From a bacterium (GTDB lineage Bacteria; Patescibacteriota; Gracilibacteria; JAHISY01), in the NCBI GenBank assembly GCA_021779375.1, contig JAJYAT010000001.1:40724-104723 (forward strand): a stretch of DNA of 64,000 nt. The letters are read 5' to 3'. A program made the translations under genes and the position numbers. Position 1 is the stretch's first letter. Each line of letters begins with the position of its first letter. The notes below the pieces were generated by a model. It searched no databases. It saw only the letters and a list, made by a program, of their open reading frames with translations, and was not told where the DNA came from. Positions 1 through 64,000 of the stretch are shown in pieces.

Positions 1-722
1 AGCGGAGTGAGATTTTGGTTGAGAATTTTGCAAAAGAGCAGCGCATTGAAAATCGCGTGCAAAATTACGGCGAGTAAAAAACCCTCCAGCACGACCTCAC
101 CGGAAGTGTGACCGTGCGCCGAATCACGGCGCGGCAGAAGGTGAAAAATCGTGATATGCAGCGGTCGACGCAGCACTTTGCCAAAATTGGAGAAAAAATT
201 CGCAAGCGGTTTTTCGTGCTTTTTGAGCGGCACGATTTTTTTGGCGACATAGGCAGTCGCGTAGAAATAACCGAAAGTACCTGTAAAAATAGTGTGTGCG
301 AGCACCGTCCCGAGCGAGCGGAAAATGTAGACTGCCCAAAAACTGGGTGCACCTGTCGTCTGCCAGAAGTAAAAAATATTTTCGACGAAGGCGAAACCAA
401 GCGCGATGATGAGCGCGAATTCGAAACCGTCCTCCCATTTGTCGAAGTGTGCGCGATTAAGCTCTGTGCCGAGTATTAGCGCGAGTGCTTTCAGACTCTC
501 TTCAAGCAGCGCGAAAACTAGAATCAAAACTAATGGCGGAAAATTAAAGTTGAAACCGCGCAGCGCGAAGAGCGGCAGTGCCGCAGCAATGCCGAAGAAA
601 AAAAGCTGCACAAGCACGTGCGTCGGCTCCGGCTCAGCCAATCTTCTGCGCCAAAAAATCACCCACAAAACTACGGGCGGAAATGCGATGAGGACGAGAC
701 TGGTGAGCGAGTGGTCTGCCAA
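1..722 (-). CDS. PrsW-family intramembrane metalloprotease (C-terminus lies outside the window; absent from the ORF track)
   Basis: Hand translation of the minus frame with codons at 720-722, 717-719 ... 3-5 is open for all 240 codons. Product: (TTG)ADHSLTSLVLIAFPPVVLWVIFWRRRLAEPEPTHVLVQLFFFGIAAALPLFAL...VFALLEESLKALALILG...DGFEFALIIALGFAFVENIFYFW...LGTVLAHTIFTGTFGYFYA...HAIFNALLF. It is multi-TM with EExxK, FxxxEN and H-x3-F motifs as in PrsW-type proteases. It has no Met and no in-window stop, which explains its absence from the track. TTG at 720-722 is the first start after an in-frame TAA and overlaps the last 17 codons of the giant gene. Confidence 0.7.
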   Translation of the reverse strand, partial: MADHSLTSLVLIAFPPVVLWVIFWRRRLAEPEPTHVLVQLFFFGIAAALPLFALRGFNFNFPPLVLILVFALLEESLKALALILGTELNRAHFDKWEDGFEFALIIALGFAFVENIFYFWQTTGAPSFWAVYIFRSLGTVLAHTIFTGTFGYFYATAYVAKKIVPLKKHEKPLANFFSNFGKVLRRPLHITIFHLLPRRDSAHGHTSGEVVLEGFLLAVILHAIFNALLFCKILNQNLTP

Positions 723-3700
723 ATTTCTCCCATTTTAGCGAATCGCAGTGCGAAGAGAATCGTCGCGAACAAGAGCAATATAATCGACCAACTTGAAGTC
801 GCTTCGGCACTTTGGAAATCAAGCGCGAGTAAATCAGCTGGCAAAAATTCTTGTGCCGTGTCGAACCCCGCAAGCGTGAGCGTGCCGTTTTCCGCCTGGA
901 CGAAAATACGGTAAGCATTGCCTTCGCGAAAAATTGCGCGCGCGAGCAGCGCCGCACTGCCCTCGCCGAAGCGCACGAAAATCTCACCATTTTGAGTCTG
1001 AATCACGAAACCGTCCTCGCCGCGAAACTGAATCGTGCCAAAAATTTTCTGCGTGTCGAAATCATTTGGTTTGTTCGGAGTCGCAATTTTGGTCTCACGC
1101 ATTTCGGTCGCATCGAAAGCTAACGCGATTCCTTCCGCCGGACTTTCGAATGAAAATACATCAACCGTCTTGCCGCGAAAATTCGCGATACGCACCGCTT
1201 CGCGCCCGGAATTATTGAGTGCGAGCTTCGTCAGGCTGCGCGGCAGAATTTGGAATTCGCCCGGCTGCAACACGACCGAATCCGGAATCGTGAAAGTTTT
1301 TTTGTTGTCGGAAATTTTCCAATTGCCGAGATTAACTGTGGTCGTGCCGAAATTTTGGAGCTCGATGAATTCAGCTTTGGCATCGTCACCAACTGGATTC
1401 GCGAGGACTTCGGAAATGCGAATCGTCGTGGATAAATTGCCATTCGCGTATTTGTGCGCCGATTTTCTGGCTCGGGAATTTTTGGACGTCGGCACGACTA
1501 GCAAATTTTCGGCACCGGGCGTCGGAGCGGCTGTTGCGATCAATTGCCCACCGACGAAGGCAAACGCGATACCCTCCTTTATTTTGGGATAAGTCAGTGA
1601 AGCAATCACGCGCTGAGTCGGCCAGGCGAGCGTCGCCGTCCCGCCGGAATTCGTCAGCGTAAGCCCAGTTTCAGCGTGTGTGAGCGCACGGAATTCTCCC
1701 GGTGCCAGCGTGAAATTAGTGGGAAAAATAAATTTTTTGCGACCGACCGAAAGTGTGAAGCCCGAAAGGTCCGCGACCGCTGAACCGAAATTTTGGAGTT
1801 CGATGAATTCAGCGTCACCATCCGCACCCGCCGGATTCGGCAAAACTTCGGAAATGCGCAGCGACTCCGCGAAAACTGGCGGCGCGAAATTTTCTGCCAG
1901 ACTGAAATTCAAAGCTTTTTGCGCGACACCCTCGAAGCCGCCTTGGTCGATGAGCTGCACGAAAAGATTGTGCTCGCCAGCCGGCAGCGCATGATCCAGC
2001 GCATAATTCCAGTCACCATTTTCATCGACTGGAACTTCGATGACGGCAAGCTCCGACTGGATGAAGATTCGCACGCGCCCGCCGGGCACACCGACGCCTG
2101 TCAGGAAAACACCATTTTCGTCGACCAAACTCGTGAATTGCGTACGCGCGATTAAGGCTAATTCGGCGCGGTATTTTTGCAATGCAGCGGGTGTCGCATC
2201 CACGACGAGCGGGTCAGAGCCATTTTCAATTTCAAAAAGATCAGGCAGTCCGTCACTATCCGTGTCGAAGTTTTCCGGATCGGTTTGATTTTCAATTTCA
2301 GCGATATCCGCGAGTCCGTCACCATCCGCATCCACGCTTTGCGGGAGAATTTTGTAGAAAATATTCGCGTGATCAGGTGTCGGAAGCTCTGTCTCCGCGA
2401 ACTTACCGCGGGGATTTCGGGCGAAGGCGACACCTTCCGCTAACTTCGGATAATCTAGCGAGTCGACTACCGCGCCATCGAAATCAAGCAAGGTGAATTG
2501 CGCAGCGGAATTACGCAACGACAGCAGCCCGCGAAAAGCGCGAAATTCGCCCGGCGCAAGTACAGTATTCTCTTCGAACTCGAAAGCGTCATCACCGACG
2601 ACGACAGTCCAGCCAAATAAATTGATCGACTTATCTCCGAGATTTACCAATTCAAACCATTCGTGGTCGGTATCCTTACCAATCGGATTCGGCAGAATTT
2701 CGGAAATACGAATGTCGCCCGTCGCAGTCGCAACTGGATCGAGCGGCGGATCTGGATTTTGGATTGTGAAGTCAGCGGCAGAATTAGTGTCAGCAGAATT
2801 TTGGCGCAGGAACACGCCACCGAGTGCCAGTCCGCGCGCATCGAGCAAACTTTCAGCCTCAGCTGAATTCCACTGCGACTCCAGGAATCTTGCCTGCAGT
2901 TGCTTAGATTGCGAAAGCGAAATATCGAACTCGCTCCGAATCGGCGGCACGGCTCGATTACTCCAGCCGACGAAATCAGCGGTCGCATTTTCGGAATCCT
3001 GGAGCGCGAGGAAATCATCACTGCCAACCAAGCCGCGCGCGGTCGCGTAAAAAATTCCATCCGCGAACTTCGCTTCAGGCGCATTGAAACTAATCTTGAG
3101 CGGCGCATCGACCGCAATCAGCGCCTCAGCCGGGAAAGTGAAAATTGCTTCTCCTAAGCTATTTTTGAGCGAGAAGCCACCGAGTGCGACCGGCGCCACG
3201 CAATCCAGACAAGTGATTTCGACGAAATCGCCCGTGGGATTTTTGGGTGCGACGGCGGAAATTTGGAAATGGAAATCACTCGCGCGCACTGGTCGCGGAG
3301 AGTTCTTACGTCCAAGTGTCGCGAAAATTGTCTTGAACCAATCCGCCACAGAATTGCTGTCTGACAAATCAGGATCGCGCGCAATCACAGTCTCACGCTC
3401 AATATCAGCTGAATCAATCGCATCCATCATTTCCGAAGAAATCCAGCCGCCACCTGCGACGATTTCGCGCAGATCCGCCTCCTCGCCTGACGACCATGCC
3501 CCGTTGCGATTTTCCCAAACGACAGCGTCTTCAATCGCACCGGTCGAATCACGCAGCGTCACCTGCTCATCCGTCGCAGTCAATCCGCTTCTGGCGGAGA
3601 AAATTTTGGTGAAACCGTCGCCGTGCCAGATATTTACGGGCGTCGCCGACTTGAATTCGAGTACGAGCAATTCACCCGTTTTTAGTTTGGTGTTTTGGGG

Positions 3701-6520
3701 AATGGTTTTGAGACGTTTGTCCGACTCGAAATAAAATCCGCCAAGGTCGATGCCGCTGCCACCGTTGCCATCATTCACAACCATGATTTCGATCCAGTCT
3801 GCTGCCGAGTCAAAAGAAACTTCGGTAATTTTAAGTTCAACTCGCTCGGCGGAAACTGAATCGAAAATCGGTTCGTCCGCAACTGTGTTCGCATTCGCAT
3901 TCGCGACAGTCGCAGTGCCACCTCCACCACTGCACGGCGCGACAGTGAAATTTTGCAGCGCCTCCGCAGTCGCACCGAGGGTATCCGTCACAGTCAGAGA
4001 AACTGCATAATCACCGGGCGCGAAATAAAATCCGCCTGGATTTTCTTCATCAGAAATTTCTCCGTTGCCGAAATCCCATTCGAAGGAAAGCGTATCGCCA
4101 TCCGGGTCAGTTGAATTCTCTGCAGTCAAATTAACAAAAAGCGCACACTCGCCATTTGAATTACCCGAGCCTTGAATCGTAATCGCAGCAATCGGTGGCA
4201 GATTGGTTTCAATGTTTTGTGCATTTTTGGTCGGATGCCAAAACTCTGTCCACCTAGCTAAATCAGTAAAATCGCGCCCGAACGATTTGCCTTCTAGTGC
4301 CACGGAATATTTTCTGGAATCGACAGTCGCATCGGCAGAATTTCGAAGGATAATCTCGCCGCCCGCGTTCGTCAGTCCTGTGAGATTATCCAGCACGAAA
4401 AATCCGCCCGGCTCGATCAAGCCCGCAATCGGCGTGCCGTTGATTTTGAAACCGTCGAGTGAGATTGCTGACTCAGTCGGATTAAAAAGTTCAATCCACT
4501 CGTGACCATCGTCCGCCCCGACTGGATTCGGCGCAAACTCATTGATGACGAGATGATTCTGAACTGACAGGTTCAAAGAACTGGAATCATTTTCCGGTAG
4601 CTCGTCGGCTGGAAATTCTAATGTCGCGGAAATCGCGAACTCTCCCGCTACGAAAATCTGGGAGAAAGTTTTTTCAAGCGTCGCGAAACTGGCCAAATCT
4701 AAAATTTGTTCACGCGCAACTTCGGACTCGCCAATTTTCCAAACGAGCTCACCGCTTGCGGAATGCAAACCGCGATTCTCTATTTTTGCTGTAAAAATAG
4801 TGGTTTCTCCGGGAAGTGGATTTTCAGAACTCGCGGAAATCGAGACAAGCGCGAGGTCGTCGTCGCGGAAATTGGCAGCGCGTGGCGTACCATCGACTTC
4901 GAAACTCGTGCGAAAAGTGTTCGCATCGACGCGCGCAAGCGTCCTGCGTGAATCCGCGTCACCGCCGATTTTCCAAGCATCCGAACCATCGACTCTGTCA
5001 ATTTCAGAATTAGCAGAGTCGAAAAGCCGAAGAATTTCTCCGTCGTTTGAAATGCTACCCGTAAAAATTTGGTCAGCGGGAACATCAGGCACGGTCAAAT
5101 CATCAGTGCGCTCAAGGAGAAAAAATCCGCCGGGCTGAATTTCTCCGACAAGCAAAATTTCGGGTGCGCCATCGTCCGCCAAAATTCTCCAACCGGTGAG
5201 ATCAAAAATTTTATTGGTCGTCGTGTTCCGAAGCTCGATCCACTCATCGGTCGAAGAAGTCGTCGAACCAGCCCAGGCAATTTCGTTGAAGATTAGTTCG
5301 CCCGGCTCGGCAATCTTTGTGACAATTGGTCCACTCGGAATTATTCCCGTAAGCGTAAGAACAGTTTCATTTCCAGCCAAATCGCGCGCGGTCAAAACAA
5401 AATCGTAGGAATTACCATTCGTAAGTCCGGTTTTTGTGAAAGTCGTCACGCTGCCCAAACTTTCTTCCTCGCCATCATTTGTCTGCAAAAAGTAACCCGC
5501 GAAATTATCGTCCTCGGCGACTGACCAAGTGAGCTCGACTTGCGAATCACCCGAGGCCGCGCTTAACGCGGATTCCACGGGAAACTCTGGAGCGAGTGTA
5601 TCGAGCATGAAAGTTTGAATTGCAGAAAAAGTCGAAGTCAAATTTTCATTGTCGATTGCCCGCGCACACCAAAAATATTCTCCATCACTTAACTCGGGAA
5701 ATTCTTTTTCAGCGAGGGCATCGCTGCCAACTTTTTCGGATAATTCATCTTCGATTAAATTTTCGGATGAACTGCAATCAGTCGGTTGCACGGTAAAAAT
5801 CCGGAATTCAATCCAACCCATTTCCGCTTCCGGATCAGAATACTTCGCGCGAAAAGTTTTGGAATTTGTCGCAGCGAATGGCGTCAGTTCGCTCGGAATC
5901 GCAGGTGGCAAATTTTCAGGCGGAAGCGGATCATCGTGATCCGGCTCAATAATTGGGGAATATGAATTTTGTGGCTCGGGCGAAGCGGAAATTTCGAAAT
6001 CGACAGAATTGTCATCCGTATCAAGAATGAAATTATTTCCATCGAATTTGCGCGCGAGCGATTGACTAGCGAGCGGATTTTCTGAAAAAGCCGTTCCTTC
6101 AAAAATTGTCGCTGTCGACCCGAAGCCAAGAGTGTCGACAACAGTCGATCCCGCATCAGAATACAAAACGACAGAATTATTGGCAGCAAGTGAATTCGTC
6201 GTCGAATAAGTCGCATCAGCCGTAACTGCTCCAGCATAATCGACGTGAGCGATTAGAAAAAATCCATGAGCCGGAATTGTTGAGCTCGCAGAAAAAGTTG
6301 TCAGCAAGTTGGAACTCGAACCGGTCGCCGTTTTTTTCGAGAGTCGCCAACCCGTCAAATTAATCGGCGAGCCAGTCGGATTAAAAAGCTCAACCCACTC
6401 ATCAGTCGTAGTTGCGCCAGCAATCTGAACTTCCGAAATCACGACATGACCGACTTCCCCAGCCCAAACCACGCCAGACGAGACACAAAAAATCGTAAGG
6501 GTGAGGAAAAATTTTCGCAA
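671..6520 (-). CDS. Giant (1949 aa) secreted, C-terminally anchored surface protein with at least 8 lamin-tail-domain (LTD) type repeats plus FN3-, PKD- and TSP3-like modules
   Basis: TTG start. Signal peptide MRKFFLTLTIFCVSSGVVWA. Repeated LTD signature, e.g. ISEVQIAGATTTDEWVELFNPTGSPINLTGWRL, VINEFAPNPVGADDGHEWIELFNPTESAISLDGFKI, RISEILPNPIGKDTDHEWFELVNLGDKSINLFGWTV, RISEVLANPVGDDAKAEFIELQNFGTTTVNLGNWKI. PKD-like segment DPDGDTLSFEWDFGNGE...YAVSLTVTD (about nt 3975-4135). Ca-binding-type D-rich repeats DADGDGLADIAEIENQTDPENFDTDSDGLPD (about nt 2212-2336). C-terminal hydrophobic anchor WSIILLLFATILFALRF. Confidence 0.85.
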   Translation of the reverse strand: MRKFFLTLTIFCVSSGVVWAGEVGHVVISEVQIAGATTTDEWVELFNPTGSPINLTGWRLSKKTATGSSSNLLTTFSASSTIPAHGFFLIAHVDYAGAVTADATYSTTNSLAANNSVVLYSDAGSTVVDTLGFGSTATIFEGTAFSENPLASQSLARKFDGNNFILDTDDNSVDFEISASPEPQNSYSPIIEPDHDDPLPPENLPPAIPSELTPFAATNSKTFRAKYSDPEAEMGWIEFRIFTVQPTDCSSSENLIEDELSEKVGSDALAEKEFPELSDGEYFWCARAIDNENLTSTFSAIQTFMLDTLAPEFPVESALSAASGDSQVELTWSVAEDDNFAGYFLQTNDGEEESLGSVTTFTKTGLTNGNSYDFVLTARDLAGNETVLTLTGIIPSGPIVTKIAEPGELIFNEIAWAGSTTSSTDEWIELRNTTTNKIFDLTGWRILADDGAPEILLVGEIQPGGFFLLERTDDLTVPDVPADQIFTGSISNDGEILRLFDSANSEIDRVDGSDAWKIGGDADSRRTLARVDANTFRTSFEVDGTPRAANFRDDDLALVSISASSENPLPGETTIFTAKIENRGLHSASGELVWKIGESEVAREQILDLASFATLEKTFSQIFVAGEFAISATLEFPADELPENDSSSLNLSVQNHLVINEFAPNPVGADDGHEWIELFNPTESAISLDGFKINGTPIAGLIEPGGFFVLDNLTGLTNAGGEIILRNSADATVDSRKYSVALEGKSFGRDFTDLARWTEFWHPTKNAQNIETNLPPIAAITIQGSGNSNGECALFVNLTAENSTDPDGDTLSFEWDFGNGEISDEENPGGFYFAPGDYAVSLTVTDTLGATAEALQNFTVAPCSGGGGTATVANANANTVADEPIFDSVSAERVELKITEVSFDSAADWIEIMVVNDGNGGSGIDLGGFYFESDKRLKTIPQNTKLKTGELLVLEFKSATPVNIWHGDGFTKIFSARSGLTATDEQVTLRDSTGAIEDAVVWENRNGAWSSGEEADLREIVAGGGWISSEMMDAIDSADIERETVIARDPDLSDSNSVADWFKTIFATLGRKNSPRPVRASDFHFQISAVAPKNPTGDFVEITCLDCVAPVALGGFSLKNSLGEAIFTFPAEALIAVDAPLKISFNAPEAKFADGIFYATARGLVGSDDFLALQDSENATADFVGWSNRAVPPIRSEFDISLSQSKQLQARFLESQWNSAEAESLLDARGLALGGVFLRQNSADTNSAADFTIQNPDPPLDPVATATGDIRISEILPNPIGKDTDHEWFELVNLGDKSINLFGWTVVVGDDAFEFEENTVLAPGEFRAFRGLLSLRNSAAQFTLLDFDGAVVDSLDYPKLAEGVAFARNPRGKFAETELPTPDHANIFYKILPQSVDADGDGLADIAEIENQTDPENFDTDSDGLPDLFEIENGSDPLVVDATPAALQKYRAELALIARTQFTSLVDENGVFLTGVGVPGGRVRIFIQSELAVIEVPVDENGDWNYALDHALPAGEHNLFVQLIDQGGFEGVAQKALNFSLAENFAPPVFAESLRISEVLPNPAGADGDAEFIELQNFGSAVADLSGFTLSVGRKKFIFPTNFTLAPGEFRALTHAETGLTLTNSGGTATLAWPTQRVIASLTYPKIKEGIAFAFVGGQLIATAAPTPGAENLLVVPTSKNSRARKSAHKYANGNLSTTIRISEVLANPVGDDAKAEFIELQNFGTTTVNLGNWKISDNKKTFTIPDSVVLQPGEFQILPRSLTKLALNNSGREAVRIANFRGKTVDVFSFESPAEGIALAFDATEMRETKIATPNKPNDFDTQKIFGTIQFRGEDGFVIQTQNGEIFVRFGEGSAALLARAIFREGNAYRIFVQAENGTLTLAGFDTAQEFLPADLLALDFQSAEATSSWSIILLLFATILFALRFAKMGEIWQTTRSPVSSSSHFRP

Positions 6521-6661
6521 AAAAAATAATCCTGGAGACTCATTTTTTCGTAATCAAAGCTCTTTTGCAAAATGAGCTGAGATTTCGACTTGCCAGAAGG
6601 TGAAATTTTGGTGAAATCCGGGAGACTTAATTTTGTGTCTCTTTACCGCTAAACTGCTCAG

Positions 6662-7888
6662 GTGATTGCGAATCGCCTCCAAGCTCGCTACCCTTTTGAC
6701 CACGTCCTCGGGATTACGATTGTGGGGCTCGCGATTTTTGGGCTGATCATGATTTCATCCGCGAGCGTTTACGAAAGCTACCAAGCCTACGTACGCCAAG
6801 GCATTGATTGCACCGCGCTTGATGCGAATTGCAATGACTTTTATTTTTGGCGGCAGGTGCGCAACATTCTCGTGGCGATTCCGTTTGGTTTGATCGCCGC
6901 CGCGATTCCCTACCTCTTCTGGCGCAAAGCAGCACCGGCGCTTTTTGTCGCCAGTATTCTCTTACTCATCGCGCTCTTTATCCCTGGTCTCTCGACAGGT
7001 TGGGGCACGAGTCAGAGCTGGTTGACGATTCCAATTCTGAATTCAGTTCAACCGGTCGAAATCGCCAAGCTGGGCTTAATTTTTTACCTCGCACGTTGGA
7101 TGGAAGGACGCAAAGACGCCATCGCGACAATTGAAAATGGCTTCATTCCTTTTGCCGTGATTCTGGGAATTATCGTGATTTTATTAATCTTACAGCCAGA
7201 TTTCGGCAGCGTGCTGGTGATGACTTTGGTTGCGACGGCAATCTATTTCGCGGCAGGCGCGCGCGTGAAGCACATCGTCGTCGGCGGAATCATCGCCGTC
7301 ACACTCGCTGTTTTGATTGTGAATGTCGGTGGGATGGATTATGTTAAAAATCGTTTCGCCGCTTTCATCGATCCGTCGCTCGATCCGGAAGGCATCGGTT
7401 TCCAGGTGAAACAAAGTTTGATTGCGGTCGGCAAAGGCGGAATTTTTGGCGCCGGACTCGAAGGGTCGACGCAGCGCTTCGGTTATTTGCCGGAAGTTCA
7501 GTCTGACGCGATTTACGCCGCGACCAGCGAAGCCTTCGGATTTTTCGGCAGCACAATCGTCGCCGGATTTTTCCTGCTAATCGCCTACCGCGGATTTCGC
7601 ATCGCGGAAGCCGTGCCGGACCGTTTCGGTCAGCTCGCCGCCGTCGGACTCTCCGCCGTACTCGCCGGTCAAGCTTTCGTTCACATCGGCGTGAATATCG
7701 CCCTCCTGCCTTACACCGGCATCACACTGCCCTTCGTCAGCTACGGTGGCAGCTCACTCGCGACCAGTTTCGTCATCGGCGGGATTCTGCTCAATATCTC
7801 GAAATACGCGAACATCCACTCGGCGAATTTTTACCGCGAACAAAATATCTCGGCGCGACAACGCACACAAGCGCGCTCACACTTTTGA
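6662..7888 (+). CDS. SEDS-family peptidoglycan polymerase FtsW/RodA
   Basis: GTG start, 408 aa, polytopic. Motifs LQPDFGS, FQVKQSLIAVGKGGIFGAGLEGS and GITLPFVSYGGSSL are typical of FtsW/RodA/SpoVE. Confidence 0.85.
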   Translation: MIANRLQARYPFDHVLGITIVGLAIFGLIMISSASVYESYQAYVRQGIDCTALDANCNDFYFWRQVRNILVAIPFGLIAAAIPYLFWRKAAPALFVASILLLIALFIPGLSTGWGTSQSWLTIPILNSVQPVEIAKLGLIFYLARWMEGRKDAIATIENGFIPFAVILGIIVILLILQPDFGSVLVMTLVATAIYFAAGARVKHIVVGGIIAVTLAVLIVNVGGMDYVKNRFAAFIDPSLDPEGIGFQVKQSLIAVGKGGIFGAGLEGSTQRFGYLPEVQSDAIYAATSEAFGFFGSTIVAGFFLLIAYRGFRIAEAVPDRFGQLAAVGLSAVLAGQAFVHIGVNIALLPYTGITLPFVSYGGSSLATSFVIGGILLNISKYANIHSANFYREQNISARQRTQARSHF

Positions 7889-7902
7889 GGTAAAATCCTA
7901 AC

Positions 7903-8427
7903 GTGGATGATTTTCCAGGATTGCGCCCGAATGAAAAAGTGTTGTTTGTAGTGCGCAAACATTGGGTGGCTTATCTCAAGATTGTTTTTAAATTGGCAGT
8001 CAATCTCGGCATAATCTTTTTACTGGAATATTTCATCGTTAATCAATTTCAACACGATTCGCTGACCTACCTGATTTTCAACGAGTTTCTGATTTTTTAT
8101 CTGCTCGGCGCCTGGTGGTTCACTTTCAATGGCTGGCTCGACGAAGGACTCGACACACTCATCATCACGAGCGAGCGCATCATCGACACGACTCAGTCCG
8201 CCTTCATCTCGATTGATATTTCCAGCGCCGATCTCGATGAGATCCAAGACGTGAGCGGCAAAGTCGCGGGCTTCGTCGGTGGCTTGTTTCACTTCGGCGA
8301 AATTAGCGTCCAAACCGCGAGCGCCCAAAATGTTTTTTTTATGGACTACGTCAAAAGTCCCGAGCGCTACATCGACACGCTGATTGAGTCCAAAACTCGG
8401 TATCTCGCGCACAAACACGGCCAATGA
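7903..8427 (+). CDS. Membrane protein with bacterial PH (bPH_2/YdbS-like) domain
   Basis: GTG start, 174 aa. The layout NEKVLFVVRKHWVAYLK, then two TM helices, then LIITSERIIDTTQSAFISIDISSADLDEIQDV...GEISVQTAS matches the YdbS/YdbT-type architecture. Its stop overlaps the miaB start (ATGA). Confidence 0.5.
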   Translation: MDDFPGLRPNEKVLFVVRKHWVAYLKIVFKLAVNLGIIFLLEYFIVNQFQHDSLTYLIFNEFLIFYLLGAWWFTFNGWLDEGLDTLIITSERIIDTTQSAFISIDISSADLDEIQDVSGKVAGFVGGLFHFGEISVQTASAQNVFFMDYVKSPERYIDTLIESKTRYLAHKHGQ

Positions 8428-9770
8428 AAAAATATTTTTGGCGAATTTTCGGCTGCGCGATGAATTATGCTGACGCGGAACGCGTCGCCCAAGTCTTAGC
8501 GAAATTGGATTTCGTGCGCACGGAAAATCTGGACGAAGCTGAGCTGGTTTTGCTTTTTAGCTGCGCCGTAAAACAAAAAGCGGAAGACAAAATTTTCGGT
8601 GAGCTGGAAAAATTTGCGCAGTGGAAAGCTGCTGAGCCAGGACGCCAAATCGGATTGACCGGCTGCGTCGTGCGCCAAACTTCCGACCAAGCTGCTGCCA
8701 AAAAAGATGAATTTTTGCGGCGTGCAGCGAGTCTGGATTTCGTCTGGCGCATCGAAGATTCCGAGCAACTACCAACGCTTCTTGCTAAAACTAAACAACT
8801 ACCAGCTACCAACTACCAGCTACCAACTACGAACTTCCTAGCAGTCGAGCCTCTGCGCCAAAATCGACGCCAAGTCCTAGTGCCAATCTCAACCGGTTGT
8901 GACAATTTTTGCAGCTACTGCATCGTACCCCACGCCCGCGGGCGCGAGCTCTCACGCGATCCAGAGGAAATTATGGCGGAATGTGAAAAAGCCGTAAAAA
9001 ATGGAGCGCGCGAGATTACGCTGCTCGGACAAAACGTAAATTCTTTTCAGAAAAAACCTGGCGCTTTCGCTGAACTTTTGAAACGTGTCGCAGCAATCCA
9101 GGAGCTTCAGCGACTGCGCTTCATGAGTTCGCATCCGAAAGATTTTGACGAGAGCGTAATCGACGTGATGGCGGCGAATGAGAATATCGAGCGCCACCTC
9201 CACCTCCCCGCGCAGCATGGGGATAATGAGATTTTGAGAAAAATGAATCGGAACTACACGGCGGAGAAATATCTCGACCTCTTGGAAAAATTCCGCGCGA
9301 AATTACCGGACGCCTCGATCACGAGTGATTTCATCGTCGGCTTCCCCGGCGAGACTGAGGCGCAATTCGAGAATTTACTGAAATTTTACAAGCAGGCTGA
9401 TTTTGACTTCGCTTTTTTCTCGCAATATTCACCGCGACCCGGCACTGCCGCCGCTGCTTTCCTGGATCAAATCCCAGCCAGTGTGAAGAAAGAACGCTTC
9501 GCACGACTGAATAATCTCGTCGTCGCGACCACCGCCCGAAAATTCGCGCGACTAAAAAATCAGACGGTCGAAGTTCTGGTCGAGAAATGCGCTTGTCATT
9601 CCCTTGAAAAAGGGAATCCAGAAAAAAACGAAAAGTGCGTCTGTGAAGGACGCAGCTCGGAGTTCTATCTGACGAAATTCGCAGGCGACACGAAGCTCAT
9701 CGGCGAGCTCGTAAAGGTCAAAATCACCCAGCCGCGCGAAGTTGAGCTTTTTGGAGAGATTTTGCGCTAA
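8424..9770 (+). CDS. miaB: Radical-SAM methylthiotransferase, MiaB-like (tRNA i6A37 methylthiolation)
   Basis: 448 aa. N-terminal MTTase domain (FGCAMNYADAE), radical-SAM cluster CDNFCSYCIVPHARG, and a C-terminal TRAM-like end (GELVKVKITQPREVELFGEIL). Contains a short repeat-derived insertion KQLPATNYQLPTTNF. Confidence 0.8.
   Translation: MKKYFWRIFGCAMNYADAERVAQVLAKLDFVRTENLDEAELVLLFSCAVKQKAEDKIFGELEKFAQWKAAEPGRQIGLTGCVVRQTSDQAAAKKDEFLRRAASLDFVWRIEDSEQLPTLLAKTKQLPATNYQLPTTNFLAVEPLRQNRRQVLVPISTGCDNFCSYCIVPHARGRELSRDPEEIMAECEKAVKNGAREITLLGQNVNSFQKKPGAFAELLKRVAAIQELQRLRFMSSHPKDFDESVIDVMAANENIERHLHLPAQHGDNEILRKMNRNYTAEKYLDLLEKFRAKLPDASITSDFIVGFPGETEAQFENLLKFYKQADFDFAFFSQYSPRPGTAAAAFLDQIPASVKKERFARLNNLVVATTARKFARLKNQTVEVLVEKCACHSLEKGNPEKNEKCVCEGRSSEFYLTKFAGDTKLIGELVKVKITQPREVELFGEILR
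8796..8830 (+). repeat. Tandem 14-nt repeat (ACCAGCTACCAACT x2, flanked by partial copies) inside miaB
   Basis: 8801-8814 and 8815-8828 are identical. Flanking CAACT/ACGAAC partial units are present. The repeat encodes LPATNYQLPTTN. It is related to the AACTACC-type heptads upstream of glmS. Confidence 0.8.
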
Positions 9771-9782
9771 AATGCCCGGCGT

Positions 9783-9859
9783 CGGGGTGTGGCGAAGTTG
9801 GCTATCGCGCCTGGTTTGGGACCAGGAGGCCGGAGGTTCGAGTCCTCTCACCCCGACCA
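9783..9859 (+). tRNA. tRNA-Pro (anticodon UGG), CCA encoded
   Basis: Acceptor CGGGGTG/CACCCCG. D stem GCGA/TCGC. Anticodon stem CCTGG/CCAGG with loop TTTGGGA. T arm GGAGG-TTCGAGT-CCTCT. Discriminator A followed by CCA. Confidence 0.9.
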
Positions 9860-9962
9860 TTTCAGGCTTTCACAAGAGCTAAATGGTGTTTTCACCGCTT
9901 TTTTGTTATGCTTGACTTTTAAAATTTTGGGTGTTAAAATAACATCGAAATTAAAACCAAAT

Positions 9963-12368
9963 TTGAACGACCACAAACACAATTTCGGCCGAATCCTGGG
10001 GAAAATTTTGAACGTCGCCTCGCATGAAGCTCCCCGGGTCTTTTTCGCCTGGCTGCTGAAATTCTTTTTCATGATCGGTTTCACAGTCGGCTGGACGATG
10101 CTGACTGCGATGCTCGTCGGGCGTGTCGGCATCGCTTATCTCCCCTATTTGTACGTCGCCAATGCCATTCTCGTAATCGGCGGCACAATCTTTTTTGGTG
10201 AACTCGCGCACCGTTTCTCGAAAACAAAACTGATTTACACCACGATTGGCAGCGGGACGATTCTGCTCGGCGGCGCCTTCGCCGTTTTCCAGAATGCGGA
10301 AAATTTGTGGCTCTTCCTCGGTCTCGCGCTCGTCGCCGAATCGATTTTCTTCGCGCAGCTGAATATCTTGCTCGGACTTTTTATCGAAGATCTTTTTTCA
10401 CCGCTCGAAGGCAGCCGCGCCATCCCAATCATCGAGTCGAGCGAATATGTCGGCGGCATCGTCGGCGGTTTGCTCATCCTCGGCGGACTGAATTTCTTTC
10501 ACGCAGAAGCGATTGACTTGAGTTGGATTTGGATCGGCGCGATTGCGCTCATTTTCCCAGCGCTTTTCATTTTTAATCATTTTCGTCAGAAATTACCGAA
10601 GCTCGAATTTGCGGAGAAACCAGTGCAGCTTTCGAAATTCGAACAGTTTCACGAAGGTCAGAAGCAGATTCGCAAAATGCCCTTCCTGACCGGACTAGTC
10701 TTCGTCGTGCTACTGCAGTGGACCTTTCTCACGCTGCTGAATTTCCAATACACGAAAGCCGTCAACACGAATATCACGCACACGAGTGAGACGGTAAGCG
10801 CGGAAAATCACGCTGCCGCAAGCGAATCGCACGAAGATTTACTCACGCACGGTCTCGGAAAATTGCATGTCATCTTTTTCACGATTGCCTTTCTGACGCA
10901 AATTGTTTTGACGAGTCGTCTCATTGGTCGCTTCGGCATCGTGCGCACCTTGCGACTGCATCCGCTCGCAAGTTTTGGCAGTGCGCTTTTGATGATTGCG
11001 AAACCTGGATTCGGTTCGGCTGTTTTCGCCAAAGGCATGTTCGAATCGACAACTGGGATCTATACCGCCGCTTACCATTCGAGCTTTTATGCGCTGCGGG
11101 AAAAAATTCGCGGCAGCGTGAAGGAATTTTTGGAAGGTCTGATTCGCCCGGCAGGCGTCCTGCTCGGCACAGGAATTTTGATTCTGGGTGAAAAGTTTTT
11201 GAATGCGGAAAGTTTCCCGCTCGCGATAAATTGCGCCCTCGTCACCGCCGCAGCGACGATGAGCTTCTTGCTCTTCCGCCACCAGAAAAATTACACGAAA
11301 ATTCCCGCTGCGAATCTCAAGCTATTTGGCAACCATCCTGCCAAATTTCAGTCGATTGAGATTCTCGCGCAACCCGGTCATGACGGTGCCGCCGAAATTT
11401 TGGTCGAGAAATTGAGCGATGGCAGCGAATCGCCGTTTTTGAAAATCAAAATTCTGACAACGCTCGGACTGCTCTCCGATCCGCAAGCAGTGCCGGCGAT
11501 TTTGGAATGCTTCCGCGACTCGAGTGAAGAAGTCCGCCTCGCCGCCGTCGAAGCGCTCGCGGCTTTCAAAAATCTCGCGGAAAAAGGTTTCACACATCGT
11601 CGCGTGATCGACGCGCTGAAAGAACTTTTTGGCAGTGACAGCTCGCCGGAGCTGCGCTCGGCCATCGTGCGCGTCTTCGCCAATTTGCGCGAGGAAGAGG
11701 CAGTGCAATTCATCATCGCCGAACTGCAAAATTTGGAATCGCCGATTCGCGGCGACTGCGTCTATGTCTGCCGACAGTTCCAGGATCTCGGCATCACACA
11801 CTACATCGAGCCGTATTTGAAGTCGCCGAATCTCACGATTCGCGCGAATGCGCTGATTGCGCTCTGGCAATTCCAGGGCTACCGCCTGCGGCTTAATCGC
11901 CTGCTCGCAGAAATTCTCGAAGCAACCGACCGTGAATCGCGCAAAATTTCCACCCACTTGCTCGGCGAAATTCGCGCCCGCAATGAATTGCCACGACTCC
12001 TGAATCTGCTCGATGAGAATGACGATGAGCTGCGTTTGCTGGCTGCGCTCGCAATCGGAAAAATGGGAAACCCGATTGCGCACCATTTGATTGCCGAATT
12101 TATTTTGCATCCGAATCTCGAGCTTTCCGCGCATGCCAAAAAACAACTCGCGCATTTGCCGGAAAAAACCCGCAAGAGCGTAGAGAAAATCTTGCACCAC
12201 CATCTCTCGGCGAAATTAAACGGATTGCTCGCTGCCACCCACGCACGCTCCATCGAAAAAATCAGCGCCGAAACACTCACCCGCATTCGCCGCGTGTATG
12301 AATTAGCGGACGACTGGGAAGAAGTCGCGCGCGTCGACGCCGTCCTCGCCGGACGCGATTTTGAATAG
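9963..12368 (+). CDS. Fusion protein: N-terminal MFS/nucleotide-transporter(NTT/TLC)-like polytopic permease plus C-terminal HEAT (PBS-lyase type) repeat domain
   Basis: The track ORF (9789) starts inside tRNA-Pro, so the real start must be downstream. In-frame TTG occurs at 9963 or 10008, and ATG at 10071. The N-terminal half has about 11-12 hydrophobic helices (FFAWLLKFFFMIGFTVGWTMLTAMLVGR...). The C-terminal half has HEAT repeats (AVPAILECFRDSSEEVRLAAVEALAAF, ELRSAIVRVFANL, NLTIRANALIALWQF, ELRLLAALAIGKMGNP). Confidence 0.65.
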   Translation: MNDHKHNFGRILGKILNVASHEAPRVFFAWLLKFFFMIGFTVGWTMLTAMLVGRVGIAYLPYLYVANAILVIGGTIFFGELAHRFSKTKLIYTTIGSGTILLGGAFAVFQNAENLWLFLGLALVAESIFFAQLNILLGLFIEDLFSPLEGSRAIPIIESSEYVGGIVGGLLILGGLNFFHAEAIDLSWIWIGAIALIFPALFIFNHFRQKLPKLEFAEKPVQLSKFEQFHEGQKQIRKMPFLTGLVFVVLLQWTFLTLLNFQYTKAVNTNITHTSETVSAENHAAASESHEDLLTHGLGKLHVIFFTIAFLTQIVLTSRLIGRFGIVRTLRLHPLASFGSALLMIAKPGFGSAVFAKGMFESTTGIYTAAYHSSFYALREKIRGSVKEFLEGLIRPAGVLLGTGILILGEKFLNAESFPLAINCALVTAAATMSFLLFRHQKNYTKIPAANLKLFGNHPAKFQSIEILAQPGHDGAAEILVEKLSDGSESPFLKIKILTTLGLLSDPQAVPAILECFRDSSEEVRLAAVEALAAFKNLAEKGFTHRRVIDALKELFGSDSSPELRSAIVRVFANLREEEAVQFIIAELQNLESPIRGDCVYVCRQFQDLGITHYIEPYLKSPNLTIRANALIALWQFQGYRLRLNRLLAEILEATDRESRKISTHLLGEIRARNELPRLLNLLDENDDELRLLAALAIGKMGNPIAHHLIAEFILHPNLELSAHAKKQLAHLPEKTRKSVEKILHHHLSAKLNGLLAATHARSIEKISAETLTRIRRVYELADDWEEVARVDAVLAGRDFE

Positions 12369-12391
12369 TTTATTTTTTAACCCCTTTAGGT

Positions 12392-12760
12392 ATGCCAACC
12401 ACCACTCTCGGAACGGAGACTCGTCAGGCTCACGGAAGACCATACTTCGTCTTACCGCTGAACAACAGTCTCGACCCAAACGACATCTCGGAATTCGAGG
12501 AACGCCTCGAGCCAGTGTGGACCAGTAAGCACCGCTACCTCGTCCTGGATCTCGGTGACATTGATCTCGTGAGCAGCCGCACCGTGAGTTACCTGGAAAA
12601 TTTACACCGCGAACTCGCTGCTGCCGAAAAACAACTCGCGCTAATTAATGTCAATGAAGAACTCCGCGACACCTTGGAATTCGTCGGACTTTCTAAATTG
12701 ATTGAGATCTTCGATGAAGAGAAAAAATTCCTCGAGGCAATGCACCTAGCCGGAATTTAG
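12392..12760 (+). CDS. STAS-domain protein (anti-sigma-factor antagonist/SpoIIAA-like)
   Basis: 122 aa. YLVLDLGDIDLVSSRTVSYLENLHRELAAAEKQLALINVNEELRDTLEFVGLSKLIEIF is a typical STAS pattern. Confidence 0.75.
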   Translation: MPTTTLGTETRQAHGRPYFVLPLNNSLDPNDISEFEERLEPVWTSKHRYLVLDLGDIDLVSSRTVSYLENLHRELAAAEKQLALINVNEELRDTLEFVGLSKLIEIFDEEKKFLEAMHLAGI

Positions 12761-12886
12761 CTTTCGGCTGGGCGAATAAAACTCTGTACTCCGCCCGTCC
12801 TCGTTGCGCCTAGCGCAGCGGGGACTTTATTTTGGCACTGGCGTGACGAATGAAAGTTTGGTGACCAGACGAATAGAGCTGCTAAA

Positions 12887-14425
12887 ATGAGGTCGAGTAT
12901 TCCAATTAAAATGTCGGAGCTGACAACTATTTTTTTAGCCAAAATTTCACTTGCCACGGTCGGTATCGGATTCGCTGCGTTATTTTATTTTTTCCGGAAA
13001 AACAAATCCTTCAAAAAAGTTTTGATTGGAATTTTCATCCCCTTCGTGATTTTAGCGTCTTGGGGCTTTTTAAATTTTGATAAGAATATCATTCGCACAG
13101 GCTACTGGGACATATATCATTATTATCTGAATGCGAAATATTTTGACGAGCTTGGATATTTCGACCTCTACCGCGCTTCGCTCGTCGCGAATGCGGAGAA
13201 TGGCGGACCATTTGAAAATGTGGCTAAAGTGCGCGACCTCAGCACGCAAATCCAAACAATTCCGGATAGTAGCTCCGCCGAAGCTGAGTCGATGCGCGCA
13301 AAATTTTCTCCGGCGCGCTGGGAGGAGTTTCGCGCCGACGTTAAATTTTTCTTTGAAAAACTGACTCCCGTCGTCCTCACCGACCGCGGCTACAACGCCT
13401 CGCCGACCTGGAATAAAACCGGCTCGCTAATCGCGAATGCGTTGCCGCTCACGAATCCGGCGACCATCCCAATCATCTATTCGCTCGACATTTTAATTCT
13501 CGTCGCAATCTTCGGTATTATCACTGCGTCTTTCGGAATCGTCCCCGCACTCTTTTTCGTACTATTGCTCGGCGTCAATCCGCTCGAAATGCGCCCGCTG
13601 CAATTCGCTTTTTTGCGACTGGATTGGCTGCTCGCACTCGTCGGCAGTATCGCCCTTTGGAGAAAACAAAAATTTGGCTTGTCCGGTGCACTGCTTGCAC
13701 TCTCCGCTTTGCTCCGCATATTCCCGGTTGTTTTGCTCACTGGGGCAATCGTACAGGCTGGTCTGGAATTCTGGCGCAAGCGAAAAATCTCACCCGCTTT
13801 CCAAAAGTTTTTCCTCGGCTTCGCCATCGCAGCACTCGTACTCTTACTTTACGGCAGCCTCAATCAAGCTAATCATTTGGATTTTTCGCGCTGGGTCGAC
13901 TTCGGTAAAAAAATTATCATCCACTCACAGACCGCCTCGAATCAACGCAGTGGCATCAATTACCTCATCCCCGATGCTATTGATTTTTTACGCCTGCCTG
14001 TGAAATTATTGATGCTTGGACTTTTCGCTTGGGCAATCCGCCGCGCGCCAAGTGAAAAATTAATTCCGCTCAGTTTGCTGCTAGTTCCGGTCGTGACGGC
14101 ACCCGCCTCGTACTATTTTTGCAGCGTCTCAGTCTTGGTCTTGGCTTTTGCCGACTTGGCGAAAAAAGAAAACGCTCTCGCGCTCAGCTGTATTTTGCTC
14201 GCTTTTATTTTGGAAACATTTGGCGTCATCTACGAAAATGTCTACCACAACTCCGACACGAGTTATTATTGGTCGGGGCTCTTCTTTATTTTGAGCGTAG
14301 CTTTGCTGTTTGTGGTCGCAAATGAAAAAAATACTCTCGACCCAATGGGTGCAGATAAAAAAATCAAATCTCTTTTTTCAAAAAATCCAAAGGCAGTAAA
14401 CAAAGTAAAATCCACCAAATTATAA
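12887..14425 (+). CDS. Polytopic membrane protein, GT-C-like (putative glycosyltransferase); paralogue of 14364-15944
   Basis: 512 aa with at least 10 TM helices. The first extracytoplasmic loop carries YWDIYHYYLNAKYFDELGYFDLY (a D..Y..........G..Y pattern, as in GT87/GT-C loop 1). RWEEFRADVKFFF, DRGYNASPTW and LRIFPV are shared with the paralogue. Confidence 0.5.
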   Translation: MRSSIPIKMSELTTIFLAKISLATVGIGFAALFYFFRKNKSFKKVLIGIFIPFVILASWGFLNFDKNIIRTGYWDIYHYYLNAKYFDELGYFDLYRASLVANAENGGPFENVAKVRDLSTQIQTIPDSSSAEAESMRAKFSPARWEEFRADVKFFFEKLTPVVLTDRGYNASPTWNKTGSLIANALPLTNPATIPIIYSLDILILVAIFGIITASFGIVPALFFVLLLGVNPLEMRPLQFAFLRLDWLLALVGSIALWRKQKFGLSGALLALSALLRIFPVVLLTGAIVQAGLEFWRKRKISPAFQKFFLGFAIAALVLLLYGSLNQANHLDFSRWVDFGKKIIIHSQTASNQRSGINYLIPDAIDFLRLPVKLLMLGLFAWAIRRAPSEKLIPLSLLLVPVVTAPASYYFCSVSVLVLAFADLAKKENALALSCILLAFILETFGVIYENVYHNSDTSYYWSGLFFILSVALLFVVANEKNTLDPMGADKKIKSLFSKNPKAVNKVKSTKL

Positions 14426-15944
14426 AAATCGCAAGCGCACAACAAGTGTAAAAATTTTGGATAATCCCGTCAGAAGACAGAAATGGGGCCAACCACGTAA
14501 AAATTAAAAAACCAAAAAGCCCAAGAGAGACCAAGTGTTTTCTCCAATTTTGTTTCTGAGAATAAAGAGCTAGCGGTATTAAAGACAGAAAAACAAAATA
14601 ATAATTTGCCGGCAGAGTAAAAAGAAAAATCAACGTTGTCCCGACTAGCAATGCACTTTCGAGCAAATTAATTTTGCGAGTTGCTGCGCAGGCCGCGGCC
14701 GTGATTAAAAAACTCAGGGGCAAAAATAACCACAATCGCGACTGCCACACCGCCCAAAGTTGGCGATTCCAGGCATCGAAAAGTCGCAGACCAGCCTCGC
14801 CGAAAAAATTCTGATTCGGCACCCAATCAGCGAAAGTTGCGATTTTTTTGAGACCGATGTGAAAAACAAAATAAACATCTTTATGTAACAAAATATGTTG
14901 AAAAAAATCTCGCCAAGCATCAAGACCAAAAATCAGCAAACTCAAGCTGCCGAGCGCAAATACCGCAACCGCTCCCCCAGCAACGAAATCGCGAAGCACC
15001 TTTTTGTTTTTACGGAAATCAAAAAGCAGCGCAACAACCACCCCGACCGCGAAAAAAAGCGGAAAAACTCGCAACATCGCACTAATCCCGAAGAAAAGAC
15101 CCGACCAAAAATAGCGCTTTTGGGAAATAAGGCTAAATCCGACAATCAAATTAAACAACCAAAAATAGCGCAGAAAAGCCCCGCCATTCCAAAAGTACCC
15201 CGCGATATAACTCACTCCAAAAATGACGACGAAACCGATAAGCGCGGTCATCCCAAAATTACGGAAAATCAAAAATGTAGCGGCGAGCAACAGTAAAATG
15301 TCGAGCAGCGGCAACAACAAGTAAGTTTGTGAGCTGAGTGGAATAAGATTGGAAAGGCTGCTTGAAAAAATGACCGAACTCGGCGGCGGATTAAAGCCGG
15401 CATCCTGAACTGCAGTATCCCACCACTCCGATGCGCCAATTGAGGCGAGAAAATTCAAATCGTTTTTGAATTCATCCCAGCGCTCCACCGTAAAATTTCT
15501 TTTAAAATTTTTATCGCAATCGCGCACTGCCTCATCATGCGAGATTGAGGTCAAGATATTGCGCAAGTTACGAACATAATCAATCGAAATCAATCTGCCT
15601 CGCTCCTCGTCACCAGCCGTGACACAATTGTATATTCCAAAATACCCTAGCTCTGAAAAATATTTACTACCAAGATAATAATGGTAAATTTCGTGCCAAT
15701 GGAAAGGTCTTTGTAGCTCCACCTTGCCTTCGCCATCTGGATTATCAACAAAAATCGAATGAAATTTCCAAAAATTAAAATAAACTGTCAGCGAAGTCAA
15801 AATAAAAGCCATCACGATTAAGGCGATTATTATTTTGGGAATCTGCTTTTTTTTATTTTGTAAAAATGCGAACCCTAAAGCCAAAAGCGGAAAGAGAATC
15901 AAAACTGAAATTGCGAGATAGGTTTTTTGATCCATCTCGAGCAA
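14364..15944 (-). CDS. Polytopic membrane protein, GT-C-like; paralogue of 12887-14425
   Basis: 526 aa. Shared motifs are HWHEIYHYYLGSKYFSELGYFGIY, RWDEFKNDLNFL, DAGFNPPPS, LLDILLLLA and LRVFPL. The 3' end overlaps the convergent paralogue by 62 nt. It starts 1 nt after the upstream gene's stop (TTG 15944; alternative ATG 15935). Confidence 0.5.
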   Translation of the reverse strand: MLEMDQKTYLAISVLILFPLLALGFAFLQNKKKQIPKIIIALIVMAFILTSLTVYFNFWKFHSIFVDNPDGEGKVELQRPFHWHEIYHYYLGSKYFSELGYFGIYNCVTAGDEERGRLISIDYVRNLRNILTSISHDEAVRDCDKNFKRNFTVERWDEFKNDLNFLASIGASEWWDTAVQDAGFNPPPSSVIFSSSLSNLIPLSSQTYLLLPLLDILLLLAATFLIFRNFGMTALIGFVVIFGVSYIAGYFWNGGAFLRYFWLFNLIVGFSLISQKRYFWSGLFFGISAMLRVFPLFFAVGVVVALLFDFRKNKKVLRDFVAGGAVAVFALGSLSLLIFGLDAWRDFFQHILLHKDVYFVFHIGLKKIATFADWVPNQNFFGEAGLRLFDAWNRQLWAVWQSRLWLFLPLSFLITAAACAATRKINLLESALLVGTTLIFLFTLPANYYFVFLSLIPLALYSQKQNWRKHLVSLGLFGFLIFTWLAPFLSSDGIIQNFYTCCALAIFIIWWILLCLLPLDFLKKEI

Positions 15945-15945
15945 A

Positions 15946-16938
15946 TCAAATCACGCCAGGGATGAAGCGCCAACGCACTTTCTTGGCATAGCGGCGGTAA
16001 TCCGGATCAGCACTCAGGTGTCGCTCTTCCGTCAGCGCGCGCAGAATATAAATCGCGTTCCAGCCGATTAGGGCGAGCAAAGTGCCGAGGCTGAGAAATG
16101 GCAGGAACTCAAACCACCACGCTAAATTTTTGGCGATATAGGCTGGATGTCGTACGAAACGATAAGGTCCGTATGAAACAATTCCGCGATTCGTGAGATT
16201 ACTCGCCTTGAAACCGAGCGCCAGCGTCGCCCAAACATAAATCAAGAAGGCAATCAACCCGGCGATTTTGAGCGAATCGACAAGCCAAACATTTTCGAAG
16301 AGTGTGAAGTTTCTGGTAAGCGGGATGAAATTATCCATGATGGAATTGAAGGGCGGATAGCAGATGAGCGCAACCACCCAGCCCGAAACAAAGGGATCGA
16401 CTGACTTGATACGATTACGAAGAAAACTAAACTCAAAGGTATAAGCGAACGCAAACACGACAGTGTCAATTAAGAAAATTGCCTGATAAATAAAGTCGTA
16501 ACCCCACTGCCAAAAAAATGAGATGAAACTCTGGCTGGGATCAGCCGTACGCCATAGTTCATGTAAATTTTGAAAATGCTGAAAAAAGAAGTTCAGCATC
16601 AGAGGCAAGAAGAAAAATTTGACGAGGTAAGAGAGAGCCGCTGTCCGCGCCGCTGCGCGATTTTCCGGCGAGCGTTTTCGACAAAAAATGAAGTTAAATA
16701 AAACTACTAGCTTGTCGCGTGCGTAATCCGCCTCTGTGCAAAAAAAATGGAAACGCACGAGGTAATAAGGCAAACCAAGCACCAGATAAGCCAGAAACAA
16801 AAAATTAAAAACCGCAATTGTATTGCCATTTAAAAAATTACGAAAGTAGCCGTGGAAGGAATAAATCGCTAAAAGAACCGCAAAAATGAGGAGATTGCCG
16901 AGATAATGCGCGACCGTTCGTTGTAAAGTTTTGAGCAT
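15946..16938 (-). CDS. ICMT/PEMT-family membrane methyltransferase
   Basis: 330 aa, polytopic. The C-terminal signature NRGIVSYGPYRFVRHPAYIAKNLAWWFE is typical of the isoprenylcysteine carboxyl / phospholipid methyltransferase family. Its ATG overlaps the upstream stop (TGATG). Confidence 0.65.
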   Translation of the reverse strand: MLKTLQRTVAHYLGNLLIFAVLLAIYSFHGYFRNFLNGNTIAVFNFLFLAYLVLGLPYYLVRFHFFCTEADYARDKLVVLFNFIFCRKRSPENRAAARTAALSYLVKFFFLPLMLNFFFQHFQNLHELWRTADPSQSFISFFWQWGYDFIYQAIFLIDTVVFAFAYTFEFSFLRNRIKSVDPFVSGWVVALICYPPFNSIMDNFIPLTRNFTLFENVWLVDSLKIAGLIAFLIYVWATLALGFKASNLTNRGIVSYGPYRFVRHPAYIAKNLAWWFEFLPFLSLGTLLALIGWNAIYILRALTEERHLSADPDYRRYAKKVRWRFIPGVI

Positions 16939-19673
16939 CAGCGTCCGATTTCATTTTGAAACAGAGTCGCGAGACTATCGAATCCGGGTGGCGGATTATT
17001 TTGGATGCGCGAATCGTAGCGCAGTACGACGGCTTCAGGCGCAGTCGTCCCGTTGGCTGATTCCGGTCTCGGCAATTCATCGTAAGCAATTTCAGAGAAA
17101 GGACGCGCCGTATTATCACAAGAGGAAATTTTCCAGTTGGACGAGCCGTACGGTGAAAGCGCGGAGGTCAGATTGCCACAGCGGAAATACTCGCGCAGAT
17201 ACGCAAGGTCGTATTCGACCGCCTCGCGCCAAGTCGGATCTGGGAAACCACCGCCAATTTCGTAGGGACGCCGCGAAGCACAATTCGGATTACCGTAAGC
17301 CGGCCAATTCGGATTGACCGCACCACCGATGGAATTCAGCGAGAGAATCGTCCCTTCCCAAAAAATCTGATTCTTCAGAATTTGATACCACTCTGTACCT
17401 TCTCGATTGGTTGGTAAATGCCAATTCGCGTCAGTCGATTTCACACTACCCTCGAGATAATAAGCACCGACAACATTCGTCGGGTCAGGATGCAGGAAAG
17501 CGTCTCCGCCGTAAGTCGCTCCGCAAACTTTGTTTTGAAGCAAAATCACACCGAGACTCGCGTTGGAATTGGGTGGATAAACGAGGTTGTCTTTGATGCG
17601 CAAATCCGCTCCGCGAATAACGAGCGTCACCGGATAAGGCGGCAGCACGATACTGTCACCATCGGGATTGTCGAGCGTCACCGAGCCGCCACTCGGCGGA
17701 TCGAAGAAAATCACATTGCCGCGGGCGCAATCGGAAAGGTACGCCGCCGCACCATTGACTGGGTCGTGAGAAGTATTGGAATAATCGATGTACTGAGTCG
17801 CATGATTGAGCGCATCCAGCGAGCTCAGCACGACTCCTTTACCTGTCGCGTCACAACCGCAAAGCTCGGTCATACGACCATTCGCACAGGTAAACGATTG
17901 ACACTCGCCGGGCTCATGGAATGGCTGCAAAATCTGTGCAATCCGCGGATTCATCAAGGTACGCGCTTCGGGATAATTCGTGTCGCACACACTGGCGTTG
18001 TCCGCCACGGTCGCCAGCGCCTTGGAGCAATTCACACCCGTCCCGCTAATCGGCTGAACGCGCGTGTCGAAATAACAAGTCTGATCAAACGGATACGGCG
18101 TCGTTGTACGCACATTGTTGTAGCCAATAATCGCACCAAACCAGTTGTAGATTGGCACTCTCCGATAAATATAAGTCGAGATTTGAATTTTATAAGCTGA
18201 TTTGTACTGCGCCGGTAAATACATTTTGTTACCAACGATTTGAAAACTACTCTGCGGGAGACAAGCCGACCAGCCCGCGCCACGAATATCATAGACATTG
18301 TTGGCGACGATTGGCCGACTCGCGACCTGCACACAAACATCTGCTTTATTGAGTGAGCAAGTGCCTGTATGAGTAATGTTCACTGGTACCACTACTTTGC
18401 CATTTTCAATCGGCAGCGTCGTGAGATAGCAATCCATCGGCAAAGGCTTGCATTCGATATCGGCAGTACAACCCCCGCCACCGGACGAGCTACCAGAGCT
18501 GTCCCCGCCAGACGAGCTGCCCGAGCTGTACCCGCCAGACGAGCTACCAGAGCTGCCCCCGCTGGAACCAGAGGAACCAGAGGAACCACTTGAGCTACCT
18601 GAAGATGAACCTGACGACGATCCGCTGGAAGAACCAGACGAGGAACCACTTGAGCTACCTGAAGATGAACCTGACGACGATCCGCTGGAAGAACCAGACG
18701 AGGAACCAGAGGAACCGCTGGAAGAACTACCTTCACCGTCACCGCCAGGGCAAGTACAATCGCTCAAGCATTTACCGGAACAAGCGGCGTCAGATGTACC
18801 ATCGCAAACTTCGTAGACTCCAGCGTCGTTTGGTCTCTGGACGATGTTGTCACCGCAGCGAGTCAAGGAACTCAGCGGCTTACAAGTACAATCACTCCTA
18901 CAAAGACCCAGTGAACAGATACCAGGACAAGCGGCATCATCAGCTCCATCACAGATTTCGTAAACTCCAGCACTGTTTGGTCTTTGGACAATTCCGTCTC
19001 CGCAATAAGTCGATGCCGCTGGTTTGCAAGTGCAATCACTTTGGCAGATGCCACTTGCACAAGAACCACTGCTTTTGTCGCACTCTTCATTAAATCCCTG
19101 ATCGTTCGGTGTTTGTTTTATCCCATCACCGCAAATTTTTGGTGTCACCGGCTTGCAGGTGCAATCACTTTGGCAGATGCCACTAGCGCAAGCAGCGTGG
19201 GAAGTGCCATCACAAACCTCTGGTGATTGAATAGTGTTGTCACCGCAAATTGGCTTCTGAGTACAAGTCACATCACTGCAAATCGAAGCATAGGGACTAA
19301 GGTTAACTTTACATTCTGGATTATCCAAAGTATAAGAATCAATCGTCACGCTCGAACAGATTTTGCTGCCATTGGGCGCATCTGCCGCTGCAGCTACTGA
19401 AAAAGCAACTGGCTTGGTCCCGCCTGCCGGCAAGTGGACGCCGAGATTAAAAGATTGAGTCAGCGGATTCGCAGCCCCTACGCCCCAGATTTTTTTTGTC
19501 ACAGCATTGATTGTCGCTCCACAATCGCCGCTCACATAAAGGCTGTAATTGTGATAAACCGTCCCGCCACACTCCACCGAGGCAAGCGCTACTCGCGCAC
19601 AGAGAAATAGCAAAGCCGGAATCACCAGAAGCACCAGATATTTCCGCGCGTAACTATTGAGAAACTTCAGCAT
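16938..19673 (-). CDS. Secreted 911-aa protein: N-terminal domain, four Cys-rich repeats (CGDG..Q.P...CDG....C..G.C.SDCTCKP), ~95-aa Ser/Gly linker, ~500-aa C-terminal domain of unknown fold
   Basis: Signal/anchor KYLVLLVIPALLFLCARVALA. Repeats include CGDNTIQSPEVCDGTSHAACASGICQSDCTCKP, CGDGIKQTPNDQGFNEECDKSSGSCASGICQSDCTCKP, CGDGIVQRPNSAGVYEICDGADDAAC...CRSDCTCKP and CGDNIVQRPNDAGVYEVCDGTSDAACSGKCLSDCTC. These resemble the myxococcal Cys-rich repeat type. A run of SSGSSGSSSG... follows. Confidence 0.75.
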   Translation of the reverse strand: MLKFLNSYARKYLVLLVIPALLFLCARVALASVECGGTVYHNYSLYVSGDCGATINAVTKKIWGVGAANPLTQSFNLGVHLPAGGTKPVAFSVAAAADAPNGSKICSSVTIDSYTLDNPECKVNLSPYASICSDVTCTQKPICGDNTIQSPEVCDGTSHAACASGICQSDCTCKPVTPKICGDGIKQTPNDQGFNEECDKSSGSCASGICQSDCTCKPAASTYCGDGIVQRPNSAGVYEICDGADDAACPGICSLGLCRSDCTCKPLSSLTRCGDNIVQRPNDAGVYEVCDGTSDAACSGKCLSDCTCPGGDGEGSSSSGSSGSSSGSSSGSSSGSSSGSSSGSSSGSSSGSSSGSSSGSSSGSSGSSGSSGGSSGSSSGGYSSGSSSGGDSSGSSSGGGGCTADIECKPLPMDCYLTTLPIENGKVVVPVNITHTGTCSLNKADVCVQVASRPIVANNVYDIRGAGWSACLPQSSFQIVGNKMYLPAQYKSAYKIQISTYIYRRVPIYNWFGAIIGYNNVRTTTPYPFDQTCYFDTRVQPISGTGVNCSKALATVADNASVCDTNYPEARTLMNPRIAQILQPFHEPGECQSFTCANGRMTELCGCDATGKGVVLSSLDALNHATQYIDYSNTSHDPVNGAAAYLSDCARGNVIFFDPPSGGSVTLDNPDGDSIVLPPYPVTLVIRGADLRIKDNLVYPPNSNASLGVILLQNKVCGATYGGDAFLHPDPTNVVGAYYLEGSVKSTDANWHLPTNREGTEWYQILKNQIFWEGTILSLNSIGGAVNPNWPAYGNPNCASRRPYEIGGGFPDPTWREAVEYDLAYLREYFRCGNLTSALSPYGSSNWKISSCDNTARPFSEIAYDELPRPESANGTTAPEAVVLRYDSRIQNNPPPGFDSLATLFQNEIGR
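18581..18700. repeat. Perfect 60-nt tandem duplication within the Ser/Gly-coding tract (whole low-complexity tract about 18472-18747)
   Basis: 18581-18640 and 18641-18700 are identical (aggaaccacttgagctacctgaagatgaacctgacgacgatccgctggaagaaccagacg). A partial third unit follows. Confidence 0.9.
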
Positions 19674-19713
19674 AAAATTTAATTTGAATAGGGTTTACTT
19701 TAACCTAAAAAAC

Positions 19714-19872
19714 CTATTCGAGCAAAATTGCTTGACTGTCGATATCAGCAGAATTGCTGACTTCACCCTTGGCTGAGATTCCTGGTAACGGACGACTCAA
19801 AAAAGCATCTGCCAAAACCAGGGCGAGCGCGACTGCGATGAAAGCAGTAGCGAAAATAATAATCTTTTTCAC
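19714..19872 (-). CDS. 52-aa secreted/anchored mini-protein (below the track's length cut-off)
   Basis: GTG start. Product: MKKIIIFATAFIAVALALVLADAFLSRPLPGISAKGEVSNSADIDSQAILLE*. It has a classic n-h-c signal peptide, fills the gap between two co-directional genes, and shares its last 4 residues and a 13-nt stretch (ATTTTGCTCGAAT) covering the ILLE codons with the upstream 989-aa gene. Confidence 0.5.
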   Translation of the reverse strand: MKKIIIFATAFIAVALALVLADAFLSRPLPGISAKGEVSNSADIDSQAILLE

Positions 19873-19907
19873 GCGGTGATTTTAGCCTATCCGCGCCGAA
19901 ATTAAAA

Positions 19908-22877
19908 TTATTCGAGCAAAATCGTGCCGTCATCCACTGGAGGCAAATCTGTTTCTCCATCTGGCTTGACTCCGATTTCAGTCTCGCAAGGCCCGAAAAA
20001 ATCGGCAATTGTTTTCCAACCCGGAATCAAAATCTGAACTTCATTCAGCGGAAGACTGACTTTGTTCGCACCTTTTTCCGGCATTTGACCTTTCAGGACG
20101 AAATTGCGGAAATTGTCGAAAGATTTCTGATCTTTGAAAATCGCTTCGAATTTCGCTTTCGCCTCTGGCGAAGCATTCGCTTTCCCGAGCCATTCGTCGC
20201 GCACATTAGAATATTTACCAAGTGCGTCAGCACGACCAGTGCCAGTCCGAATGTAAGTCAAATAACCCGTGAACAAAGACGCCACCTCAAGCGTCAAGCT
20301 CAGCGGTGAATGCACATTGATCAACTCTTTCCTCGGTGCAGATTGGTTTTCCCAAATCGCCATTTTCGGCTGATGTGCTTTGTCTTTGCTAAAAGTCGGC
20401 GGAATGAAAACAGCATCGCCGATGAAAAGCGGCGATCGCGCAGCGTTGATTTTGTCCTCATCGTAAAGCACCATCTCAATCGCATCTTTCGCAGTGACAC
20501 CAATGAAGTTTCCTGGAACATTATATTTATCGAGAATTTTTTCCAATTTCGGATTACCAAGATCGGCAATCTTGATTTTGTCCAATCCGCCAGAATCATT
20601 TTGGAGTAATCTAGCCAGATAAAATGCGTCCTCTTCTTTGTCCATTTTCTTTTCCAAATCAGCAATATCTTTGCAATCCCAATCGTAAAGCAATTTAGCT
20701 GCTTTAAACATGCGCTCATCTGCACCGCGGTCTGCCCACTTTTTCTGCCAAGTGTTTTTGGCTTCGAGTCTTTTTGCAAACGAATTAATTGTTTTGCCAT
20801 CGCCAGCCGCTGTAATTGTTTTTTCAAGGTCAGCAGCCATGATAGGAAGTGCCTTTTCGTCTAAGTTTTTTTCAACATATTTCGCGAGCGACTCACGCGA
20901 CTGACCCAAAACATCATCGACATTTTCGGCGATAAATTTATGTGGTTTCGTGTCGAGACGTTTGCGGGCGTTGAGATATTCACTCTCGCGCAGTGTCTTG
21001 CCGCGCAAATCGACAATCGCCGGATCTGGAAGATTGTTAAATTCCGAGCCCGGCTTGAACCAATCCATGACGCGAGGTATGAGCGTCCAACCATCCGGCA
21101 CATTCTTGAAATACTGAACTGCGTTGATTGGGACAGCTTTCGGTTTTTCAGGTTGCGGAGCTGGCGCAGGCGCGACGGGCGGCTTCAGCGCTTCTAATTT
21201 TTTAATGACAACCGCCGGATTTTCGCAGTTCGGGATTTCGATCTGCGCGATCTTGTAATTCGCGACTTCATCCGGACTAATCGTGTCTTGTTTCAAATAT
21301 TTTTTAAGAATATTTGCCTTATCCTTTTTGTCAGAAATTTCAAGATATTTGTAAATGTACGTCTCCTTCGGGCGCAGCGTCTGCGGCGCGTCGATGTTAT
21401 TTTCCCAAGTGTCGCCATTCGATTGGTCGATGTACGCTTCGAGTTTGCCACCATGTGCTTTCTGATCCACACGCAGCATGAAAACCTCACCACCACTCAA
21501 AATGTCTTTGACCTCTTGCTTGTGTTCATTCGGCTTGGCACTGAGTTTTTCCGCGCTGGAGTCGGAATACAAAACATTCCACCTCATCCCAAGTCCAACC
21601 TTTTCAGCAAAAAGTTCTTCGACTTTTTTACCGCCCGACAATCCCTGGACCTGATTGTTGAGCGCCATTTCTCGTTCTGGAGAATTACCTTTCGCGACGC
21701 GACCATAGCTCACATCGAGCACTTTGAAAGTCTCGATTAATTCCGCCTTTTTGGCTGGCGACAATTTAGACTCCTTCACCTGTTGTTCAAATTGCCGTGA
21801 GCTGCCGAGACGCAATTTTTGCATCTTCGCTGGGTTGTTCAAATCTTCTGGCTTCAATGCGAATAGTGCCGCGACCTCAGCCGGCACGCCTTTTTTCGTG
21901 CTAGGTTTCGCGCTAAGGTCTACGACGTTTGATTTCACGCCATCGACATAACTCATGGCAACCCAGCCGCCTTTGTCTAATTTTCCCCACCATCGTTTTT
22001 CTCCTTTACCAAATTTACCGGATTTAACTTGGACAATCCTAATTTCCTCGCCGACTGCCACTAAACCGGTTCTCTTACCGTCTTCGCTCAAGACTTTGAG
22101 GGCTTCTTTCGCGCGGAATTTACCTGGCACGAAATTCACCGGCTCATTACTTTCTGCGCCGTAAACTGCCTCGAGATCTCTCTGATATCTCGCTGCGCCA
22201 CCCTCCAATAAATATTTGACTGAAGACGCTCCTGGATTTTTTGGAGCAGCATCGTGAATATCAGACTCTTGAATAGCAGCTTTTGCCGGAGCAGCTTTTT
22301 CAGCTGGCGCGAAAGTAAATCCGTCTTTGATAACTTCAGAAAATGGTCGCGCTGTCGGAATCTTACCTTTCTCATAAAGATTGGCATCGACCTGAAAACC
22401 CGCAGAATTAAAAATTCTTTCTAATTGATCAGGCGTAACTTTTTCGCCCGTAAGTTTGTTGTGAGCCAGCACTAATTTGACCGCACTCTCACTCGCGTGC
22501 ACGAGCATGAAACGCCCTTTCTCAATCTGAACCGCTGTTCCCACTTCTTGATCGTGTTTTTCAATCAAGCCATTGACCATCTCATCCATCTGCGCGTCGG
22601 TCAGTTCGATGTTTTGGGCTTTTTCAATCGCCTCTTTCAATAATTTAATCGCGTCTTCGGATTCTTTTGTCCGCTTCTGGCGCTCGAGAGTTTTCAGTTC
22701 TTGGAGTTTTTCCGCCAAGGATTTTTTTTCCTGCGAATTAATCTTGCCAAGCTCCTTCCCCGTCGCCGAATCTTGCGGCGCATCAAGACGCTTGTTAAAC
22801 GGCAACTCCACTCTGATTAGCCGCGCTTCGTGCAGCGCGCAATCAATCGGCGCGAAGGTCTGGATTTTGTTTTGCAT
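19908..22877 (-). CDS. Lys-rich 989-aa protein of unknown function (no signal peptide, no TM segment)
   Basis: Long uninterrupted ORF. Coiled-coil-like N-terminus (KSLAEKLQELKTLERQKRTKESEDAIKLLKEAIEKAQ). A possible SH3b-like stretch (GEKRWWGKLDKGGWVAMSYV). A Pro-rich linker (KPPVAPAPAPQPEKPK). I recognise no catalytic motif. Confidence 0.7.
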   Translation of the reverse strand: MQNKIQTFAPIDCALHEARLIRVELPFNKRLDAPQDSATGKELGKINSQEKKSLAEKLQELKTLERQKRTKESEDAIKLLKEAIEKAQNIELTDAQMDEMVNGLIEKHDQEVGTAVQIEKGRFMLVHASESAVKLVLAHNKLTGEKVTPDQLERIFNSAGFQVDANLYEKGKIPTARPFSEVIKDGFTFAPAEKAAPAKAAIQESDIHDAAPKNPGASSVKYLLEGGAARYQRDLEAVYGAESNEPVNFVPGKFRAKEALKVLSEDGKRTGLVAVGEEIRIVQVKSGKFGKGEKRWWGKLDKGGWVAMSYVDGVKSNVVDLSAKPSTKKGVPAEVAALFALKPEDLNNPAKMQKLRLGSSRQFEQQVKESKLSPAKKAELIETFKVLDVSYGRVAKGNSPEREMALNNQVQGLSGGKKVEELFAEKVGLGMRWNVLYSDSSAEKLSAKPNEHKQEVKDILSGGEVFMLRVDQKAHGGKLEAYIDQSNGDTWENNIDAPQTLRPKETYIYKYLEISDKKDKANILKKYLKQDTISPDEVANYKIAQIEIPNCENPAVVIKKLEALKPPVAPAPAPQPEKPKAVPINAVQYFKNVPDGWTLIPRVMDWFKPGSEFNNLPDPAIVDLRGKTLRESEYLNARKRLDTKPHKFIAENVDDVLGQSRESLAKYVEKNLDEKALPIMAADLEKTITAAGDGKTINSFAKRLEAKNTWQKKWADRGADERMFKAAKLLYDWDCKDIADLEKKMDKEEDAFYLARLLQNDSGGLDKIKIADLGNPKLEKILDKYNVPGNFIGVTAKDAIEMVLYDEDKINAARSPLFIGDAVFIPPTFSKDKAHQPKMAIWENQSAPRKELINVHSPLSLTLEVASLFTGYLTYIRTGTGRADALGKYSNVRDEWLGKANASPEAKAKFEAIFKDQKSFDNFRNFVLKGQMPEKGANKVSLPLNEVQILIPGWKTIADFFGPCETEIGVKPDGETDLPPVDDGTILLE

Positions 22878-22947
22878 TTTGAGAGAGTTAATTTTTATTT
22901 TTAATTTTAAATCTTTTTATTTTACCATTTTTTATTAAAAAATACAA

Positions 22948-23640
22948 CTAGCGATACAAAAGTCCCTGCACCGCCGCGACGATAATGTACGCGAGCAAAA
23001 CGATGACCAGTCCGGCGATTGAGTAAATAATCATCGTCTTGGCTTTTTGGGCGTCGTTGTCATTGCCCGCCGCAGTGACGAGTCGGAAACCGCCAATCAC
23101 GAGAAAAACGAAAGCCGTCAGACCGACCATTTTGGCTGCCAGATCAATCACCTTATCCATGAAAATCTGCAAATTTCCTGCACGATCTTGGTTATTGTTC
23201 ACATTAAGAATCTTCTTCGTATCGACGCTTTTGAATCTATTAACTCTTTGCTGCAACTCAGTGACTTTTGCTGAGAGCTCGTTTTTAGATTTCGACAGCG
23301 CCGCGATAATCTCTAGAGGATCGGTCTCCCCTGTCTTGGTGTTACCCGTACCGTAAATCCCATCACAAGTCGTCTGTGTCCCGTCAGGACCGATGATACT
23401 GCATCTAAACCACAAATCAGTGGCGAAATCACAAGCACCAGAACAATCTGAAAAATTATTCAGAATGGTTGTGGCTGCCTGGAGTTCCGCAGTTTTCGCC
23501 GCTAGCGCAGCATTGCAGTTCACCTCGGTCGCACACTCATCCACATCAGCCGTGGCAGCAGATGCAACACCGCCGAAAAGCAGCGCGACGACTGGCAGCA
23601 CGAGTAAAGCCGTGAAGAATGTTTGGATTTTTGTTTTCAA
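22948..23640 (-). CDS. T4SS-type pilin (TrbC/VirB2-like, T4SS_pilin-type C-terminal hairpin) with a ~150-aa Cys-containing N-terminal extension
   Basis: TTG start. Signal peptide MKTKIQTFFTALLVLPVVALLFGGVASA. The C-terminal 70 aa, VIDLAAKMVGLTAFVFLVIGGFRLVTAAGNDNDAQKAKTMIIYSIAGLVIVLLAYIIVAAVQGLL, form the two-helix hairpin with the G..(K/R)...S/A.G....AK motif typical of CPR/Firmicute T4SS pilins. Confidence 0.7.
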   Translation of the reverse strand: MKTKIQTFFTALLVLPVVALLFGGVASAATADVDECATEVNCNAALAAKTAELQAATTILNNFSDCSGACDFATDLWFRCSIIGPDGTQTTCDGIYGTGNTKTGETDPLEIIAALSKSKNELSAKVTELQQRVNRFKSVDTKKILNVNNNQDRAGNLQIFMDKVIDLAAKMVGLTAFVFLVIGGFRLVTAAGNDNDAQKAKTMIIYSIAGLVIVLLAYIIVAAVQGLLYR

Positions 23641-23696
23641 AATTGGTTTTAAATCGTCTCATTTTAGCAAATTTCAAGCTAAAATTCAATCTGAAA

Positions 23697-25010
23697 ATGC
23701 TGAAATCCGCTGAAAAAATCGTTCGAATTCTGCGTGAGCATGGTTTCGAAAGCTACTTCGCCGGCGGTGCAGTACGCGACCAGCTTTTGAATCGCCCGAC
23801 CTCTGACGTCGATATCGCGACTACCGCCACGCCAGAGGAAATCGAGCAAATTTTCCCGCAGACGAAAGCACTCGGGCGCGAATTTGGCGTAATGTTGGTC
23901 ATCTTCGGACGGCACGCTTTCGAGGTTGCGACTTTCCGTGGCGAGCGCAATTACGACGGGAGAAAACCGGGCGAAGTTTTTTTCACGAGCGCAGCGGAAG
24001 ATGCCAGGCGACGCGACTTCACAGTGAATGGCATGTTTTGGGATCCAATCGCCCGCAAAGTTTTGGATTTCGTCGGCGGACAAAAAGACCTGAAAAAGCG
24101 GCTAATTCGCTTCATCGGCGATGCCGACGCGAGAGCGAGCGAAGATTTTTTGCGAATCCTGCGCGGCGTGCGCTTCCGCAATTTGCTGAATTTCGAATAC
24201 GACGAGCCGACGAGAAATGCGATTCGCAAGCACGCGCACCAATTGCAACAAATTTCCGGCGAACGCATCCGCGACGAGCTGACGAAAATTTTGGAAAATG
24301 AAAATCGCGGACGTGCCTTCCGTGACTTGGCTGAATTCGGAATCCTGGACACAGTTCTGCCCGAACTTTTGAAATTGAGAAATTTGGAGCAGCCGCCACG
24401 CTGGCACCGCGAAGGCGATGTCTTCACGCACTCACTCGGCTCACTCGCGAGCTTGCCGAAGTCCGCCAGTGCCGCGCTCGCTTTCGCGACGCTGCTGCAC
24501 GATGTCGGCAAGGCAGAAACTTCGCGCTTGGAAAATGGTGAAATTACCTATCCCGGCCACGCAGAAAAAAGCGCACTGATCGCGGAAAAGATTTTGCGAC
24601 GACTAAAATTCGACGGCGCGACACGCGCGAAAATCGTCTGGCTCGTCGCCCACCACATGAATTTTTTTGACATTCCGAAAATGCGGCTCGCGCGCCGCCA
24701 TGAATTTTTCGTGCATCCGTGGTTCGCCGACTTGGTGAAATTAACAGCGGCAGACATCCGCGGGACTAGTCCGGCGAATTTCGGTCTGCACCGCGAGGTC
24801 ACGCACGAGTGGCGGATTCACGCCACGGAAAAACTTTTGCCGCCACCGCAATTATTTTTGAACGGCGAGGAAATCAGCCGCGAACTTTTCGTACCGCGCG
24901 GTCGAGAGCTCGGTCGGCTGATTCGCATTTTGAAAGATGCCCAAGTCGAAGGCTTGGTGCGAAACCGCGCCGAAGCGCTGAAGTTTCTCGAAAGCTGTTT
25001 GAAGCGTTAA
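23697..25010 (+). CDS. cca: CCA-adding enzyme / tRNA nucleotidyltransferase with HD domain
   Basis: GGAVRDQLLNRPTSDVDIAT (pol-beta NTase motif), RDFTVNGMF, and the HD region LLHDVGK. The track start 23619 overlaps the divergent pilin gene. ATG at 23697 (MLKSAEKIVRIL...) is the likely start. Confidence 0.85.
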   Translation: MLKSAEKIVRILREHGFESYFAGGAVRDQLLNRPTSDVDIATTATPEEIEQIFPQTKALGREFGVMLVIFGRHAFEVATFRGERNYDGRKPGEVFFTSAAEDARRRDFTVNGMFWDPIARKVLDFVGGQKDLKKRLIRFIGDADARASEDFLRILRGVRFRNLLNFEYDEPTRNAIRKHAHQLQQISGERIRDELTKILENENRGRAFRDLAEFGILDTVLPELLKLRNLEQPPRWHREGDVFTHSLGSLASLPKSASAALAFATLLHDVGKAETSRLENGEITYPGHAEKSALIAEKILRRLKFDGATRAKIVWLVAHHMNFFDIPKMRLARRHEFFVHPWFADLVKLTAADIRGTSPANFGLHREVTHEWRIHATEKLLPPPQLFLNGEEISRELFVPRGRELGRLIRILKDAQVEGLVRNRAEALKFLESCLKR

Positions 25011-25313
25011 TTACTTAGTCGCCTTTTCAGCCGGCCATTTTTTGAATGCGAATAACAGAAAAATAGCTGCCTGAATAATCAGCAGCAGAAAAAGCGCATA
25101 CGCCGTGATTAACCAAATAAAGCTAAAAACCGGATTGAAACTCGCCAGCATGAATTCAGAAGACAAAGCATAAATAAGATAAATCGTACCTGGCGTGACC
25201 ATCAGGATTTTCCATCCTATGCCGAAACCCATCCTGGAAACAATTTTCCAGAGCGAGAACAAAATCACAAGCAAGCTTAGTGGTAGTGGTGTCGAAAAAA
25301 GAATTGAAGGCAA
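25011..25313 (-). CDS. Small (100 aa) 3-TM membrane protein, unknown function
   Basis: ORF with three hydrophobic helices. Its end abuts the cca stop with zero gap (convergent). No recognisable motif. Confidence 0.4.
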   Translation of the reverse strand: MPSILFSTPLPLSLLVILFSLWKIVSRMGFGIGWKILMVTPGTIYLIYALSSEFMLASFNPVFSFIWLITAYALFLLLIIQAAIFLLFAFKKWPAEKATK

Positions 25314-25404
25314 GGCTAGAAGGTTAAATGCTTGGCAATTATTGTCTGAATCTTAGCTGTAAATAAAGTTTTTAGAAATTTTCTGAAAGCGTTAAACTCG
25401 GACC

Positions 25405-26370
25405 ATGCGAATTTTGTCTGGAATCCAGCCTTCGGGCAGTCTACACCTCGGAAATTATTTCGGAGCGATTGAGCAGTTTTTGAATTTTCAGAAAAGTGGC
25501 GCCGAGCTCTTCATCTTCGTCGCCGACCTGCACGCGCTCACGACGGCGAAAAATCCAGCTGACCTCAAGCGCAGTATTTTCGAGGTCGCAGCGGCTTTCA
25601 TCGCGTTCGGCTTGGTCGATGAAAAGACGACGATTTACAGACAATCCGACGTGCCCGAGACGCTCGAACTTTTTTGGATTCTCTCCTGCCTCGCGCCGAT
25701 GGGTTTGCTCGAACGCGCTGTCAGCTTCAAAGACAAAACTGTGCGCGGACTCGACGCGAATGTCGGACTCTTCAATTATCCGATTTTGCAGGCCGCTGAT
25801 ATTTTGATCCTGCAACCGGACAAAGTGCCGGTCGGCAAAGATCAGAAGCAACATCTCGAAATCACGCGCGACCTGGCGGAAAAATTTAATTCTCAATTCG
25901 GCGCAACACTGAAATTACCCGAACCGGAAATTCCGAAAAAAGTCGCGGTCGTGCCGGGCACCGACGGCGAAAAAATGTCGAAGAGTTACGGCAACGCGAT
26001 TGAAATTTTTGCCGAAGAAAGTGTTTTGCGGAAGCAAATCATGCGCATCAAAACCGACTCGACGGCGAAAGGTCAGCCGCTCGATTATGCTAAATGCCTG
26101 GTTTTTCAGCTGTTTAAGCTTTTCGCGACCGCAGCGGAAGAAAAAGATTTGGCGGAAAAATACCGCAACGGCGAGGTCGGCTACGGCGACGCGAAGCAGA
26201 TTTTATTTGAAAAGGTTCTGACGAAATTCGGTCCGGCACGGAAGAAATTTCAAGAGCTGCAAAAAAATCCCAGCGAAGTCACCAAGATTTTGGAGCAGGG
26301 CGGCGCGAAAGCCCGCGGCGAAGCCGCGGCGAATTTGGCAAAAATTCGTACGAAAATTGGTCTGAAATGA
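25405..26370 (+). CDS. trpS: Tryptophan--tRNA ligase
   Basis: 321 aa. Contains GIQPSGSLHLGNYFGAI (HIGH-type) and KMSKS. Confidence 0.9.
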   Translation: MRILSGIQPSGSLHLGNYFGAIEQFLNFQKSGAELFIFVADLHALTTAKNPADLKRSIFEVAAAFIAFGLVDEKTTIYRQSDVPETLELFWILSCLAPMGLLERAVSFKDKTVRGLDANVGLFNYPILQAADILILQPDKVPVGKDQKQHLEITRDLAEKFNSQFGATLKLPEPEIPKKVAVVPGTDGEKMSKSYGNAIEIFAEESVLRKQIMRIKTDSTAKGQPLDYAKCLVFQLFKLFATAAEEKDLAEKYRNGEVGYGDAKQILFEKVLTKFGPARKKFQELQKNPSEVTKILEQGGAKARGEAAANLAKIRTKIGLK

Positions 26371-27302
26371 AATTCACCGACGCCGTCGACGATTTTCTCA
26401 CTTCGGTCCGCATCGAGAAAAATCAGTCGGAAAAAACGGCTCAAAATTACGAGCACTATTTGGGGCGCGCCGCCGATTTTTTTGGTGCGGAAAAAAATGT
26501 CGGCGCGATTAGCTTCCGTGATGTACAGAAATTTTTGTTGCATTTAAACGACTTCGAATCGCGCGGAGCCAAACTCAGCGTCAAGACGCGCGGCTACCAC
26601 GCCATCGCTTTGCGCGCGCTTTTCAAATTTCTCGCGAAGCGCGACATCGACTGTCTCGCGGCGGAAAAAATTGATGTGCCGAAATCGGAGAAACGCGTCG
26701 TCGAATTTTTGACTGCCGAAGAACTGAATCGGCTTTTTGCCACAGTCGGTAACGTAAGGACAGGTTTGAAACCTGTCCCCACACGCGACTTCCGCGATGC
26801 GGCGATTCTGGAAACGCTTTATTCCACCGGTCTGCGCGTCTCAGAACTCGTCGGACTGAATCGTAATCAGGTCGATCTCGAGAGGCGCGAGTTCGCTGTG
26901 ACCGGCAAGGGTCGCAAAACGCGCATTGTTTTTTTGACGCCCGAGGCAGCGGAAAAAATTGGAAAATATCTGAATCGACGCACGGACAATCTCCCCGCCG
27001 TCTTCCTCTCACATTCAAGAAGTTCGAAAGCGGATGAAATCGTCGGCGGTCCAAATACGAAAAGACTGACTGCTTGGAGCGTCGCAGCAATCGTACGGAA
27101 ATACGCGCTCGCCGCCGGTCTCGTGAAAAAAGTGACGCCGCACACTCTGCGCCATTCCTTCGCGACGACACTGCTAAATAATGGTGCCGACATCCGCAGC
27201 GTCCAGGAAATGCTTGGTCACGCCTCAATCACGACGACACAAATCTATACGCACGTGACGAACAAAAGACTGCGCGAGGTGCATGCTAAATTTCATCGCT
27301 AA
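26367..27302 (+). CDS. Tyrosine recombinase XerC/XerD family
   Basis: Contains GLRVSELVGL and HTLRHSFATTLLNNGADIRSVQEMLGHASITTTQIYTHV. ATGA overlap with trpS. Confidence 0.85.
   Translation: MKFTDAVDDFLTSVRIEKNQSEKTAQNYEHYLGRAADFFGAEKNVGAISFRDVQKFLLHLNDFESRGAKLSVKTRGYHAIALRALFKFLAKRDIDCLAAEKIDVPKSEKRVVEFLTAEELNRLFATVGNVRTGLKPVPTRDFRDAAILETLYSTGLRVSELVGLNRNQVDLERREFAVTGKGRKTRIVFLTPEAAEKIGKYLNRRTDNLPAVFLSHSRSSKADEIVGGPNTKRLTAWSVAAIVRKYALAAGLVKKVTPHTLRHSFATTLLNNGADIRSVQEMLGHASITTTQIYTHVTNKRLREVHAKFHR
26758..26778. repeat. Hairpin GGACAGGTT-TGA-AACCTGTCC embedded in frame in the xer gene
   Basis: 9-bp perfect stem with a 3-nt loop. It encodes RTGLKPVP inside a segment (GNVRTGLKPVPT) that looks like an insertion ahead of the conserved RD.AILE.LY.TGLRVSEL block. 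Confidence 0.7.
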
Positions 27303-27534
27303 ACATTCTGATTCGCTTCTGCTTTTTAGCAAGTAACTTCTCAACTCTCTTCCGAAGATTTATAAATTCAGGAAAAACCAACCCAAGAATTTCAAGCATG
27401 CAGTGCAAACTTACCCTTAGATGTGGAGAAATTTCTTCGCCGAGCTTCGCTCGCTGTTCACAATCAGCCAAAAATTGACGCACTTTCCCAAAATTTTCTG
27501 AGATTACCGTGACAGAATCGTTTTCCTTTTCCAA
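27286..27534 (-). CDS. Hypothetical 82-aa protein (weak call)
   Basis: It is the only sizeable ORF in the xer-lemA spacer and looks AT-rich by eye. It overlaps the xer 3' end by 17 nt. No motif recognised. Confidence 0.3.
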   Translation of the reverse strand: MEKENDSVTVISENFGKVRQFLADCEQRAKLGEEISPHLRVSLHCMLEILGLVFPEFINLRKRVEKLLAKKQKRIRMFSDEI

Positions 27535-27714
27535 AATTTTTAAATTAAAAAGTAGGCGATATTTTCCGCAAGCTCCCCCATTTGGTCAAATTCGCTTGCT
27601 GAAATTTTATTTTGATTAAATTTGCGTTTATAGTCAAATTATTTGAAAATGCGCTTAACTTTTGAAAAAATCGGTTAAGATTGACCGAGTTTCAAATTTT
27701 TAACCTCTTCTATC

Positions 27715-28296
27715 ATGTCAAAGAAAATCTTCTCTCCTCTCGTCATCACACTCGCCATCCTCGTGGTTTTGGCACTCGGCGCGATTGGCAGCTACAACTC
27801 ACTCGTCACACTCGAAACCAATGTTGATAAAACTTTCGCCGACATCGAAACACAATATCAACGCCGTTTCGATCTCATTCCGAATATCGTAAATACAGCC
27901 AAGGGCGAAGCTAATTTCGAACAAACGACTTTGCAAAATGTCGTCGCCGCGCGCTCAGCCTGGGCAGCCGCTGGCACGACCAATGAAAAAATTGACGCAG
28001 CTAACAATTTCGAAGGTGCACTTTCGAGACTACTCGTGACCGTCGAAGCTTATCCGACACTGAAAGCGACTCAAGCTTATCAAGACCTAATCACTGAACT
28101 GGAAGGCACGGAAAATCGTATCGCCTACGCACGCAGCGAATTCAACACAGCCGCAACTGAATACAACAAATCCGTCCGCCAATTCCCGCGCAATCTCATC
28201 GCGAGCGTCTTCAAGTTCGATGCGAAAAAAGAATTATTTCAGGCGGCGAACGGTGCTGATGTCGTCCCAGTCGTTGATTTTGGTGTTAATCAATAA
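27715..28296 (+). CDS. lemA: LemA family protein
   Basis: N-terminal TM helix, then YNSLVTLETNVDKTFADIETQYQRRFDLIPNIV...RIAYARSEFNTAATEYN, the typical LemA pattern. Confidence 0.85.
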   Translation: MSKKIFSPLVITLAILVVLALGAIGSYNSLVTLETNVDKTFADIETQYQRRFDLIPNIVNTAKGEANFEQTTLQNVVAARSAWAAAGTTNEKIDAANNFEGALSRLLVTVEAYPTLKATQAYQDLITELEGTENRIAYARSEFNTAATEYNKSVRQFPRNLIASVFKFDAKKELFQAANGADVVPVVDFGVNQ

Positions 28297-28301
28297 TCTC
28301 G

Positions 28302-29192
28302 ATGCGTAAATTTTTAATTGGAATTTTCGCATTCAGTTTGATTTTGGTTTCAGCGGCAGCCGCTAGTTTCCCTAAGTTTCAAAATTTCGTGACTGACACG
28401 ACTGGCACACTTTCAAGCTCAGTCGTCGCAGAGCTAAATTCGAAGCTGGCGAACTACGAAGCGCAAACTGGCACGGAAATTGCCGTTGCGCTCATCACCT
28501 CGACCGAAGGAATGCCAATCGATCAGTACGCGACGAAGCTTGGAAACGAGTGGGGCGTCGGTAAAGCGCGAGTTGATAATGGCGCATTGCTCGTCGTCGC
28601 GGTCGATGATCGCGAGCTTTTCCTCGCGACTGGCAGCCAGCTCGAAGGCGCGCTGACAGACATCGAAACACGCGACATCATCGACGAAGTCATCACGCCG
28701 CGCTTCAAAAATAGTGATTTCGATGGTGGAATCTCGGCTGGTGTCGACGCCATCATCGCAGCCATCGCGGGCGAGAGCTTCACCGATTTGCGAACGAACA
28801 ACACAGCTTCTGCTCCAAGCTCAGTTGAGGGAATTCTCAATGTAATTTTTGTTTTCCTTTTCTTCGGCGTGCCCTGGCTCGCCGCCATCCTCGGTCGCTC
28901 GAAAAAAATCTGGCCGGGCGCCGCGCTTGGCTCAATCGGCGGTGGCATTGGCGGAACGCTTTTAACCTCAAGTATCGCGGGATTTTTCGGCGGCGCAATC
29001 GTGCTCGGATTGTTTGGCTTACTCTTTGATTTCATCGTCTCGAAGAATTACGCTAACGCCCAAAAATCCGGCGACCATGTTGCCTGGTGGGCAGGCGGTG
29101 GTCGCGGCGGATTTGGCGGAGGAAGCAGCGGAGGATTCGGCGGATTTGGTGGCGGCGGGTTCTCGGGTGGCGGATTTGGCGGGAAATGGTGA
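28302..29192 (+). CDS. TPM-domain (YgcG-like) membrane protein with Gly-rich C-terminal tail
   Basis: Signal peptide. TPM-type FVTDTTGTLSSSVVAELNSKLANYEAQTGTEIAVALI...NGALLVVAVDDRELFLATG. TM segments follow, then a GGGRGGFGGGSSGGFGG tail. The LemA-TPM pairing is a common arrangement. Confidence 0.8.
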   Translation: MRKFLIGIFAFSLILVSAAAASFPKFQNFVTDTTGTLSSSVVAELNSKLANYEAQTGTEIAVALITSTEGMPIDQYATKLGNEWGVGKARVDNGALLVVAVDDRELFLATGSQLEGALTDIETRDIIDEVITPRFKNSDFDGGISAGVDAIIAAIAGESFTDLRTNNTASAPSSVEGILNVIFVFLFFGVPWLAAILGRSKKIWPGAALGSIGGGIGGTLLTSSIAGFFGGAIVLGLFGLLFDFIVSKNYANAQKSGDHVAWWAGGGRGGFGGGSSGGFGGFGGGGFSGGGFGGKW

Positions 29193-29353
29193 ATTAAATT
29201 CTAAAAAGATCTGACACTTGGTAATTTTTTTTAATATAGTTTTCAGTTATAAATGCGAGAACCGAGGGCAAACTGATCAAATCAAAAGCCATTTCGCATT
29301 TTTCCGCCAAAGCATTTAAAGATCTAATATTTATGTCGTTTTGTATTTCAAAC

Positions 29354-29734
29354 TCACCTTTTAAAAATTGAGAGAGAGAGAGAGAGAGCTTCCCTAGAAG
29401 CCTCTATGGCAACGATATCCTCAAAAATCTCTTCCGCGTTTTGTATTTTTTGTCTGACAATCCGTTTGGCGTACTTTTCGAAAATAAAAAGCACGGCAGA
29501 CAAGCTAGCGTCTTCTAGTCCGGGATAATTACACAAATCTGCCAAAGTAATAAGACCGCCTTCCTGAAGTTTCTTTTGAGCTAAACCATCCTTTTCTTTA
29601 TTTTTTCTTAAAAATCTTTTCAGTCTTTTCTCTGGTAAATTCACGGTTTCTAAAAAAATTGCCCCAACTGCCTCCCGAGAAAGCTGTAAACCACCTCCGG
29701 CTGCTTCGAGATTTTCATCTAAGCTAAGGCTCAT
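29354..29734 (-). CDS. Hypothetical 126-aa protein
   Basis: ORF co-directional with tatD and 51 nt downstream of it. AT-richer than its neighbours by eye. The C-terminus is encoded by a (GA)9 tract. Confidence 0.4.
   Translation of the reverse strand: MSLSLDENLEAAGGGLQLSREAVGAIFLETVNLPEKRLKRFLRKNKEKDGLAQKKLQEGGLITLADLCNYPGLEDASLSAVLFIFEKYAKRIVRQKIQNAEEIFEDIVAIEASREALSLSLSIFKR
29370..29388. repeat. (GA)9 dinucleotide microsatellite
   Basis: gagagagagagagagagag at 29370-29388 encodes LSLSLS five codons before the stop of ORF 29354-29734. Confidence 0.95.
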
Positions 29735-29785
29735 TCAATTTTAAAATAAGGCGTAATCTTAGCATTTAAATTAATCTCGGCAAAA

Positions 29786-30565
29786 TTAAATCCTAAACAA
29801 CTCCTCAGCATTTTGGCTCGTCTGTACAGCGATTTCTTCAAGTGATAAGTTTTTGAGTTCAGCAATTTTTTGCGCGACCTCGATGACGAAGGCTGGTTCG
29901 CAGCGCTCGCCGCGAAATTTTTGCGGCGCGAGAAAAGGCGCGTCTGTCTCGATGAGTATTTTTTCGAGCGGGGTTTTGCGCGCGACTTCTTGGACATTCA
30001 CCGCATTCGCGAAAGTGACGATGCCGGTCAGTCCGATAAGGAATCCCCTCGCGAGAACCTGCTCAGCGAAATCCCAATCGCTACCGAAACAATGAAACAC
30101 GCCGCGCACTTGGAACTTGTCGAGCGAAGCGAAAATCTCAGCATCCGCCGCGCGGGAGTGAATGATGACCGGCCTGTTTAATCTTTGCGCGAGCGCGAGC
30201 TGCCGCTCGAAAGCTGCAATTTGAACCTTGGCGGATTTTTGGTTCTTGAAAAAATCGAGTCCAATCTCTCCGATTGCGACAACTTTGGAATTTTGAGCCA
30301 ATTGCTCAAGCGCAGCGAAATTATCAGCCGACAACTTCTCAGCTTCGGATGGATGAAACCCGACCGCCGCAAACAAGTTAACCCCTGAGTTAACTCGAGG
30401 GTTAACGCTCTCGGTCAGCGCGACCGCCTTTCGCGAAGTCGACAAATCCACGCCTGGATTAATAATTTTTGTGACACCGACCTCAGCTGCTCGTGCGAGA
30501 ACGGCGCCGAAATCCTTTTCGAAATTGGTGAAATCGAGATGGCAGTGGGAGTCGACTAAATGCAA
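29786..30565 (-). CDS. tatD: TatD-family metal-dependent hydrolase/DNase
   Basis: 259 aa. Contains LVDSHCHLDF, AVGFHP, IGEIGLD, PVIIHSR and ETDAPFL. Confidence 0.9.
   Translation of the reverse strand: MHLVDSHCHLDFTNFEKDFGAVLARAAEVGVTKIINPGVDLSTSRKAVALTESVNPRVNSGVNLFAAVGFHPSEAEKLSADNFAALEQLAQNSKVVAIGEIGLDFFKNQKSAKVQIAAFERQLALAQRLNRPVIIHSRAADAEIFASLDKFQVRGVFHCFGSDWDFAEQVLARGFLIGLTGIVTFANAVNVQEVARKTPLEKILIETDAPFLAPQKFRGERCEPAFVIEVAQKIAELKNLSLEEIAVQTSQNAEELFRI
30377..30406. repeat. 30-nt near-palindrome GTTAACCCCTGAGTTAACTCGAGGGTTAAC inside tatD (three GTTAAC sites)
   Basis: It encodes VNPRVNSGVN, an apparent 10-codon insertion just before the conserved AAVGFHP block. Confidence 0.8.
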
Positions 30566-30589
30566 AATTGAAAATTATAAAATATACCA

Positions 30590-30976
30590 CTAACTCCCCT
30601 CCCTCAAGGGAGGGGTCGGGGGAGGGTGTCCTGATACACAAACCTCCATAATTTTTTCGAGAACTCCATCTAGATTTTCAAAAACTTCATTATTCCAAAA
30701 GCGTAAAACTTGAAAACCATGCTGGTTAAACCATTTGTCTCTCAACAAGTCTTTTTTTGATCCAGCATGCTGGCTACCATCCAGCTCGACGACAACTCGT
30801 TTTTCGAAACAAACAAAATCAGCGATGAAGTTTCCGATTGGTTGTTGTCGGCGAAATTTTAGATTTTGAAGATTTTTATTGCGTAAGTTTGACCAGAGTA
30901 ATTGCTCGACATCCGAAGAATTCCTTCTTAATTTTCTAGCAAATTGCGTTAATCCGGGATTCATTAAGTTAGTCAT
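30590..30976 (-). CDS. DUF559 (Vsr-like fold) endonuclease-domain protein
   Basis: 128 aa. LWSNLRNKNLQNLKFRRQQPIGNFIADFVCFEKRVVVELDGSQH...VLRFWNNEV is the DUF559 pattern. The tail GHPPPTPPLREGS is encoded by the flanking G/C-rich repeat. Confidence 0.8.
   Translation of the reverse strand: MTNLMNPGLTQFARKLRRNSSDVEQLLWSNLRNKNLQNLKFRRQQPIGNFIADFVCFEKRVVVELDGSQHAGSKKDLLRDKWFNQHGFQVLRFWNNEVFENLDGVLEKIMEVCVSGHPPPTPPLREGS
30594..30628. repeat. Left inverted repeat of the DUF559 cassette (contains hairpin CCCCTCCC-TCAA-GGGAGGGG)
   Basis: ctcccctccctcaagggaggggtcgggggagggtg. Its reverse complement aligns with 30991-31021 at roughly 28 of 33 positions. Confidence 0.75.
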
Positions 30977-30990
30977 CTATCTAATATTAT

Positions 30991-31021
30991 CTCCCTCCCC
31001 AACCCCTCCCGCTGGGAGGGG
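30991..31021. repeat. Right inverted repeat of the DUF559 cassette (contains hairpin CCCCTCCC-GCT-GGGAGGGG)
   Basis: ctccctccccaacccctcccgctgggagggg lies 15 nt upstream of the DUF559 ATG and 12 nt downstream of the mutM stop. Confidence 0.75.
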
Positions 31022-31033
31022 AAAAAACCTCTT

Positions 31034-31960
31034 CTACTTTTTAACCTGGCAGCACGGACAAAACGAAGTCGTTCGCTGCACGATTTTAATTTTTTGCATG
31101 GTCGTGCCGCAAATCTGGCAAGGCTGTCCGTGCTTTTTGTAAGCCATCAGGGAATGCTGGTTGCTCCCGTGCTCTCCCGCTGTATCGACGTATTCGCCAA
31201 TCGTCGTGCCGCGATTTTTAATGCCTTTTTTGAGCTGTTTCCGAATCTCACGGTAAAGATTCTTGAAATCTTGATCCGACAAGTTTTGAATTTCTGAAGC
31301 CGGATGCAGACGAGCCGCGAAACAAATTTCATCGGCGTAGATATTGCCAATCCCAACGATGTTTTTTTGATCGAGTAAAAAGGCTTTTAAATTGCCTTTT
31401 TTGTTTTGGAAGATCACGCGGAACTTTTTGAGGGTGAAAGCTGGGTCCAAGGGCTCAGCTCCGAGCTTCGCGAGCGATGTGCTGATTGCATTTTTTTCAA
31501 GCAATTCTAGCGTGCCGAATTTGCGGATGTCGGAAAATTGCAAAACGATTCCACCGGAAAGCTGGAAAAAATGACGCACGGCTTTTTCGAGCGGCGTGAA
31601 ATTTTTGGCAAGCAAAAAGTGTCCAGTCATGCGGAAATGGACGACCATTTTTAAATTTTTACCGGCGTCCGTTAACCCACCACCAAAATTTTGTCTGGCA
31701 CCCTTTAACCCACCACCTAGGTGGTGGGTTAAATTAGAATCGAACGCGTGATTATGATTTAACTCAGAACCAAGCGTGAAAATGAGAAACTTCGCGCGAC
31801 GCTCGATTGCGAGAATCTTTTGACCGCGAATTCTGCGGCGAAACTGCGCGAAGCTTGGTCGGAAAGCCTTCGGTGTATCCGTCGAGAGATCGAGAATTTT
31901 GTGACCGACGAGAATTTGCAAATCACGGACTTGCGTCTCGACCTCGGGCAATTCGGGCAT
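31034..31960 (-). CDS. mutM: Formamidopyrimidine-DNA glycosylase (Fpg/MutM) carrying a repeat-derived ~35-aa insertion
   Basis: MPELPEVE N-terminus, H2TH region, and C-terminal zinc finger CQICGTTMQKIKIVQRTTSFCPCC. The insertion is SELNHNHAFDSNLTHHLGGGLKGARQNFGGGLTDAGKN, ahead of MVVHFRMTG. Confidence 0.9.
   Translation of the reverse strand: MPELPEVETQVRDLQILVGHKILDLSTDTPKAFRPSFAQFRRRIRGQKILAIERRAKFLIFTLGSELNHNHAFDSNLTHHLGGGLKGARQNFGGGLTDAGKNLKMVVHFRMTGHFLLAKNFTPLEKAVRHFFQLSGGIVLQFSDIRKFGTLELLEKNAISTSLAKLGAEPLDPAFTLKKFRVIFQNKKGNLKAFLLDQKNIVGIGNIYADEICFAARLHPASEIQNLSDQDFKNLYREIRKQLKKGIKNRGTTIGEYVDTAGEHGSNQHSLMAYKKHGQPCQICGTTMQKIKIVQRTTSFCPCCQVKK
31671..31733. repeat. Three copies of TTAACCCACCACC inside mutM: one direct (31671-31684) plus a perfect 30-nt palindrome TTTAACCCACCACCTAGGTGGTGGGTTAAA (31704-31733)
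   Basis: Read directly from the sequence. In frame, it encodes ...NLTHHLGGGLK...FGGGLT... Confidence 0.9.
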
Positions 31961-32045
31961 GGGCTAAATTTTAGGTTCAAAAGTCCAAAGTAGAAAGTGA
32001 GAAAATTGCTAAAATGCACAGGCTTAATTCTTCGCCCTTAATTTT

Positions 32046-32771
32046 TTGTCTTTTCAAATTATCCCAGCCATCGACTTAATCCATGGGCGCTGCGTGCGAC
32101 TTTACAAAGGCTCATTTGAGCAGAAGACAGAATACGAAATCTCCCCTGCCGAGCAGGCGCGAGTTTTTGAAAATGAAGGCGGCGACCGCATTCACGTCGT
32201 CGATCTCGACGGCGCGCGCAAAGGCGAACCGATTAATTTGCGAACAATCGCGAAAATTTGTGCGTCGGTCAAAATCCCCATCGAAGTCGGCGGCGGCGTG
32301 CGTAAAATCGAAGATGCGGAGAAGCTTTTCGCCATCGGGGTGGACCGCGTGATTCTCGGAACGCTCGCCGTCGAGCAGCCCGAACTTTTGGCAGAATTTT
32401 TGCAAAAGTTCGGTAGCGAAAAAGTCGTGGTCGGACTCGACGCACGCAAAGACGGCACGAAGCTAGCGACACGCGGCTGGGAAAGCGCGACCGAAATTGA
32501 CGTGCTCGACTTCGCGGAAAAGCTCGTGGAAATCGGCGTTTCGCGCATTATTTATACGGACATCGCCCGCGACGGCACACTGACTTTCCCGAATTTTGAT
32601 ATGAACGAACGACTCGTGAAAACGACGAATTTGAAAGTCATCGCGAGTGGCGGCGTCACCGATCTCGCCCATTTGGAAATTTTGCGCAAGATTGGTTGCG
32701 AAGGCGCGATTCTCGGCAAAGCGCTTTATGAAAATAAAATCTCGCTCGAAGAAATTAAACAATCCTTATAA
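32046..32771 (+). CDS. hisA: HisA-type (beta/alpha)8 ProFAR isomerase
   Basis: TTG start. Contains IIPAIDLIHGRCVRLYKGSF, VVDLDGA, EVGGGVR, GLDARKDG...TRGW, IIYTDIARDGTL and IASGGV. Confidence 0.8.
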   Translation: MSFQIIPAIDLIHGRCVRLYKGSFEQKTEYEISPAEQARVFENEGGDRIHVVDLDGARKGEPINLRTIAKICASVKIPIEVGGGVRKIEDAEKLFAIGVDRVILGTLAVEQPELLAEFLQKFGSEKVVVGLDARKDGTKLATRGWESATEIDVLDFAEKLVEIGVSRIIYTDIARDGTLTFPNFDMNERLVKTTNLKVIASGGVTDLAHLEILRKIGCEGAILGKALYENKISLEEIKQSL

Positions 32772-32808
32772 TCCTTAAAGCTCTTTATTTTCTTTATAAT
32801 CTTTCCTG

Positions 32809-33369
32809 ATGATTGGCTTTCTCCGCGGCACCGTTCTGAAAATTCGCGGCAAGCGACTGATTCTTGACGTCGGTGGTGTCGGCTACGAAATCTGGGCAAA
32901 TTCGAAAATTTTGGGAATTGCCAAAGTCGGCGATGCGAAAAAACTCTGGATTCACAGCCACCAAACGAGTGACGCAATTTCGTTATTCGGTTTTGAGGCT
33001 GAAGAAGATCTGGAATTTTTCGAGCTACTGAATTCGGTTAATGGTGTCGGACCCAAAACCGCACTCGAGATTTTGGAAACTCCAACCGCGAAACTAAGGC
33101 AAATTATCGCGGGTGGCGATACAGCGAAATTGGCGGAAACTCCCGGAATTGGCAAAAAAACTGCGGCACGCATCGTACTTGAACTAAGACCGAAAATCGC
33201 CGGCGGTGATCCCGAAGTCCCGGATGATTCTGAAATTGATGCGGGAGTTTTGGACGCGCTCGTCGGACTCGGCTACACGAAAAAGGCAGTGCTGAAAGTT
33301 TTGGCGCAGAAACCAAGCGCGGTCAGCAAACCCGAGGATCTCGTGAAATGGTTTTTGCAAAATGCCTGA
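32809..33369 (+). CDS. ruvA: Holliday junction DNA helicase subunit RuvA
   Basis: MIGFLRGTVL..., HhH region LLNSVNGVGPKTALEIL...LAETPGIGKKTAARIVLEL, and C-terminal domain LVGLGYTKKAV. Confidence 0.9.
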   Translation: MIGFLRGTVLKIRGKRLILDVGGVGYEIWANSKILGIAKVGDAKKLWIHSHQTSDAISLFGFEAEEDLEFFELLNSVNGVGPKTALEILETPTAKLRQIIAGGDTAKLAETPGIGKKTAARIVLELRPKIAGGDPEVPDDSEIDAGVLDALVGLGYTKKAVLKVLAQKPSAVSKPEDLVKWFLQNA

Positions 33370-33402
33370 ACTGCTAAAATCCCAGTAATTTAATTACCAG
33401 CC

Positions 33403-35223
33403 ATGAATGTTCGCCAAATCATCACGATTATCATAGGAATAATCATCGCGCTCGGCGGTCTCGCTTTCGCCATCAGCTTCCTCGCGAATTCCAGTCCTGC
33501 GCAAATTTCGACGGAAATAAACTTCACGAATTCTTCCACGGGCGAGACTTCCAAAGTCACCCCCGGCGCATCAGTCGCTGGCAAAGGTAATCTCACGCTC
33601 GGTGAACACGAAATTTTGCAGCTCACGACTGAAGATTCCGCTCTCGAGCTTGTTTCGGCGGAATTCAATGAAAAAACCGACCTGATCGACATGACTCGTG
33701 CGCGTGTGAATTCAGGCAGCGTCCTCGCAGTCAATCTGGTTCTTGGCTCAGAACTCACGCTCCTGGACGACCGGATTGCCGCTACGAATCATGGCGGCAG
33801 TTTTGTTTTCGAAAAAGATGTCAGTGTGGACAAAAACTCAACTTTAATCCGTGTGCTTTCAGGAGACTTGCAGTTGACTTTCGTTGACTCGACAAATTCC
33901 GAAACCTTCGAAGGCACACTCCTCGCTGGCGAAGAAGTTGATTTGGATGATGCGGCAGTCAAGGAAATTTTTGCGGCGGGCGATGAAATCGCGCGCGTCG
34001 CAGCCTGGCGCAGCAAAATCGGCAAATTTTCCAGCCAGTTCGAAAGTGAAAGCAAGCTCGTCACTCAAATTTTGTCGAAACTACCAGATAGTACGATGAA
34101 CAAAATCCTGAGCTTCTTGAAAGAAAACTTGATTTTAAGCTCTGCGAAAAAGGCCGATTTTTACGCAGCGCAGTTCGCTAGCGCACTAGGCCTCGCAGCG
34201 CGCGGTGACACGAGCGAATTTGAGAAATTGATCGCGACGACCAACGAGTCCAAACGCACAATGCTGCAGTCTATTGCTGCGCGCACCCTACTCTACACGC
34301 GACTTCTTGCGCCAGCTTCACTCTCGCCAGCACTGAAATTAGAGATTGACGAGCTCGGTAAGCTGTCCGCACCGCTCGCGAATTTTGCGGGCGTCACCGG
34401 ACTCTCACCAGAGGAAAGTCTGAATCGTAATTTGATGTCAATCCTCGACGATCCAACCAACACAAACCAAACGGCGAGATTTTTGGCACTGGCGAAAAAC
34501 GGAATCAAGATCGCCGATGAGACCGGAGCACTGTTGCTGCTCAAGATTTTGAAAATTAATCCACAGACCACAACCGCCGACTGGATCGATGCTTGGTCCA
34601 CGATTAATAACGCACGCATCGTCGATAATCATGATCTCGCCAATGCTGTCACCGATCAGCTCGACCTCGTTAATGTTTTGATTAAAGCCGGTCGCAAAGA
34701 ACTCTCCGGTGCCGCACTCAAAGAGCTCGCTGGTCTGCTCGGACGCGCCAGCACGGTTTTCGACCAAGGCTCGCTCGAAATGATTGCAGCGGCTGGCAAT
34801 GAATTCCGCAGCCGCGTACTGTTCCTCGCCAGTCTGCGTGACGAAGGACCTTTCGACGAAGCCGCCTATAAAACATGGCTCGCCGAACAAGAAAAAGTGA
34901 GCTCGCCAGAAGAAACCACACCGGAAAACAATGAGCTAATCGCTCCGACCGACGACCCCAATCGTGTCTCTCGACCGGAATCTGAGCTGACCAAGTTTTT
35001 GAAAATTAAATTCACGGAGTCAGACACGCAGGCGACGGAAGAAAAAAAGTCCGAGGAAAGTACAGACACCAGCAAACCACCTGCTGAGACTTCACCAGCA
35101 ACTACCACACCCGTCGAAATTCCCGCAACTACTCCGGAAACCATCGAATCAAAAATTATCGACGCCATTCCAAAATTTATCAAAGCTAATCAGGAAAGTG
35201 TCAAAACTACTCCGGCAGAATAA
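33403..35223 (+). CDS. Membrane-anchored 606-aa protein: N-terminal TM, FecR-like beta domain, long helical region, acidic/Thr-Pro-rich tail
   Basis: TM helix IITIIIGIIIALGGLAFAISFL. A beta-rich segment resembles FecR-type domains (ARVNSGSVLAVN...LSGDLQLTFVD). Low-complexity tail TEEKKSEESTDTSKPPAETSPATTTPVEIPATTPE. Confidence 0.55.
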   Translation: MNVRQIITIIIGIIIALGGLAFAISFLANSSPAQISTEINFTNSSTGETSKVTPGASVAGKGNLTLGEHEILQLTTEDSALELVSAEFNEKTDLIDMTRARVNSGSVLAVNLVLGSELTLLDDRIAATNHGGSFVFEKDVSVDKNSTLIRVLSGDLQLTFVDSTNSETFEGTLLAGEEVDLDDAAVKEIFAAGDEIARVAAWRSKIGKFSSQFESESKLVTQILSKLPDSTMNKILSFLKENLILSSAKKADFYAAQFASALGLAARGDTSEFEKLIATTNESKRTMLQSIAARTLLYTRLLAPASLSPALKLEIDELGKLSAPLANFAGVTGLSPEESLNRNLMSILDDPTNTNQTARFLALAKNGIKIADETGALLLLKILKINPQTTTADWIDAWSTINNARIVDNHDLANAVTDQLDLVNVLIKAGRKELSGAALKELAGLLGRASTVFDQGSLEMIAAAGNEFRSRVLFLASLRDEGPFDEAAYKTWLAEQEKVSSPEETTPENNELIAPTDDPNRVSRPESELTKFLKIKFTESDTQATEEKKSEESTDTSKPPAETSPATTTPVEIPATTPETIESKIIDAIPKFIKANQESVKTTPAE

Positions 35224-35265
35224 TTTCACCAGTAAAGCGCACCAAGATTCACCGCAATTTTTGAA

Positions 35266-36102
35266 ATGAAACTCGCCACTATCACCGTCGCCGGACCCGA
35301 CCGCCCAGGAATTATCGCGAAAACGACAACCACGCTTTTCGAAAACGGCGTGAACATCGTCTCACTCGATGAGAAAGTCGTGAACGGAATTTTTTCGATG
35401 GTGCTTGCCGCCGATGTCTCGAAAGTAAACTTTGAAAAATTAGCGAAAGAGCTGCAGCGCTGCGCCAAAGACTTGGATCTCGAAATTCGCGCGAAACTGC
35501 ACGACACGCGCGAAGTAAAAAATCTCGCAATTTTGGTGACGCGCGAGCCGCGCTGTCTCGAGGAGATTGTGCGGAATTGCGAGAACGGGAAAATTCGCGC
35601 CAAACCGGTCGTCATCATCGGCAATCGTCCCGAACTGAAAGATCTGGCGGCGAAACTCGAAATTCCTTTTCAGCTCGCCGATGGCGCGAGCAAGGAAGAG
35701 CGTGAGAAAAAAATGGTCGCGATTTTGAAAAGGTTCAACGCCGACTTCGTCGCCCTCGCCCGCTTCATGCAAATTCTCTCGCCGGAATTCGTCGCGCGTT
35801 TCGAAGGTCGCGTGATCAATATTCACCCCTCGCTCCTCCCCGCCTTCCCCGGCGCGCGACCCTACGATCAAGCTCTCGAAGCTGGCGTGGAAATCGTCGG
35901 CGTGACAGCGCACTTCGTGACGACCGATCTCGATCGCGGTCCGGTCATTTGCCAAGACGCTTTTCGCGTGAAGAAAAATGAACCGATTGAAAAAATCCGC
36001 GAGCGCGGACAAAAACTCGAGGCGAAGGTTCTGACCCGCGCCTGTGAGCTCTACTCGAAAGACAAGCTTTACATGCAGTGGGGCAAAGTACATTTCCGCT
36101 AA
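35266..36102 (+). CDS. purU: Formyltetrahydrofolate deformylase
   Basis: N-terminal ACT domain (ITVAGPDRPGIIAKTT). Formyltransferase core INIHPSLLPAFPGARPYDQALEAGVEIVGVTAHFVTTDLDRGPVICQ. Confidence 0.85.
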   Translation: MKLATITVAGPDRPGIIAKTTTTLFENGVNIVSLDEKVVNGIFSMVLAADVSKVNFEKLAKELQRCAKDLDLEIRAKLHDTREVKNLAILVTREPRCLEEIVRNCENGKIRAKPVVIIGNRPELKDLAAKLEIPFQLADGASKEEREKKMVAILKRFNADFVALARFMQILSPEFVARFEGRVINIHPSLLPAFPGARPYDQALEAGVEIVGVTAHFVTTDLDRGPVICQDAFRVKKNEPIEKIRERGQKLEAKVLTRACELYSKDKLYMQWGKVHFR

Positions 36103-36135
36103 AAGTGCCAGTTTTTCGTCTAATTTTCACCATTT

Positions 36136-36927
36136 ATGCATTTCCTTGATTCTGCAATTCTCGGCGTCGTCGAAGGCGCAACTGAATTTCTCCCGATTTC
36201 TTCGACAGCGCATCTGATCCTCGCTGGCAAATTGCTCGGACTCGCTGACTCCGCCGCGGCACCATTTGAAATCGCCATGCAGAGCGGCGCCATCCTAGCG
36301 GTAATCTTTTTCGAATGGCGCCTGATTTTGAGTTTCTTGCGCCGCGATACATTTTTCAAAATCTTGGTGAATTTAATTGTCGCTTTCATCCCCGCCGCAG
36401 TCGTCGGACTAATCTTGCACAAATTCATCACGCAGCACCTTTTCTCGCTCCCCGTCATCGCCGCTACACTCCTCATCGGCGGTATCTTCATGCTGCTCGC
36501 CGAACATTTTTTCGGCAAAAAAAAATCGGTGCAACAAGCGGACGACATTCGCAAAATGCGCTGGCAACAAGCGTTCGCCATCGGCTGCGCCCAAGTTATC
36601 TCAATCATCCCCGGTACTTCGCGTGCGCTGACTACGATCTACGGCGGCATTTTCGCCGGACTTTCGCGCAAAACCGCGACGGAGTTTTCTTTCCTCCTCG
36701 CGATTCCCGTCCTCGGTGCGGCGACGTTTTATGAAGTCGTATTGAATAAAGAAAGCCAACTCTCAGTCGATGCTAATTTCTGGATTGCTTTCGGCGTCTC
36801 ATTCGCGGTCGCGCTCTTGGCGCTTCAGCTTTTCTTCGCCTTCGTAAAAAAACACGACTTCCGCTGGTTCGCCTGGTATCGCATCGCGCTCGGGCTCGCC
36901 ATCATCGCATTCCTGTATTTAGGGTAA
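36136..36927 (+). CDS. uppP: Undecaprenyl-diphosphate phosphatase
   Basis: Contains GVVEGATEFLPISSTAHLIL and IIPGTSRALTTIYGG. Polytopic, 263 aa. Confidence 0.9.
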   Translation: MHFLDSAILGVVEGATEFLPISSTAHLILAGKLLGLADSAAAPFEIAMQSGAILAVIFFEWRLILSFLRRDTFFKILVNLIVAFIPAAVVGLILHKFITQHLFSLPVIAATLLIGGIFMLLAEHFFGKKKSVQQADDIRKMRWQQAFAIGCAQVISIIPGTSRALTTIYGGIFAGLSRKTATEFSFLLAIPVLGAATFYEVVLNKESQLSVDANFWIAFGVSFAVALLALQLFFAFVKKHDFRWFAWYRIALGLAIIAFLYLG

Positions 36928-36939
36928 AAATTGATTAAG

Positions 36940-37119
36940 CCCTGCCAAACGAGGAGAGACTTTTCTGAGAGCAACAATTAGTTTAAAATCTTTTCGGTTT
37001 GGAAATTGGCACCAAGCTGACAGATTCGAAAGTGTCCTCCGCCGAGCGGGGGAAATCCGAGTGGAACCTCCCGGTGTAAATCGGGACTCGGAACGAGTAA
37101 TCGTTTCGAGTTGTTTTTT
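36940..37119 (+). promoter_or_regulatory. T-box riboswitch leader controlling glyQS (candidate specifier GGC-A at 37008-37011)
   Basis: Canonical antiterminator: helix A1 CCGAG (37057-61) / CTCGG (37087-91); 7-nt bulge UGGAACC (37062-68); helix A2 TCCCG (37069-73) / CGGGA (37082-86); 8-nt loop. The bulge's UGGA is complementary to the U-CCA end of tRNA-Gly (discriminator U). A mutually exclusive terminator uses 37086-37096. Stem I upstream was not resolved by eye. Confidence 0.75.
37086..37119 (+). terminator. Intrinsic terminator of the T-box leader
   Basis: ACTCGGAACGA - GTAA - TCGTTTCGAGT (11 bp including one G-U) followed by TGTTTTTT. The 5' arm overlaps the antiterminator 3' strands. 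Confidence 0.8.
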
Positions 37120-37120
37120 A

Positions 37121-37165
37121 AACTTAATCCTTATTCCTTACTAACTTAATTCTTAATCCTCTCCC
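37121..37165 (+). repeat. Heptad-periodic CTTA leader array abutting the glyQS start
   Basis: aacttaatccttattccttactaacttaattcttaatcctctccc|ATG. CTTA occurs at 37123, 37130, 37137, 37145 and 37152 (spacing 7,7,8,7). 34 of 35 nt are identical to 43244-43278. Confidence 0.85.
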
Positions 37166-38563
37166 ATGTCTGCCACCTCTCTCGATCAAATCGTTTCGCT
37201 CTGCAAACAGCGCGGCTTCATCTTCCCCGGCTCAGAAATCTACGGCGGACTGGCGAATACCTGGGATTACGGTCCAGTCGGCGTCGAGCTAAAAAATAAT
37301 GTGAAAAAGTTTTGGTGGGATTTTTGGGTGACGAATCGTGATGATGTCGTCGGCGTCGACGCTGCGATCTTGATGAATCCGCGAGTCTGGGAAGCGAGCG
37401 GTCATGTCTCGAATTTCTCCGATCCGCTCGTCGACTGCAAAGCCTGCAAAAAAAGACACCGCGGCGACAAGCTACTTGAAGAAAAACTCGGCGTCGAAGC
37501 GATCGCGGGCATCGCGCTCGTCGATGTCACGCCCCGACTTTTGGCGGAAAAAATCGCCTGCCCGGACTGCGGCAAATGCGACTGGGCGGAGGCGAAACAA
37601 TTCAACCTCATGTTCCGCACTTCGCAGGGCGTGACGGAAGATTCGGAAAGAGAGATTTACATGCGCCCGGAGACAGCACAGGGAATTTTTGTGAATTTCA
37701 AAAATGTGCTGAATTCGAGCCGCAAGCGCCTGCCCTTCGGCATCGCACAGATCGGGAAAGCTTTTCGCAATGAAATCACGCCGGGCAACTTCACTTTCCG
37801 CACGCGCGAATTCGAACAAATGGAGGTCGAGTATTTTTGCGCTGAAAAAGATTGGGAGAAAATTTATCCGGAACTCGAGCAAGCGAGCTGGGATTTTTTC
37901 GCGAAACTAGGAATCAATGGGGGAAATTTGCGCTGGCGCAAACACGACGATGCCGAGCTTTCACATTATTCGCGGCTGACGAAAGACATCGAATACAAAT
38001 TCCCCTGGGGCTGGGGCGAACTCCAGGGACTCGCCTACCGTACGGATTTTGATTTGAAACAGCATGCGAAATTTTCCGGCGAGTCTATGGACTACCTCGA
38101 TCCCGAGACGAATGCGAAATTCGTACCGCACTGCATCGAACCAAGTTTCGGCTGCGACCGCACAGTGCTGACCGTCTTGCTCGACGCCTACACTGAGGAC
38201 GAAGTGAATGGCGAGAAACGCGTCGTGATGAAATTCGATCCCAAGATCGCACCAATCAAAGTCGCGGTTTTGCCACTCTCGAAAAAGGAAAATCTGACGA
38301 AAAAAGCGCGGGAAATTTACGACCTGCTGAGAAAAGAATTCCGCACGGAATACGACGAGACACAATCCATCGGCAAACGCTACCGCCGCCAAGATGAAAT
38401 CGGCACGCCACTCTGCGTGACAGTCGACTTCGGCACCATCGGCGAAGATGACGGACAATCGAAAAAAGATTGCGTCACCGTCCGCGACCGCGATTCGCTC
38501 GAACAAGTCGAGGTTCCAATCGAAAAATTGGCTGCAGTTGTCAAAGAAAAATTAGGCAATTAA
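37166..38563 (+). CDS. glyQS: Glycine--tRNA ligase (alpha2 dimeric GlyQS type)
   Basis: 465 aa. Contains [26 protein letters not shown], class II motifs ([21 protein letters not shown]) and the anticodon-binding C-terminus. Confidence 0.9.
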
Positions 38564-38576
38564 ACTCCCGCAACAA

Positions 38577-38613
38577 AACTTAGTTCTTAATTCTTACAAA
38601 CTTAATCCTTCCC
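38577..38613 (+). repeat. Heptad-periodic CTTA leader array abutting the ndk start
   Basis: aacttagttcttaattcttacaaacttaatccttccc, then aa|ATG. CTTA occurs at 38579, 38586, 38593 and 38601, with CTTC at 38608, the same 7,7,8,7 spacing. Confidence 0.8.
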
Positions 38614-38615
38614 AA

Positions 38616-39080
38616 ATGCAAACCACTCTCGTCATTTTCAAACCAGACTGCGTCCTGCGCGGACTCGTCGGTGAGATTCTCGCCCGCTTCGAGAAACGCG
38701 GACTCAAGATTGTCGCGATTAAAAAAATGAAACTCTCGACTGAGCTTTTGACTGAACATTACGGACATTTGAAAGACAAGCCTTTTTTCCCGGGAATCGT
38801 CGCCGCGATGCAACGCACGCCAGTAATTGTTTTAGCTTTGCGTGGCGTCAACGCCGCCGAGGTCGCCCGCAAAATGGCAGGTGCGACGAATGCCCGCGAC
38901 GCGGAAGTCGGTACGATTCGCGGTGATCTCGCAGTCTCGATTCAAAATAATCTCGTCCACATTTCCGATTCGCCGGAGTCCGCGGAGATTGAGGTAAAAA
39001 GATTTTTCACAGCGGAAGAATTGGTCGACCCAGCCGACGAAGAACTCGGAGTGCTTTATTCGAAAGATGAATTAAATTAA
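38616..39080 (+). CDS. ndk: Nucleoside-diphosphate kinase
   Basis: Contains TLVIFKPDCVLRGLVGEILARFEKRGLKIVAIK, GATNA and NLVHISDS (active-site His). Confidence 0.9.
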   Translation: MQTTLVIFKPDCVLRGLVGEILARFEKRGLKIVAIKKMKLSTELLTEHYGHLKDKPFFPGIVAAMQRTPVIVLALRGVNAAEVARKMAGATNARDAEVGTIRGDLAVSIQNNLVHISDSPESAEIEVKRFFTAEELVDPADEELGVLYSKDELN

Positions 39081-39105
39081 GATTGGAAAAACTGAAGTTA
39101 AAAAA

Positions 39106-39137
39106 CTTTTTTCTTAATCCTTAATTCTTAATTCTTT
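39106..39137 (+). repeat. Heptad-periodic CTT(A/T) leader array running into the TTG start of the sugar transferase gene
   Basis: CTTT/CTTA occurs at 39106, 39113, 39120, 39127 and 39134, a perfect 7-nt period (cttttttcttaatccttaattcttaattcttTG). Confidence 0.8.
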
Positions 39138-40608
39138 GGTGGTGAAACGAGCCGAAATTTTTTTTAACGCACTCCGCCTGCCGACAGATTTTGTCGCAAC
39201 GGCGAGTGCGTTTTTCGTCGCGCGCGCCATCCGCCTCGACCCAACTTTCCTAGCGAATTTTCAATCACCCGCCAATACGAATCTGGATTTCGGCGACTTC
39301 ACGAAATTGGTCGCACTCGCGAGCGGCGGTCTGATTTTGATTTTCGCCGTCAACGGAATGTACCGAATGCGCTCGCGGAATTTGGGACGCGATTTCCGCC
39401 AAATAATTTTCCTGGTCGCAGCCTGGCTACTAATTTTGACGGCTTATTTTTTCTTCCGCCGCGAATTCTTCTTCTCACGCCTCGCGCTCGTCTACGTCGG
39501 AATTTTGAGCGTTTTCTTTATTTTGGCGGGACGAATTTTGGTGCGTTTTTTCCAAAGAATTTTTTGGCAAGCCGGCATCGGCGTGACGAAAATTTTGGTA
39601 ATCGGGACGAATCCGAATTCGCTCGTGCTGGGTAATTTCCTCGCAGGCAATCCACGCTTCCGCTTCGCTGGCTTCGTCGAAGTTGCCTGCCCTCGACTCC
39701 GATCGGGGGGAAAACTGCCGCACGCTTTTCCGAAAAATCCGATTGGCGAAATCGCCGATTTGGAAAAAATCGTGCGCCGACGCGAGATTGGCGAAATTAT
39801 TTTGGCGAGTCGGAAATTGTCGCACGAAAAAATGCGCGAACTGCTCGCGTTTTGTCGCGTCAATCATATCGGTTTTTCTTTCGTCCCCGATCTACTGGAA
39901 GTCCCACAGAAAAATGTCGAAGTCGATGAGGTGGCAGGCATTCCCCTGATTTCGCTGCGACCGACACCGCTCAACGGCTGGGGTCGCGTCGGCAAAAGAA
40001 TTTTTGACTTTTTTGGCAGTCTGTTTTTTTTAATTTTGACCGCGCCGATTTGGCTCGTGACTGCCATCGCCATCAAGCTCGATTCGCGCGGTCCGGTTTT
40101 TTTCGTCCGGAAAGATGACGGTTCGAAAGTCGTCCGCATCGGCAAACACGGTCGGGCTTTTGGTTTCGTGAAATTCCGCTCGATGCGCGCGAAGTCAGAC
40201 TCGCTGCGCTACTCGCGCGAATTGGCAGCGCAAAATACGCGCCGGAATTCTCCGCTCGTGAAAATCGAAAACGATCCCCGCATCACGCGCGTCGGGAAAT
40301 TTATCCGGAAATATTCCATCGACGAATTACCGCAGCTGCTAAATGTTTTGACCGGCAAAATGAGTCTCGTCGGACCGCGCCCGCACCTCCCCGAGGAAGT
40401 CGCGAAATACCGCGCGCACCATCGCCGCGTCCTCGGCATCAAGCCGGGCATCACCGGACTCGGACAAATCTCGGGGCGCAGCGACCTCGACTTCGAGGAG
40501 GAAGTCGCACTCGATACTTGGTACATCGAGCACTGGAGCATTTGGTTGGATTTGAAAATCCTCTGGAAAACAATCGGCGTCGTGCTTTTCCCGAAGCACC
40601 GCGAGTAG
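39136..40608 (+). CDS. Polyprenyl-phosphate glycosyl-1-phosphate transferase (WbaP/exopolysaccharide sugar transferase family)
   Basis: TTG start. N-terminal TM block. C-terminal bacterial sugar-transferase domain KRIFDFFGSLFFLILTAPIWLVTAIAIKLDSRGPVFF...DELPQLLNVLTGKMSLVGPRP. Confidence 0.85.
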   Translation: MVVKRAEIFFNALRLPTDFVATASAFFVARAIRLDPTFLANFQSPANTNLDFGDFTKLVALASGGLILIFAVNGMYRMRSRNLGRDFRQIIFLVAAWLLILTAYFFFRREFFFSRLALVYVGILSVFFILAGRILVRFFQRIFWQAGIGVTKILVIGTNPNSLVLGNFLAGNPRFRFAGFVEVACPRLRSGGKLPHAFPKNPIGEIADLEKIVRRREIGEIILASRKLSHEKMRELLAFCRVNHIGFSFVPDLLEVPQKNVEVDEVAGIPLISLRPTPLNGWGRVGKRIFDFFGSLFFLILTAPIWLVTAIAIKLDSRGPVFFVRKDDGSKVVRIGKHGRAFGFVKFRSMRAKSDSLRYSRELAAQNTRRNSPLVKIENDPRITRVGKFIRKYSIDELPQLLNVLTGKMSLVGPRPHLPEEVAKYRAHHRRVLGIKPGITGLGQISGRSDLDFEEEVALDTWYIEHWSIWLDLKILWKTIGVVLFPKHRE

Positions 40609-40658
40609 CCGAAAAAAACAAAGCGCGCTAAGCTCTCGCCAACCTACCCAATCCGACG

Positions 40659-41870
40659 ATGGCCTTCGTCTCTCAATTCATCCGAACCGAAATCACTGAC
40701 AGCGCCGACCAAACCCTGGGCAAATTGGTCGACTTTATCGCTGAATTAAACGAGGACAAATTCCCGCCGATTGTAGCCTTGGTTTTGCGCGAAGCGAAAA
40801 CCAAAACGCTGCGTCTCATTCCGACCGAATACATCGCCAATCTCGATCGCGGCGAAATCGACCTCACGACACTCGCTAGCAAACTCAAGTCGTATGCGCC
40901 GCACAAAAATGATTTGTGGCTCTACCGTGATGTCCTGGACAAACAAATCGTCGATCTCGAAGGCACGCGTGTCGTCCGCGTGAATGATCTGCGTTTCAGT
41001 ATGGTGAATGGTCGCCTGCGTGTCCTCGGCATCGATGTCAGTACGCGCGGCGTTTTGCGCCGAGTCGGTCTGGACCGCCTGAAACTTTTTAATTTTTTGA
41101 AGCCGCGTTTTATCGACTGGGAAAAAGTCCGCATCGTCGGCAACGCACTGCAACTTTCGACGCTCGCCGCGGATCTCGTGGAATTACATCCGGCTGATTT
41201 GGCTAACATCGTCGAAGATCTCAATCCTGACCAGTCTGAGAAAATCATGCAATCGCTCGACAGTGAAACCGTCGCCAAAGTTTTCGAAGAATTGGAACCG
41301 CATTTCAAACACAGCGCGCTCAAGAATCTCGATCAGAGAAAACTTTCGACCGTATTATCGCAAGTGCCGACCGATGAATTGGTGGATTATCTCAAATCAC
41401 TCACGGTCCGCGAGCGCCGCAAGATTCTCACGAAAATCACTTCCAGCAAGAAGAAAACCGTACAGCAATTTTTGGGCTATGAGAATGACACAGCCGGCGG
41501 ATTGCTCAGCACGGAATTCGTGAAAGGCAGCCGCGATTGGGATGTCAGTGAGGCTCGCGAGCATGTCCGCAAAGTTTCTGAGGCGCACCGGTCGATTAAT
41601 TTTATTTATCTCACTGATCGGCAGGATCATTTCGTCGGGACAGTTTCGCTACGCGCGCTCCTACTCGCCGATTCGAAAATGAAACTGCGCCGCATCATGA
41701 AACGTATCCGCGGACACCAAATCGTGCGCGTAGAGGCCTCGCTCAAAGACATCGCGCGCATCATGACGAAGTATAATCTTTCTTCGGTTGCGGTCGTGGA
41801 TGCCGAGCAAAAGATGCTGGGGGTGATTACCGTCGATGACTTGATGCGACAGCTCGTCCCCCACGCTTAA
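40659..41870 (+). CDS. Soluble MgtE-N + CBS-pair protein (PRC-barrel-like N-terminus); lacks the MgtE membrane domain
   Basis: 403 aa with no hydrophobic helices. MgtE_N-like region LHPADLANIVEDLNPDQSEKIMQSLDSETVAKVFEELEP...LVDYLKSL. CBS pair (FVGTVSLRALLL..., MLGVITVDDLMRQL). It ends where the MgtE TM domain would begin. Confidence 0.7.
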   Translation: MAFVSQFIRTEITDSADQTLGKLVDFIAELNEDKFPPIVALVLREAKTKTLRLIPTEYIANLDRGEIDLTTLASKLKSYAPHKNDLWLYRDVLDKQIVDLEGTRVVRVNDLRFSMVNGRLRVLGIDVSTRGVLRRVGLDRLKLFNFLKPRFIDWEKVRIVGNALQLSTLAADLVELHPADLANIVEDLNPDQSEKIMQSLDSETVAKVFEELEPHFKHSALKNLDQRKLSTVLSQVPTDELVDYLKSLTVRERRKILTKITSSKKKTVQQFLGYENDTAGGLLSTEFVKGSRDWDVSEAREHVRKVSEAHRSINFIYLTDRQDHFVGTVSLRALLLADSKMKLRRIMKRIRGHQIVRVEASLKDIARIMTKYNLSSVAVVDAEQKMLGVITVDDLMRQLVPHA

Positions 41871-41901
41871 ATTTTTTAATTGAATCAATCAATCCGAAGC
41901 T

Positions 41902-43179
41902 ATGTTGGAAAGATGGAAAAATCTTCGTGCGCGGTTGATGATTTTTTTGGCGATCGCCGGACCGGGACTCATCACCGCCTCGGTCGACAATGACTCGGGC
42001 GGCATCGCGACCTACGCCCTAGCCGGTGCGCGCTTTGGCTATGGTCTGCTCTGGACGCTCATCCCGATCACGCTACTCCTAATCTTCACGCTCGATCTTT
42101 CGACGAAACTCGGCATCACCACACGCACCGGACTCGCCGCACTCATCCGCGAAAAATTTCGCATACGACTCACGCTGCCACTTCTACTGCTCGTGCTGGT
42201 CGCGAATCTCGGCACGACCACGAGTGAATTCGCCGGCATTTCGTCTTCGTTCAAAATCTTTTTCGCGGGAACTTTCGCCAGTCATCCGCTGCTCGAAACT
42301 ATCTTTCAGTCTGGAATTATCTTGCTTTGCGCGGGCTTGATTTGGTTTTTTATTTTGAAAGGAACTTATAAGCGCATTGAAAAAACCTTCATCGTCTTGG
42401 TGCTTTTTTACGTCACTTACATTATCTCGGCGATTCTCGCGAAGCCGGACTGGAGTCTCGCGCTCAAGAGTTTGGTCATCCCGACTTTCGAATTCAACAC
42501 GGGCTTCCTACTCACGACAGTCGGCGTCATCGGCACGACCATCACGCCGTGGATGTATTTTTTCCATAATTCCACACTCGTCGAAAAAGGCGTGGAAAAA
42601 GAAAACCTGCGCAACAGCCGCATTGATGCGCTACTCGGCAGCATCATGACTGATGTGATTTCTTTCTTCGTCATCGTTGCAGTCGCCAGCACGATTTTCG
42701 TGAATCATTTGCCGGTCGCGACCGTGGCGGACATAGGACAATCACTAGTACCTCTAGCTGGAAAATACGCCGGGTTTTTGTTTGCCTTCGGCTTACTCAA
42801 CGCTTCACTCTTCGGCGCCGCCGTCTTGCCCCTCTCCACCGCCTACACCATCTGCGAAGCACTCGGCTGGGAGACAGGCATCGACAAAGGTTTTCGCACC
42901 GCGCCGCAGTTTTACGCGATCTTCACCGGCATGATTGCCATCAGCGCTGGCATCATTCTCACGCCGAAGATACCGCTCTTGCTCATCATGTTCACGTCGC
43001 AAATCGCCAATGGTTTGCTGCTGCCGTTTTTCTTGGTCTACCTCATGCTCCTCGCCGAAGATGAAAAACTGATGGGTCGCTACCGCTTGAAAGGATTCCT
43101 GCGCTACTTCGGCTGGATCGCCACGACAATTTTAATCGTGCTCAACCTCATGACTGCCGCAGCGCCTTTGTTCCAATAA
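41902..43179 (+). CDS. NRAMP/SLC11-family transporter with non-canonical metal-site residues (NRMT-like)
   Basis: 425 aa, 11-12 TM. TM1 GPGLITASVDNDSGGIATY aligns without gaps to the canonical GPAF...DPGN.AT (Asp kept, Asn to Gly). TM6 GTTITPWMYFFHNS aligns to the canonical GA(T/V)(I/V)MPH (Ala to Thr, Met to Thr, His to Trp). Confidence 0.75.
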   Translation: MLERWKNLRARLMIFLAIAGPGLITASVDNDSGGIATYALAGARFGYGLLWTLIPITLLLIFTLDLSTKLGITTRTGLAALIREKFRIRLTLPLLLLVLVANLGTTTSEFAGISSSFKIFFAGTFASHPLLETIFQSGIILLCAGLIWFFILKGTYKRIEKTFIVLVLFYVTYIISAILAKPDWSLALKSLVIPTFEFNTGFLLTTVGVIGTTITPWMYFFHNSTLVEKGVEKENLRNSRIDALLGSIMTDVISFFVIVAVASTIFVNHLPVATVADIGQSLVPLAGKYAGFLFAFGLLNASLFGAAVLPLSTAYTICEALGWETGIDKGFRTAPQFYAIFTGMIAISAGIILTPKIPLLLIMFTSQIANGLLLPFFLVYLMLLAEDEKLMGRYRLKGFLRYFGWIATTILIVLNLMTAAAPLFQ

Positions 43180-43243
43180 TTTAAAACTGAAAAATAAGAG
43201 TGGAATCTGAAAACATTTAGAACAACTAGAACAAATCCAAACC

Positions 43244-43278
43244 AACTTAGTCCTTATTCCTTACTAACTTAATTCTTA
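43244..43278 (+). repeat. Heptad-periodic CTTA leader array abutting the yhhQ-like start
   Basis: aacttagtccttattccttactaacttaattctta, then cca|ATG. CTTA occurs at 43246, 43253, 43260, 43268 and 43275. Near-identical to the glyQS array. Confidence 0.85.
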
Positions 43279-43281
43279 CCA

Positions 43282-43953
43282 ATGCGCTCCTACCGCCACC
43301 TCGACACCATCACCGCGATTTTCGTCGCCGTGCTTTTGATTTCGAATATCGCTTCGACCAAGATTGTCGCCTTCGGGCCTTTTTCTTTCGACGGCGGCAC
43401 TTTACTCTTCCCGCTCGCTTACATCTTCGGCGATGTTTTGACGGAAGTCTACGGCTACGCGCGCAGCCGCCGCGTGATCTGGCTAGGATTTTTGGCAGCC
43501 GCTCTGCTCGCCGGAGTTTTGTCAATCGTGAATGCTCTGCCAGCCGCAAGCGATTGGACCGGACAAGCCGCATTTGAAACAATCCTCGGACAAACTCCGC
43601 GCATCGTCGCCGCCAGCCTGCTCGCCTATTTCGCCGGTGAATTTACGAATTCTTTTGTGCTTGCGAAGCTGAAAATTTTTACTTCGGGAAAATATCTCTG
43701 GATACGCACGATTGGTTCGACGCTCATCGGTGAAGGTCTCGACACTGCCATTTTTTGCCTGGTCGCCTTCGCTGGAGTTTTCAGCAACGAACTTCTACTC
43801 GTCGTAATTATTTCGAATTATATTTTCAAAGTCGGCGTCGAAGTGCTCGCGACTCCGCTGACTTATGCAGTCGTCGCCTGGCTGAAGCGCGCCGAAAATG
43901 AAGATTATTACGACCGCAAAACCAACTTCAATCCCTTCAAGATAGAAATCTGA
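43282..43953 (+). CDS. yhhQ: Queuosine-precursor transporter (YhhQ/VUT, DUF165 family)
   Basis: 223 aa with 6 TM. Contains LLFPLAYIFGDVLTEVYGYARSRRVIW and IGEGLDT. Confidence 0.8.
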   Translation: MRSYRHLDTITAIFVAVLLISNIASTKIVAFGPFSFDGGTLLFPLAYIFGDVLTEVYGYARSRRVIWLGFLAAALLAGVLSIVNALPAASDWTGQAAFETILGQTPRIVAASLLAYFAGEFTNSFVLAKLKIFTSGKYLWIRTIGSTLIGEGLDTAIFCLVAFAGVFSNELLLVVIISNYIFKVGVEVLATPLTYAVVAWLKRAENEDYYDRKTNFNPFKIEI

Positions 43954-44022
43954 ATATGCGAAGCAGCCCCATCTGTTGACAAAACTAAAATTTATGAGAA
44001 AATCAGCGACCTCTAAATTTTA

Positions 44023-44397
44023 ATGGTGGCTGAAATTAAATCTACAACCGATCGACCGTCTGAAACTGAATCAGCCAGAATTAAAAGTTTAAGGCGAACA
44101 ATTGACCGCATCTTTGCGACTCAACTTTCACAAGTTGCCTCAAGGAATTTTCGTAAAATATTCGCTAAAGACAGGCGACGCGAAATGACCTGGCATAATC
44201 TCGATGAATTTGAACTGGAGGGTCCAAAAGAAATGCTCGAATTTGCCGTAGTGTCAGCGAATAAAGCAGAAGTCGCGCTAATCACCGAAAACAGGGATGC
44301 TCTCGGTCTGCTCGGAATATGCCTGTGTATAAATTTTGACGGCAGGATTGCCATGCTCATGAAGAGAGAAGCCCGGAGACTAAAAGCGTTGGATTGA
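44023..44397 (+). CDS. Hypothetical 124-aa protein
   Basis: Isolated ORF between yhhQ and fusA. No motif recognised. Confidence 0.35.
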   Translation: MVAEIKSTTDRPSETESARIKSLRRTIDRIFATQLSQVASRNFRKIFAKDRRREMTWHNLDEFELEGPKEMLEFAVVSANKAEVALITENRDALGLLGICLCINFDGRIAMLMKREARRLKALD

Positions 44398-44546
44398 TTC
44401 TTATTAATTTGCCGAAAGTAAAGTTTTTCTTTAAAATCTCGCGGCTTTCGAAATTGTTCAAGCTACCCTGAGTGTTCTCAGTGTTTAATTACATTTAGAA
44501 CAAAGCGTAGCAGTCAAACAGTTCGAACAATTCTAAATTTTCAAAA

Positions 44547-46634
<2,088 letters not shown>

Positions 46635-46670
46635 TTTTCTTCGTCCGAAATTATTGTTTTGCAATACGTA

Positions 46671-46700
46671 AAAGCGCGATTAATCGCGCTTTTACTTTTG
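46671..46700 (+). terminator. Intrinsic terminator after fusA
   Basis: AAAGCGCGAT-TA-ATCGCGCTTT (GC core GCGCG/CGCGC) followed by TACTTTT. Confidence 0.65.
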
Positions 46701-46747
46701 ACCGAATTTAGTTTTTTATAATAAAATGCAGCCTTTAAAAAATTCTC

Positions 46748-47557
46748 ATGCGACCAGTTCCTGCCAAATCCGAAGCCACACGCAAACGACGACCGGATCT
46801 AAATGCACGCATGATTTACTGTCAAAGTGCGCGCGCGATTCTCGCCCAACTTCCCAACGAACACTCTTGGGTTGCACGCAAGAAAATAGCACTAGAGGAA
46901 TTTTTCGGAATAGACCCCATCAACGCTTGGGTAGCCCAGGAAAGACAAAAACTTTTCGACGCTTTAAAAAAATATCCTGGCAAGCATTACAATGAGGCAG
47001 GCGCGAAACTCGAAGCCCTTTTCCTCGAATTCGAGCGTGATATCCAAGCAGTCCTACCACATCTAAAACAAATACCTAAAAAAACTGAGCTCGACTTTTC
47101 GTCTGAGCAAATCCAAACAGACTTAGCCGCGGCGCGGATTGACCCTTATTACGCGAGAAAATTAGGATCTGAAACGGAAGATTCTTTTGAAATCCCAACC
47201 CAAGACGCCGAGCAACGTTTTGATGTAAAAATATTTTTAAGCGAGAACAAGATCGTTATTCAGGGAAAAAGAGCGCATGAAGCAATGCAATGGCTGGAAA
47301 GAATCACCGAACCTGAACCAGCGCCTGGCATGACTATCGTAGGTACCATAATCAAAATTACAGATTTCGGATTTTTTGTTGATTTCGGACCAAGAAGAGA
47401 TGGGCTAGTTCACAATTCCGAAATCACTTTGGGTTCTAAAAATCCGCGTCCTTTGCAAGAAGGAGAAACAATCCAAGCTGAAATCCTAGAAATTAACAGG
47501 AGTGGCCACATTCGGCTAGGAAATGCCCTTCGTCTAGATACGAATCTAAACCTGTAG
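46748..47557 (+). CDS. Protein with C-terminal S1 RNA-binding domain
   Basis: 269 aa. MTIVGTIIKITDFGFFVDFGPRRDGLVHNSEI...GETIQAEILEINRSGHIRL is an S1/OB pattern. The N-terminal 190 aa are unassigned. Confidence 0.6.
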   Translation: MRPVPAKSEATRKRRPDLNARMIYCQSARAILAQLPNEHSWVARKKIALEEFFGIDPINAWVAQERQKLFDALKKYPGKHYNEAGAKLEALFLEFERDIQAVLPHLKQIPKKTELDFSSEQIQTDLAAARIDPYYARKLGSETEDSFEIPTQDAEQRFDVKIFLSENKIVIQGKRAHEAMQWLERITEPEPAPGMTIVGTIIKITDFGFFVDFGPRRDGLVHNSEITLGSKNPRPLQEGETIQAEILEINRSGHIRLGNALRLDTNLNL

Positions 47558-47582
47558 GATTCATTCAAACCATGAAAAAACC

Positions 47583-47610
47583 GTAGGGAACGCAGATCTG
47601 CGTTCCCTAC
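47583..47610. terminator. Perfect 28-nt palindrome GTAGGGAACGCAGATCTGCGTTCCCTAC between convergent genes (likely bidirectional terminator/REP-like element); second identical copy at 55263-55290
   Basis: Read directly. 14+14 nt with perfect dyad symmetry. It lies between the stop at 47557 (+) and the stop at 47641 (-). Confidence 0.7.
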
Positions 47611-47640
47611 CTGTTTCAAAATACAGCGTTTTGCAGACCT

Positions 47641-48411
47641 TTATTTAACTACTTTAAACACCTGCACCTGCATCGTCACGTCTGTAGCTGGTTTGTCATT
47701 CGCATCGCGTTTAACATTCACGATCTGATCAACGACACTCATGCCCGAGACGACCTGCCCGAAGACAGTGTGTTTGAAATCGAGGAAAGTGTTGTCGGCT
47801 TGATTGATGAAAAATTGCGATGAGTTAGTAATCGCGCCACGCTTCGCCATCGCGATGGAGCCGCGGATATTCGAAAGTGTCGGCACGAATTCGTCCGCGA
47901 AATCCCCGCCCCAGATCGACTCGCCGCCCGTACCATTGCCGAGCGGATCGCCACCTTGGAGCATGAAGTCCGGAATGACGCGGTGAAAAATCAGTCCGTC
48001 ATAAAATCCGCGTTCGGTAAGTCCGACAAAATTTTCAACTGTTTTGGGCGTCTGATCCGGCGTGAGTCGTAGCCAAATTTCGCCGAGACTTGTCGTCATT
48101 TTGACGATGGTGTCGCCGACTACCGCACAGCGATCTTGTTTCGTAGAGTTTGCTTCACAGTCATAAGCTGGAACTTCACCAAGTGAAATGGTTTTAGCAG
48201 GCATGGTAGAGGCGTTAGTGGAACAAGGTGAGAATTCACAATCCGGCGGGACGCGCCCGACCGAGGAGCCATCCGGGCAAATTTTGGCATCCGCAGTGCA
48301 AAACACGACATCGTCGGATTTATCAGTAGTGTCGCTCTGGTCGACTGGCGCCGCGCCGCAACCCGCGAGCAAGAAAACAAAAGCGGAGGCAAAGAAAAGT
48401 TTTTTCTGCAT
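47641..48411 (-). CDS. Cyclophilin-type peptidyl-prolyl isomerase lipoprotein with N-terminal Cys-rich module
   Basis: Lipobox FLLAGCG. Module CTADAKICPDGSSVGRVPPDCEFSPC. Cyclophilin core FHRVIPDFMLQGGDP...SIAMAKRG...SQFFIN. Confidence 0.85.
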   Translation of the reverse strand: MQKKLFFASAFVFLLAGCGAAPVDQSDTTDKSDDVVFCTADAKICPDGSSVGRVPPDCEFSPCSTNASTMPAKTISLGEVPAYDCEANSTKQDRCAVVGDTIVKMTTSLGEIWLRLTPDQTPKTVENFVGLTERGFYDGLIFHRVIPDFMLQGGDPLGNGTGGESIWGGDFADEFVPTLSNIRGSIAMAKRGAITNSSQFFINQADNTFLDFKHTVFGQVVSGMSVVDQIVNVKRDANDKPATDVTMQVQVFKVVK

Positions 48412-48425
48412 GGTAAAAAATTAAT

Positions 48426-48950
48426 TTAATTGGCTGAATTAGTCGTACCATCGACTGCCGCCTCGTCCGAACGCACCGCTGGCGTGACTGTCTCGGCAGG
48501 AGTGGTTTCGTCAGAGCTTTTTTCTTCGACTGTGGTTTGGTCACTCGTCGCTGGAATTGACGGAGTTGCGTCAGCTGTGCCGAGCGCGCATTCGCCGCGG
48601 AAATACTGCCACTCATCACATTCCTTGTTGGCAGAATCGCTGCAAACACCAAATTGACCGCCGTTCGCATCCGCCCGAATTTCGTAGGCGAAACCGTCAG
48701 CCAGACATTTGGTCGCGGCTGGATTTGCGAGACCAGTCTTGGTTTCACATTTATTAGCACTGCAATTTTCGAGCTTACCATCAGCCGAACAAACGCAAGA
48801 ATTGCAATCATCGCCGAGTGGAACCAGCTCGCCCGGAGCATAAGCTTTTCCGCTCAGCTCGCAAGCAGTGGACTGTTTCGTGAGCTCCACATTGCCGAGC
48901 GAACAACCCGCGAGCAGGAGAAGTGACAAGGCTGCCAAAGTTTTTTTCAT
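48426..48950 (-). CDS. Lipoprotein with Cys-rich module and DUF333-like domain
   Basis: The likely start is ATG 48950 (MKKTLAALSLLLLAGCS lipobox), because the track start 49049 overlaps the upstream gene. DUF333-like segment LANPAATKCLADGFAYEIRADANGGQFGVCSDSANKECDEWQYFRGEC. Confidence 0.65.
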   Translation of the reverse strand: MKKTLAALSLLLLAGCSLGNVELTKQSTACELSGKAYAPGELVPLGDDCNSCVCSADGKLENCSANKCETKTGLANPAATKCLADGFAYEIRADANGGQFGVCSDSANKECDEWQYFRGECALGTADATPSIPATSDQTTVEEKSSDETTPAETVTPAVRSDEAAVDGTTNSAN

Positions 48951-48960
48951 GTTGGTGGGG

Positions 48961-50196
48961 TTAAATTTTTTCGATTTTAACTTTTTCAATACGATTGCCG
49001 AGCACTTTTTCAATCGTAAGCTCCACATTGGCGACGCGGATTTTAGCATTTTTCTTCGGCATTTTAGCTAATTTTTCAAGCAGCAGGAAAGCCACGCTCT
49101 TGCCGTCGAAACGACCCTTCTCGAGCTTCGTGCCGAGCAGCTCATCAATCTCGCCAAGCGGCGCCGTACCGGAAACGAGCAAAGTATGCGCGTTGATTTT
49201 TTCAATTTCTTCCGCCGCACTGTCCTGCTCGTCCTCAATCTCGCCGACGATTTCCTCAAGCAAGTCTTCGAGCGTGACGATGCCGAGCGTGCCGCCGTGT
49301 TCGTCGACGACGATGGCGAGATGATTGTGGCGCGACTGCAGTTCTTTGAAAAGTGAACGCGTCGTCCGACTCGCTGGCGTGAAGACTGGCTCGATGAGTG
49401 AAAGTTTTTTGATCGGTGCCGTAGACGATCCGTGCCAGGCAAAGAGTTGGCGGAAGTTCAGAATACCGATGATTTTGTCCACTGAGCCATCGAAGACGGG
49501 CAGGCGCGAAAAAGTGTGTGAGTGAAAAAATTTTTCGACAGCGGCGACTGTCATGCCTTTTTCGATCGCAGCAATCTCGACGCGTGGCGTCATCACCTCA
49601 TCGACGCGCGTGTCGGTAAATTCGAGTACATTCTGAATCAGCTCTTTTTCGTGCTCTTTGATCTCACCACTCTGCGTCCCGAGATGAACTGCCGCGACGA
49701 TTTCTCTTTCAGAAATTCTTTCGACATGGTAAGCACCGAGCGCGTGCAGCGTTTTTTCAATCAACCAAGTGAAAGGTGTGAGAATTTTTTCGAATACGGT
49801 GAGCGGAAAAGCTGAGACCAGCGCGACATTTTCCGCATATTTTTGCGCGAAAGCCTTGGGGAAAATCTCACCAAAAATGAGAATGAGAAATGTCATCAGC
49901 CCTGTCGCAATTCCAAGTCCAAACGAGCCGAACATTTCGGTGGCGACGACCGTCGCGAGACCAGACGCGAGAATATTGGCGACATTGTTGCCGATCAAAA
50001 CCGTCGCGAGCAGACGCTGCGGACGACTCTTGAGCGCGACGACCAATTTGGACGCGCGCGATTTACGCTCAGCCAAAACTTTCACTTTCGCCGGCGAGAG
50101 CGAGACAAATGCCACCTCGCTCGAAGAAAAAAACGCCGACAAAATCAGAAGAACAAAGAGCGTGAAGTAAGTGAAAAGATGAGGGTCTTCGGACAT
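48961..50196 (-). CDS. CNNM/CorC-HlyC family transporter (DUF21 + CBS pair + CorC_HlyC)
   Basis: 411 aa. DUF21 TM block (SEVAFVSLSPAKVKVL...), CBS pair (VDEVMTPRVEI...), and C-terminal transporter-associated domain. Confidence 0.8.
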   Translation of the reverse strand: MSEDPHLFTYFTLFVLLILSAFFSSSEVAFVSLSPAKVKVLAERKSRASKLVVALKSRPQRLLATVLIGNNVANILASGLATVVATEMFGSFGLGIATGLMTFLILIFGEIFPKAFAQKYAENVALVSAFPLTVFEKILTPFTWLIEKTLHALGAYHVERISEREIVAAVHLGTQSGEIKEHEKELIQNVLEFTDTRVDEVMTPRVEIAAIEKGMTVAAVEKFFHSHTFSRLPVFDGSVDKIIGILNFRQLFAWHGSSTAPIKKLSLIEPVFTPASRTTRSLFKELQSRHNHLAIVVDEHGGTLGIVTLEDLLEEIVGEIEDEQDSAAEEIEKINAHTLLVSGTAPLGEIDELLGTKLEKGRFDGKSVAFLLLEKLAKMPKKNAKIRVANVELTIEKVLGNRIEKVKIEKI

Positions 50197-50242
50197 TTTG
50201 CAGGCGAAATTTTAACACAATTTCAGCTAAAATAATGCGGCT

Positions 50243-50317
50243 GCGGGCGTAGTATAACGGCTATTATGCGAGCTTCCCAAGCTCGAGACGCGGGTTCGAC
50301 TCCCGTCGCTCGCTCCA
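50243..50317 (+). tRNA. tRNA-Gly (anticodon CCC), CCA encoded
   Basis: Acceptor GCGGGCG/CGCTCGC (one G-U). Anticodon stem CGAGC/GCTCG with loop TTCCCAA. T arm GCGGG-TTCGACT-CCCGT. Discriminator T followed by CCA. Confidence 0.85.
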
Positions 50318-50323
50318 AAACAA

Positions 50324-50398
50324 GCTCCCGTCGTTCAACGGATAGGACTCAAGTTTCCGGAACTTGTGATGCAGGTTCGATTCCTGCCGGGAGCACCA
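50324..50398 (+). tRNA. tRNA-Arg (anticodon CCG), CCA encoded
   Basis: Acceptor GCTCCCG/CGGGAGC. Anticodon stem CAAGT/ACTTG with loop TTCCGGA. T arm GCAGG-TTCGATT-CCTGC. Discriminator A followed by CCA. It lies 6 nt after tRNA-Gly. Confidence 0.85.
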
Positions 50399-50409
50399 AA
50401 AACTTTCGA

Positions 50410-51084
50410 ATGTCTCTCTCCAAAACTCGCGCCGCCTGTCAGCTCGCCGACCTAATCCTCGCGGAAGTTGTCGGAAATTTGCGGCGCGGGAAATCGGAGA
50501 TGGAAGTCGCGGCGGAAATTCGGAAGCTCGCGAAGGCTAAAACGGACGGACTCGCCTTCCCGCCCATCGTCGCCTTCGGACGAAATTCAGCCAGACCACA
50601 CCATTCCCCGACCGAGCGCAAATTGAAGCCTGGCGACGTGGTAAAAATCGACCTCGGTTTTCGCATCGATGGTTTTTGCTCTGATCTCACGCGAACTTTT
50701 TTCACGGCTGAACCGACCGACTTTCAGCGGAAAATTTATGAGACGGTTTTGGCAGCGCAAAAATTAGGAATTCGCAAAACACACAGCGGAATCACAGGAA
50801 AAGATTTAGATGCGTTCGCGCGCGGCTTTTTGGCGGAAAAAGGCTTCGGCAAAAATTTCGTTCATTCGCTCGGTCATGGCGTCGGCAGAAGAATTCACCA
50901 AAATCCCAAGATCGGTCCGAAATCGAAATCGACCTTGAAGCTCGGCGATGTGTTGACGATTGAACCCGGTTTGTATTTTAAAAATCGTTTTGGCATCCGC
51001 ATCGAGGACACTGTTTTGATCGAAAAGAATGGTGCGGAAATTTTGACCAAATTCCCTAAAAAAATGGCAGTTTTGGCAATTTAA
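50410..51084 (+). CDS. M24-family metallopeptidase, catalytic (pita-bread) domain only
   Basis: The track ORF start (50266) lies inside the tRNAs. ATG at 50410 gives 224 aa with PPIVAFG, GDVVKIDLG...DGFCSDLTRTF, HSLGHGVG, TIEPGLY and IRIEDTVLI. Confidence 0.8.
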   Translation: MSLSKTRAACQLADLILAEVVGNLRRGKSEMEVAAEIRKLAKAKTDGLAFPPIVAFGRNSARPHHSPTERKLKPGDVVKIDLGFRIDGFCSDLTRTFFTAEPTDFQRKIYETVLAAQKLGIRKTHSGITGKDLDAFARGFLAEKGFGKNFVHSLGHGVGRRIHQNPKIGPKSKSTLKLGDVLTIEPGLYFKNRFGIRIEDTVLIEKNGAEILTKFPKKMAVLAI

Positions 51085-51143
51085 TTCTGCTAAAATCAGC
51101 GCACAAAACATGGTTCAAATAAGTGTTCCGTGTTTCATGTTCT

Positions 51144-52454
51144 ATGTTCCATGAGATTAAAATCGCGGTAATTCAATTCCCCGGCTCGAACTGCGAGCTC
51201 GAGACGGCGCGTGCCGTCGTGCGCAACGGTATGGTCGCCGAGCATTTTCGCTGGAACGAGAAGAAGAGTTTGAAAAGTTTTGCTGGTGCAATTTTAGTCG
51301 GCGGATTCAGCTACGAAGATCGCGGGCGCAGCGGCTTGATTGCTTCGAAAGATCCGCTGCTGAAAGAAGTTTTTGCGCTGGCGAAGCGCGGTGGTGTGGT
51401 GCTTGGAATTTGCAACGGCGCCCAAGTCTTGGTCGAGACCGGGCTCGTGCCGAATTTCGAATTTGGGAAATCTGTGCTCGCACTCACCCACAATCGCCGT
51501 GTAAAAAATGGCGCAGTCGTCGGTGAAAATTTTTACAACGATTGGATTTTTGTCCGCCCGCAAAAAAATCGCGCCAATGCTTTCAATCAATTCGAGGAAG
51601 AAATTTTGCGCATTCCGGTCGCACACGCCGAGGGACGCTTTTTTTCGGAAGACGCTGATTTGATTGGCAAGATTGTGGAAGAAAATTTGAACGCTTTTGT
51701 CTACTGCGATGCGGAGGGAAATATCCAACCGGAATTCCCGACGAATCCGAATGGCTCAATTCTGAATCTCGCCGGCGTGACGAATGCGACGGGCAACGTC
51801 ATGGCGCTGATGCCACACCCCGAGCGCACTGAAATTGGCGATCCGATTTTCCAGTCGATGCGCCGCTGGATCTTGGGCGAAGTCGAGAAACCGGAAGTGC
51901 ACAAAATTAAATTTGCCGCGCCAGTTTCGAAAATTTTGGCTGCGCCAAAAACTGACGTCGAACTTTTCGTGAAACTGAAAATCACTGACAACGAGGCGCT
52001 CTCAGTCGGTCGCGCCGCTCAACTGGATTTAGAGAAATTCAGATGGTTTGGGTTTCAATTCACAGATTCGTTAACCCACGAGATATCTCGTGGGTTAACT
52101 CCAATAGTAAAAACCAATTTAGAAAAAATCATCCGCAGCGGCAGTCTATTAAATGCTGAAAAGGAAGAGGTTTTTGTGAAATTCGGCGACAAGGTGTGGA
52201 AATTTTCCAAAGACCACGGACTCGTCGCCGTGCAATTCGTGCTACCGAAAAATCGGATTCTCGCCCGCGAAAAAGAAGCCAGTCTCGACGAATCGCGCGA
52301 ACAAACTTTGAACCACCTGCTTGGCAAATCCGTCGTCCGAAATTTCACCAGCGGAGTTTTGTGGAGCACGGAAGACGCAAAAGAGAAATTTGAAAAAGCG
52401 ATCGTTGGAAATTTCTTTCATCACCCTGCCTCCCATTATTTGAGCAAGATTTAA
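51144..52454 (+). CDS. purQ: FGAM synthase glutamine amidotransferase subunit PurQ with a ~190-aa C-terminal extension (possibly tandem PurS-like)
   Basis: IKIAVIQFPGSNCELETARAV, GICNGAQVL and LMPHPER (class I GATase triad). The alternative start is GTG 51123. The extension (VELFVKLKITDNEALSVGRAAQ... and ...FEKAIVGNFFHHPASHY) is only loosely PurS-like. Confidence 0.75.
   Translation: MFHEIKIAVIQFPGSNCELETARAVVRNGMVAEHFRWNEKKSLKSFAGAILVGGFSYEDRGRSGLIASKDPLLKEVFALAKRGGVVLGICNGAQVLVETGLVPNFEFGKSVLALTHNRRVKNGAVVGENFYNDWIFVRPQKNRANAFNQFEEEILRIPVAHAEGRFFSEDADLIGKIVEENLNAFVYCDAEGNIQPEFPTNPNGSILNLAGVTNATGNVMALMPHPERTEIGDPIFQSMRRWILGEVEKPEVHKIKFAAPVSKILAAPKTDVELFVKLKITDNEALSVGRAAQLDLEKFRWFGFQFTDSLTHEISRGLTPIVKTNLEKIIRSGSLLNAEKEEVFVKFGDKVWKFSKDHGLVAVQFVLPKNRILAREKEASLDESREQTLNHLLGKSVVRNFTSGVLWSTEDAKEKFEKAIVGNFFHHPASHYLSKI
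52070..52099. repeat. Perfect 30-nt palindrome GTTAACCCACGAGATATCTCGTGGGTTAAC inside the purQ extension
   Basis: Read directly. In frame, it encodes (S)LTHEISRGLT. It has the same GTTAACCCAC termini as the mutM copies. Confidence 0.9.
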
Positions 52455-52491
52455 AACTAGCAACTACCAACTATTAACTAAAAACTTCGTG
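52455..52491 (+). repeat. Five in-phase heptads AACTNNN running into the GTG start of glmS
   Basis: aactagc aactacc aactatt aactaaa aacttcG TG. The period is exactly 7 from 52455 to 52489. Confidence 0.85.
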
Positions 52492-54324
52492 TGTGGAATC
52501 ATTGCCTTTCTCGGAAACCGTGACAACGCGGGCAAAATCGTCGTCGATGGTTTGAAAAAATTGGAATACCGCGGCTACGATTCTTTCGGTTTCGCCGAAA
52601 AGATTGGCGACAAAATCCGCGTTTCAAAAAGCGTCGGCAAGATTTCGGAATTCAAGGAGACCGCCAAAACTTTCGCGAAAACCAATCTCGCTTTCGGTCA
52701 CACACGCTGGGCGACGCACGGCAAAGTGAATCGCGTGAATGCGCATCCGCACGCCTCAGCCGATAGCAAGGTCGTCGTCGTACATAATGGCATCGTCGAG
52801 AACCACGCCGATCTGCGCAAAATGCTCGAGAAAAAAGGTGTGAAATTCGTGAGCGAAACAGACACAGAAGTAATTCCCAATTTGATTGCGGACTTTTTGC
52901 GGAAAAATTCACCGCGTGAAGCCGTAAGAAAAACCGCGCAAAAATTAGTCGGGCGCTTCGCTTTCGTCGCCGCCATCGCCGGCGAGTCGAAACTTTTCGC
53001 CGCCAGGAACGGCTCACCTTTGATTCTCGGTATTGAAAAATTTTATCCGAAGTCGGACGAAAAGCTTTTGGCGAAAGTCGACGGCTCGGCTTTTTTCATC
53101 GGTAGCGATGTTCCCGCCTTTTTGGATTTCACACACGATGTGGTTTATCTCGACGACGGCGAGCTGGTCGAGATCGAGGAGTCTCCGACGAAAGACCATT
53201 TTCACGGACATTTTTTCGAAATCGCCAGTGGTCGCCCGATCAAGAAACGCGTGATCTCCATCGACCTCAAAGCGAGCCGCGCGGAAAAAGGCGACTTCAC
53301 GCACTTCATGCTGAAGGAAATTTTCGAGCAAAAGGAAACAATCACACGCGCGCTGAATCAAGACGAGAAACAAATCGAGCGCGTCGCGGAATTGATTCGC
53401 CGAAGTTTCGGCACGTTTTTCATCGGCTGCGGCACCGCCGGCAAAGTCTGCGCGACCGCGGAATATCTTTTCGCGAAGATTGCGCGTCGCCATGTGAATG
53501 TGATTTTCGGCAGCGAGTTCGACACACAGGAAGCTTTTTTGACCGACCGCACTCTGCTCATCGCAGTCAGCCAGTCCGGCGAGACGGCCGATATTTTGGA
53601 GGCTTATAAAATCGCCAAACAGAAAAAAGTAAAAACTGTCGGCGTAGTAAATGTCGCCGGCAGCTCGGTCGCGCGCCAGTCCGACGTCGTCCTGCCGGTG
53701 AATGCCGGCGTCGAGAAAGCCGTCGCCTCGACCAAAGCGACGACTGCGCAACTCGCGATCCTGACTCTGCTTGCCTTCACCGTCGCGGGCAAACCCGAAG
53801 AGGGCAAACGCGTTTTGGCGGAAGCTGCCAGCTCGATCAATGATTTTCTGAATCCCCGCTACTCCGCGCATTTGGAAAAAATCGCCCGCAAAATCAAGAA
53901 CGTCGAATCGCTCTACATCATCGGCAAAGGCGCAGACTATCCAATGGCGCTCGAAGCCGCAATCAAGCTGCAGGAAGTGAGCTACATCCACGCCGAAGGT
54001 TTCGCCGCTGGTGAGCTGAAGCACGGACCGCTCGCGCTAATTACAAAAGGCACACCGCTCATCGCTTTCGTCCCGATGGGTAAATTCCGCGCGGATGTCC
54101 TGTCGAATGTCGCGGAGGTGAAAGCGCGCGGCGGACGCATTATCGGCGTCTCGCCGAAGAATGACGAACTTTTCGACGAGTGGATTCGTGTGCCCGCCGT
54201 CGGCGCCGCGCAACCAATCGTGAACATCATCCCAATTCAATTACTCGCCTATCACCTCGCCGTGCTAAGAAAAAATAATCCTGACCTGCCGAGGAATTTG
54301 GCTAAGAGTGTAACGGTGAAGTAA
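52489..54324 (+). CDS. glmS: Glutamine--fructose-6-phosphate aminotransferase
   Basis: GTG start giving MCGIIAFLG (N-terminal nucleophile Cys). Two SIS domains (SQSGETAD). C-terminal NLAKSVTVK. Confidence 0.95.
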   Translation: MCGIIAFLGNRDNAGKIVVDGLKKLEYRGYDSFGFAEKIGDKIRVSKSVGKISEFKETAKTFAKTNLAFGHTRWATHGKVNRVNAHPHASADSKVVVVHNGIVENHADLRKMLEKKGVKFVSETDTEVIPNLIADFLRKNSPREAVRKTAQKLVGRFAFVAAIAGESKLFAARNGSPLILGIEKFYPKSDEKLLAKVDGSAFFIGSDVPAFLDFTHDVVYLDDGELVEIEESPTKDHFHGHFFEIASGRPIKKRVISIDLKASRAEKGDFTHFMLKEIFEQKETITRALNQDEKQIERVAELIRRSFGTFFIGCGTAGKVCATAEYLFAKIARRHVNVIFGSEFDTQEAFLTDRTLLIAVSQSGETADILEAYKIAKQKKVKTVGVVNVAGSSVARQSDVVLPVNAGVEKAVASTKATTAQLAILTLLAFTVAGKPEEGKRVLAEAASSINDFLNPRYSAHLEKIARKIKNVESLYIIGKGADYPMALEAAIKLQEVSYIHAEGFAAGELKHGPLALITKGTPLIAFVPMGKFRADVLSNVAEVKARGGRIIGVSPKNDELFDEWIRVPAVGAAQPIVNIIPIQLLAYHLAVLRKNNPDLPRNLAKSVTVK

Positions 54325-54377
54325 AAATATTAAGTTGGAAGTAGAATCTTTGTATTATAAAAAAATAATCCATCATC

Positions 54378-55163
54378 ATGAGAAATATTCCTGAAGATAA
54401 TTTGGCATACCCTGTGCTACTTAAATGGGATACGGGAATTACGGGTTCAAGTTTTTTCTTAAGAGCAGATAATAAAATGTTTCTAGTAACGGCAAAACAT
54501 GTTCTTTTTGATAAAGAAGACCTGAGGGGCAAAAAGATTGAATTGGTTTGTCAGACAAGAGCACTAAAAGATGAAAACATTAATAAATATCTAATCGATC
54601 TCACAAAATCAAAAGTTTTGAAACATGAGACTGCAGACATAGGAGCCATAGAGATAGGCGAAATTATAGAAATTCAAGATGATGGCGGTAGGCTTTTCAA
54701 ATTTAACGAAGGAATATCTGTCATTCATGAAGTGGCTAGCGGTATTGTCAGCGCAAGTGCAGGCGATGCTACCAAGTTATTAAAAGATGTATTGATTTCT
54801 AATGACGTTATTTTATATGGATACCCAACATCCTTAGGATTAAGAAATTCTCCGCAGTTCGACTACAACAAACCCTTGTTAAGAAAGGGAATTATAGCCA
54901 ACATTTATCAAGATGGTGGCACCATTATTCTTGACTGCCCAGTCTACTATGGAAATAGTGGCGGACCAGTTGTCGAAGTAGAACAAGATGGACTAACTTG
55001 GAATCATAAAATCATCGGTGTCGTATCTCAATTTATTCCCTTTTGTGAACATTGGGAAAATAAAGAAAACGGTTTAGTAAACACCGAACTTTCAAACTCA
55101 GGGTACTCTGTAGCAGTTGCAATGGATAAAGTGTTTGAGCTAATCGGATATAAAACTGAATAG
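54378..55163 (+). CDS. Cytoplasmic trypsin-like (S1/Trypsin_2-type) serine protease
   Basis: 261 aa with no signal peptide. Putative triad His in LVTAKHVL, Asp in ETADIGAIEI, and Ser in YGNSGGPVV. The gene looks clearly AT-richer than its neighbours by eye. Confidence 0.65.
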   Translation: MRNIPEDNLAYPVLLKWDTGITGSSFFLRADNKMFLVTAKHVLFDKEDLRGKKIELVCQTRALKDENINKYLIDLTKSKVLKHETADIGAIEIGEIIEIQDDGGRLFKFNEGISVIHEVASGIVSASAGDATKLLKDVLISNDVILYGYPTSLGLRNSPQFDYNKPLLRKGIIANIYQDGGTIILDCPVYYGNSGGPVVEVEQDGLTWNHKIIGVVSQFIPFCEHWENKENGLVNTELSNSGYSVAVAMDKVFELIGYKTE

Positions 55164-55217
55164 ATTGTTTTCTAATACCTCCTTCTCTAGCTTAATCACC
55201 ATCGCGAGCTTTTGTCC

Positions 55218-55235
55218 TTCCCGCGAAAGCGGGAA
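55218..55235. repeat. Hairpin TTCCCGC-GAAA-GCGGGAA
   Basis: 7-bp stem with a GAAA tetraloop in the 313-nt spacer after the protease gene. Confidence 0.7.
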
Positions 55236-55262
55236 TCCGGAAAAAATAACCACTTGCGAGGC

Positions 55263-55290
55263 GTAGGGAACGCAGATCTGCGTTCCCTAC
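55263..55290. repeat. Second copy of the 28-nt palindrome GTAGGGAACGCAGATCTGCGTTCCCTAC
   Basis: Identical to 47583-47610. A partial TTCCCTAC recurs at about 55366. Confidence 0.9.
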
Positions 55291-55476
55291 TTTGTAAAAT
55301 CTCACTGTAGGTGCAGATCAAAAAATAGCCTAATCTAATACGGAAGCGTTGCGTGCAATTTTTATTCCCTACGTTTTTATTTCAAAAATCCTCCACGTCT
55401 TCGACACCACCGCAAGCGTGATTTTTTCTCAGCATCGCAAAACCAGGATAAAATCAATGCGACCTAACCTACCAAA

Positions 55477-55914
55477 ATGAAAATTTTGAAAGTCGCTTTG
55501 CTCACACCGCTACTGGTTTTAGCAGCCTGCGGCGGCGAGGCGAAAACTGAGACTGTCGAACCACCGAAGACCGTCGCGATTTCAGATGTGAAATTGTGCT
55601 TGGAGGTAGGAGCGCAAAACGAATGCCCTGCTGATTTACGCGCCTTCCCTGATAGCGCACCACAAATTTCCGTCTCAGCAGTAATTACCAATCCCTCCAC
55701 CGTACCGAAAGTTGTTTTCGATTGGCGCTACCTCGGCGACGAAACCCCAAAGGCGATTAATTCCGCTACGATCAAAAGCACTGAAATCGTCCGCGTCGCC
55801 TCCTCGACTCTAAGCATGGTCGATCATGAATGGCCCGCGGGAAAATACGAAGTCATCGTCACCGCGGGTACGCAAGAAGCTCGCGCGGATTTTACGGTGG
55901 TGCATGTGGATTAA
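55477..55914 (+). CDS. Lipoprotein, unknown function (145 aa)
   Basis: MKILKVALLTPLLVLAACGG lipobox. Beta-rich remainder. Confidence 0.6.
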   Translation: MKILKVALLTPLLVLAACGGEAKTETVEPPKTVAISDVKLCLEVGAQNECPADLRAFPDSAPQISVSAVITNPSTVPKVVFDWRYLGDETPKAINSATIKSTEIVRVASSTLSMVDHEWPAGKYEVIVTAGTQEARADFTVVHVD

Positions 55915-55922
55915 TTCCGGAT

Positions 55923-56522
55923 TTAGAAATCCCTCCGTCCTTTCATCGCTGCCGCAAGTGTCACTTCGTCAGCGTAAGACAATTCTGAGCCGGTCGGCAG
56001 ACCACGAGCGATACGCGTGATTTTTATTTGAAATGGCTGCAGCTGCTTCGTGATGTACGACGCCGTCGCTTCGCCCTCGACCGAGGGATTCATCGCGAGA
56101 ATAATTTCCGCGACACCGCCACGCTCGACGCGCCGCAGCAAATCGACAATCGTGAGACTTTCCGGACCAATGCCTTCGAGCGGATTGAGCACGCCGTGCA
56201 GGACATGGTAACTACCTTTCCATGCGCCCGCTTTTTCGAAAGCAAGCACGTCGAGCGCTTCCTCGACCACGCAAATCTGCGAAGCGTCACGCTCAGCGTC
56301 TTCGCAAATTTCACACTGCTCGCTCGTCGCGATATTACGACAGCACGCGCAAAGTCGGAGATCTTTTTTCAAACTCGTCGCCGCCTCGCCGAGCTCGCGC
56401 GCCAAATTTTCAGGCGAACGCACAAGATGAAAAACCAGCCGCGTCGCGGTCTTCTCGCCGATGCCAGGCAGACTCGCGAAAGCATCGATCATCCGAGAAA
56501 TCGAACTAGGGAAATTTTTCAC
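55923..56522 (-). CDS. recR: Recombination protein RecR
   Basis: Contains LPGIGEKTATRLVFHL (HhH), the C4 zinc finger CACCRNIATSEQCEIC, and the Toprim block. Confidence 0.9.
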   Translation of the reverse strand: MKNFPSSISRMIDAFASLPGIGEKTATRLVFHLVRSPENLARELGEAATSLKKDLRLCACCRNIATSEQCEICEDAERDASQICVVEEALDVLAFEKAGAWKGSYHVLHGVLNPLEGIGPESLTIVDLLRRVERGGVAEIILAMNPSVEGEATASYITKQLQPFQIKITRIARGLPTGSELSYADEVTLAAAMKGRRDF

Positions 56523-56543
56523 CTGTGCATTTTAGCGTGAAAA

Positions 56544-57233
56544 TCAAACTCGACCTTCTTGTTTTTTCCTCCTACGAGCATCAAGCATACGAAATGGCTT
56601 GTCGGGATTTTGATGAATTTGTTCGGCTGCGCAGTAAGAAACTGTTGTTTGCCGTTCAGATGTCCAAGCATCAGCAAACACTTGAGATTGACTTGAACGA
56701 AAATCCGGTTTTTGCCAAACTTTCTGCATAGACTGGCTGACCTGCGATCCCGGACCGCGACTTTTGCCATAGCCAGCTCCTGCAAATTTATTATTGTTGC
56801 TGCGCATTTGAATCTCAAACGCCTGCATTAAGCTTACTACTGCTTTTCTAGAAACTTTTTGTAAAAATTTTTCTAAATTAAACCGCATGCTTCGCGGAGA
56901 ACCACTCAGGGCACTATCCAATTTGGGATAAGCTTCAGCTGATAATGCAGCTATTGCCAACCTTCGCGCTGGAACTAATGCCTGCTCAAACAGGCTTTGA
57001 AATGTATCCTCATCCTGTGAAGCATCCCGTATATTTTGATTTAATAAATCTGTAATCGCCCGCACACTCAGACCTTTTTCAGGATTATTGTGCGCATCGT
57101 CCAAAAATTTTTTTAAATCTCCTAAGACAAATTCGAAAATTTTCCAACGCAAATAATTTCGCAAAAGTAGGGTTTGAGTTTGGCTGGTCGCCTCTGCAAG
57201 TTGCTTCTCGTAAATTTTTTCCAAAGCGGTCAT
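56544..57233 (-). CDS. Hypothetical 229-aa protein upstream of recR
   Basis: ORF 21 nt upstream of recR. Helical N-terminal half and a low-complexity basic C-terminal half. No motif recognised. Confidence 0.45.
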   Translation of the reverse strand: MTALEKIYEKQLAEATSQTQTLLLRNYLRWKIFEFVLGDLKKFLDDAHNNPEKGLSVRAITDLLNQNIRDASQDEDTFQSLFEQALVPARRLAIAALSAEAYPKLDSALSGSPRSMRFNLEKFLQKVSRKAVVSLMQAFEIQMRSNNNKFAGAGYGKSRGPGSQVSQSMQKVWQKPDFRSSQSQVFADAWTSERQTTVSYCAAEQIHQNPDKPFRMLDARRRKKQEGRV

Positions 57234-57254
57234 TGGAAGTCTTATTTTAAAACC

Positions 57255-57285
57255 AAAAAGCCCCGACAGTCAAGCGAGGCTTTTT
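57255..57285 (-). terminator. Intrinsic terminator after glnA
   Basis: On the minus strand: AAAAAGCCTCG-CTTGACTGT-CGGGGCTTTTT. The 6-bp stem has one G-U that forms only on the minus-strand RNA, and a T-run follows. Confidence 0.6.
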
Positions 57286-57303
57286 GTTAAGTGAATTGAG
57301 AAA

Positions 57304-58635
57304 TTAATTTTCGATGTATTTCTTGAGCTCCCACGGCGAGACATAGAGGCGATACTCGTCGTACTCCTCACCTTTGGCGGCGATGTATTTCTCACAGAAG
57401 TGCGGACCGAAAGCATCGAGTAAGATCTTGTCTTTGGAAAAATTATCGACCGCCTCAGCGAGATTACCTGGCAAAGTTTTGATCTTGTACTTCTTCGCCT
57501 GCGCGTCGTTGAATTCGAAAATGTTTTCATTGACTGGCAGTGGCGCTTTGAGCTTGTTGCGTACACCGTCGAGACCAGACGCGAGCATCGCCGCGAAAGC
57601 GAGGTAAGGATTGCAGCTCGGATCCGGGCAGCGCAGCTCGACGCGCGTCGCCTTCGACGCGAGCTTCGGATTGATCCGCGGCAAACGAATCAAGGCGCTG
57701 CGATTCGTCGTGCCCCACGCGATGTAAACCGGCGCTTCGTAACCAGGGACAAGTCGTTTGTAGGAATTAACCGTCGGATTCGTGACGGCGGCGAAAGCAG
57801 AAGCGTGATCGAGCAAGCCCGCGATGAAATGTTTGGCGGTTTCGCTCAGGCCGTTTTCGTCTTTCGGATCGTGGAACAGATTTTTGCCCGTCTTGAGCTC
57901 AGCCAAACTTTGGTGCGTGTGCATGCCCGAACCGTTTTGACCCTGAATCGGCTTCGGCATAAATGTCGCGTGCAGATCGTATTTTTGCGCAATCGCCTTG
58001 AGCGCGCATTTGAAGAGCACAGCGGAATCAGCCGTCTGGAGCGCATCGGCGTAACGGAAAGAAATTTCGTGCTGTCCGGGCGCGACTTCATGATGCAGCG
58101 TCTCGACCTGGATGCCGAGCGCAATCAGTGCCGAGGACATGTCTTTGCGAATGTGCGCCGCGAGATCAGTCGTGAAGTCGAAGTAACCGGCTTGGTCATT
58201 CGGAAGCGAGGAAATCGTGCCGTCCTCTTTTTTCTTGAAAAGGAAAAATTCGAGCTCGGGACCAGTGTTATATTTGAAACCCATCTTCGCCGCTTCCGCG
58301 ATTTGCTTCTTGAGGATTTGGCGCGGGTCGCCCATGAAAGGTTCGCCATTTGGCAAGTAAACGTCGCAAATGAAAAGCGCCGTCGGCGTGCTCCCCCAGG
58401 GCAAGACGCGGAAAGTATCGAGGTCAAGGACGAGATACATGTCACTCTCAAAAATACGCGTGAAACCTTCAATCGAGCTGCCGTCGAACCAAACATTATT
58501 GTCAATCGCACCCTCGAGTTGCGAGACCGGAATCGTGATTGATTTCACCATGCCGTGGATATCGGTGAAATGCAGATTGACGAACTCAATCTCGTTCTTT
58601 TTTACCTCGGCGAGGATTTGGTCTTTGGAGGCCAT
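57304..58635 (-). CDS. glnA: Glutamine synthetase type I
   Basis: 443 aa. Contains FTDIHGMVKSITIP, GPELEFFLF, MPKPIQGQNGSGMHTHQS, NSYKRLVPGYEAP and RVELRCPD. Confidence 0.95.
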   Translation of the reverse strand: MASKDQILAEVKKNEIEFVNLHFTDIHGMVKSITIPVSQLEGAIDNNVWFDGSSIEGFTRIFESDMYLVLDLDTFRVLPWGSTPTALFICDVYLPNGEPFMGDPRQILKKQIAEAAKMGFKYNTGPELEFFLFKKKEDGTISSLPNDQAGYFDFTTDLAAHIRKDMSSALIALGIQVETLHHEVAPGQHEISFRYADALQTADSAVLFKCALKAIAQKYDLHATFMPKPIQGQNGSGMHTHQSLAELKTGKNLFHDPKDENGLSETAKHFIAGLLDHASAFAAVTNPTVNSYKRLVPGYEAPVYIAWGTTNRSALIRLPRINPKLASKATRVELRCPDPSCNPYLAFAAMLASGLDGVRNKLKAPLPVNENIFEFNDAQAKKYKIKTLPGNLAEAVDNFSKDKILLDAFGPHFCEKYIAAKGEEYDEYRLYVSPWELKKYIEN

Positions 58636-58881
58636 TTTGTAGGGGTTAAAAAGCAGAAAACATTCACCGATTATCTTTGGGAAGAAATGGTGAAAAGGAA
58701 TTACGGGCGAATTTTAGCCAAATTTTTTGTTAAATCAATTAGATTTCCTTTACAAATTTTTAATTTTATTGCTCTATCTCACACTTTTAGATTATTTTGT
58801 CAAGTTCTTTTGAGATTTTTCGAAAGAATTGGGCGCAAATCAACTTTAGCACTTTTTGAAATTTAGCTAAAATCCAGTGCG

Positions 58882-59148
58882 ATGCAGCTCAAAATGCTTG
58901 TCTCCGGCAAAGTCCAGGGTGTCTGGTACCGGGCCTCGACTGCGAAAATCGCCCGCGATTTAGGGCTAAAAGGCTTCGCGAAAAATTTACCAGATGGCTC
59001 AGTCGAGATTGTCGCCGTCGGTGAAAAAACCAAATTGGAAAAATTGCGGCGCTGGTGCGAACTCGGCCCGAGCAAAGCGCAGGTCGATTGGGTCGAAGAA
59101 GGGTGGAGTGAGTCAGCGGAAAATTTCGCCGATTTCGCGGTACTTTAA
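58882..59148 (+). CDS. acyP: Acylphosphatase
   Basis: 88 aa. Contains [39 protein letters not shown]. Confidence 0.85.
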
Positions 59149-59786
59149 TTCGCGAGCTTGGCGGCAATAGCAGCGGTCACTTCTGCGACCGATTGCGTGC
59201 CGTCAATCTCGACCAATCTGTTCTCCTCGCGATATTTTTCAATCGCCGGCACGGTTTCCTTTTCATAAACATCAAGCCGCGTCTCGATCGCCTCCGCCGT
59301 GTCATCCGCGCGAATTTTCAACTCACCGCCGCAAACTGGACATTTCTCAAACGCAGCCGAATTATCTTTCGCGCCGAAAATTTTGCCACAACCCGCGCAA
59401 GTCTTGCGACCAAGCAAACGCGTGAGTGCTTCCTCACGAGTCAGGGAAATGTAAACCGCGAGCGGTCGGCGACCGACCTTGGCAAATTCCGCTTCGAGCG
59501 AAGCGCGCTGTGATTCACTGCGCGGGATGCCGTCGAAAATCGCCGTCTCGTTTTCGGGTAAATTCTGCAAAAAATTCTCGACGATCTCCATCACGATTTC
59601 ATTCGGGACCAATTTGCCCGCTGTCGTAATCTCTTTCACTTTTTGTCCGAGTGGTGAATCTTCACTGGCTAATTTGCGCAGCTGCCCGCCCGTCTCGAAA
59701 ATTTTGTAGGCAAATTTTTCGGCGAGAATCCGCGCCTGCGTGCCTTTGCCACTGCCCTGCATCCCGAAGAGAATGATGTCTTGCAT
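59145..59786 (-). CDS. adk: Adenylate kinase (zinc-lid type)
   Basis: The likely start is ATG 59786 ([17 protein letters not shown]). Lid CAGCGKIF...CPVCGG. The 3' end overlaps acyP by 4 nt (convergent). Confidence 0.9.
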
Positions 59787-59808
59787 AAGAAAAAAATTTA
59801 TTAGAATT

Positions 59809-60138
59809 TTAACTGACTTCAAGGCTACCACTCACCGTTTGAAAAACCAATTCGCGTACTCTTTTCACAAATTCAGCATCTGCAAACTTGCCAACTATCT
59901 CGTAATCAATTGCCAAATTAAGAATTAATCCCCACAAATCATCGACGGATGTTTTGGGCGCCTTATTACCTTTTGCGAGAGATAGAGCAACCGCATAAAG
60001 AAAATCTTGCTTGCTTTCTAACTTCCCGTTCCAAAACCCATTTTGTTGAACACCCTCGACAAGTTCCAAAAGCATTTGTCGAGAAAATTCGTCCGTAATA
60101 AAAACTCGCGTACCGCCTTCGATTTCTTGAATCGGCAA
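59809..60138 (-). CDS. Hypothetical 109-aa protein
   Basis: ORF 1 nt downstream of the alaS stop and co-directional with it. No motif recognised. Confidence 0.4.
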   Translation of the reverse strand: MPIQEIEGGTRVFITDEFSRQMLLELVEGVQQNGFWNGKLESKQDFLYAVALSLAKGNKAPKTSVDDLWGLILNLAIDYEIVGKFADAEFVKRVRELVFQTVSGSLEVS

Positions 60139-60139
60139 A

Positions 60140-61909
60140 TTATTGAATTAAAACTGCCTTAATTCTCCGCACTCCAGCCGAGCTCGACTCTTCTTTTTGA
60201 ATTTTGAAGTGTCCCAGTTCGCCCGTATTTTTGGCGTGCGGTCCGCCGCAGATTTCTTTAGAGACAGCGCCAACCGAAAAGACTTTCACTTTTTCGCCGT
60301 ACTTCGAATCGAAGACACCGACTGCACCTGCGGCTTTCGCCTCATCGACTGACAGCTCGGAACATTCGACTGGCAAGTTTTGCGCGATCGCCTCGTTTAC
60401 AATTTTTTCAACCGCGGCAATCTGCTCAGGTGTCATTTTTTCAGAATGATTGAAGTCGAAACGCAAACGCTCCGTCGTAATGTTCGAACCTTTCTGCGAA
60501 ATGTGATCGCCTAAAACTTGGCGCAATGCGGCATTCAGCAAATGCGTCGCTGTGTGCAGCCGCGCGACTGTCTCAGAGTCATCCGCCAAACCGCCTTTGA
60601 ATTTACCAGCTGAAGCTGTGCGAGACTGGTCGGCGTGTGCCTTTTGCGCTGCGAAAAATTTTTCCGGATTTTGAATTGCTGAATTTTTTTCACGCAAAAA
60701 TTCTTCGGTCAGCTCCAGTGGGAAGCCAAAAGTTTCGTAAAAATAAAAGGCTTTTTCGCCGTCGACTGAATTATTTTTGTCGAGAAAGCTGGCAATCTCA
60801 CGCTCCCCTTTTTCCAAAGTTTTCTTAAATTGGTTTTCCTCTTTTTCAAATTCGAGCAAAATCTTGGCGGAATTTTGGACGAGCTCGGGATAGTGCTTGC
60901 CGGCATTCTCGATCACGACCTCGACAATCTGCGTCGTGAAAGTTTGCGCGAAATCGAAACCGAGCTTGCGCGCCTCGCGAATCGCCCGGCGAATCAAGCG
61001 CCGCACGATATAGCCCGCGTCAACATTGGAAGGCGGCACGCCGCCCGGATCGCCGATGATGAAAGTCGCGGCGCGCAAATGGTCAGCCACAATCCGTTCA
61101 GACTTTTCGTTTTTGGAATTCGCCAATTCGCGAATTTTCGCGATAATTGGCGCGAATAAATCTGTTTCGAAAACAGTCGGTTGTTTTTGCAGAATCGCCG
61201 CAACACGATCGAGGCCCATGCCGGTATCGACATTTTTCTGTTTCAGCGGAATGAACTTTCCCTCCGCTGTTTTCTCGAACTGCATGAAAACATCATTCCA
61301 AATCTCGACCCAACGCGGGTCTTCACAGGTTTCTTGAAAGCTATTCGGCGCGGCACCTGCGCCCGTCCAGAAAAACATTTCGGAATCCGGACCGCACGGT
61401 CCCGTCTGCCCCGCCGGTCCCCACCAATTATTTTTTTTCGGCAATTTGGCAATCCGACTTTCGGGCATGCCCAAACTTTTCCAAATCTCGAAACTCTCGG
61501 AATCGAAAGGCGCGTCGGCATCACCTGCGAAAACCGAGACAGCTAATTTTTCGAGCGGAAATTGTAAAACCTGAGTTAGGAATTCAAAGCTCCAACTGAG
61601 TGCTTCTTTTTTCCAATAGTCCCCCAGCGACCAATTACCGAGCATCTCGAAAAAAGTCAGATGACAGCAGTCGCCGACTTCGTCGATGTCTCCCGTACGA
61701 ATGCATTTCTGGCAGCTCGCGAGACGCGTACCTGCCGGATGTTTTTCGCCCAGTAAATAAGGCACGAGCGGATGCATGCCTGCCGTCGTGAAAAGCACCG
61801 TCGGGTCGTTTTCTGGAATCAGCGAAGCCGAAGACAAAACAGCATGACCACGCGCCGCGAAAAATTCGAGATATTTTTGGCGAAGTTCTTCGGATTCCAT
61901 ACGGAGCAT
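60140..61909 (-). CDS. alaS: Alanine--tRNA ligase, short form (catalytic + editing domains, no C-Ala domain)
   Basis: Contains ELRQKYLEFFAARGHAVLSSASLIPENDPTVLFTTAGM, editing-domain HTATHLLNAAL and CGGPHAKNTGE. Only 589 aa versus about 870 aa for the usual bacterial enzyme. Confidence 0.9.
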   Translation of the reverse strand: MLRMESEELRQKYLEFFAARGHAVLSSASLIPENDPTVLFTTAGMHPLVPYLLGEKHPAGTRLASCQKCIRTGDIDEVGDCCHLTFFEMLGNWSLGDYWKKEALSWSFEFLTQVLQFPLEKLAVSVFAGDADAPFDSESFEIWKSLGMPESRIAKLPKKNNWWGPAGQTGPCGPDSEMFFWTGAGAAPNSFQETCEDPRWVEIWNDVFMQFEKTAEGKFIPLKQKNVDTGMGLDRVAAILQKQPTVFETDLFAPIIAKIRELANSKNEKSERIVADHLRAATFIIGDPGGVPPSNVDAGYIVRRLIRRAIREARKLGFDFAQTFTTQIVEVVIENAGKHYPELVQNSAKILLEFEKEENQFKKTLEKGEREIASFLDKNNSVDGEKAFYFYETFGFPLELTEEFLREKNSAIQNPEKFFAAQKAHADQSRTASAGKFKGGLADDSETVARLHTATHLLNAALRQVLGDHISQKGSNITTERLRFDFNHSEKMTPEQIAAVEKIVNEAIAQNLPVECSELSVDEAKAAGAVGVFDSKYGEKVKVFSVGAVSKEICGGPHAKNTGELGHFKIQKEESSSAGVRRIKAVLIQ

Positions 61910-61969
61910 TTTACAACAAAAAAGCCTAAATCTTGTTTAAGCTGCGCGAATCATAAAATCGGATCTGTT

Positions 61970-62542
61970 TTATTCCTCCACCTCAGATTTTTCGATAATG
62001 CCTTTAATCGGATCGGATTTTTTGGATTCAATTTCTTCAGAAAGAGCGCTGAGCGCGCCAGGAGTCTCTTTCGCGACTGGACTATTCATCTGCAAAAACA
62101 AATCTTTTTTCATATCCAAAAGACCTTGTGCTAAATCGACACAATCCTGAATGCGTTGATTACCTGGCTCAAGTTTGAGAATTGCATTCCAAGAATTTAT
62201 TGCACCAAGAATATCGCTGTGAAGATACTGATTCGCCCCCTTCTTGGCAAGAAATTCGGCAGGAGAATTTTGACCTTTCGACTTGATGGCTTCGCGCACT
62301 TCCTCGGCGACAGCACTAGTAATTTTGCCTAAAAAATCAGCCTGTTTCTTGTCGAGAATTTTTTGAGAAGCTTCAATCAAATTCTTCGCGACTTGGTCGT
62401 CCGGATTTAATTCTTGAGCTCTGCGCCCCGACTCAATTGCGCTTGCAAAATCATTATTCTTAAAAAAATCTAGCAACCCTGTTTCGATTGGAGACCGCTG
62501 TTTCTCTTTTGCCGCAGACTGGTTCTCGAAATCTTTTCCCAT
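61970..62542 (-). CDS. TPR-like helical repeat protein (190 aa)
   Basis: All-helical. TPR-like units FASAIESGRRAQELNPDDQVAKNLIEA and AINSWNAILKLEPGNQRIQDCVDLA. Confidence 0.45.
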   Translation of the reverse strand: MGKDFENQSAAKEKQRSPIETGLLDFFKNNDFASAIESGRRAQELNPDDQVAKNLIEASQKILDKKQADFLGKITSAVAEEVREAIKSKGQNSPAEFLAKKGANQYLHSDILGAINSWNAILKLEPGNQRIQDCVDLAQGLLDMKKDLFLQMNSPVAKETPGALSALSEEIESKKSDPIKGIIEKSEVEE

Positions 62543-62597
62543 TTTGGTTTTTGTTAGTAATTTTGTAGTTACATTTTAACAAAAATCACTAAAAAAA

Positions 62598-64000
62598 TCA
62601 ATGTTTCGCGGCCGCCTGCACGAAGCCCAGGAAAAGCGGATGCGGACGAAATGGACGCGAGAGAAATTCCGGATGAAATTGGCAGCCGAGCATGAAGGGA
62701 TGATTTTTGATTTCGGAAATTTCAACGAGATCCACATCGGGATTGATTCCCGCGAAGCGGAGACCACTATTTTCGAGCACGTCTCGATAGTCATTGTTAA
62801 CCTCGAAACGATGGCGGTGGCGTTCGGAAATAATCTTTTTGCCGTAAAGTTTGTGTGACAAAGAACCAGGCTGCAGCTCACAGCGATAAGCGCCTAGTCG
62901 CATTGTGCCGCCTTTTTTGAGAATTTTGCGCTGATTCGGAATAAAATTGATTACCGGATTTTTGGTCGTCGGATTGAATTCTTCGGAATTCGCATCAGCT
63001 AAATTGAGGACGTGGCGTGCGAATTCGATCACGAGAATCTGCATGCCGAGACACAGCCCGAGATAAGGAATTTTGTTTTCACGCGCGTACTCCGCGACCC
63101 GAATCTTGCCCTCGACCCCCCGCTCACCAAATCCGCCCGGTACGAGGATTCCGCTTGCTGATTTAATTTTTGCCCACTCGGGCGAATCTTTTTTGGTCAG
63201 CTTCTCGGAATTCACCCAGACACATTCGAGTCCGTGACCAGCAGCCAGAGCTGCCGCCTTGAGTGCTTCATTCACGGAAATGTAGGCGTCGTCGAGATCG
63301 GTGTATTTACCGACACACGCGATTTTGAGTTTCTTCTTTTCGAGCGTGCACGCCACTGCCAATTTTTCCCACTTTTCGAGCTTCGGTCTTTTGAGTGGCA
63401 AGTCTAATTTTTTCTCGATAATTTTGGTGATACCCGACTTTTCGAAATTAGCCGGAATGCAGTAAATCGAATCAACTGTCGGTGCAGGAATCACGCACTC
63501 CTCCGTCACGTCGCAGAACAAGGCAATTTTTTTGATGTGCTTCTGCTCAATCGGTAAATCGGAACGCGCGAGAATCAAATCTGGTGCAATCCCAATCCGG
63601 CGCAGCTCGCGCACGGAAGCTTGCGTCGGCTTGGTCTTGAGCTCGCCCGAAGCCGCGAGATACGGCAGCAGCGTGAGATGCACGAATAAGGTTTGCGCCG
63701 CTCCGAGCTGATAGCGCATGTGGCGAATCGCCTCGAGAAAAGGCTCGCCCTCGATATCGCCGACTGTCCCGCCGATTTCGACTAGGACGACGTCAGCCTT
63801 GGAAACTTTCGCGGCGAGCAGAATGCGCTCGCGAATCGTCCGCGTGATGTGCGGAATGATTTGAATCGTCCCGCCGAGAAAATCACCGCGGCGTTCTTTT
63901 TCCAGCACCTCGAGATAAATCTGCCCGGAAGTGACCGTCGATTCTTTGGTCAGTGGCACATCGATGAAACGCTCGTAGTGACCGAGGTCGAGATCCGTCT
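62598..64000 (-). CDS. pyrG: CTP synthase (N-terminus outside the window)
   Basis: The frame stays open to the window edge (..TDLDLGHYERFIDVPLTKES..). Contains QIIPHITRTI, the GATase domain GICLGMQ, and HRHRFEVN. Confidence 0.9.
   Translation of the reverse strand, partial: TDLDLGHYERFIDVPLTKESTVTSGQIYLEVLEKERRGDFLGGTIQIIPHITRTIRERILLAAKVSKADVVLVEIGGTVGDIEGEPFLEAIRHMRYQLGAAQTLFVHLTLLPYLAASGELKTKPTQASVRELRRIGIAPDLILARSDLPIEQKHIKKIALFCDVTEECVIPAPTVDSIYCIPANFEKSGITKIIEKKLDLPLKRPKLEKWEKLAVACTLEKKKLKIACVGKYTDLDDAYISVNEALKAAALAAGHGLECVWVNSEKLTKKDSPEWAKIKSASGILVPGGFGERGVEGKIRVAEYARENKIPYLGLCLGMQILVIEFARHVLNLADANSEEFNPTTKNPVINFIPNQRKILKKGGTMRLGAYRCELQPGSLSHKLYGKKIISERHRHRFEVNNDYRDVLENSGLRFAGINPDVDLVEISEIKNHPFMLGCQFHPEFLSRPFRPHPLFLGFVQAAAKH

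Follow-up and report, generated by a model that had tools for sequence, protein, structure and literature searches.

A pilin-headed gene cluster is described that we regard, with a probability of about one half, as a conserved, rapidly diverging CPR envelope module of the Peribacterales type, arranged as two adjacent transcription units, in which proteins would dock through their C-terminal tails and serve host contact. The core of the cluster is conserved and diverges fast, two promoters serve it, and the tails of a large and a very small protein encoded in it match within genomes. The DNA analyzed (the window, 64,000 nucleotides) is part of the housekeeping chromosome of a Peribacterales bacterium (Peregrinibacteria/"Gracilibacteria", CPR).

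Gene content and conservation

Six ORFs had been placed on the minus strand by the preliminary description, encoding proteins of 230, 989, 52, 911, 330 and 526 residues, and both their positions and the gaps computed from the coordinates (70, 35, 40, -1 and 1 nt) were reproduced. The TGATG overlap between the genes for the 911- and 330-residue proteins and the TGA-T-TTG junction between those for the 330- and 526-residue proteins can be read directly in the sequence. Six co-directional, closely packed ORFs are common enough in bacteria, and it is because of the comparative data, not the ORF spacing, that the cluster is considered to be more than chance. The features are as follows.

23661-23689, minus strand: pilin promoter-like element (TTGAAT, 17 nt, extended -10 TGCTAAAAT)
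22948-23640, minus strand: VirB2-like pilin, 230 aa (PF18895, hydrophobic segments, comparison of 12 orthologues)
22906-22947, minus strand: internal promoter-like element in the pilin-big spacer (-10 kept in 11 of 13 loci)
19908-22877, minus strand: 'big' protein, 989 aa (alignment, AF2, Foldseek)
19714-19872, minus strand: mini-protein, 52 aa (topology prediction, permutation tests)
16938-19673, minus strand: secreted protein, 911 aa (signal peptide, repeats, C-domain)
18484-18725, minus strand: tandem DNA repeats encoding the Ser/Gly linker
15946-16938, minus strand: polytopic ICMT/PEMT-superfamily methyltransferase-like protein, 330 aa (profiles, coupling)
14364-15944, minus strand: GT-C-like (weak GT87) polytopic protein, 526 aa, at the 3' end of the operon
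12887-14425, plus strand: convergent GT-C-like paralogue, 512 aa, not part of the module

In the gene-neighbourhood comparison that had been proposed, the order pilin (PF18895), ~1000-residue protein, transmembrane mini-protein and Cys-repeat secreted protein was found in 13 distinct loci, usually followed by a translationally coupled ICMT/PEMT-like methyltransferase gene, and this core order is kept down to about 28% identity. All of the loci belong to a single taxonomic order, to which the module is confined, and lie within a strong general synteny, so that gene order alone is weak evidence; the matched C-terminal tails and the coupling of the secreted-protein and ICMT-like genes are stronger links. 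Sequence divergence is much faster in the module than in the housekeeping genes around it (window versus L001: TrpRS 97% and CCA-adding enzyme 96%; pilin 81%, big protein 78% and N-terminal part of the secreted protein 39-55%).

The 526-residue GT-C-like protein, which had been counted as a member, is encoded in none of the relatives that span the junction (L002/3, L009, L017, L021 and L022), where the ICMT-like gene adjoins a convergent STAS or MFS-HEAT gene. The GT-C-like pair is seen in the window alone, and is therefore taken as a lineage-specific insertion and not as a module component. The protein has about 10-12 hydrophobic segments, lies just under the GT87 cut-off (24.1 bits versus 25, E = 3.6e-5) and has no sequence match in the PDB. 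Its plus-strand paralogue is real, as had been claimed (26% identity, E = 1e-28); the Pfam search gave no profile match for it, and a conserved loop motif, W-[HD]-[EI]-IYHYYL..KYF.ELGYF, is common to both. The 3' ends of the two genes overlap by 62 nt. The paralogue is served by a separate promoter (12861-12888), located beyond a strong terminator (12797-12825), and probably starts in fact at the ATG at 12912. As to the surroundings of the module, in most loci one flank carries CCA-adding enzyme, TrpRS, XerC, LemA-TPM, TatD and Fpg genes and the other STAS, MiaB-like, FtsW and LTD giant genes.

Promoters and the pilin gene

The packing of the ORFs had suggested a single transcription unit, which is contradicted at the first junction by a conserved extended -10 promoter. 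The internal element consists of TTGTAT (22947-22942), 17 nt, TGGTAAAAT (22927-22919), N5 and GATTTAAA, and a promoter of the form TTGnnT-17-TGnTAAAAT lies between the pilin and big genes in 11 of the 13 loci; at least two transcription units are therefore present. Upstream of the pilin gene, where an extended -10 occurs in 12 of the 13 loci, GATTTAAA likewise stands 5 nt downstream of TGCTAAAAT. The combined -10 and GATTTAAA pattern has two matches in the window, compared with 0.05 expected. The separate promoter makes the link of the pilin to the rest of the module looser. Thus, the candidate surface or host-contact module stands as regards its real genes, conserved core and envelope-type proteins, but without the GT-C genes and not as a single unit.

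Assignment of the pilin holds: residues 158-223 match PF18895 (T4SS_pilin) at E = 4.7e-9 with 36.6 bits, over the gathering score of 26.6, while the NCBIfam Mbov_0395 pilin-like model, at 27.1 against 40, remains under its cut-off. The protein, the product of the sole such gene in the window, has three hydrophobic segments (8-26, 164-182 and 203-221), which correspond to a signal peptide and a two-helix hairpin; across 12 orthologues the hairpin (residues ~158-223) is highly conserved and the Cys-containing, coiled-coil N-terminal extension is hypervariable. As had been noted, neither VirB4, VirB6 nor VirD4 was found among the ORFs of 150 aa or more in the 64 kb, and Pfam models for the VirB4 ATPase, TrsD, VirB3/PrgI, VirB6/PrgH and the coupling protein gave no match among these ORFs. 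In relatives, gene calls within 10 kb of the cluster likewise include no T4SS gene, and the VirB4 with partners nearby that marks a type IV secretion locus (MPF-FATA-like of Patescibacteria) was not found here. A T4SS pilin standing without other T4SS parts had been thought notable; it is ordinary in this class, since the parts of a T4SS usually lie scattered in class Gracilibacteria and VirB2-like pilin genes are distant from virB4 in many Patescibacteria (PMC12102498). The VirB2-like pilins of Patescibacteria (PF18895/PF04956; Microb Genom 2025, PMC12102498) are of the same Pfam family as the window pilin and likewise chromosomal, often away from virB4, and share its signal peptide and two-helix hairpin; their paralogues are variable, and a role in host interaction has been proposed for them. 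However, they form arrays, whereas the window has one pilin gene, whose product carries a ~125-aa hypervariable Cys/coiled-coil extension before the hairpin. Furthermore, the module pilin is always followed by the big-mini-secreted-protein operon, which is absent from PMC12102498. No described system of such a composition was found, in agreement with the preliminary description.

Proteins of the second unit and their matched tails

The 989-residue protein was correctly described as Lys-rich (11.5% Lys) and as lacking a signal peptide and a recognizable domain: it has no transmembrane or signal-like segment and gave no Pfam match, SH3 domains included. Its N-terminus is conserved (MQNKIQTF...), and its C-terminal tail, which follows a conserved Cys, is disordered and Pro-rich and ends in ILLE. 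The family is tiny, with 10 matches among 5.8e9 proteins and 13 representatives among 1.84e9. Foldseek, with a mediocre AF2 model as the query (mean pLDDT 59), returned local SH3b-like matches at ~250-320 (SlpA 8alu, probability 0.98; 7qfg, 0.94; LytB 4q2w, 0.85) with E-values of 0.8-2, from which no fold or function is assignable; SH3b is a cell-wall-binding fold. Because the big protein bears no signal peptide, its extracellular location is something that we infer. In the close relative L021 the 'big' slot is occupied by a non-homologous 1200-aa protein that keeps only the first 25 residues of the big protein and the cognate tail. Polymorphic effector and toxin loci similarly join a conserved N-terminal trafficking region to a swappable body; in contrast to these, neither toxin domains nor immunity genes nor known trafficking domains were detected here, and only one swap was seen.

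In the 911-residue protein a signal peptide is followed by a variable N-domain and by four DUF4215-like Cys repeats of degenerate sequence. Next come a Ser/Gly linker, whose coding repeats include a perfect 2x60-nt repeat at 18580-18699, and a conserved C-domain of ~510 aa carrying an ...NPPPGF... motif. The earlier picture of a Cys-repeat secreted protein stands for the signal peptide and linker, but the window repeats themselves miss DUF4215 (E = 0.59, 10.9 bits) and gave nothing for TIGR02232 at E <= 0.1. Since the orthologues P0020 (1.1e-18) and P0018 (7.1e-10) match DUF4215 (PF13948) at the equivalent position, it is through orthology only that the window repeats count as degenerate relatives. 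The AF2 model is poor (pLDDT 50), and Foldseek with the C-domain gave only weak Ig-like matches, from which no fold or function can be assigned. Large, strain-variable, Cys-rich extracellular proteins with a proposed role in attachment are known from Peribacteria (PMC4736985); those of Ca. Peribacter riflensis, of the same clade, are large and exported with Myxococcus-type Cys-rich repeats (PeerJ 2016, PMC4736985). However, that work treats them as a category, with no operon context, pilin linkage, coupled methyltransferase or tail-matched mini-protein.

The 330-residue protein, which had been called ICMT/PEMT-like, scores just over the PEMT cut-off (26.0 bits versus 25) and under that for ICMT (20.9 versus 24), and DUF1295 (19.4 versus 20.4) and NCBIfam isopcys_mtase (25.5 versus 160) are likewise under their cut-offs. 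The protein has at least six hydrophobic segments and no PDB sequence match, and every profile match falls within residues 235-328. It is polytopic like eukaryotic/archaeal ICMT and bacterial PEMT, and its C-terminal ~90 residues match the PEMT/ICMT/DUF1295 core, whereas the N-terminal ~230 residues are unmatched and the scores lie at or under the cut-offs. No module protein ends in a CaaX-like C-terminus. The TGATG overlap couples the gene translationally to the secreted-protein gene, and this coupling is retained, as a 1-nt overlap or a 1-nt gap, in L002, L017 and L021.

The mini-protein consists of an N-in transmembrane or signal segment and, after it, an acidic external tail of ~27 aa that also ends in ILLE, its N-in/C-out topology being predicted from the charge distribution. 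The last three to five residues of the big and mini-proteins are alike within genomes and unlike between genomes (big/mini: ILLE/ILLE, IVLD/ILLD, VVLD/VVLD, DVVF/DVVF, PDKF/QDDF, GGGA/EGGL, GGTI/SGRI, TGEF/GGLF and VDVI/LEVI), and in the window this tail is confined to these two genes. Exact permutation over nine lineages gave p = 1.4e-5 to 1.2e-4 for a pattern that had been noticed before testing, and the best match was the cognate mini-protein for seven of nine big proteins over the last three residues and for six over the last four. L018 and L020 have short extensions beyond the tail motif, and L011 and L016 show no clear match between the two tails.

Possible assembly and alternative explanations

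In the proposed module, the first unit would be the gene for the VirB2-like pilin, read from a strong promoter of its own and supplying a conserved membrane hairpin and a hypervariable, presumably exposed N-terminal extension. The second, from the other conserved promoter, would supply the signal-less ~1000-aa big protein, the single-pass mini-protein, a protein exported by Sec in which Cys repeats and a flexible Ser/Gly stalk precede the conserved C-domain, and the coupled ICMT/PEMT-like methyltransferase, the GT-C-like gene having been appended in the window genome. The external tail of the mini-protein and the tail of the big protein may bind the same putative acceptor site on another module component, candidates being the conserved C-domain of the secreted protein or the pilin. 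Tethering or priming of this site at the membrane would be the task of the mini-protein, and the variable big protein would come to be docked on the cell surface, after non-Sec export, plausibly via a T4SS whose genes lie elsewhere in the genome. Host-cell attachment or contact may then be the function of the assembly. In the donor-strand exchange of chaperone-usher and type V pili, equivalent short terminal segments could similarly share one acceptor groove by turns, but the likeness is one of logic only, with no sequence or fold homology, no usher or chaperone and a monoderm-type envelope here.

It is possible, though unlikely, that the locus instead belongs to a dispersed T4SS, with the pilin as the structural VirB2 of a system encoded elsewhere, the big protein as a substrate or effector whose tail is the secretion signal, and the secreted protein and methyltransferase as accessories. 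T4SS substrates classically bear C-terminal signals. The PF18895 match over the cut-off agrees with this, as do the absent Sec signal and the predicted SH3b-like domain of the big protein and the L021 swap, which retains the N-terminal 25 residues and the tail as polymorphic effectors do; the scattered T4SS parts in class Gracilibacteria, with VirB2-like genes often away from virB4, fit as well (PMC12102498). However, the matching tail of the mini-protein is predicted to lie outside the cytoplasm, whereas it is inside it that coupling proteins recognize signals; the 64 kb contain none of the other genes of such a system, and neither do the 10-kb surroundings in any relative; and lineages have radically different tails (acidic, aromatic or Gly-rich), which is not the case for known T4SS signals.

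Only tentatively can a hitherto unknown CPR surface-display or export system be considered, in which a swappable ~1000-aa cargo and the membrane mini-protein have a lineage-specific C-terminal 'address tag' in common. By means of the tag the cargo would reach its docking site on a surface structure based on a pilin or adhesin, the mini-protein would be a membrane-anchored placeholder or competitor, and the coupled ICMT-like enzyme may modify the carboxyl end of the tag.

That the genes are adjacent merely through clade-wide synteny, the pilin, big, secreted and ICMT-like proteins having unrelated functions, is improbable. The neighbourhood is collinear on both sides of the cluster in most loci and the pilin has a separate conserved promoter, but the core holds together where the flanks are altered, at L016 (no CCA or ICMT-like gene, and a HIT gene downstream) and L023 (a RimK-like gene upstream); in addition, the big and mini tails co-vary, the secreted-protein/ICMT coupling is conserved and every module member outpaces the neighbours in divergence.

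Very improbable, finally, is that the matching tails are a DNA-level by-product without protein function, arising from a duplicated 3' gene end homogenized by gene conversion or from a shared RNA/termination element: in the window the four tail codons of the two genes are identical, a 19-nt direct repeat covers both stop regions and the mini ectodomain resembles the big-protein tail in length and composition, but the match holds across nine lineages with very different motifs, there is no conservation between the two genes 3' of their stop codons, and the paired tails of L001, L002 and L006 use different synonymous codons for matching residues, which speaks against gene conversion.

An attached life on host cells is assumed for CPR bacteria, and to our knowledge their contact molecules are almost unknown outside Saccharibacteria. 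The module is a compact, conserved and fast-evolving contact candidate in Peribacterales, and the cassette-like swap of the big protein suggests strain-level variation in what the module presents. The matched tails provide a concrete molecular handle in the question of which component binds the tail. If tail docking is false, the module is a lineage-specific uncharacterized operon, of which there are many in CPR genomes; if it is true, it would represent a new mode of surface-protein assembly in monoderm-like ultra-small bacteria.

The gene cluster and its products

The genes for a pilin, a big protein (989 aa), a mini-protein (52 aa) and a secreted protein (911 aa), usually together with an ICMT/PEMT-like gene (330 aa), form a conserved module that is restricted to one clade, diverges fast and carries two promoters. 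Coordinates and translations were checked, and the six minus-strand ORFs of the cluster lie where the preliminary description had placed them, with products agreeing with its account. The gaps of 70, 35, 40, -1 and 1 nt were reproduced from the ORF coordinates, the TGATG overlap of the 911-aa and 330-aa genes was seen in the sequence and a TGA-T-TTG junction precedes the 526-aa gene.

Scans of all module proteins against Pfam, NCBIfam, PHROGs and PADLOC returned only pilin, PEMT/ICMT and weak GT87 matches, and the 989-aa, 52-aa and 911-aa proteins had no notable match in these collections. The first protein, previously called pilin-like, matches PF18895 (T4SS_pilin) with 36.6 bits against a curated cut-off of 26.6. 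The ICMT/PEMT identity proposed for the 330-aa protein is that of a candidate: PEMT is barely above its cut-off, whereas ICMT, DUF1295 and the NCBIfam isoprenylcysteine methyltransferase model fall below theirs. The GT-C-like assignment of the 526-aa protein is borderline, with a GT87 match of 24.1 bits lying barely under the cut-off of 25; as had been suggested, this protein has a true paralogue, encoded on the plus strand at 12887-14425 (26% identity, E=1e-28). In a hydropathy scan the pilin has a signal segment and two helices, the 989-aa protein no hydrophobic segment, the mini-protein and the 911-aa protein one each, the methyltransferase-like protein at least six and the GT-C-like proteins about 10-12. 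The possibility that the 989-aa protein is a VirB4-like ATPase was rejected, with no ATPase-family profile matching and no GxxxxGK[ST] P-loop noticed on reading by eye.

For the 989-aa protein, AF2 modelling from a 10-sequence alignment reached pLDDT 59 and pTM 0.34, and the model had no global match in a Foldseek search of the PDB; residues ~250-320 gave local SH3b-like matches only (probability 0.47-0.98, E about 0.8-4), to the SlpA teichoic-acid-binding domain, LytB and an endolysin cell-wall-binding domain. The model of the secreted-protein C-domain was poor (pLDDT 50) and likewise had no global Foldseek match in the PDB; its weak Ig-like/antibody matches were discarded as uninformative. 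Sequence searches of the PDB gave nothing usable for the big-protein family alignment (A1), for A2, for the pilin or for either the ICMT-like or the GT-C-like protein. The Cys repeats of the window protein do not match DUF4215 significantly (E=0.59); those of its orthologues P0020 and P0018 do.

No VirB4-, VirB6- or VirD4-type protein was found among the ORFs of at least 150 aa in the 64-kb window, in line with the preliminary description. The remainder is ordinary chromosome, encoding FtsW, a MiaB-like enzyme, TrpRS, an XerC-like recombinase, LemA-TPM, TatD, Fpg, a HisA/F-like protein, RuvA, PurU, UppP, a class II aminoacyl-tRNA synthetase, NDK, EF-G, GlmS, RecR, GlnA, Adk, AlaRS and CTP synthase. 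A competing explanation is that the cluster comprises the pilin of a dispersed T4SS together with an effector. In a 2025 survey of Patescibacteria T4SSs, which used PF18895 and other VirB2/pilin profiles, VirB2-like genes were present in 1,948 VirB4-containing assemblies and near virB4 in only 1,135, and in the class Gracilibacteria the T4SS parts were mostly unclustered with virB4 (PMC12102498). Neither the operon nor the matching protein tails considered below are described in that survey or in a study of Ca. Peribacter riflensis (PMC4736985). The following features of the window are also of note.

671-6520, minus: giant 1949-aa LTD protein with six Lamin-tail (LTD) domains and PKD/Big domains
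9783-9859: tRNA-Pro(TGG), overlapping the listed start of the 859-aa ORF 9789-12368
33403-35223, plus: 606-aa ORF with no Pfam/NCBIfam match; extended -10 upstream at 33372-33380

The LTD protein, another giant surface protein of the clade, is a kept neighbour in L004, L021 and L022 (loci of relatives). The 859-aa ORF must begin later than listed because of the overlapping tRNA gene, and an extended -10 lies at 9932-9940; its product is an unusual MFS-transporter/HEAT-repeat fusion that is kept beside the module in L009, L017 and L022.

Distribution and gene order in relatives

The 989-aa protein belongs to a very small family, with 10 matches in 5.8 billion proteins and 13 representatives by profile HMM in 1.84 billion, among which the profile found no relatives beyond the clade. 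For the secreted protein, the full-length query was swamped by the Ser/Gly linker and the search was redone with the C-domain alone. Homologues of the module proteins come exclusively from MAGs labelled Peribacteraceae, "Gracilibacteria" or Patescibacteria, and the source organism is therefore a Peribacterales-type CPR bacterium with the standard genetic code.

The window proteins were mapped onto 23 fetched loci (L001-L023), corresponding to 13 distinct places, and the order of pilin, big protein, TM mini-protein and Cys-repeat secreted protein was found in every sufficiently long contig. Mere synteny could account for this order, and gene order alone is weak evidence because the entire neighbourhood is syntenic; the core is intact despite altered flanks in L016, where it is bordered by TrpRS on the pilin side and by a HIT gene after the secreted-protein gene, and in L023, where a RimK-like gene lies upstream. 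The coupling of the secreted-protein and methyltransferase genes is conserved: the latter comes next in L002/3, L009, L017, L021 and L022, and in L002, L017 and L021 the two genes again overlap by 1 nt or lie 1 nt apart. The methyltransferase gene is missing in L004 and L016; on this ground and for want of a C-terminal CaaX, a tie between the ICMT-like enzyme and CaaX-type processing is speculative.

Two variants were observed in single loci. The mini-protein position of L017 (4502-4885) holds a 127-aa protein with a TM segment and an extra ~80-aa domain, which ends in GSGRI, similar to GAGGTI in its big protein. In L015 (10001-11827) a distant 608-aa paralogue of the secreted-protein C-domain, 33% identical across 45% of the domain, is encoded among unrelated genes and away from any pilin gene, and the C-domain family thus reaches beyond the module.

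Matched tails and divergence of the module

The big protein and the mini-protein are tightly linked through co-varying tails. Their ends change together across relatives, with 3-5 residues matching within a genome and differing between genomes. In the window these ends are as follows, and no other window ORF ends in this tail.

19908-19925, minus: tail of the 989-aa protein, ...DDGTILLE
19714-19731, minus: tail of the mini-protein, ...DSQAILLE

Tails of the big protein and the mini-protein in relatives (locus, big protein, mini-protein)
L001, IVLD, ILLD
L019, VVLD, ILLD
L021, VVLD, VVLD
L006, IPLE, VLLE
L002, DVVF, DVVF
L004, PDKF, QDDF
L009, GGGA, EGGL
L013, GGGI, TGGL
L017, GGTI, SGRI
L022, TGEF, GGLF
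L023, VDVI, LEVI

The tails do not match in L011 (VISP/NEII) and L016 (SSQI/PGDV), and in L018 and L020 the big protein carries a short extension past the motif. An exact permutation test, in which tails were re-paired among nine lineage representatives (seven lineages in an earlier test), gave p=1.4e-5, 3.9e-5 and 1.2e-4 for the last 3, 4 and 5 residues, respectively, for a pattern that had been noticed before testing and in which the Gly-rich pairs could partly reflect composition. The cognate mini-protein was the best match for 7/9 big proteins with the last 3 residues and for 6/9 with the last 4. The match could also have originated at the DNA level; the matching residues in L001, L002 and L006 differ in synonymous codons, which argues against simple gene conversion. 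The mini-protein tail is predicted to be extracytoplasmic, since the charge distribution gives an N-in/C-out orientation.

Compared with its closest relative, L001, the window is 97% identical in TrpRS and 96% in the CCA-adding enzyme; the corresponding values in the module are 81% for the pilin, 78% for the big protein and 39-55% for the N-terminal part of the secreted protein. The C-terminal hairpin of the pilin is almost invariant across the family and its ~125-aa extension is hypervariable, while the C-terminal ~510 residues of the secreted protein are conserved (53-84% in the main clade) and its N-domain, repeats and linker vary. The linker contains the following repeats, which suggest a recent expansion or contraction of stalk length.

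18484-18725: tandem repeats in the secreted-protein gene that encode its Ser/Gly linker, one of them a perfect 2x60-nt repeat

The same position in relatives is S/T/G-rich or (DG)n. In L021, whose housekeeping genes are 81-85% identical to those of the window (TrpRS 85%), the position of the big protein (5406-9008) is taken by a 1200-aa protein that detectably resembles the 989-aa family only in the first 25 residues (hhalign probability 84%) and the tail architecture; its tail, VVLD, is identical to that of its own mini-protein. This amounts to a cassette-like replacement in the slot.

Promoters, limits of the module and interpretation

The motif TGnTAWAAT occurs in the window more often than expected (10 matches versus 3.15) and is probably the general extended -10 of this genome. 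The majority are found shortly before ORF starts; two are inside annotated ORFs, the true starts of which are probably downstream. Leaders are very short, with the -10 just 13-31 nt from the start codon for many window genes. Two copies belong to the cluster.

23661-23669, minus: extended -10 ahead of the pilin gene
22919-22927, minus: extended -10 in the 70-nt pilin-big spacer, 17 nt downstream of TTGTAT

In both cases GATTTAAA sits 5 nt after the -10, and TGnTAAAAT-N5-GATTTAAA occurs at these two window sites only (23648-23669 and 22906-22927, minus; 0.05 expected). Since the -10 element precedes the pilin gene in 12/13 loci and lies in the pilin-big spacer in 11/13 (big-mini spacer, 2/13; mini-secreted spacer, 1/13), the cluster has two promoters or more, the pilin gene being served by one and a big-mini-secreted-methyltransferase(-GT-C) operon by another. 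The single transcription unit assumed in the preliminary description is consequently unsupported at the first junction, across which read-through is possible. A terminator after the pilin gene was rejected: the hairpin at 22975-22950, overlapping the stop codon, is no better than shuffles (z=-0.78) and is not conserved in relatives. The two genes may have this promoter/leader signature in common because a 5' region was duplicated or because they are regulated together. They also begin with similar codons (pilin, LKTKIQTFF; big protein, MQNKIQTFA), a similarity that was set aside as evidence because it is not consistently retained in relatives.

The GT-C-like genes lie outside the conserved module: both were seen only in the window among the compared loci, and in the five independent loci that cover the junction, convergent STAS or MFS-HEAT genes come immediately after the methyltransferase gene. 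The window copy on the plus strand is preceded by a strong terminator and then by a promoter of its own.

within 12797-12912: strong terminator-like hairpin, 13-bp stem and T-run, following the STAS gene
14364-14425: 62-nt 3'-end overlap of the convergent GT-C-like paralogues

The true start of this 512-aa gene is probably the ATG at 12912, because the extended -10 overlaps the listed ATG.

A mechanism can be proposed in steps of decreasing support. Best supported of the four, the module products would act at the envelope or cell surface. Secondly, both tails may recognize one acceptor site on another component, at which the mini-protein, anchored in the membrane, would hold the place and the variable big protein would dock. 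Thirdly, the signal-less big protein would be exported independently of Sec, perhaps through a dispersed T4SS that includes the pilin. Fourthly, the methyltransferase might modify a lipid or carboxyl group required for anchoring. A 2016 study of Ca. Peribacter riflensis drew attention to large extracellular proteins that are rich in Cys, differ between strains and carry Myxococcus-type repeats, and proposed that they act in attachment (PMC4736985). The observation behind the preliminary description is confirmed and its interpretation partly supported: the cluster is a variation on known themes, namely CPR VirB2-like pilins and Cys-rich surface proteins of Peribacteria, and not a demonstrably new kind of system. 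The matched tails and the slot swap lift it above the average hypothetical operon, with a function that is putative.

Follow-up and report, generated by a model that had tools for sequence, protein, structure and literature searches.

The window analysed here, a stretch of 64,000 nucleotides in full, belongs to a MAG of the Patescibacteria (CPR), near the Peregrinibacteria/Gracilibacteria, from an uncultured groundwater organism. On its plus strand the genes for glyQS, ndk, a sugar transferase and yhhQ (Vut_1) are each preceded by a short array of CTTA tetramers, and weaker relatives lie before ruvA and a hisA-like gene. We compared these leaders with those of relatives at the level of the locus, for which about 220 loci were fetched and numbered (L127, L134, L213, L214, L215, etc.).

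The CTTA arrays and their place before start codons

The glyQS array (37120-37165, plus strand) reads AAACTTA ATCCTTA TTCCTTA CTAACTTA ATTCTTA, then ATCCTCTCCC up to the ATG at 37166; its CTTA tetramers stand at 37123, 37130, 37137, 37145 and 37152, a spacing of 7, 7, 8 and 7, within a G-free run of 54 nt (37114-37167). The ndk array (38576-38615, plus strand) begins 13 nt past the glyQS stop codon and reads AAACTTA GTTCTTA ATTCTTA CAAACTTA ATCCTTC CCAA before the ATG at 38616, with CTTA at 38579, 38586, 38593 and 38601 (7, 7, 8) and then CCTT. At the sugar transferase (39103-39141, plus strand; CTTTTTT CTTAATC CTTAATT CTTAATT CTTTGGTG) the period is exactly 7, from CTTT at 39106 through CTTA at 39113, 39120 and 39127 to CTTT at 39134; comparison with relatives indicates that this gene probably starts at GTG 39142 rather than at TTG 39136. 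The yhhQ array (43243-43281, plus strand) repeats the 7, 7, 8, 7 spacing, with CTTA at 43246, 43253, 43260, 43268 and 43275, then CCA and the ATG at 43282, and makes up the last 38 nt of a 102-nt spacer. All four had been listed in a preliminary description of this DNA, and direct reading of the sequence confirms their coordinates and spacings as well as the 34/35 identity of the glyQS and yhhQ arrays, 6 kb apart. The arrays stop 3-12 nt short of the start codons and all lie on the plus strand; the minus strand of the window has no clusters of at least three CTTA. A period-9 relative that had been described before ruvA (32761-32805, plus strand; AATCCTTAT AATCCTTAA AGCTCTTTA TTTTCTTTA TAATCTTTC) does have its tetramers in place (CTTA, CTTA, CTTT, CTTT and CTTT, from 32765 to 32801), but it is a weak array with 72% matches.

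The full 7,7,8,7 pattern matches three times against 0.01 expected, and the three-unit pattern with one mismatch allowed matches eight times against 0.45 expected, always on the plus strand. The units share the consensus [AGT]T[CT]CTTA, in which six of seven positions are constrained and the register is fixed, and together they form a 36-nt cassette, AAACTTA-RTYCTTA-WTYCTTA-CWAACTTA-ATYCTT, whose fourth unit is 8 nt long. TRF finds period 7 at 37123-37160 and 39111-39136. With four to five imperfect units and 75-89% matches, the window arrays are not the long identical-unit tracts of high-rate switching, and their imperfection marks them as old rather than as recent slips. They are free of G, with 20-30% C, and hold no ATG, GTG or TTG inside; the sugar-transferase array has such codons only at its 3' edge, beside the start. 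A G-free run alone is a weak statistic, as 11 runs of at least 33 nt occur on the plus strand. Three-frame stop codons were considered as the cause of period 7 and set aside, since all-frame stops occur in just 3 of 5 spacers.

Transcription of the glyQS array follows from its setting in the 5' UTR: the terminator of a T-box-like leader lies on one side of it and the ATG on the other. This leader (36984-37119, plus strand) comprises a -10 box (TAAAAT, 36984-36989), a specifier hairpin and the T-box sequence AAUCCGAGUGGAACC. It also has an antiterminator, made up of CCGAG / UGGAACC bulge / UCCCG...CGGGA / CUCGG, and at 37085-37119 an intrinsic terminator, which a terminator scan finds as well. 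The UGGA of the bulge matches the UCCA end of tRNA-Gly, and CUCGG is common to the antiterminator and terminator helices, making the two mutually exclusive, both as in T-boxes. The T-box sequence is invariant across 7 lineages, as is the GGC specifier in the hairpin loop, and 11 of 30 terminator pairs are compensatory. Because the specifier lies in the terminal loop, we regard the leader as a T-box-like variant. It lacks a full Stem I. A search of the window with Rfam RF00230 gave nothing at E<=10, and in L145, a relative further removed, the model reaches 44.6 bits, below its gathering score of 93. For the arrays themselves the Rfam search returned nothing.

A second leader can be placed in the same way: a weak CTTA leader before the hisA-like gene (32023-32045, plus strand; CTTAATTCTTCGCCCTTAATTTT) comes directly 3' of a -10 box, tGCTAAAAT, which makes it part of the 5' UTR. 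Other arrays fill intercistronic spacers, including junctions within operons. In the metatranscriptomes of the same study, only conserved EF-G fragments were recovered, from other organisms, and the host was absent. Around the starts (-40 to +30) the minimum free energy is -1.6 kcal/mol for the array genes as compared to -9.0 for other genes and -14.8 for random 70-mers, and the unpaired probability at the start region is 0.79 as compared to 0.54. The segment flanking the start is thus unpaired in folds, and at glyQS transcribed, as is required of a standby site; unstructured tails are known to serve as such sites (PMC5934652, PMC6690012).

A genome-wide start signal without Shine-Dalgarno sites

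The preliminary description held that the arrays are not Shine-Dalgarno sites and that few starts have such sites at all. Both points stand: the arrays contain no G and hence no GGAGG-like purine core, and SD-like tetramers precede only 3 of the 47 starts in the window. Across -20 to -1, G makes up 11% in the window as compared to 24% genome-wide, and 9.5% in the relatives. The host ribosomes do not use GGAGG, and the genome shows no Shine-Dalgarno usage; published 16S tails of Peregrinibacteria are without CCUCC.

What precedes the starts instead is a different motif. TTAA starts peak at -15 to -13 (15/47 genes in the window and 31/97 in the relatives), and YTAAYY occurs at -17 to -11 in 27 of 100 genes, or in 21 of 94 once the array genes are left out, where 2.8% would be expected (p 1e-13). 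About a quarter of genes thus carry the hexamer, centred about 14 nt upstream of the start within a G-poor stretch. The junctions of the array units, CTTA|ATYC, spell TTAATY and so recreate this motif, and the last TTAAT of every array begins at -12 to -16, the normal motif distance. The array units are therefore tandem repeats of YTAAYY, the pre-start motif that this genome uses in general, which amends the preliminary statement that they match no known motif.

As with a Shine-Dalgarno sequence, the last motif copy lies just upstream of the start at a fixed short distance; unlike one, the arrays have no purine-rich core, and they resemble the sense strand of the 16S tail rather than its complement. 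This likeness, which had been pointed out before, is real: the 16S tail published for Peribacter has TTCCTTA as its final 7 nt. Neither the window nor the roughly 220 fetched loci contain a 16S gene, except for a partial one in the unrelated L193.

Bacteria without Shine-Dalgarno sites are known from the Bacteroidetes, where initiation is tuned by low structure, key upstream bases and AUG depletion (PMC6847099). The host leaders share with those regions, as described for Flavobacterium johnsoniae (PMC6847099, PMC7797042), the absence of SD sites, G-poor and unstructured leaders and the depletion of extra starts, together with position-specific upstream bases, which in the host include an A at about -11/-10. 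Unlike the Bacteroidetes, the host signal is a defined hexamer at about -14 that in some genes is arranged in tandem in the 36-nt cassette, and nothing similar to such a conserved tandem cassette is described for Bacteroidetes. A further difference is that the 16S tails of the relatives are mutated, while those of Bacteroidia are sequestered by bS21, a protein often missing in Peregrinibacteria (PMC9297842; PMC7797042).

Conservation and variation among relatives

The arrays had been presented as a leader element tied to start codons, with absence from orthologous leaders named as the finding that would speak against it; in fact, six related lineages have them at their orthologous leaders. A cassette HMM applied to the window and its relatives gives 16 sites, of which 13 end 3-12 nt short of a start called on their own strand; whatever the length of the spacer, up to 216 nt, it is always the start codon and never the upstream stop that the array adjoins. 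Between the window and L214, L215 and L134, the glyQS cassette is 89-92% identical, as compared to 46-49% at third codon positions of glyQS and 84-85% at positions 1 and 2. Paralogous cassettes are about 81% alike, so that a shared repeat grammar could explain part of the orthologous similarity.

Unit number varies among close relatives, with 5 as compared to 9 units at glyQS and 5 as compared to 10 at yhhQ at 97% GlyRS identity. L127 has three perfect CTTAGTC units, an ndk array turned into ATTTAAT x5 and, by TRF, several period-7 arrays with a 22-nt super-repeat. At glyQS, L129-L133 have no array and L213 has just a remnant, and L215 has three cassettes at an insertion hot spot without an adjoining called gene, one of them antisense to an operon. 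Assemblies break or cross-join at arrays.

Possible functions of the arrays

Of the three options raised in the preliminary description, a translation enhancer fits best. The reading that we prefer, to which we give a probability of about 0.55, is that the arrays are transcribed leader cassettes in which the non-SD pre-start motif is repeated in tandem as a standby or landing leader for ribosomes. The motif UUAAYY/YUAAYY, repeated every 7 nt (8 in the CWAACTTA unit) with its last copy at -12 to -16, would offer several neighbouring docking sites within 33-54 nt of unfoldable mRNA directly before the AUG and devoid of AUG, GUG or UUG. We infer that 30S subunits bind this pad, probably via the protein bS1 and single-strand affinity, before they come to rest on the first start codon. 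Such a logic, that of a ribosome standby site or S1-dependent enhancer, might be put to use at operon-internal genes or at genes that follow a strong hairpin, for instance the glyQS terminator, and replication slippage, by altering unit number, may tune expression. Several observations go against a landing pad: the array genes (glyQS, ndk, the sugar transferase, yhhQ and ruvA) are not obviously highly expressed while EF-G has no array, and there are the losses in L129-L133 and L213 and the orphan cassettes of L215. As to the putative role of S1, bS1 was not found in the window, where an S1-domain protein (46748-47557) has a single domain, which counts against it; most CPR keep a bS1 with 3-4 domains (PMC9297842).

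Among the closest known systems are standby sites and S1-dependent leaders such as those of the MS2 coat gene and tisB, in which a single-stranded stretch by the start captures the 30S without an SD (PMC5934652, PMC6690012). Those known are single phage, virus or E. coli cases that act alongside or in place of an SD in SD-using hosts, unlike the arrays, whose unit is the host's general start motif and which are conserved clade-wide. The TMV omega leader and the T7 gene 10 epsilon sequence UUAACUUUA belong to the same type of leader; omega, like the arrays, is G-poor and built from short direct repeats (ACAAUUAC, CAA), and epsilon resembles the CUAACUUAAU part of the cassette.

Alternatively, the arrays might be a near-neutral heptanucleotide microsatellite, seeded by slippage on the pre-start motif, of which only the proximal copy functions, and tolerated because a G-free leader is harmless. 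We consider this doubtful, although it would account for the varying unit number, the perfect and converted units of L127, the orphan cassettes and the array losses, and for the dominance of period 7 among the tandem repeats of the clade, irrespective of the unit (16 arrays as compared to 0.2 in shuffles). CTTANNN heptamer repeats also occur in many phyla, unlinked to starts, among the matches listed. Known heptanucleotide repeats likewise consist of head-to-tail 7-nt units in 5' regions with copy numbers that vary among close strains; for instance, the 7-bp ATCTTTC repeats upstream of hmw1A and hmw2A of Haemophilus influenzae, similar in composition to the ATTCTTA of the arrays, grade expression, and the cyanobacterial STRR are heptamer repeats. 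The window arrays differ: they are old, they are short, with 4-5 units that are not perfect copies, and their five-unit architecture is fixed. That architecture, including the 8-nt fourth unit, is 89-92% kept where synonymous sites are near saturation, and within the spacer the arrays always keep to the end next to the start codon, neither of which suits a neutral tract.

A different set of proposals involves the 16S tail. That the SD/anti-SD pair was replaced by a pairing of UUAAYY with the 16S tail, or that the leader, whose units equal the sense sequence of a Peribacter-type tail (UUCCUUA-3'), mimics the tail and docks in the protein pocket that takes up the tail on the 30S platform, we regard as unlikely. 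Quite unlikely is the specific version in which UUAAYY/UAAUCC pairs as an alternative Shine-Dalgarno with a remodelled 3' tail, the arrays being tandem alternative SDs; example tails would be GGAUUA or GGUUAA next to helix 45. The motif is position-specific, as an SD is, its Y-Y degeneracy is what G-C/G-U pairing to GG would permit, and the published Peregrinibacteria tails are mutated. The tail of GW2011_GWA2_44_7, GATTACCTCTTTT, would give GGAUUA, the exact complement of UAAUCC, if it kept the preceding G of the canonical GGAUCA tail, which we assume, as this base is not printed in the published table. The frequent lack of bS21 in Peregrinibacteria (PMC9297842) would also suit such pairing. 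Set against these points, Peribacter scored only 7% SD even with its own tail, pairing next to helix 45 would be expected nearer the AUG than -14, and four to six pairs, mostly A-U, would be weak.

We think it very unlikely that the arrays are the binding platform of an RNA-binding protein, multimeric or with several domains, that is specific for UYCUUA at 7-nt intervals and co-regulates the gene cluster, for which cold-shock/OB-fold domains (about 7 nt each) or TRAP-like proteins would be models. The constrained unit positions, the fixed register, the high sequence conservation and the use of one cassette before unrelated genes within 11 kb would fit, but no candidate protein was found, the genes have no obvious common physiology, arrays with other units take the same position, and the genome-wide start motif explains the unit more simply.

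Action at the level of DNA, as a promoter, UP-like element, iteron-like protein-binding site or mobile cassette, is most improbable. The 22-nt super-repeat of L127, 22 bp being about 2 helical turns, the near-identical glyQS and yhhQ copies, the orphans at the L215 hot spot and the broken or cross-joined assemblies could be read this way. The clade has a very clear promoter consensus, TTTTGc-N17-tGCTAAAAT, no array holds a -35/-10 match or anything like it, and arrays also sit at intra-operon junctions, so that the "mobile promoter cassette" suggested earlier is not supported; furthermore, a promoter behind the T-box terminator would defeat the switch, terminal inverted repeats, target duplications and a nearby transposase are all lacking, and the strict sense orientation and distance to starts suit use at the RNA level. 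A dispersed repeat of the REP/MITE type was also rejected, as the arrays are G-free direct repeats with an MFE near 0 and no palindrome. Rho loading (rut) sites enforcing polarity at operon junctions are hardly credible: the arrays are G-free, unstructured and 20-30% C, but at 33-54 nt they fall below typical rut length and are fixed against start codons.

How starts are found without SD pairing is an open question in much of the bacterial tree, Bacteroidota, Cyanobacteria and many CPR lineages included. The signal of this clade is unusually explicit: it is a defined hexamer whose distance from the start is fixed, and 1 to about 10 tandem copies of it before orthologous genes make up a natural dose series. 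For CPR gene calling, start and RBS models should include YTAAYY at about -14, and it should be borne in mind that the arrays break assemblies.

A scan of genome contigs for CTTA repeats, made with a variable-gap pattern, led us to discard the notion that a "CTTA leader array" is widespread among SD-poor phyla: among the matches listed, CTTANNN repeats are no closer to ORF starts than random (29/146 sense and 19/146 antisense; random 26%), and about half are from Bacteroidota, with the host organism not among them. In a scan of viral contigs, CTTAANN arrays turned up 11 times, in phage-like contigs and without a clear connection to the host clade.

Together with the hisA-like leader, two heptad leaders with other units had escaped the preliminary description. 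One precedes glmS (52452-52488, plus strand; AACTAGC AACTACC AACTATT AACTAAA AACTTC) and abuts the GTG at 52489; the other, RTGTTYC x4 (51123-51153, plus strand), spans the start of a purQ-like gene and has start codons in all three frames. The UGUUCC heptads at purQ and at ruvA of L213 were considered as complements of a GGAACA tail and rejected, as the motif is not enriched before other genes. Such heptad arrays of unrelated unit argue for a mutational component in the clade. Finally, L164, a CPR relative that does use SD sites, offers a parallel case: its glyQS is preceded by three AGGAAUU heptads in tandem, so that there too the RBS motif of the organism itself is repeated.

CTTA arrays in the window and its relatives

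On direct reading of the sequence, the four CTTA heptad arrays of the preliminary description were reproduced at exactly the positions it had given, all on the plus strand: before glyQS (CTTA at 37123-37152) and yhhQ (43246-43275), both with spacing 7,7,8,7, before ndk (CTTA at 38579-38601 and then CCTT, spacing 7,7,8), and before a sugar-transferase gene (39106-39134, perfect 7 spacing). The near-identity it reported between the glyQS and yhhQ arrays was recovered on re-comparison (34/35 identical); its 9-nt series at ruvA is present, but weak as an array. The full pattern occurs three times in the window against 0.01 expected, and a three-unit pattern with one mismatch eight times against 0.45. 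All matches lie on the plus strand before plus-strand genes, between 32.0 and 43.3 kb, and the minus strand of the window holds no comparable CTTA cluster. Tandem Repeats Finder independently reported period 7 at 37123-37160 and 39111-39136. Logan contigs of four sequencing runs (X1-X3, X8) end at the arrays or cross-join them (for example window position 39130 to 37123, and 38604 to 43246), and short-read assembly of this genome is thus confused by the repeats.

Syntenic contigs were fetched via exact-protein look-ups and a metagenome scan, and the clade is sampled over about 170 kb surrounding a single syntenic region, with gene starts taken from ORF logic and the collections' gene calls. 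Two MAGs, GCA_021833845.1 and GCA_027424775.1, contain identical proteins, as do metagenomes from mine drainage and groundwater; cluster mates of the window proteins are labelled Patescibacteria, and by GlyRS the closest relatives with a name, at 66-69% identity, are Ca. Gracilibacteria, Peribacteraceae and Peregrinibacteria. Two loci with 97% GlyRS identity, L127 and L128, keep the array at all four genes with different unit numbers (9 at glyQS, three perfect CTTAGTC among them, and 10 at yhhQ), their ndk array now being ATTTAAT x5. The comparison of orthologous leaders proposed in the preliminary description found the 36-nt, five-unit cassette kept at glyQS in L136, L151, L214, L215 and L134, whose GlyRS identity to the window runs from 90% down to 69% as best-segment figures (76-77% for L214, L215 and L134 in a global codon alignment). 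Arrays are kept at ndk and the sugar transferase in L215 too; L213 has only an array remnant at glyQS, and no array was seen at that gene in L129-L133 or in Peribacter-like loci (about 66%).

Between the window and L214, L215 and L134, glyQS is 46-49% identical at third codon positions and 84-85% at positions 1+2, and the cassette 89-92%; the comparison with third positions argues that the cassette is under sequence constraint, with the caveat that cassettes of paralogous origin, too, resemble each other at about 81%. Of 16 sites detected with a cassette HMM, 13 have their end 3-12 nt ahead of a called start. In spacers measuring as much as 216 nt, every array lies against the start and none against the upstream stop. 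Three cassette sites in L215 are orphans, and one of these runs antisense to the gene pair fpg-tatD, at a hot spot for insertions. The arrays are real, non-random and conserved. That they are a near-neutral microsatellite is unlikely, although it is the alternative that survives best: labile copy number, orphan cassettes and array losses in relatives speak for it, and the cassette conservation and the anchoring at starts against it.

We note that the window carries a DUF559 (Vsr-like endonuclease) gene between tatD and fpg (30565-31010), flanked by GC-rich CCCCTCCC/GGGAGGGG hairpins. The gene is missing in L214 and L215, the latter having a hairpin and the antisense CTTA cassette there, and because the content differs in this way by lineage we regard the site as an insertion hot spot.

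Start signals and array anatomy

Shine-Dalgarno (SD) usage is essentially absent from the window; the earlier impression of few SD-like starts holds, with SD-like tetramers at 3/47 starts, and G makes up 11% of positions -20 to -1 as against 24% overall (9.5% at these positions in the relatives). This fits published data on Peregrinibacteria, whose 16S tails lack CCUCC (Peribacter, of the SD-scarce class, has GAACACTTCCTTA, and others GAACATTCCCTTA and GATTACCTCTTTT; PMC10783764). The likeness of the units to the sense strand of the 16S tail was likewise borne out, TTCCTTA being the end of the Peribacter tail. TTAA starts at -15 to -13 in 15/47 window genes and 31/97 relatives' genes, and YTAAYY begins at -17 to -11 in 27/100 genes (21/94 without the array genes) where the upstream background gives an expectation of 2.8% (p about 1e-13). 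The clade promoter, TTTTGc-N17-tGCTAAAAT, is unmistakable and quite unlike this pre-start motif.

A census of 14 pooled arrays from the window and relatives gave units of two kinds, those of 7 nt being ATCCTTA (10), ATTCTTA (9), GTCCTTA (6), TTCCTTA (4) and, more rarely, GTTCTTA (3), CTCCTTA (2) and CCTCTTA (1), and those of 8 nt CTAACTTA (7), CAAACTTA (3) and CTAGCTTA (1). Three window arrays share the 36-nt architecture AAACTTA-RTYCTTA-WTYCTTA-CWAACTTA-ATYCTT. Since each CTTA/ATYC junction forms TTAATY, and CTAACT is a further YTAAYY, the arrays consist of the pre-start motif of this genome repeated back to back, and in each of them the last copy begins at -12 to -16, its normal place. Being G-free, they contain no AUG, GUG or UUG. 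The start regions of array genes are predicted to be almost structure-free, with a minimum free energy of -1.6 kcal/mol and an unpaired probability of 0.79 over -40 to +30, as compared to -9.0 kcal/mol and 0.54 for other genes and -14.8 kcal/mol and 0.48 for random 70-mers.

The glyQS leader and a proposed role in translation initiation

A conserved, structured leader lies upstream of the glyQS array (36984-37119; also L127 9567-9699, L151, L213, L214, L215 and L134). Besides a -10 box it has a hairpin whose loop carries GGC without variation, AAUCCGAGUGGAACC as an unvarying string, and an intrinsic terminator that is mutually exclusive with an antiterminator; in the latter, a UGGA bulge corresponds to the UCCA at the end of tRNA-Gly. 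Compensatory changes affect 11 of the 30 predicted pairs across seven lineages, and the specifier, GGC, is placed in the terminal loop of a hairpin, on a very short Stem I. From these features the leader is probably a T-box-like terminator riboswitch, so named because Rfam makes no call on the window's leader and that of the more distant L145 gives a weak T-box family match (E 1e-6, below the gathering score). In most relatives a small variable ORF lies between switch and glyQS (in L127, a 74-aa DUF4405 ORF). The window's array extends from directly after the terminator U-run as far as the ATG, and so is able to act only in the read-through transcript; other arrays occupy spacers whose flanking genes run in the same direction, and that of a hisA-like gene lies downstream of a -10 box. 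By their position the arrays are predicted to be mRNA.

We favour, with a probability of roughly 0.55, the reading that the arrays serve in cis as leaders for translation initiation. In them the putative non-SD ribosome-binding motif of the clade, repeated in tandem, would provide a single-stranded pad free of start codons, on which 30S subunits would land before using the first AUG, and slippage would adjust the copy number. TMV omega and T7 epsilon (UUAACUUUA) are G-poor enhancers built from repeats. On the favoured reading the arrays combine this feature with the unstructured RNA of standby sites (PMC5934652, PMC6690012) and with what tunes initiation in SD-less Bacteroidetes, namely low structure, a depletion of AUG and the bases upstream (PMC6847099), each already known separately. 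They are best filed as a non-SD translation-initiation leader, in a new variant built as a heptanucleotide repeat.

Candidates for the recogniser of UUAAYY are bS1, pairing with a remodelled 16S tail, and a dedicated protein. Most CPR keep bS1, with 3-4 domains (PMC9297842), and no rpsA was seen within the 64-kb window. The 269-aa protein encoded at 46748-47557 has a single C-terminal S1 domain and is not a multi-domain bS1. The significance of the arrays would be sharply greater were a 16S tail to complement the motif.

In canonical 16S rRNA, a G precedes GAUCA. If the preceding G is kept in one Peregrinibacteria tail, which the published table prints as GATTACCTCTTTT, UAAUCC would be the exact complement of GGAUUA there. 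We consider alternative SD pairing improbable as the explanation of the arrays, and a platform for a specific RNA-binding protein slightly more so. A DNA-level role as promoter, iteron or mobile cassette is very unlikely, since the arrays have no promoter features and lie behind a terminator, which also tells against the mobile promoter cassette first suggested; a promoter at the glyQS array, moreover, would defeat the T-box-like switch. A Rho loading site is scarcely credible.

Period-7 repeats with other units

No other tandem period is nearly as common in the clade as period 7, of which 172 kb contain 16 arrays where local shuffles give 0.2. The glmS leader, missing from the preliminary description, has an almost G-free AACTAnn x5 array (52452-52488) abutting GTG 52489, and RTGTTYC x4 crosses the start of a purQ-like amidotransferase gene (51123-51153), so that each of the three frames has a GTG or ATG (in-frame candidates GTG 51123 and ATG 51144). 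Heptads occur at the ruvA start of L129 (unit GAACYAA) and at starts in L213 (TGTTCCC/GGAACAG). The glyQS spacer of L164, an SD-using CPR relative, contains three tandem AGGAAUU heptads (3617-3659), the reverse complement of which, AATTCCT, resembles the units of the window; in L164, too, the RBS motif of the genome itself recurs at period 7. The period-7 excess and these start arrays with other units therefore indicate that slippage on the pre-start motif contributes. In other phyla, generic CTTANNN repeats are not associated with starts among the matches listed, so it is specifically in the window's lineage that arrays and starts are linked.

Several phage-like contigs (L216-L226, IMG/VR) and Bacteroidales genomes carry CTTAANN heptad arrays in which the spacing is again 7,7,8,7; these arrays of phage-like contigs and Bacteroidota show overall no enrichment at starts, and sometimes one stands directly before an ATG (L220, the Bacteroidota locus L007, L026). 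Within the window, a heptad/14-mer repeat (CAACTACCAGCTAC x2.5, 8787-8842) lies in the coding linker between the UPF0004 and Radical_SAM domains of a MiaB-like radical-SAM protein. The 63-nt spacer at 22888-22950, G-free on the plus strand and A/T-rich with period-7 TTAATTT repeats, is the minus-strand leader of the gene at 19908-22877 (989-aa protein, no Pfam match). Tandem repeats of 27 nt and 60 nt at 18484-18725, within a 911-aa minus-strand ORF (16938-19673), apparently encode a repeated acidic stretch, as read from the DNA.
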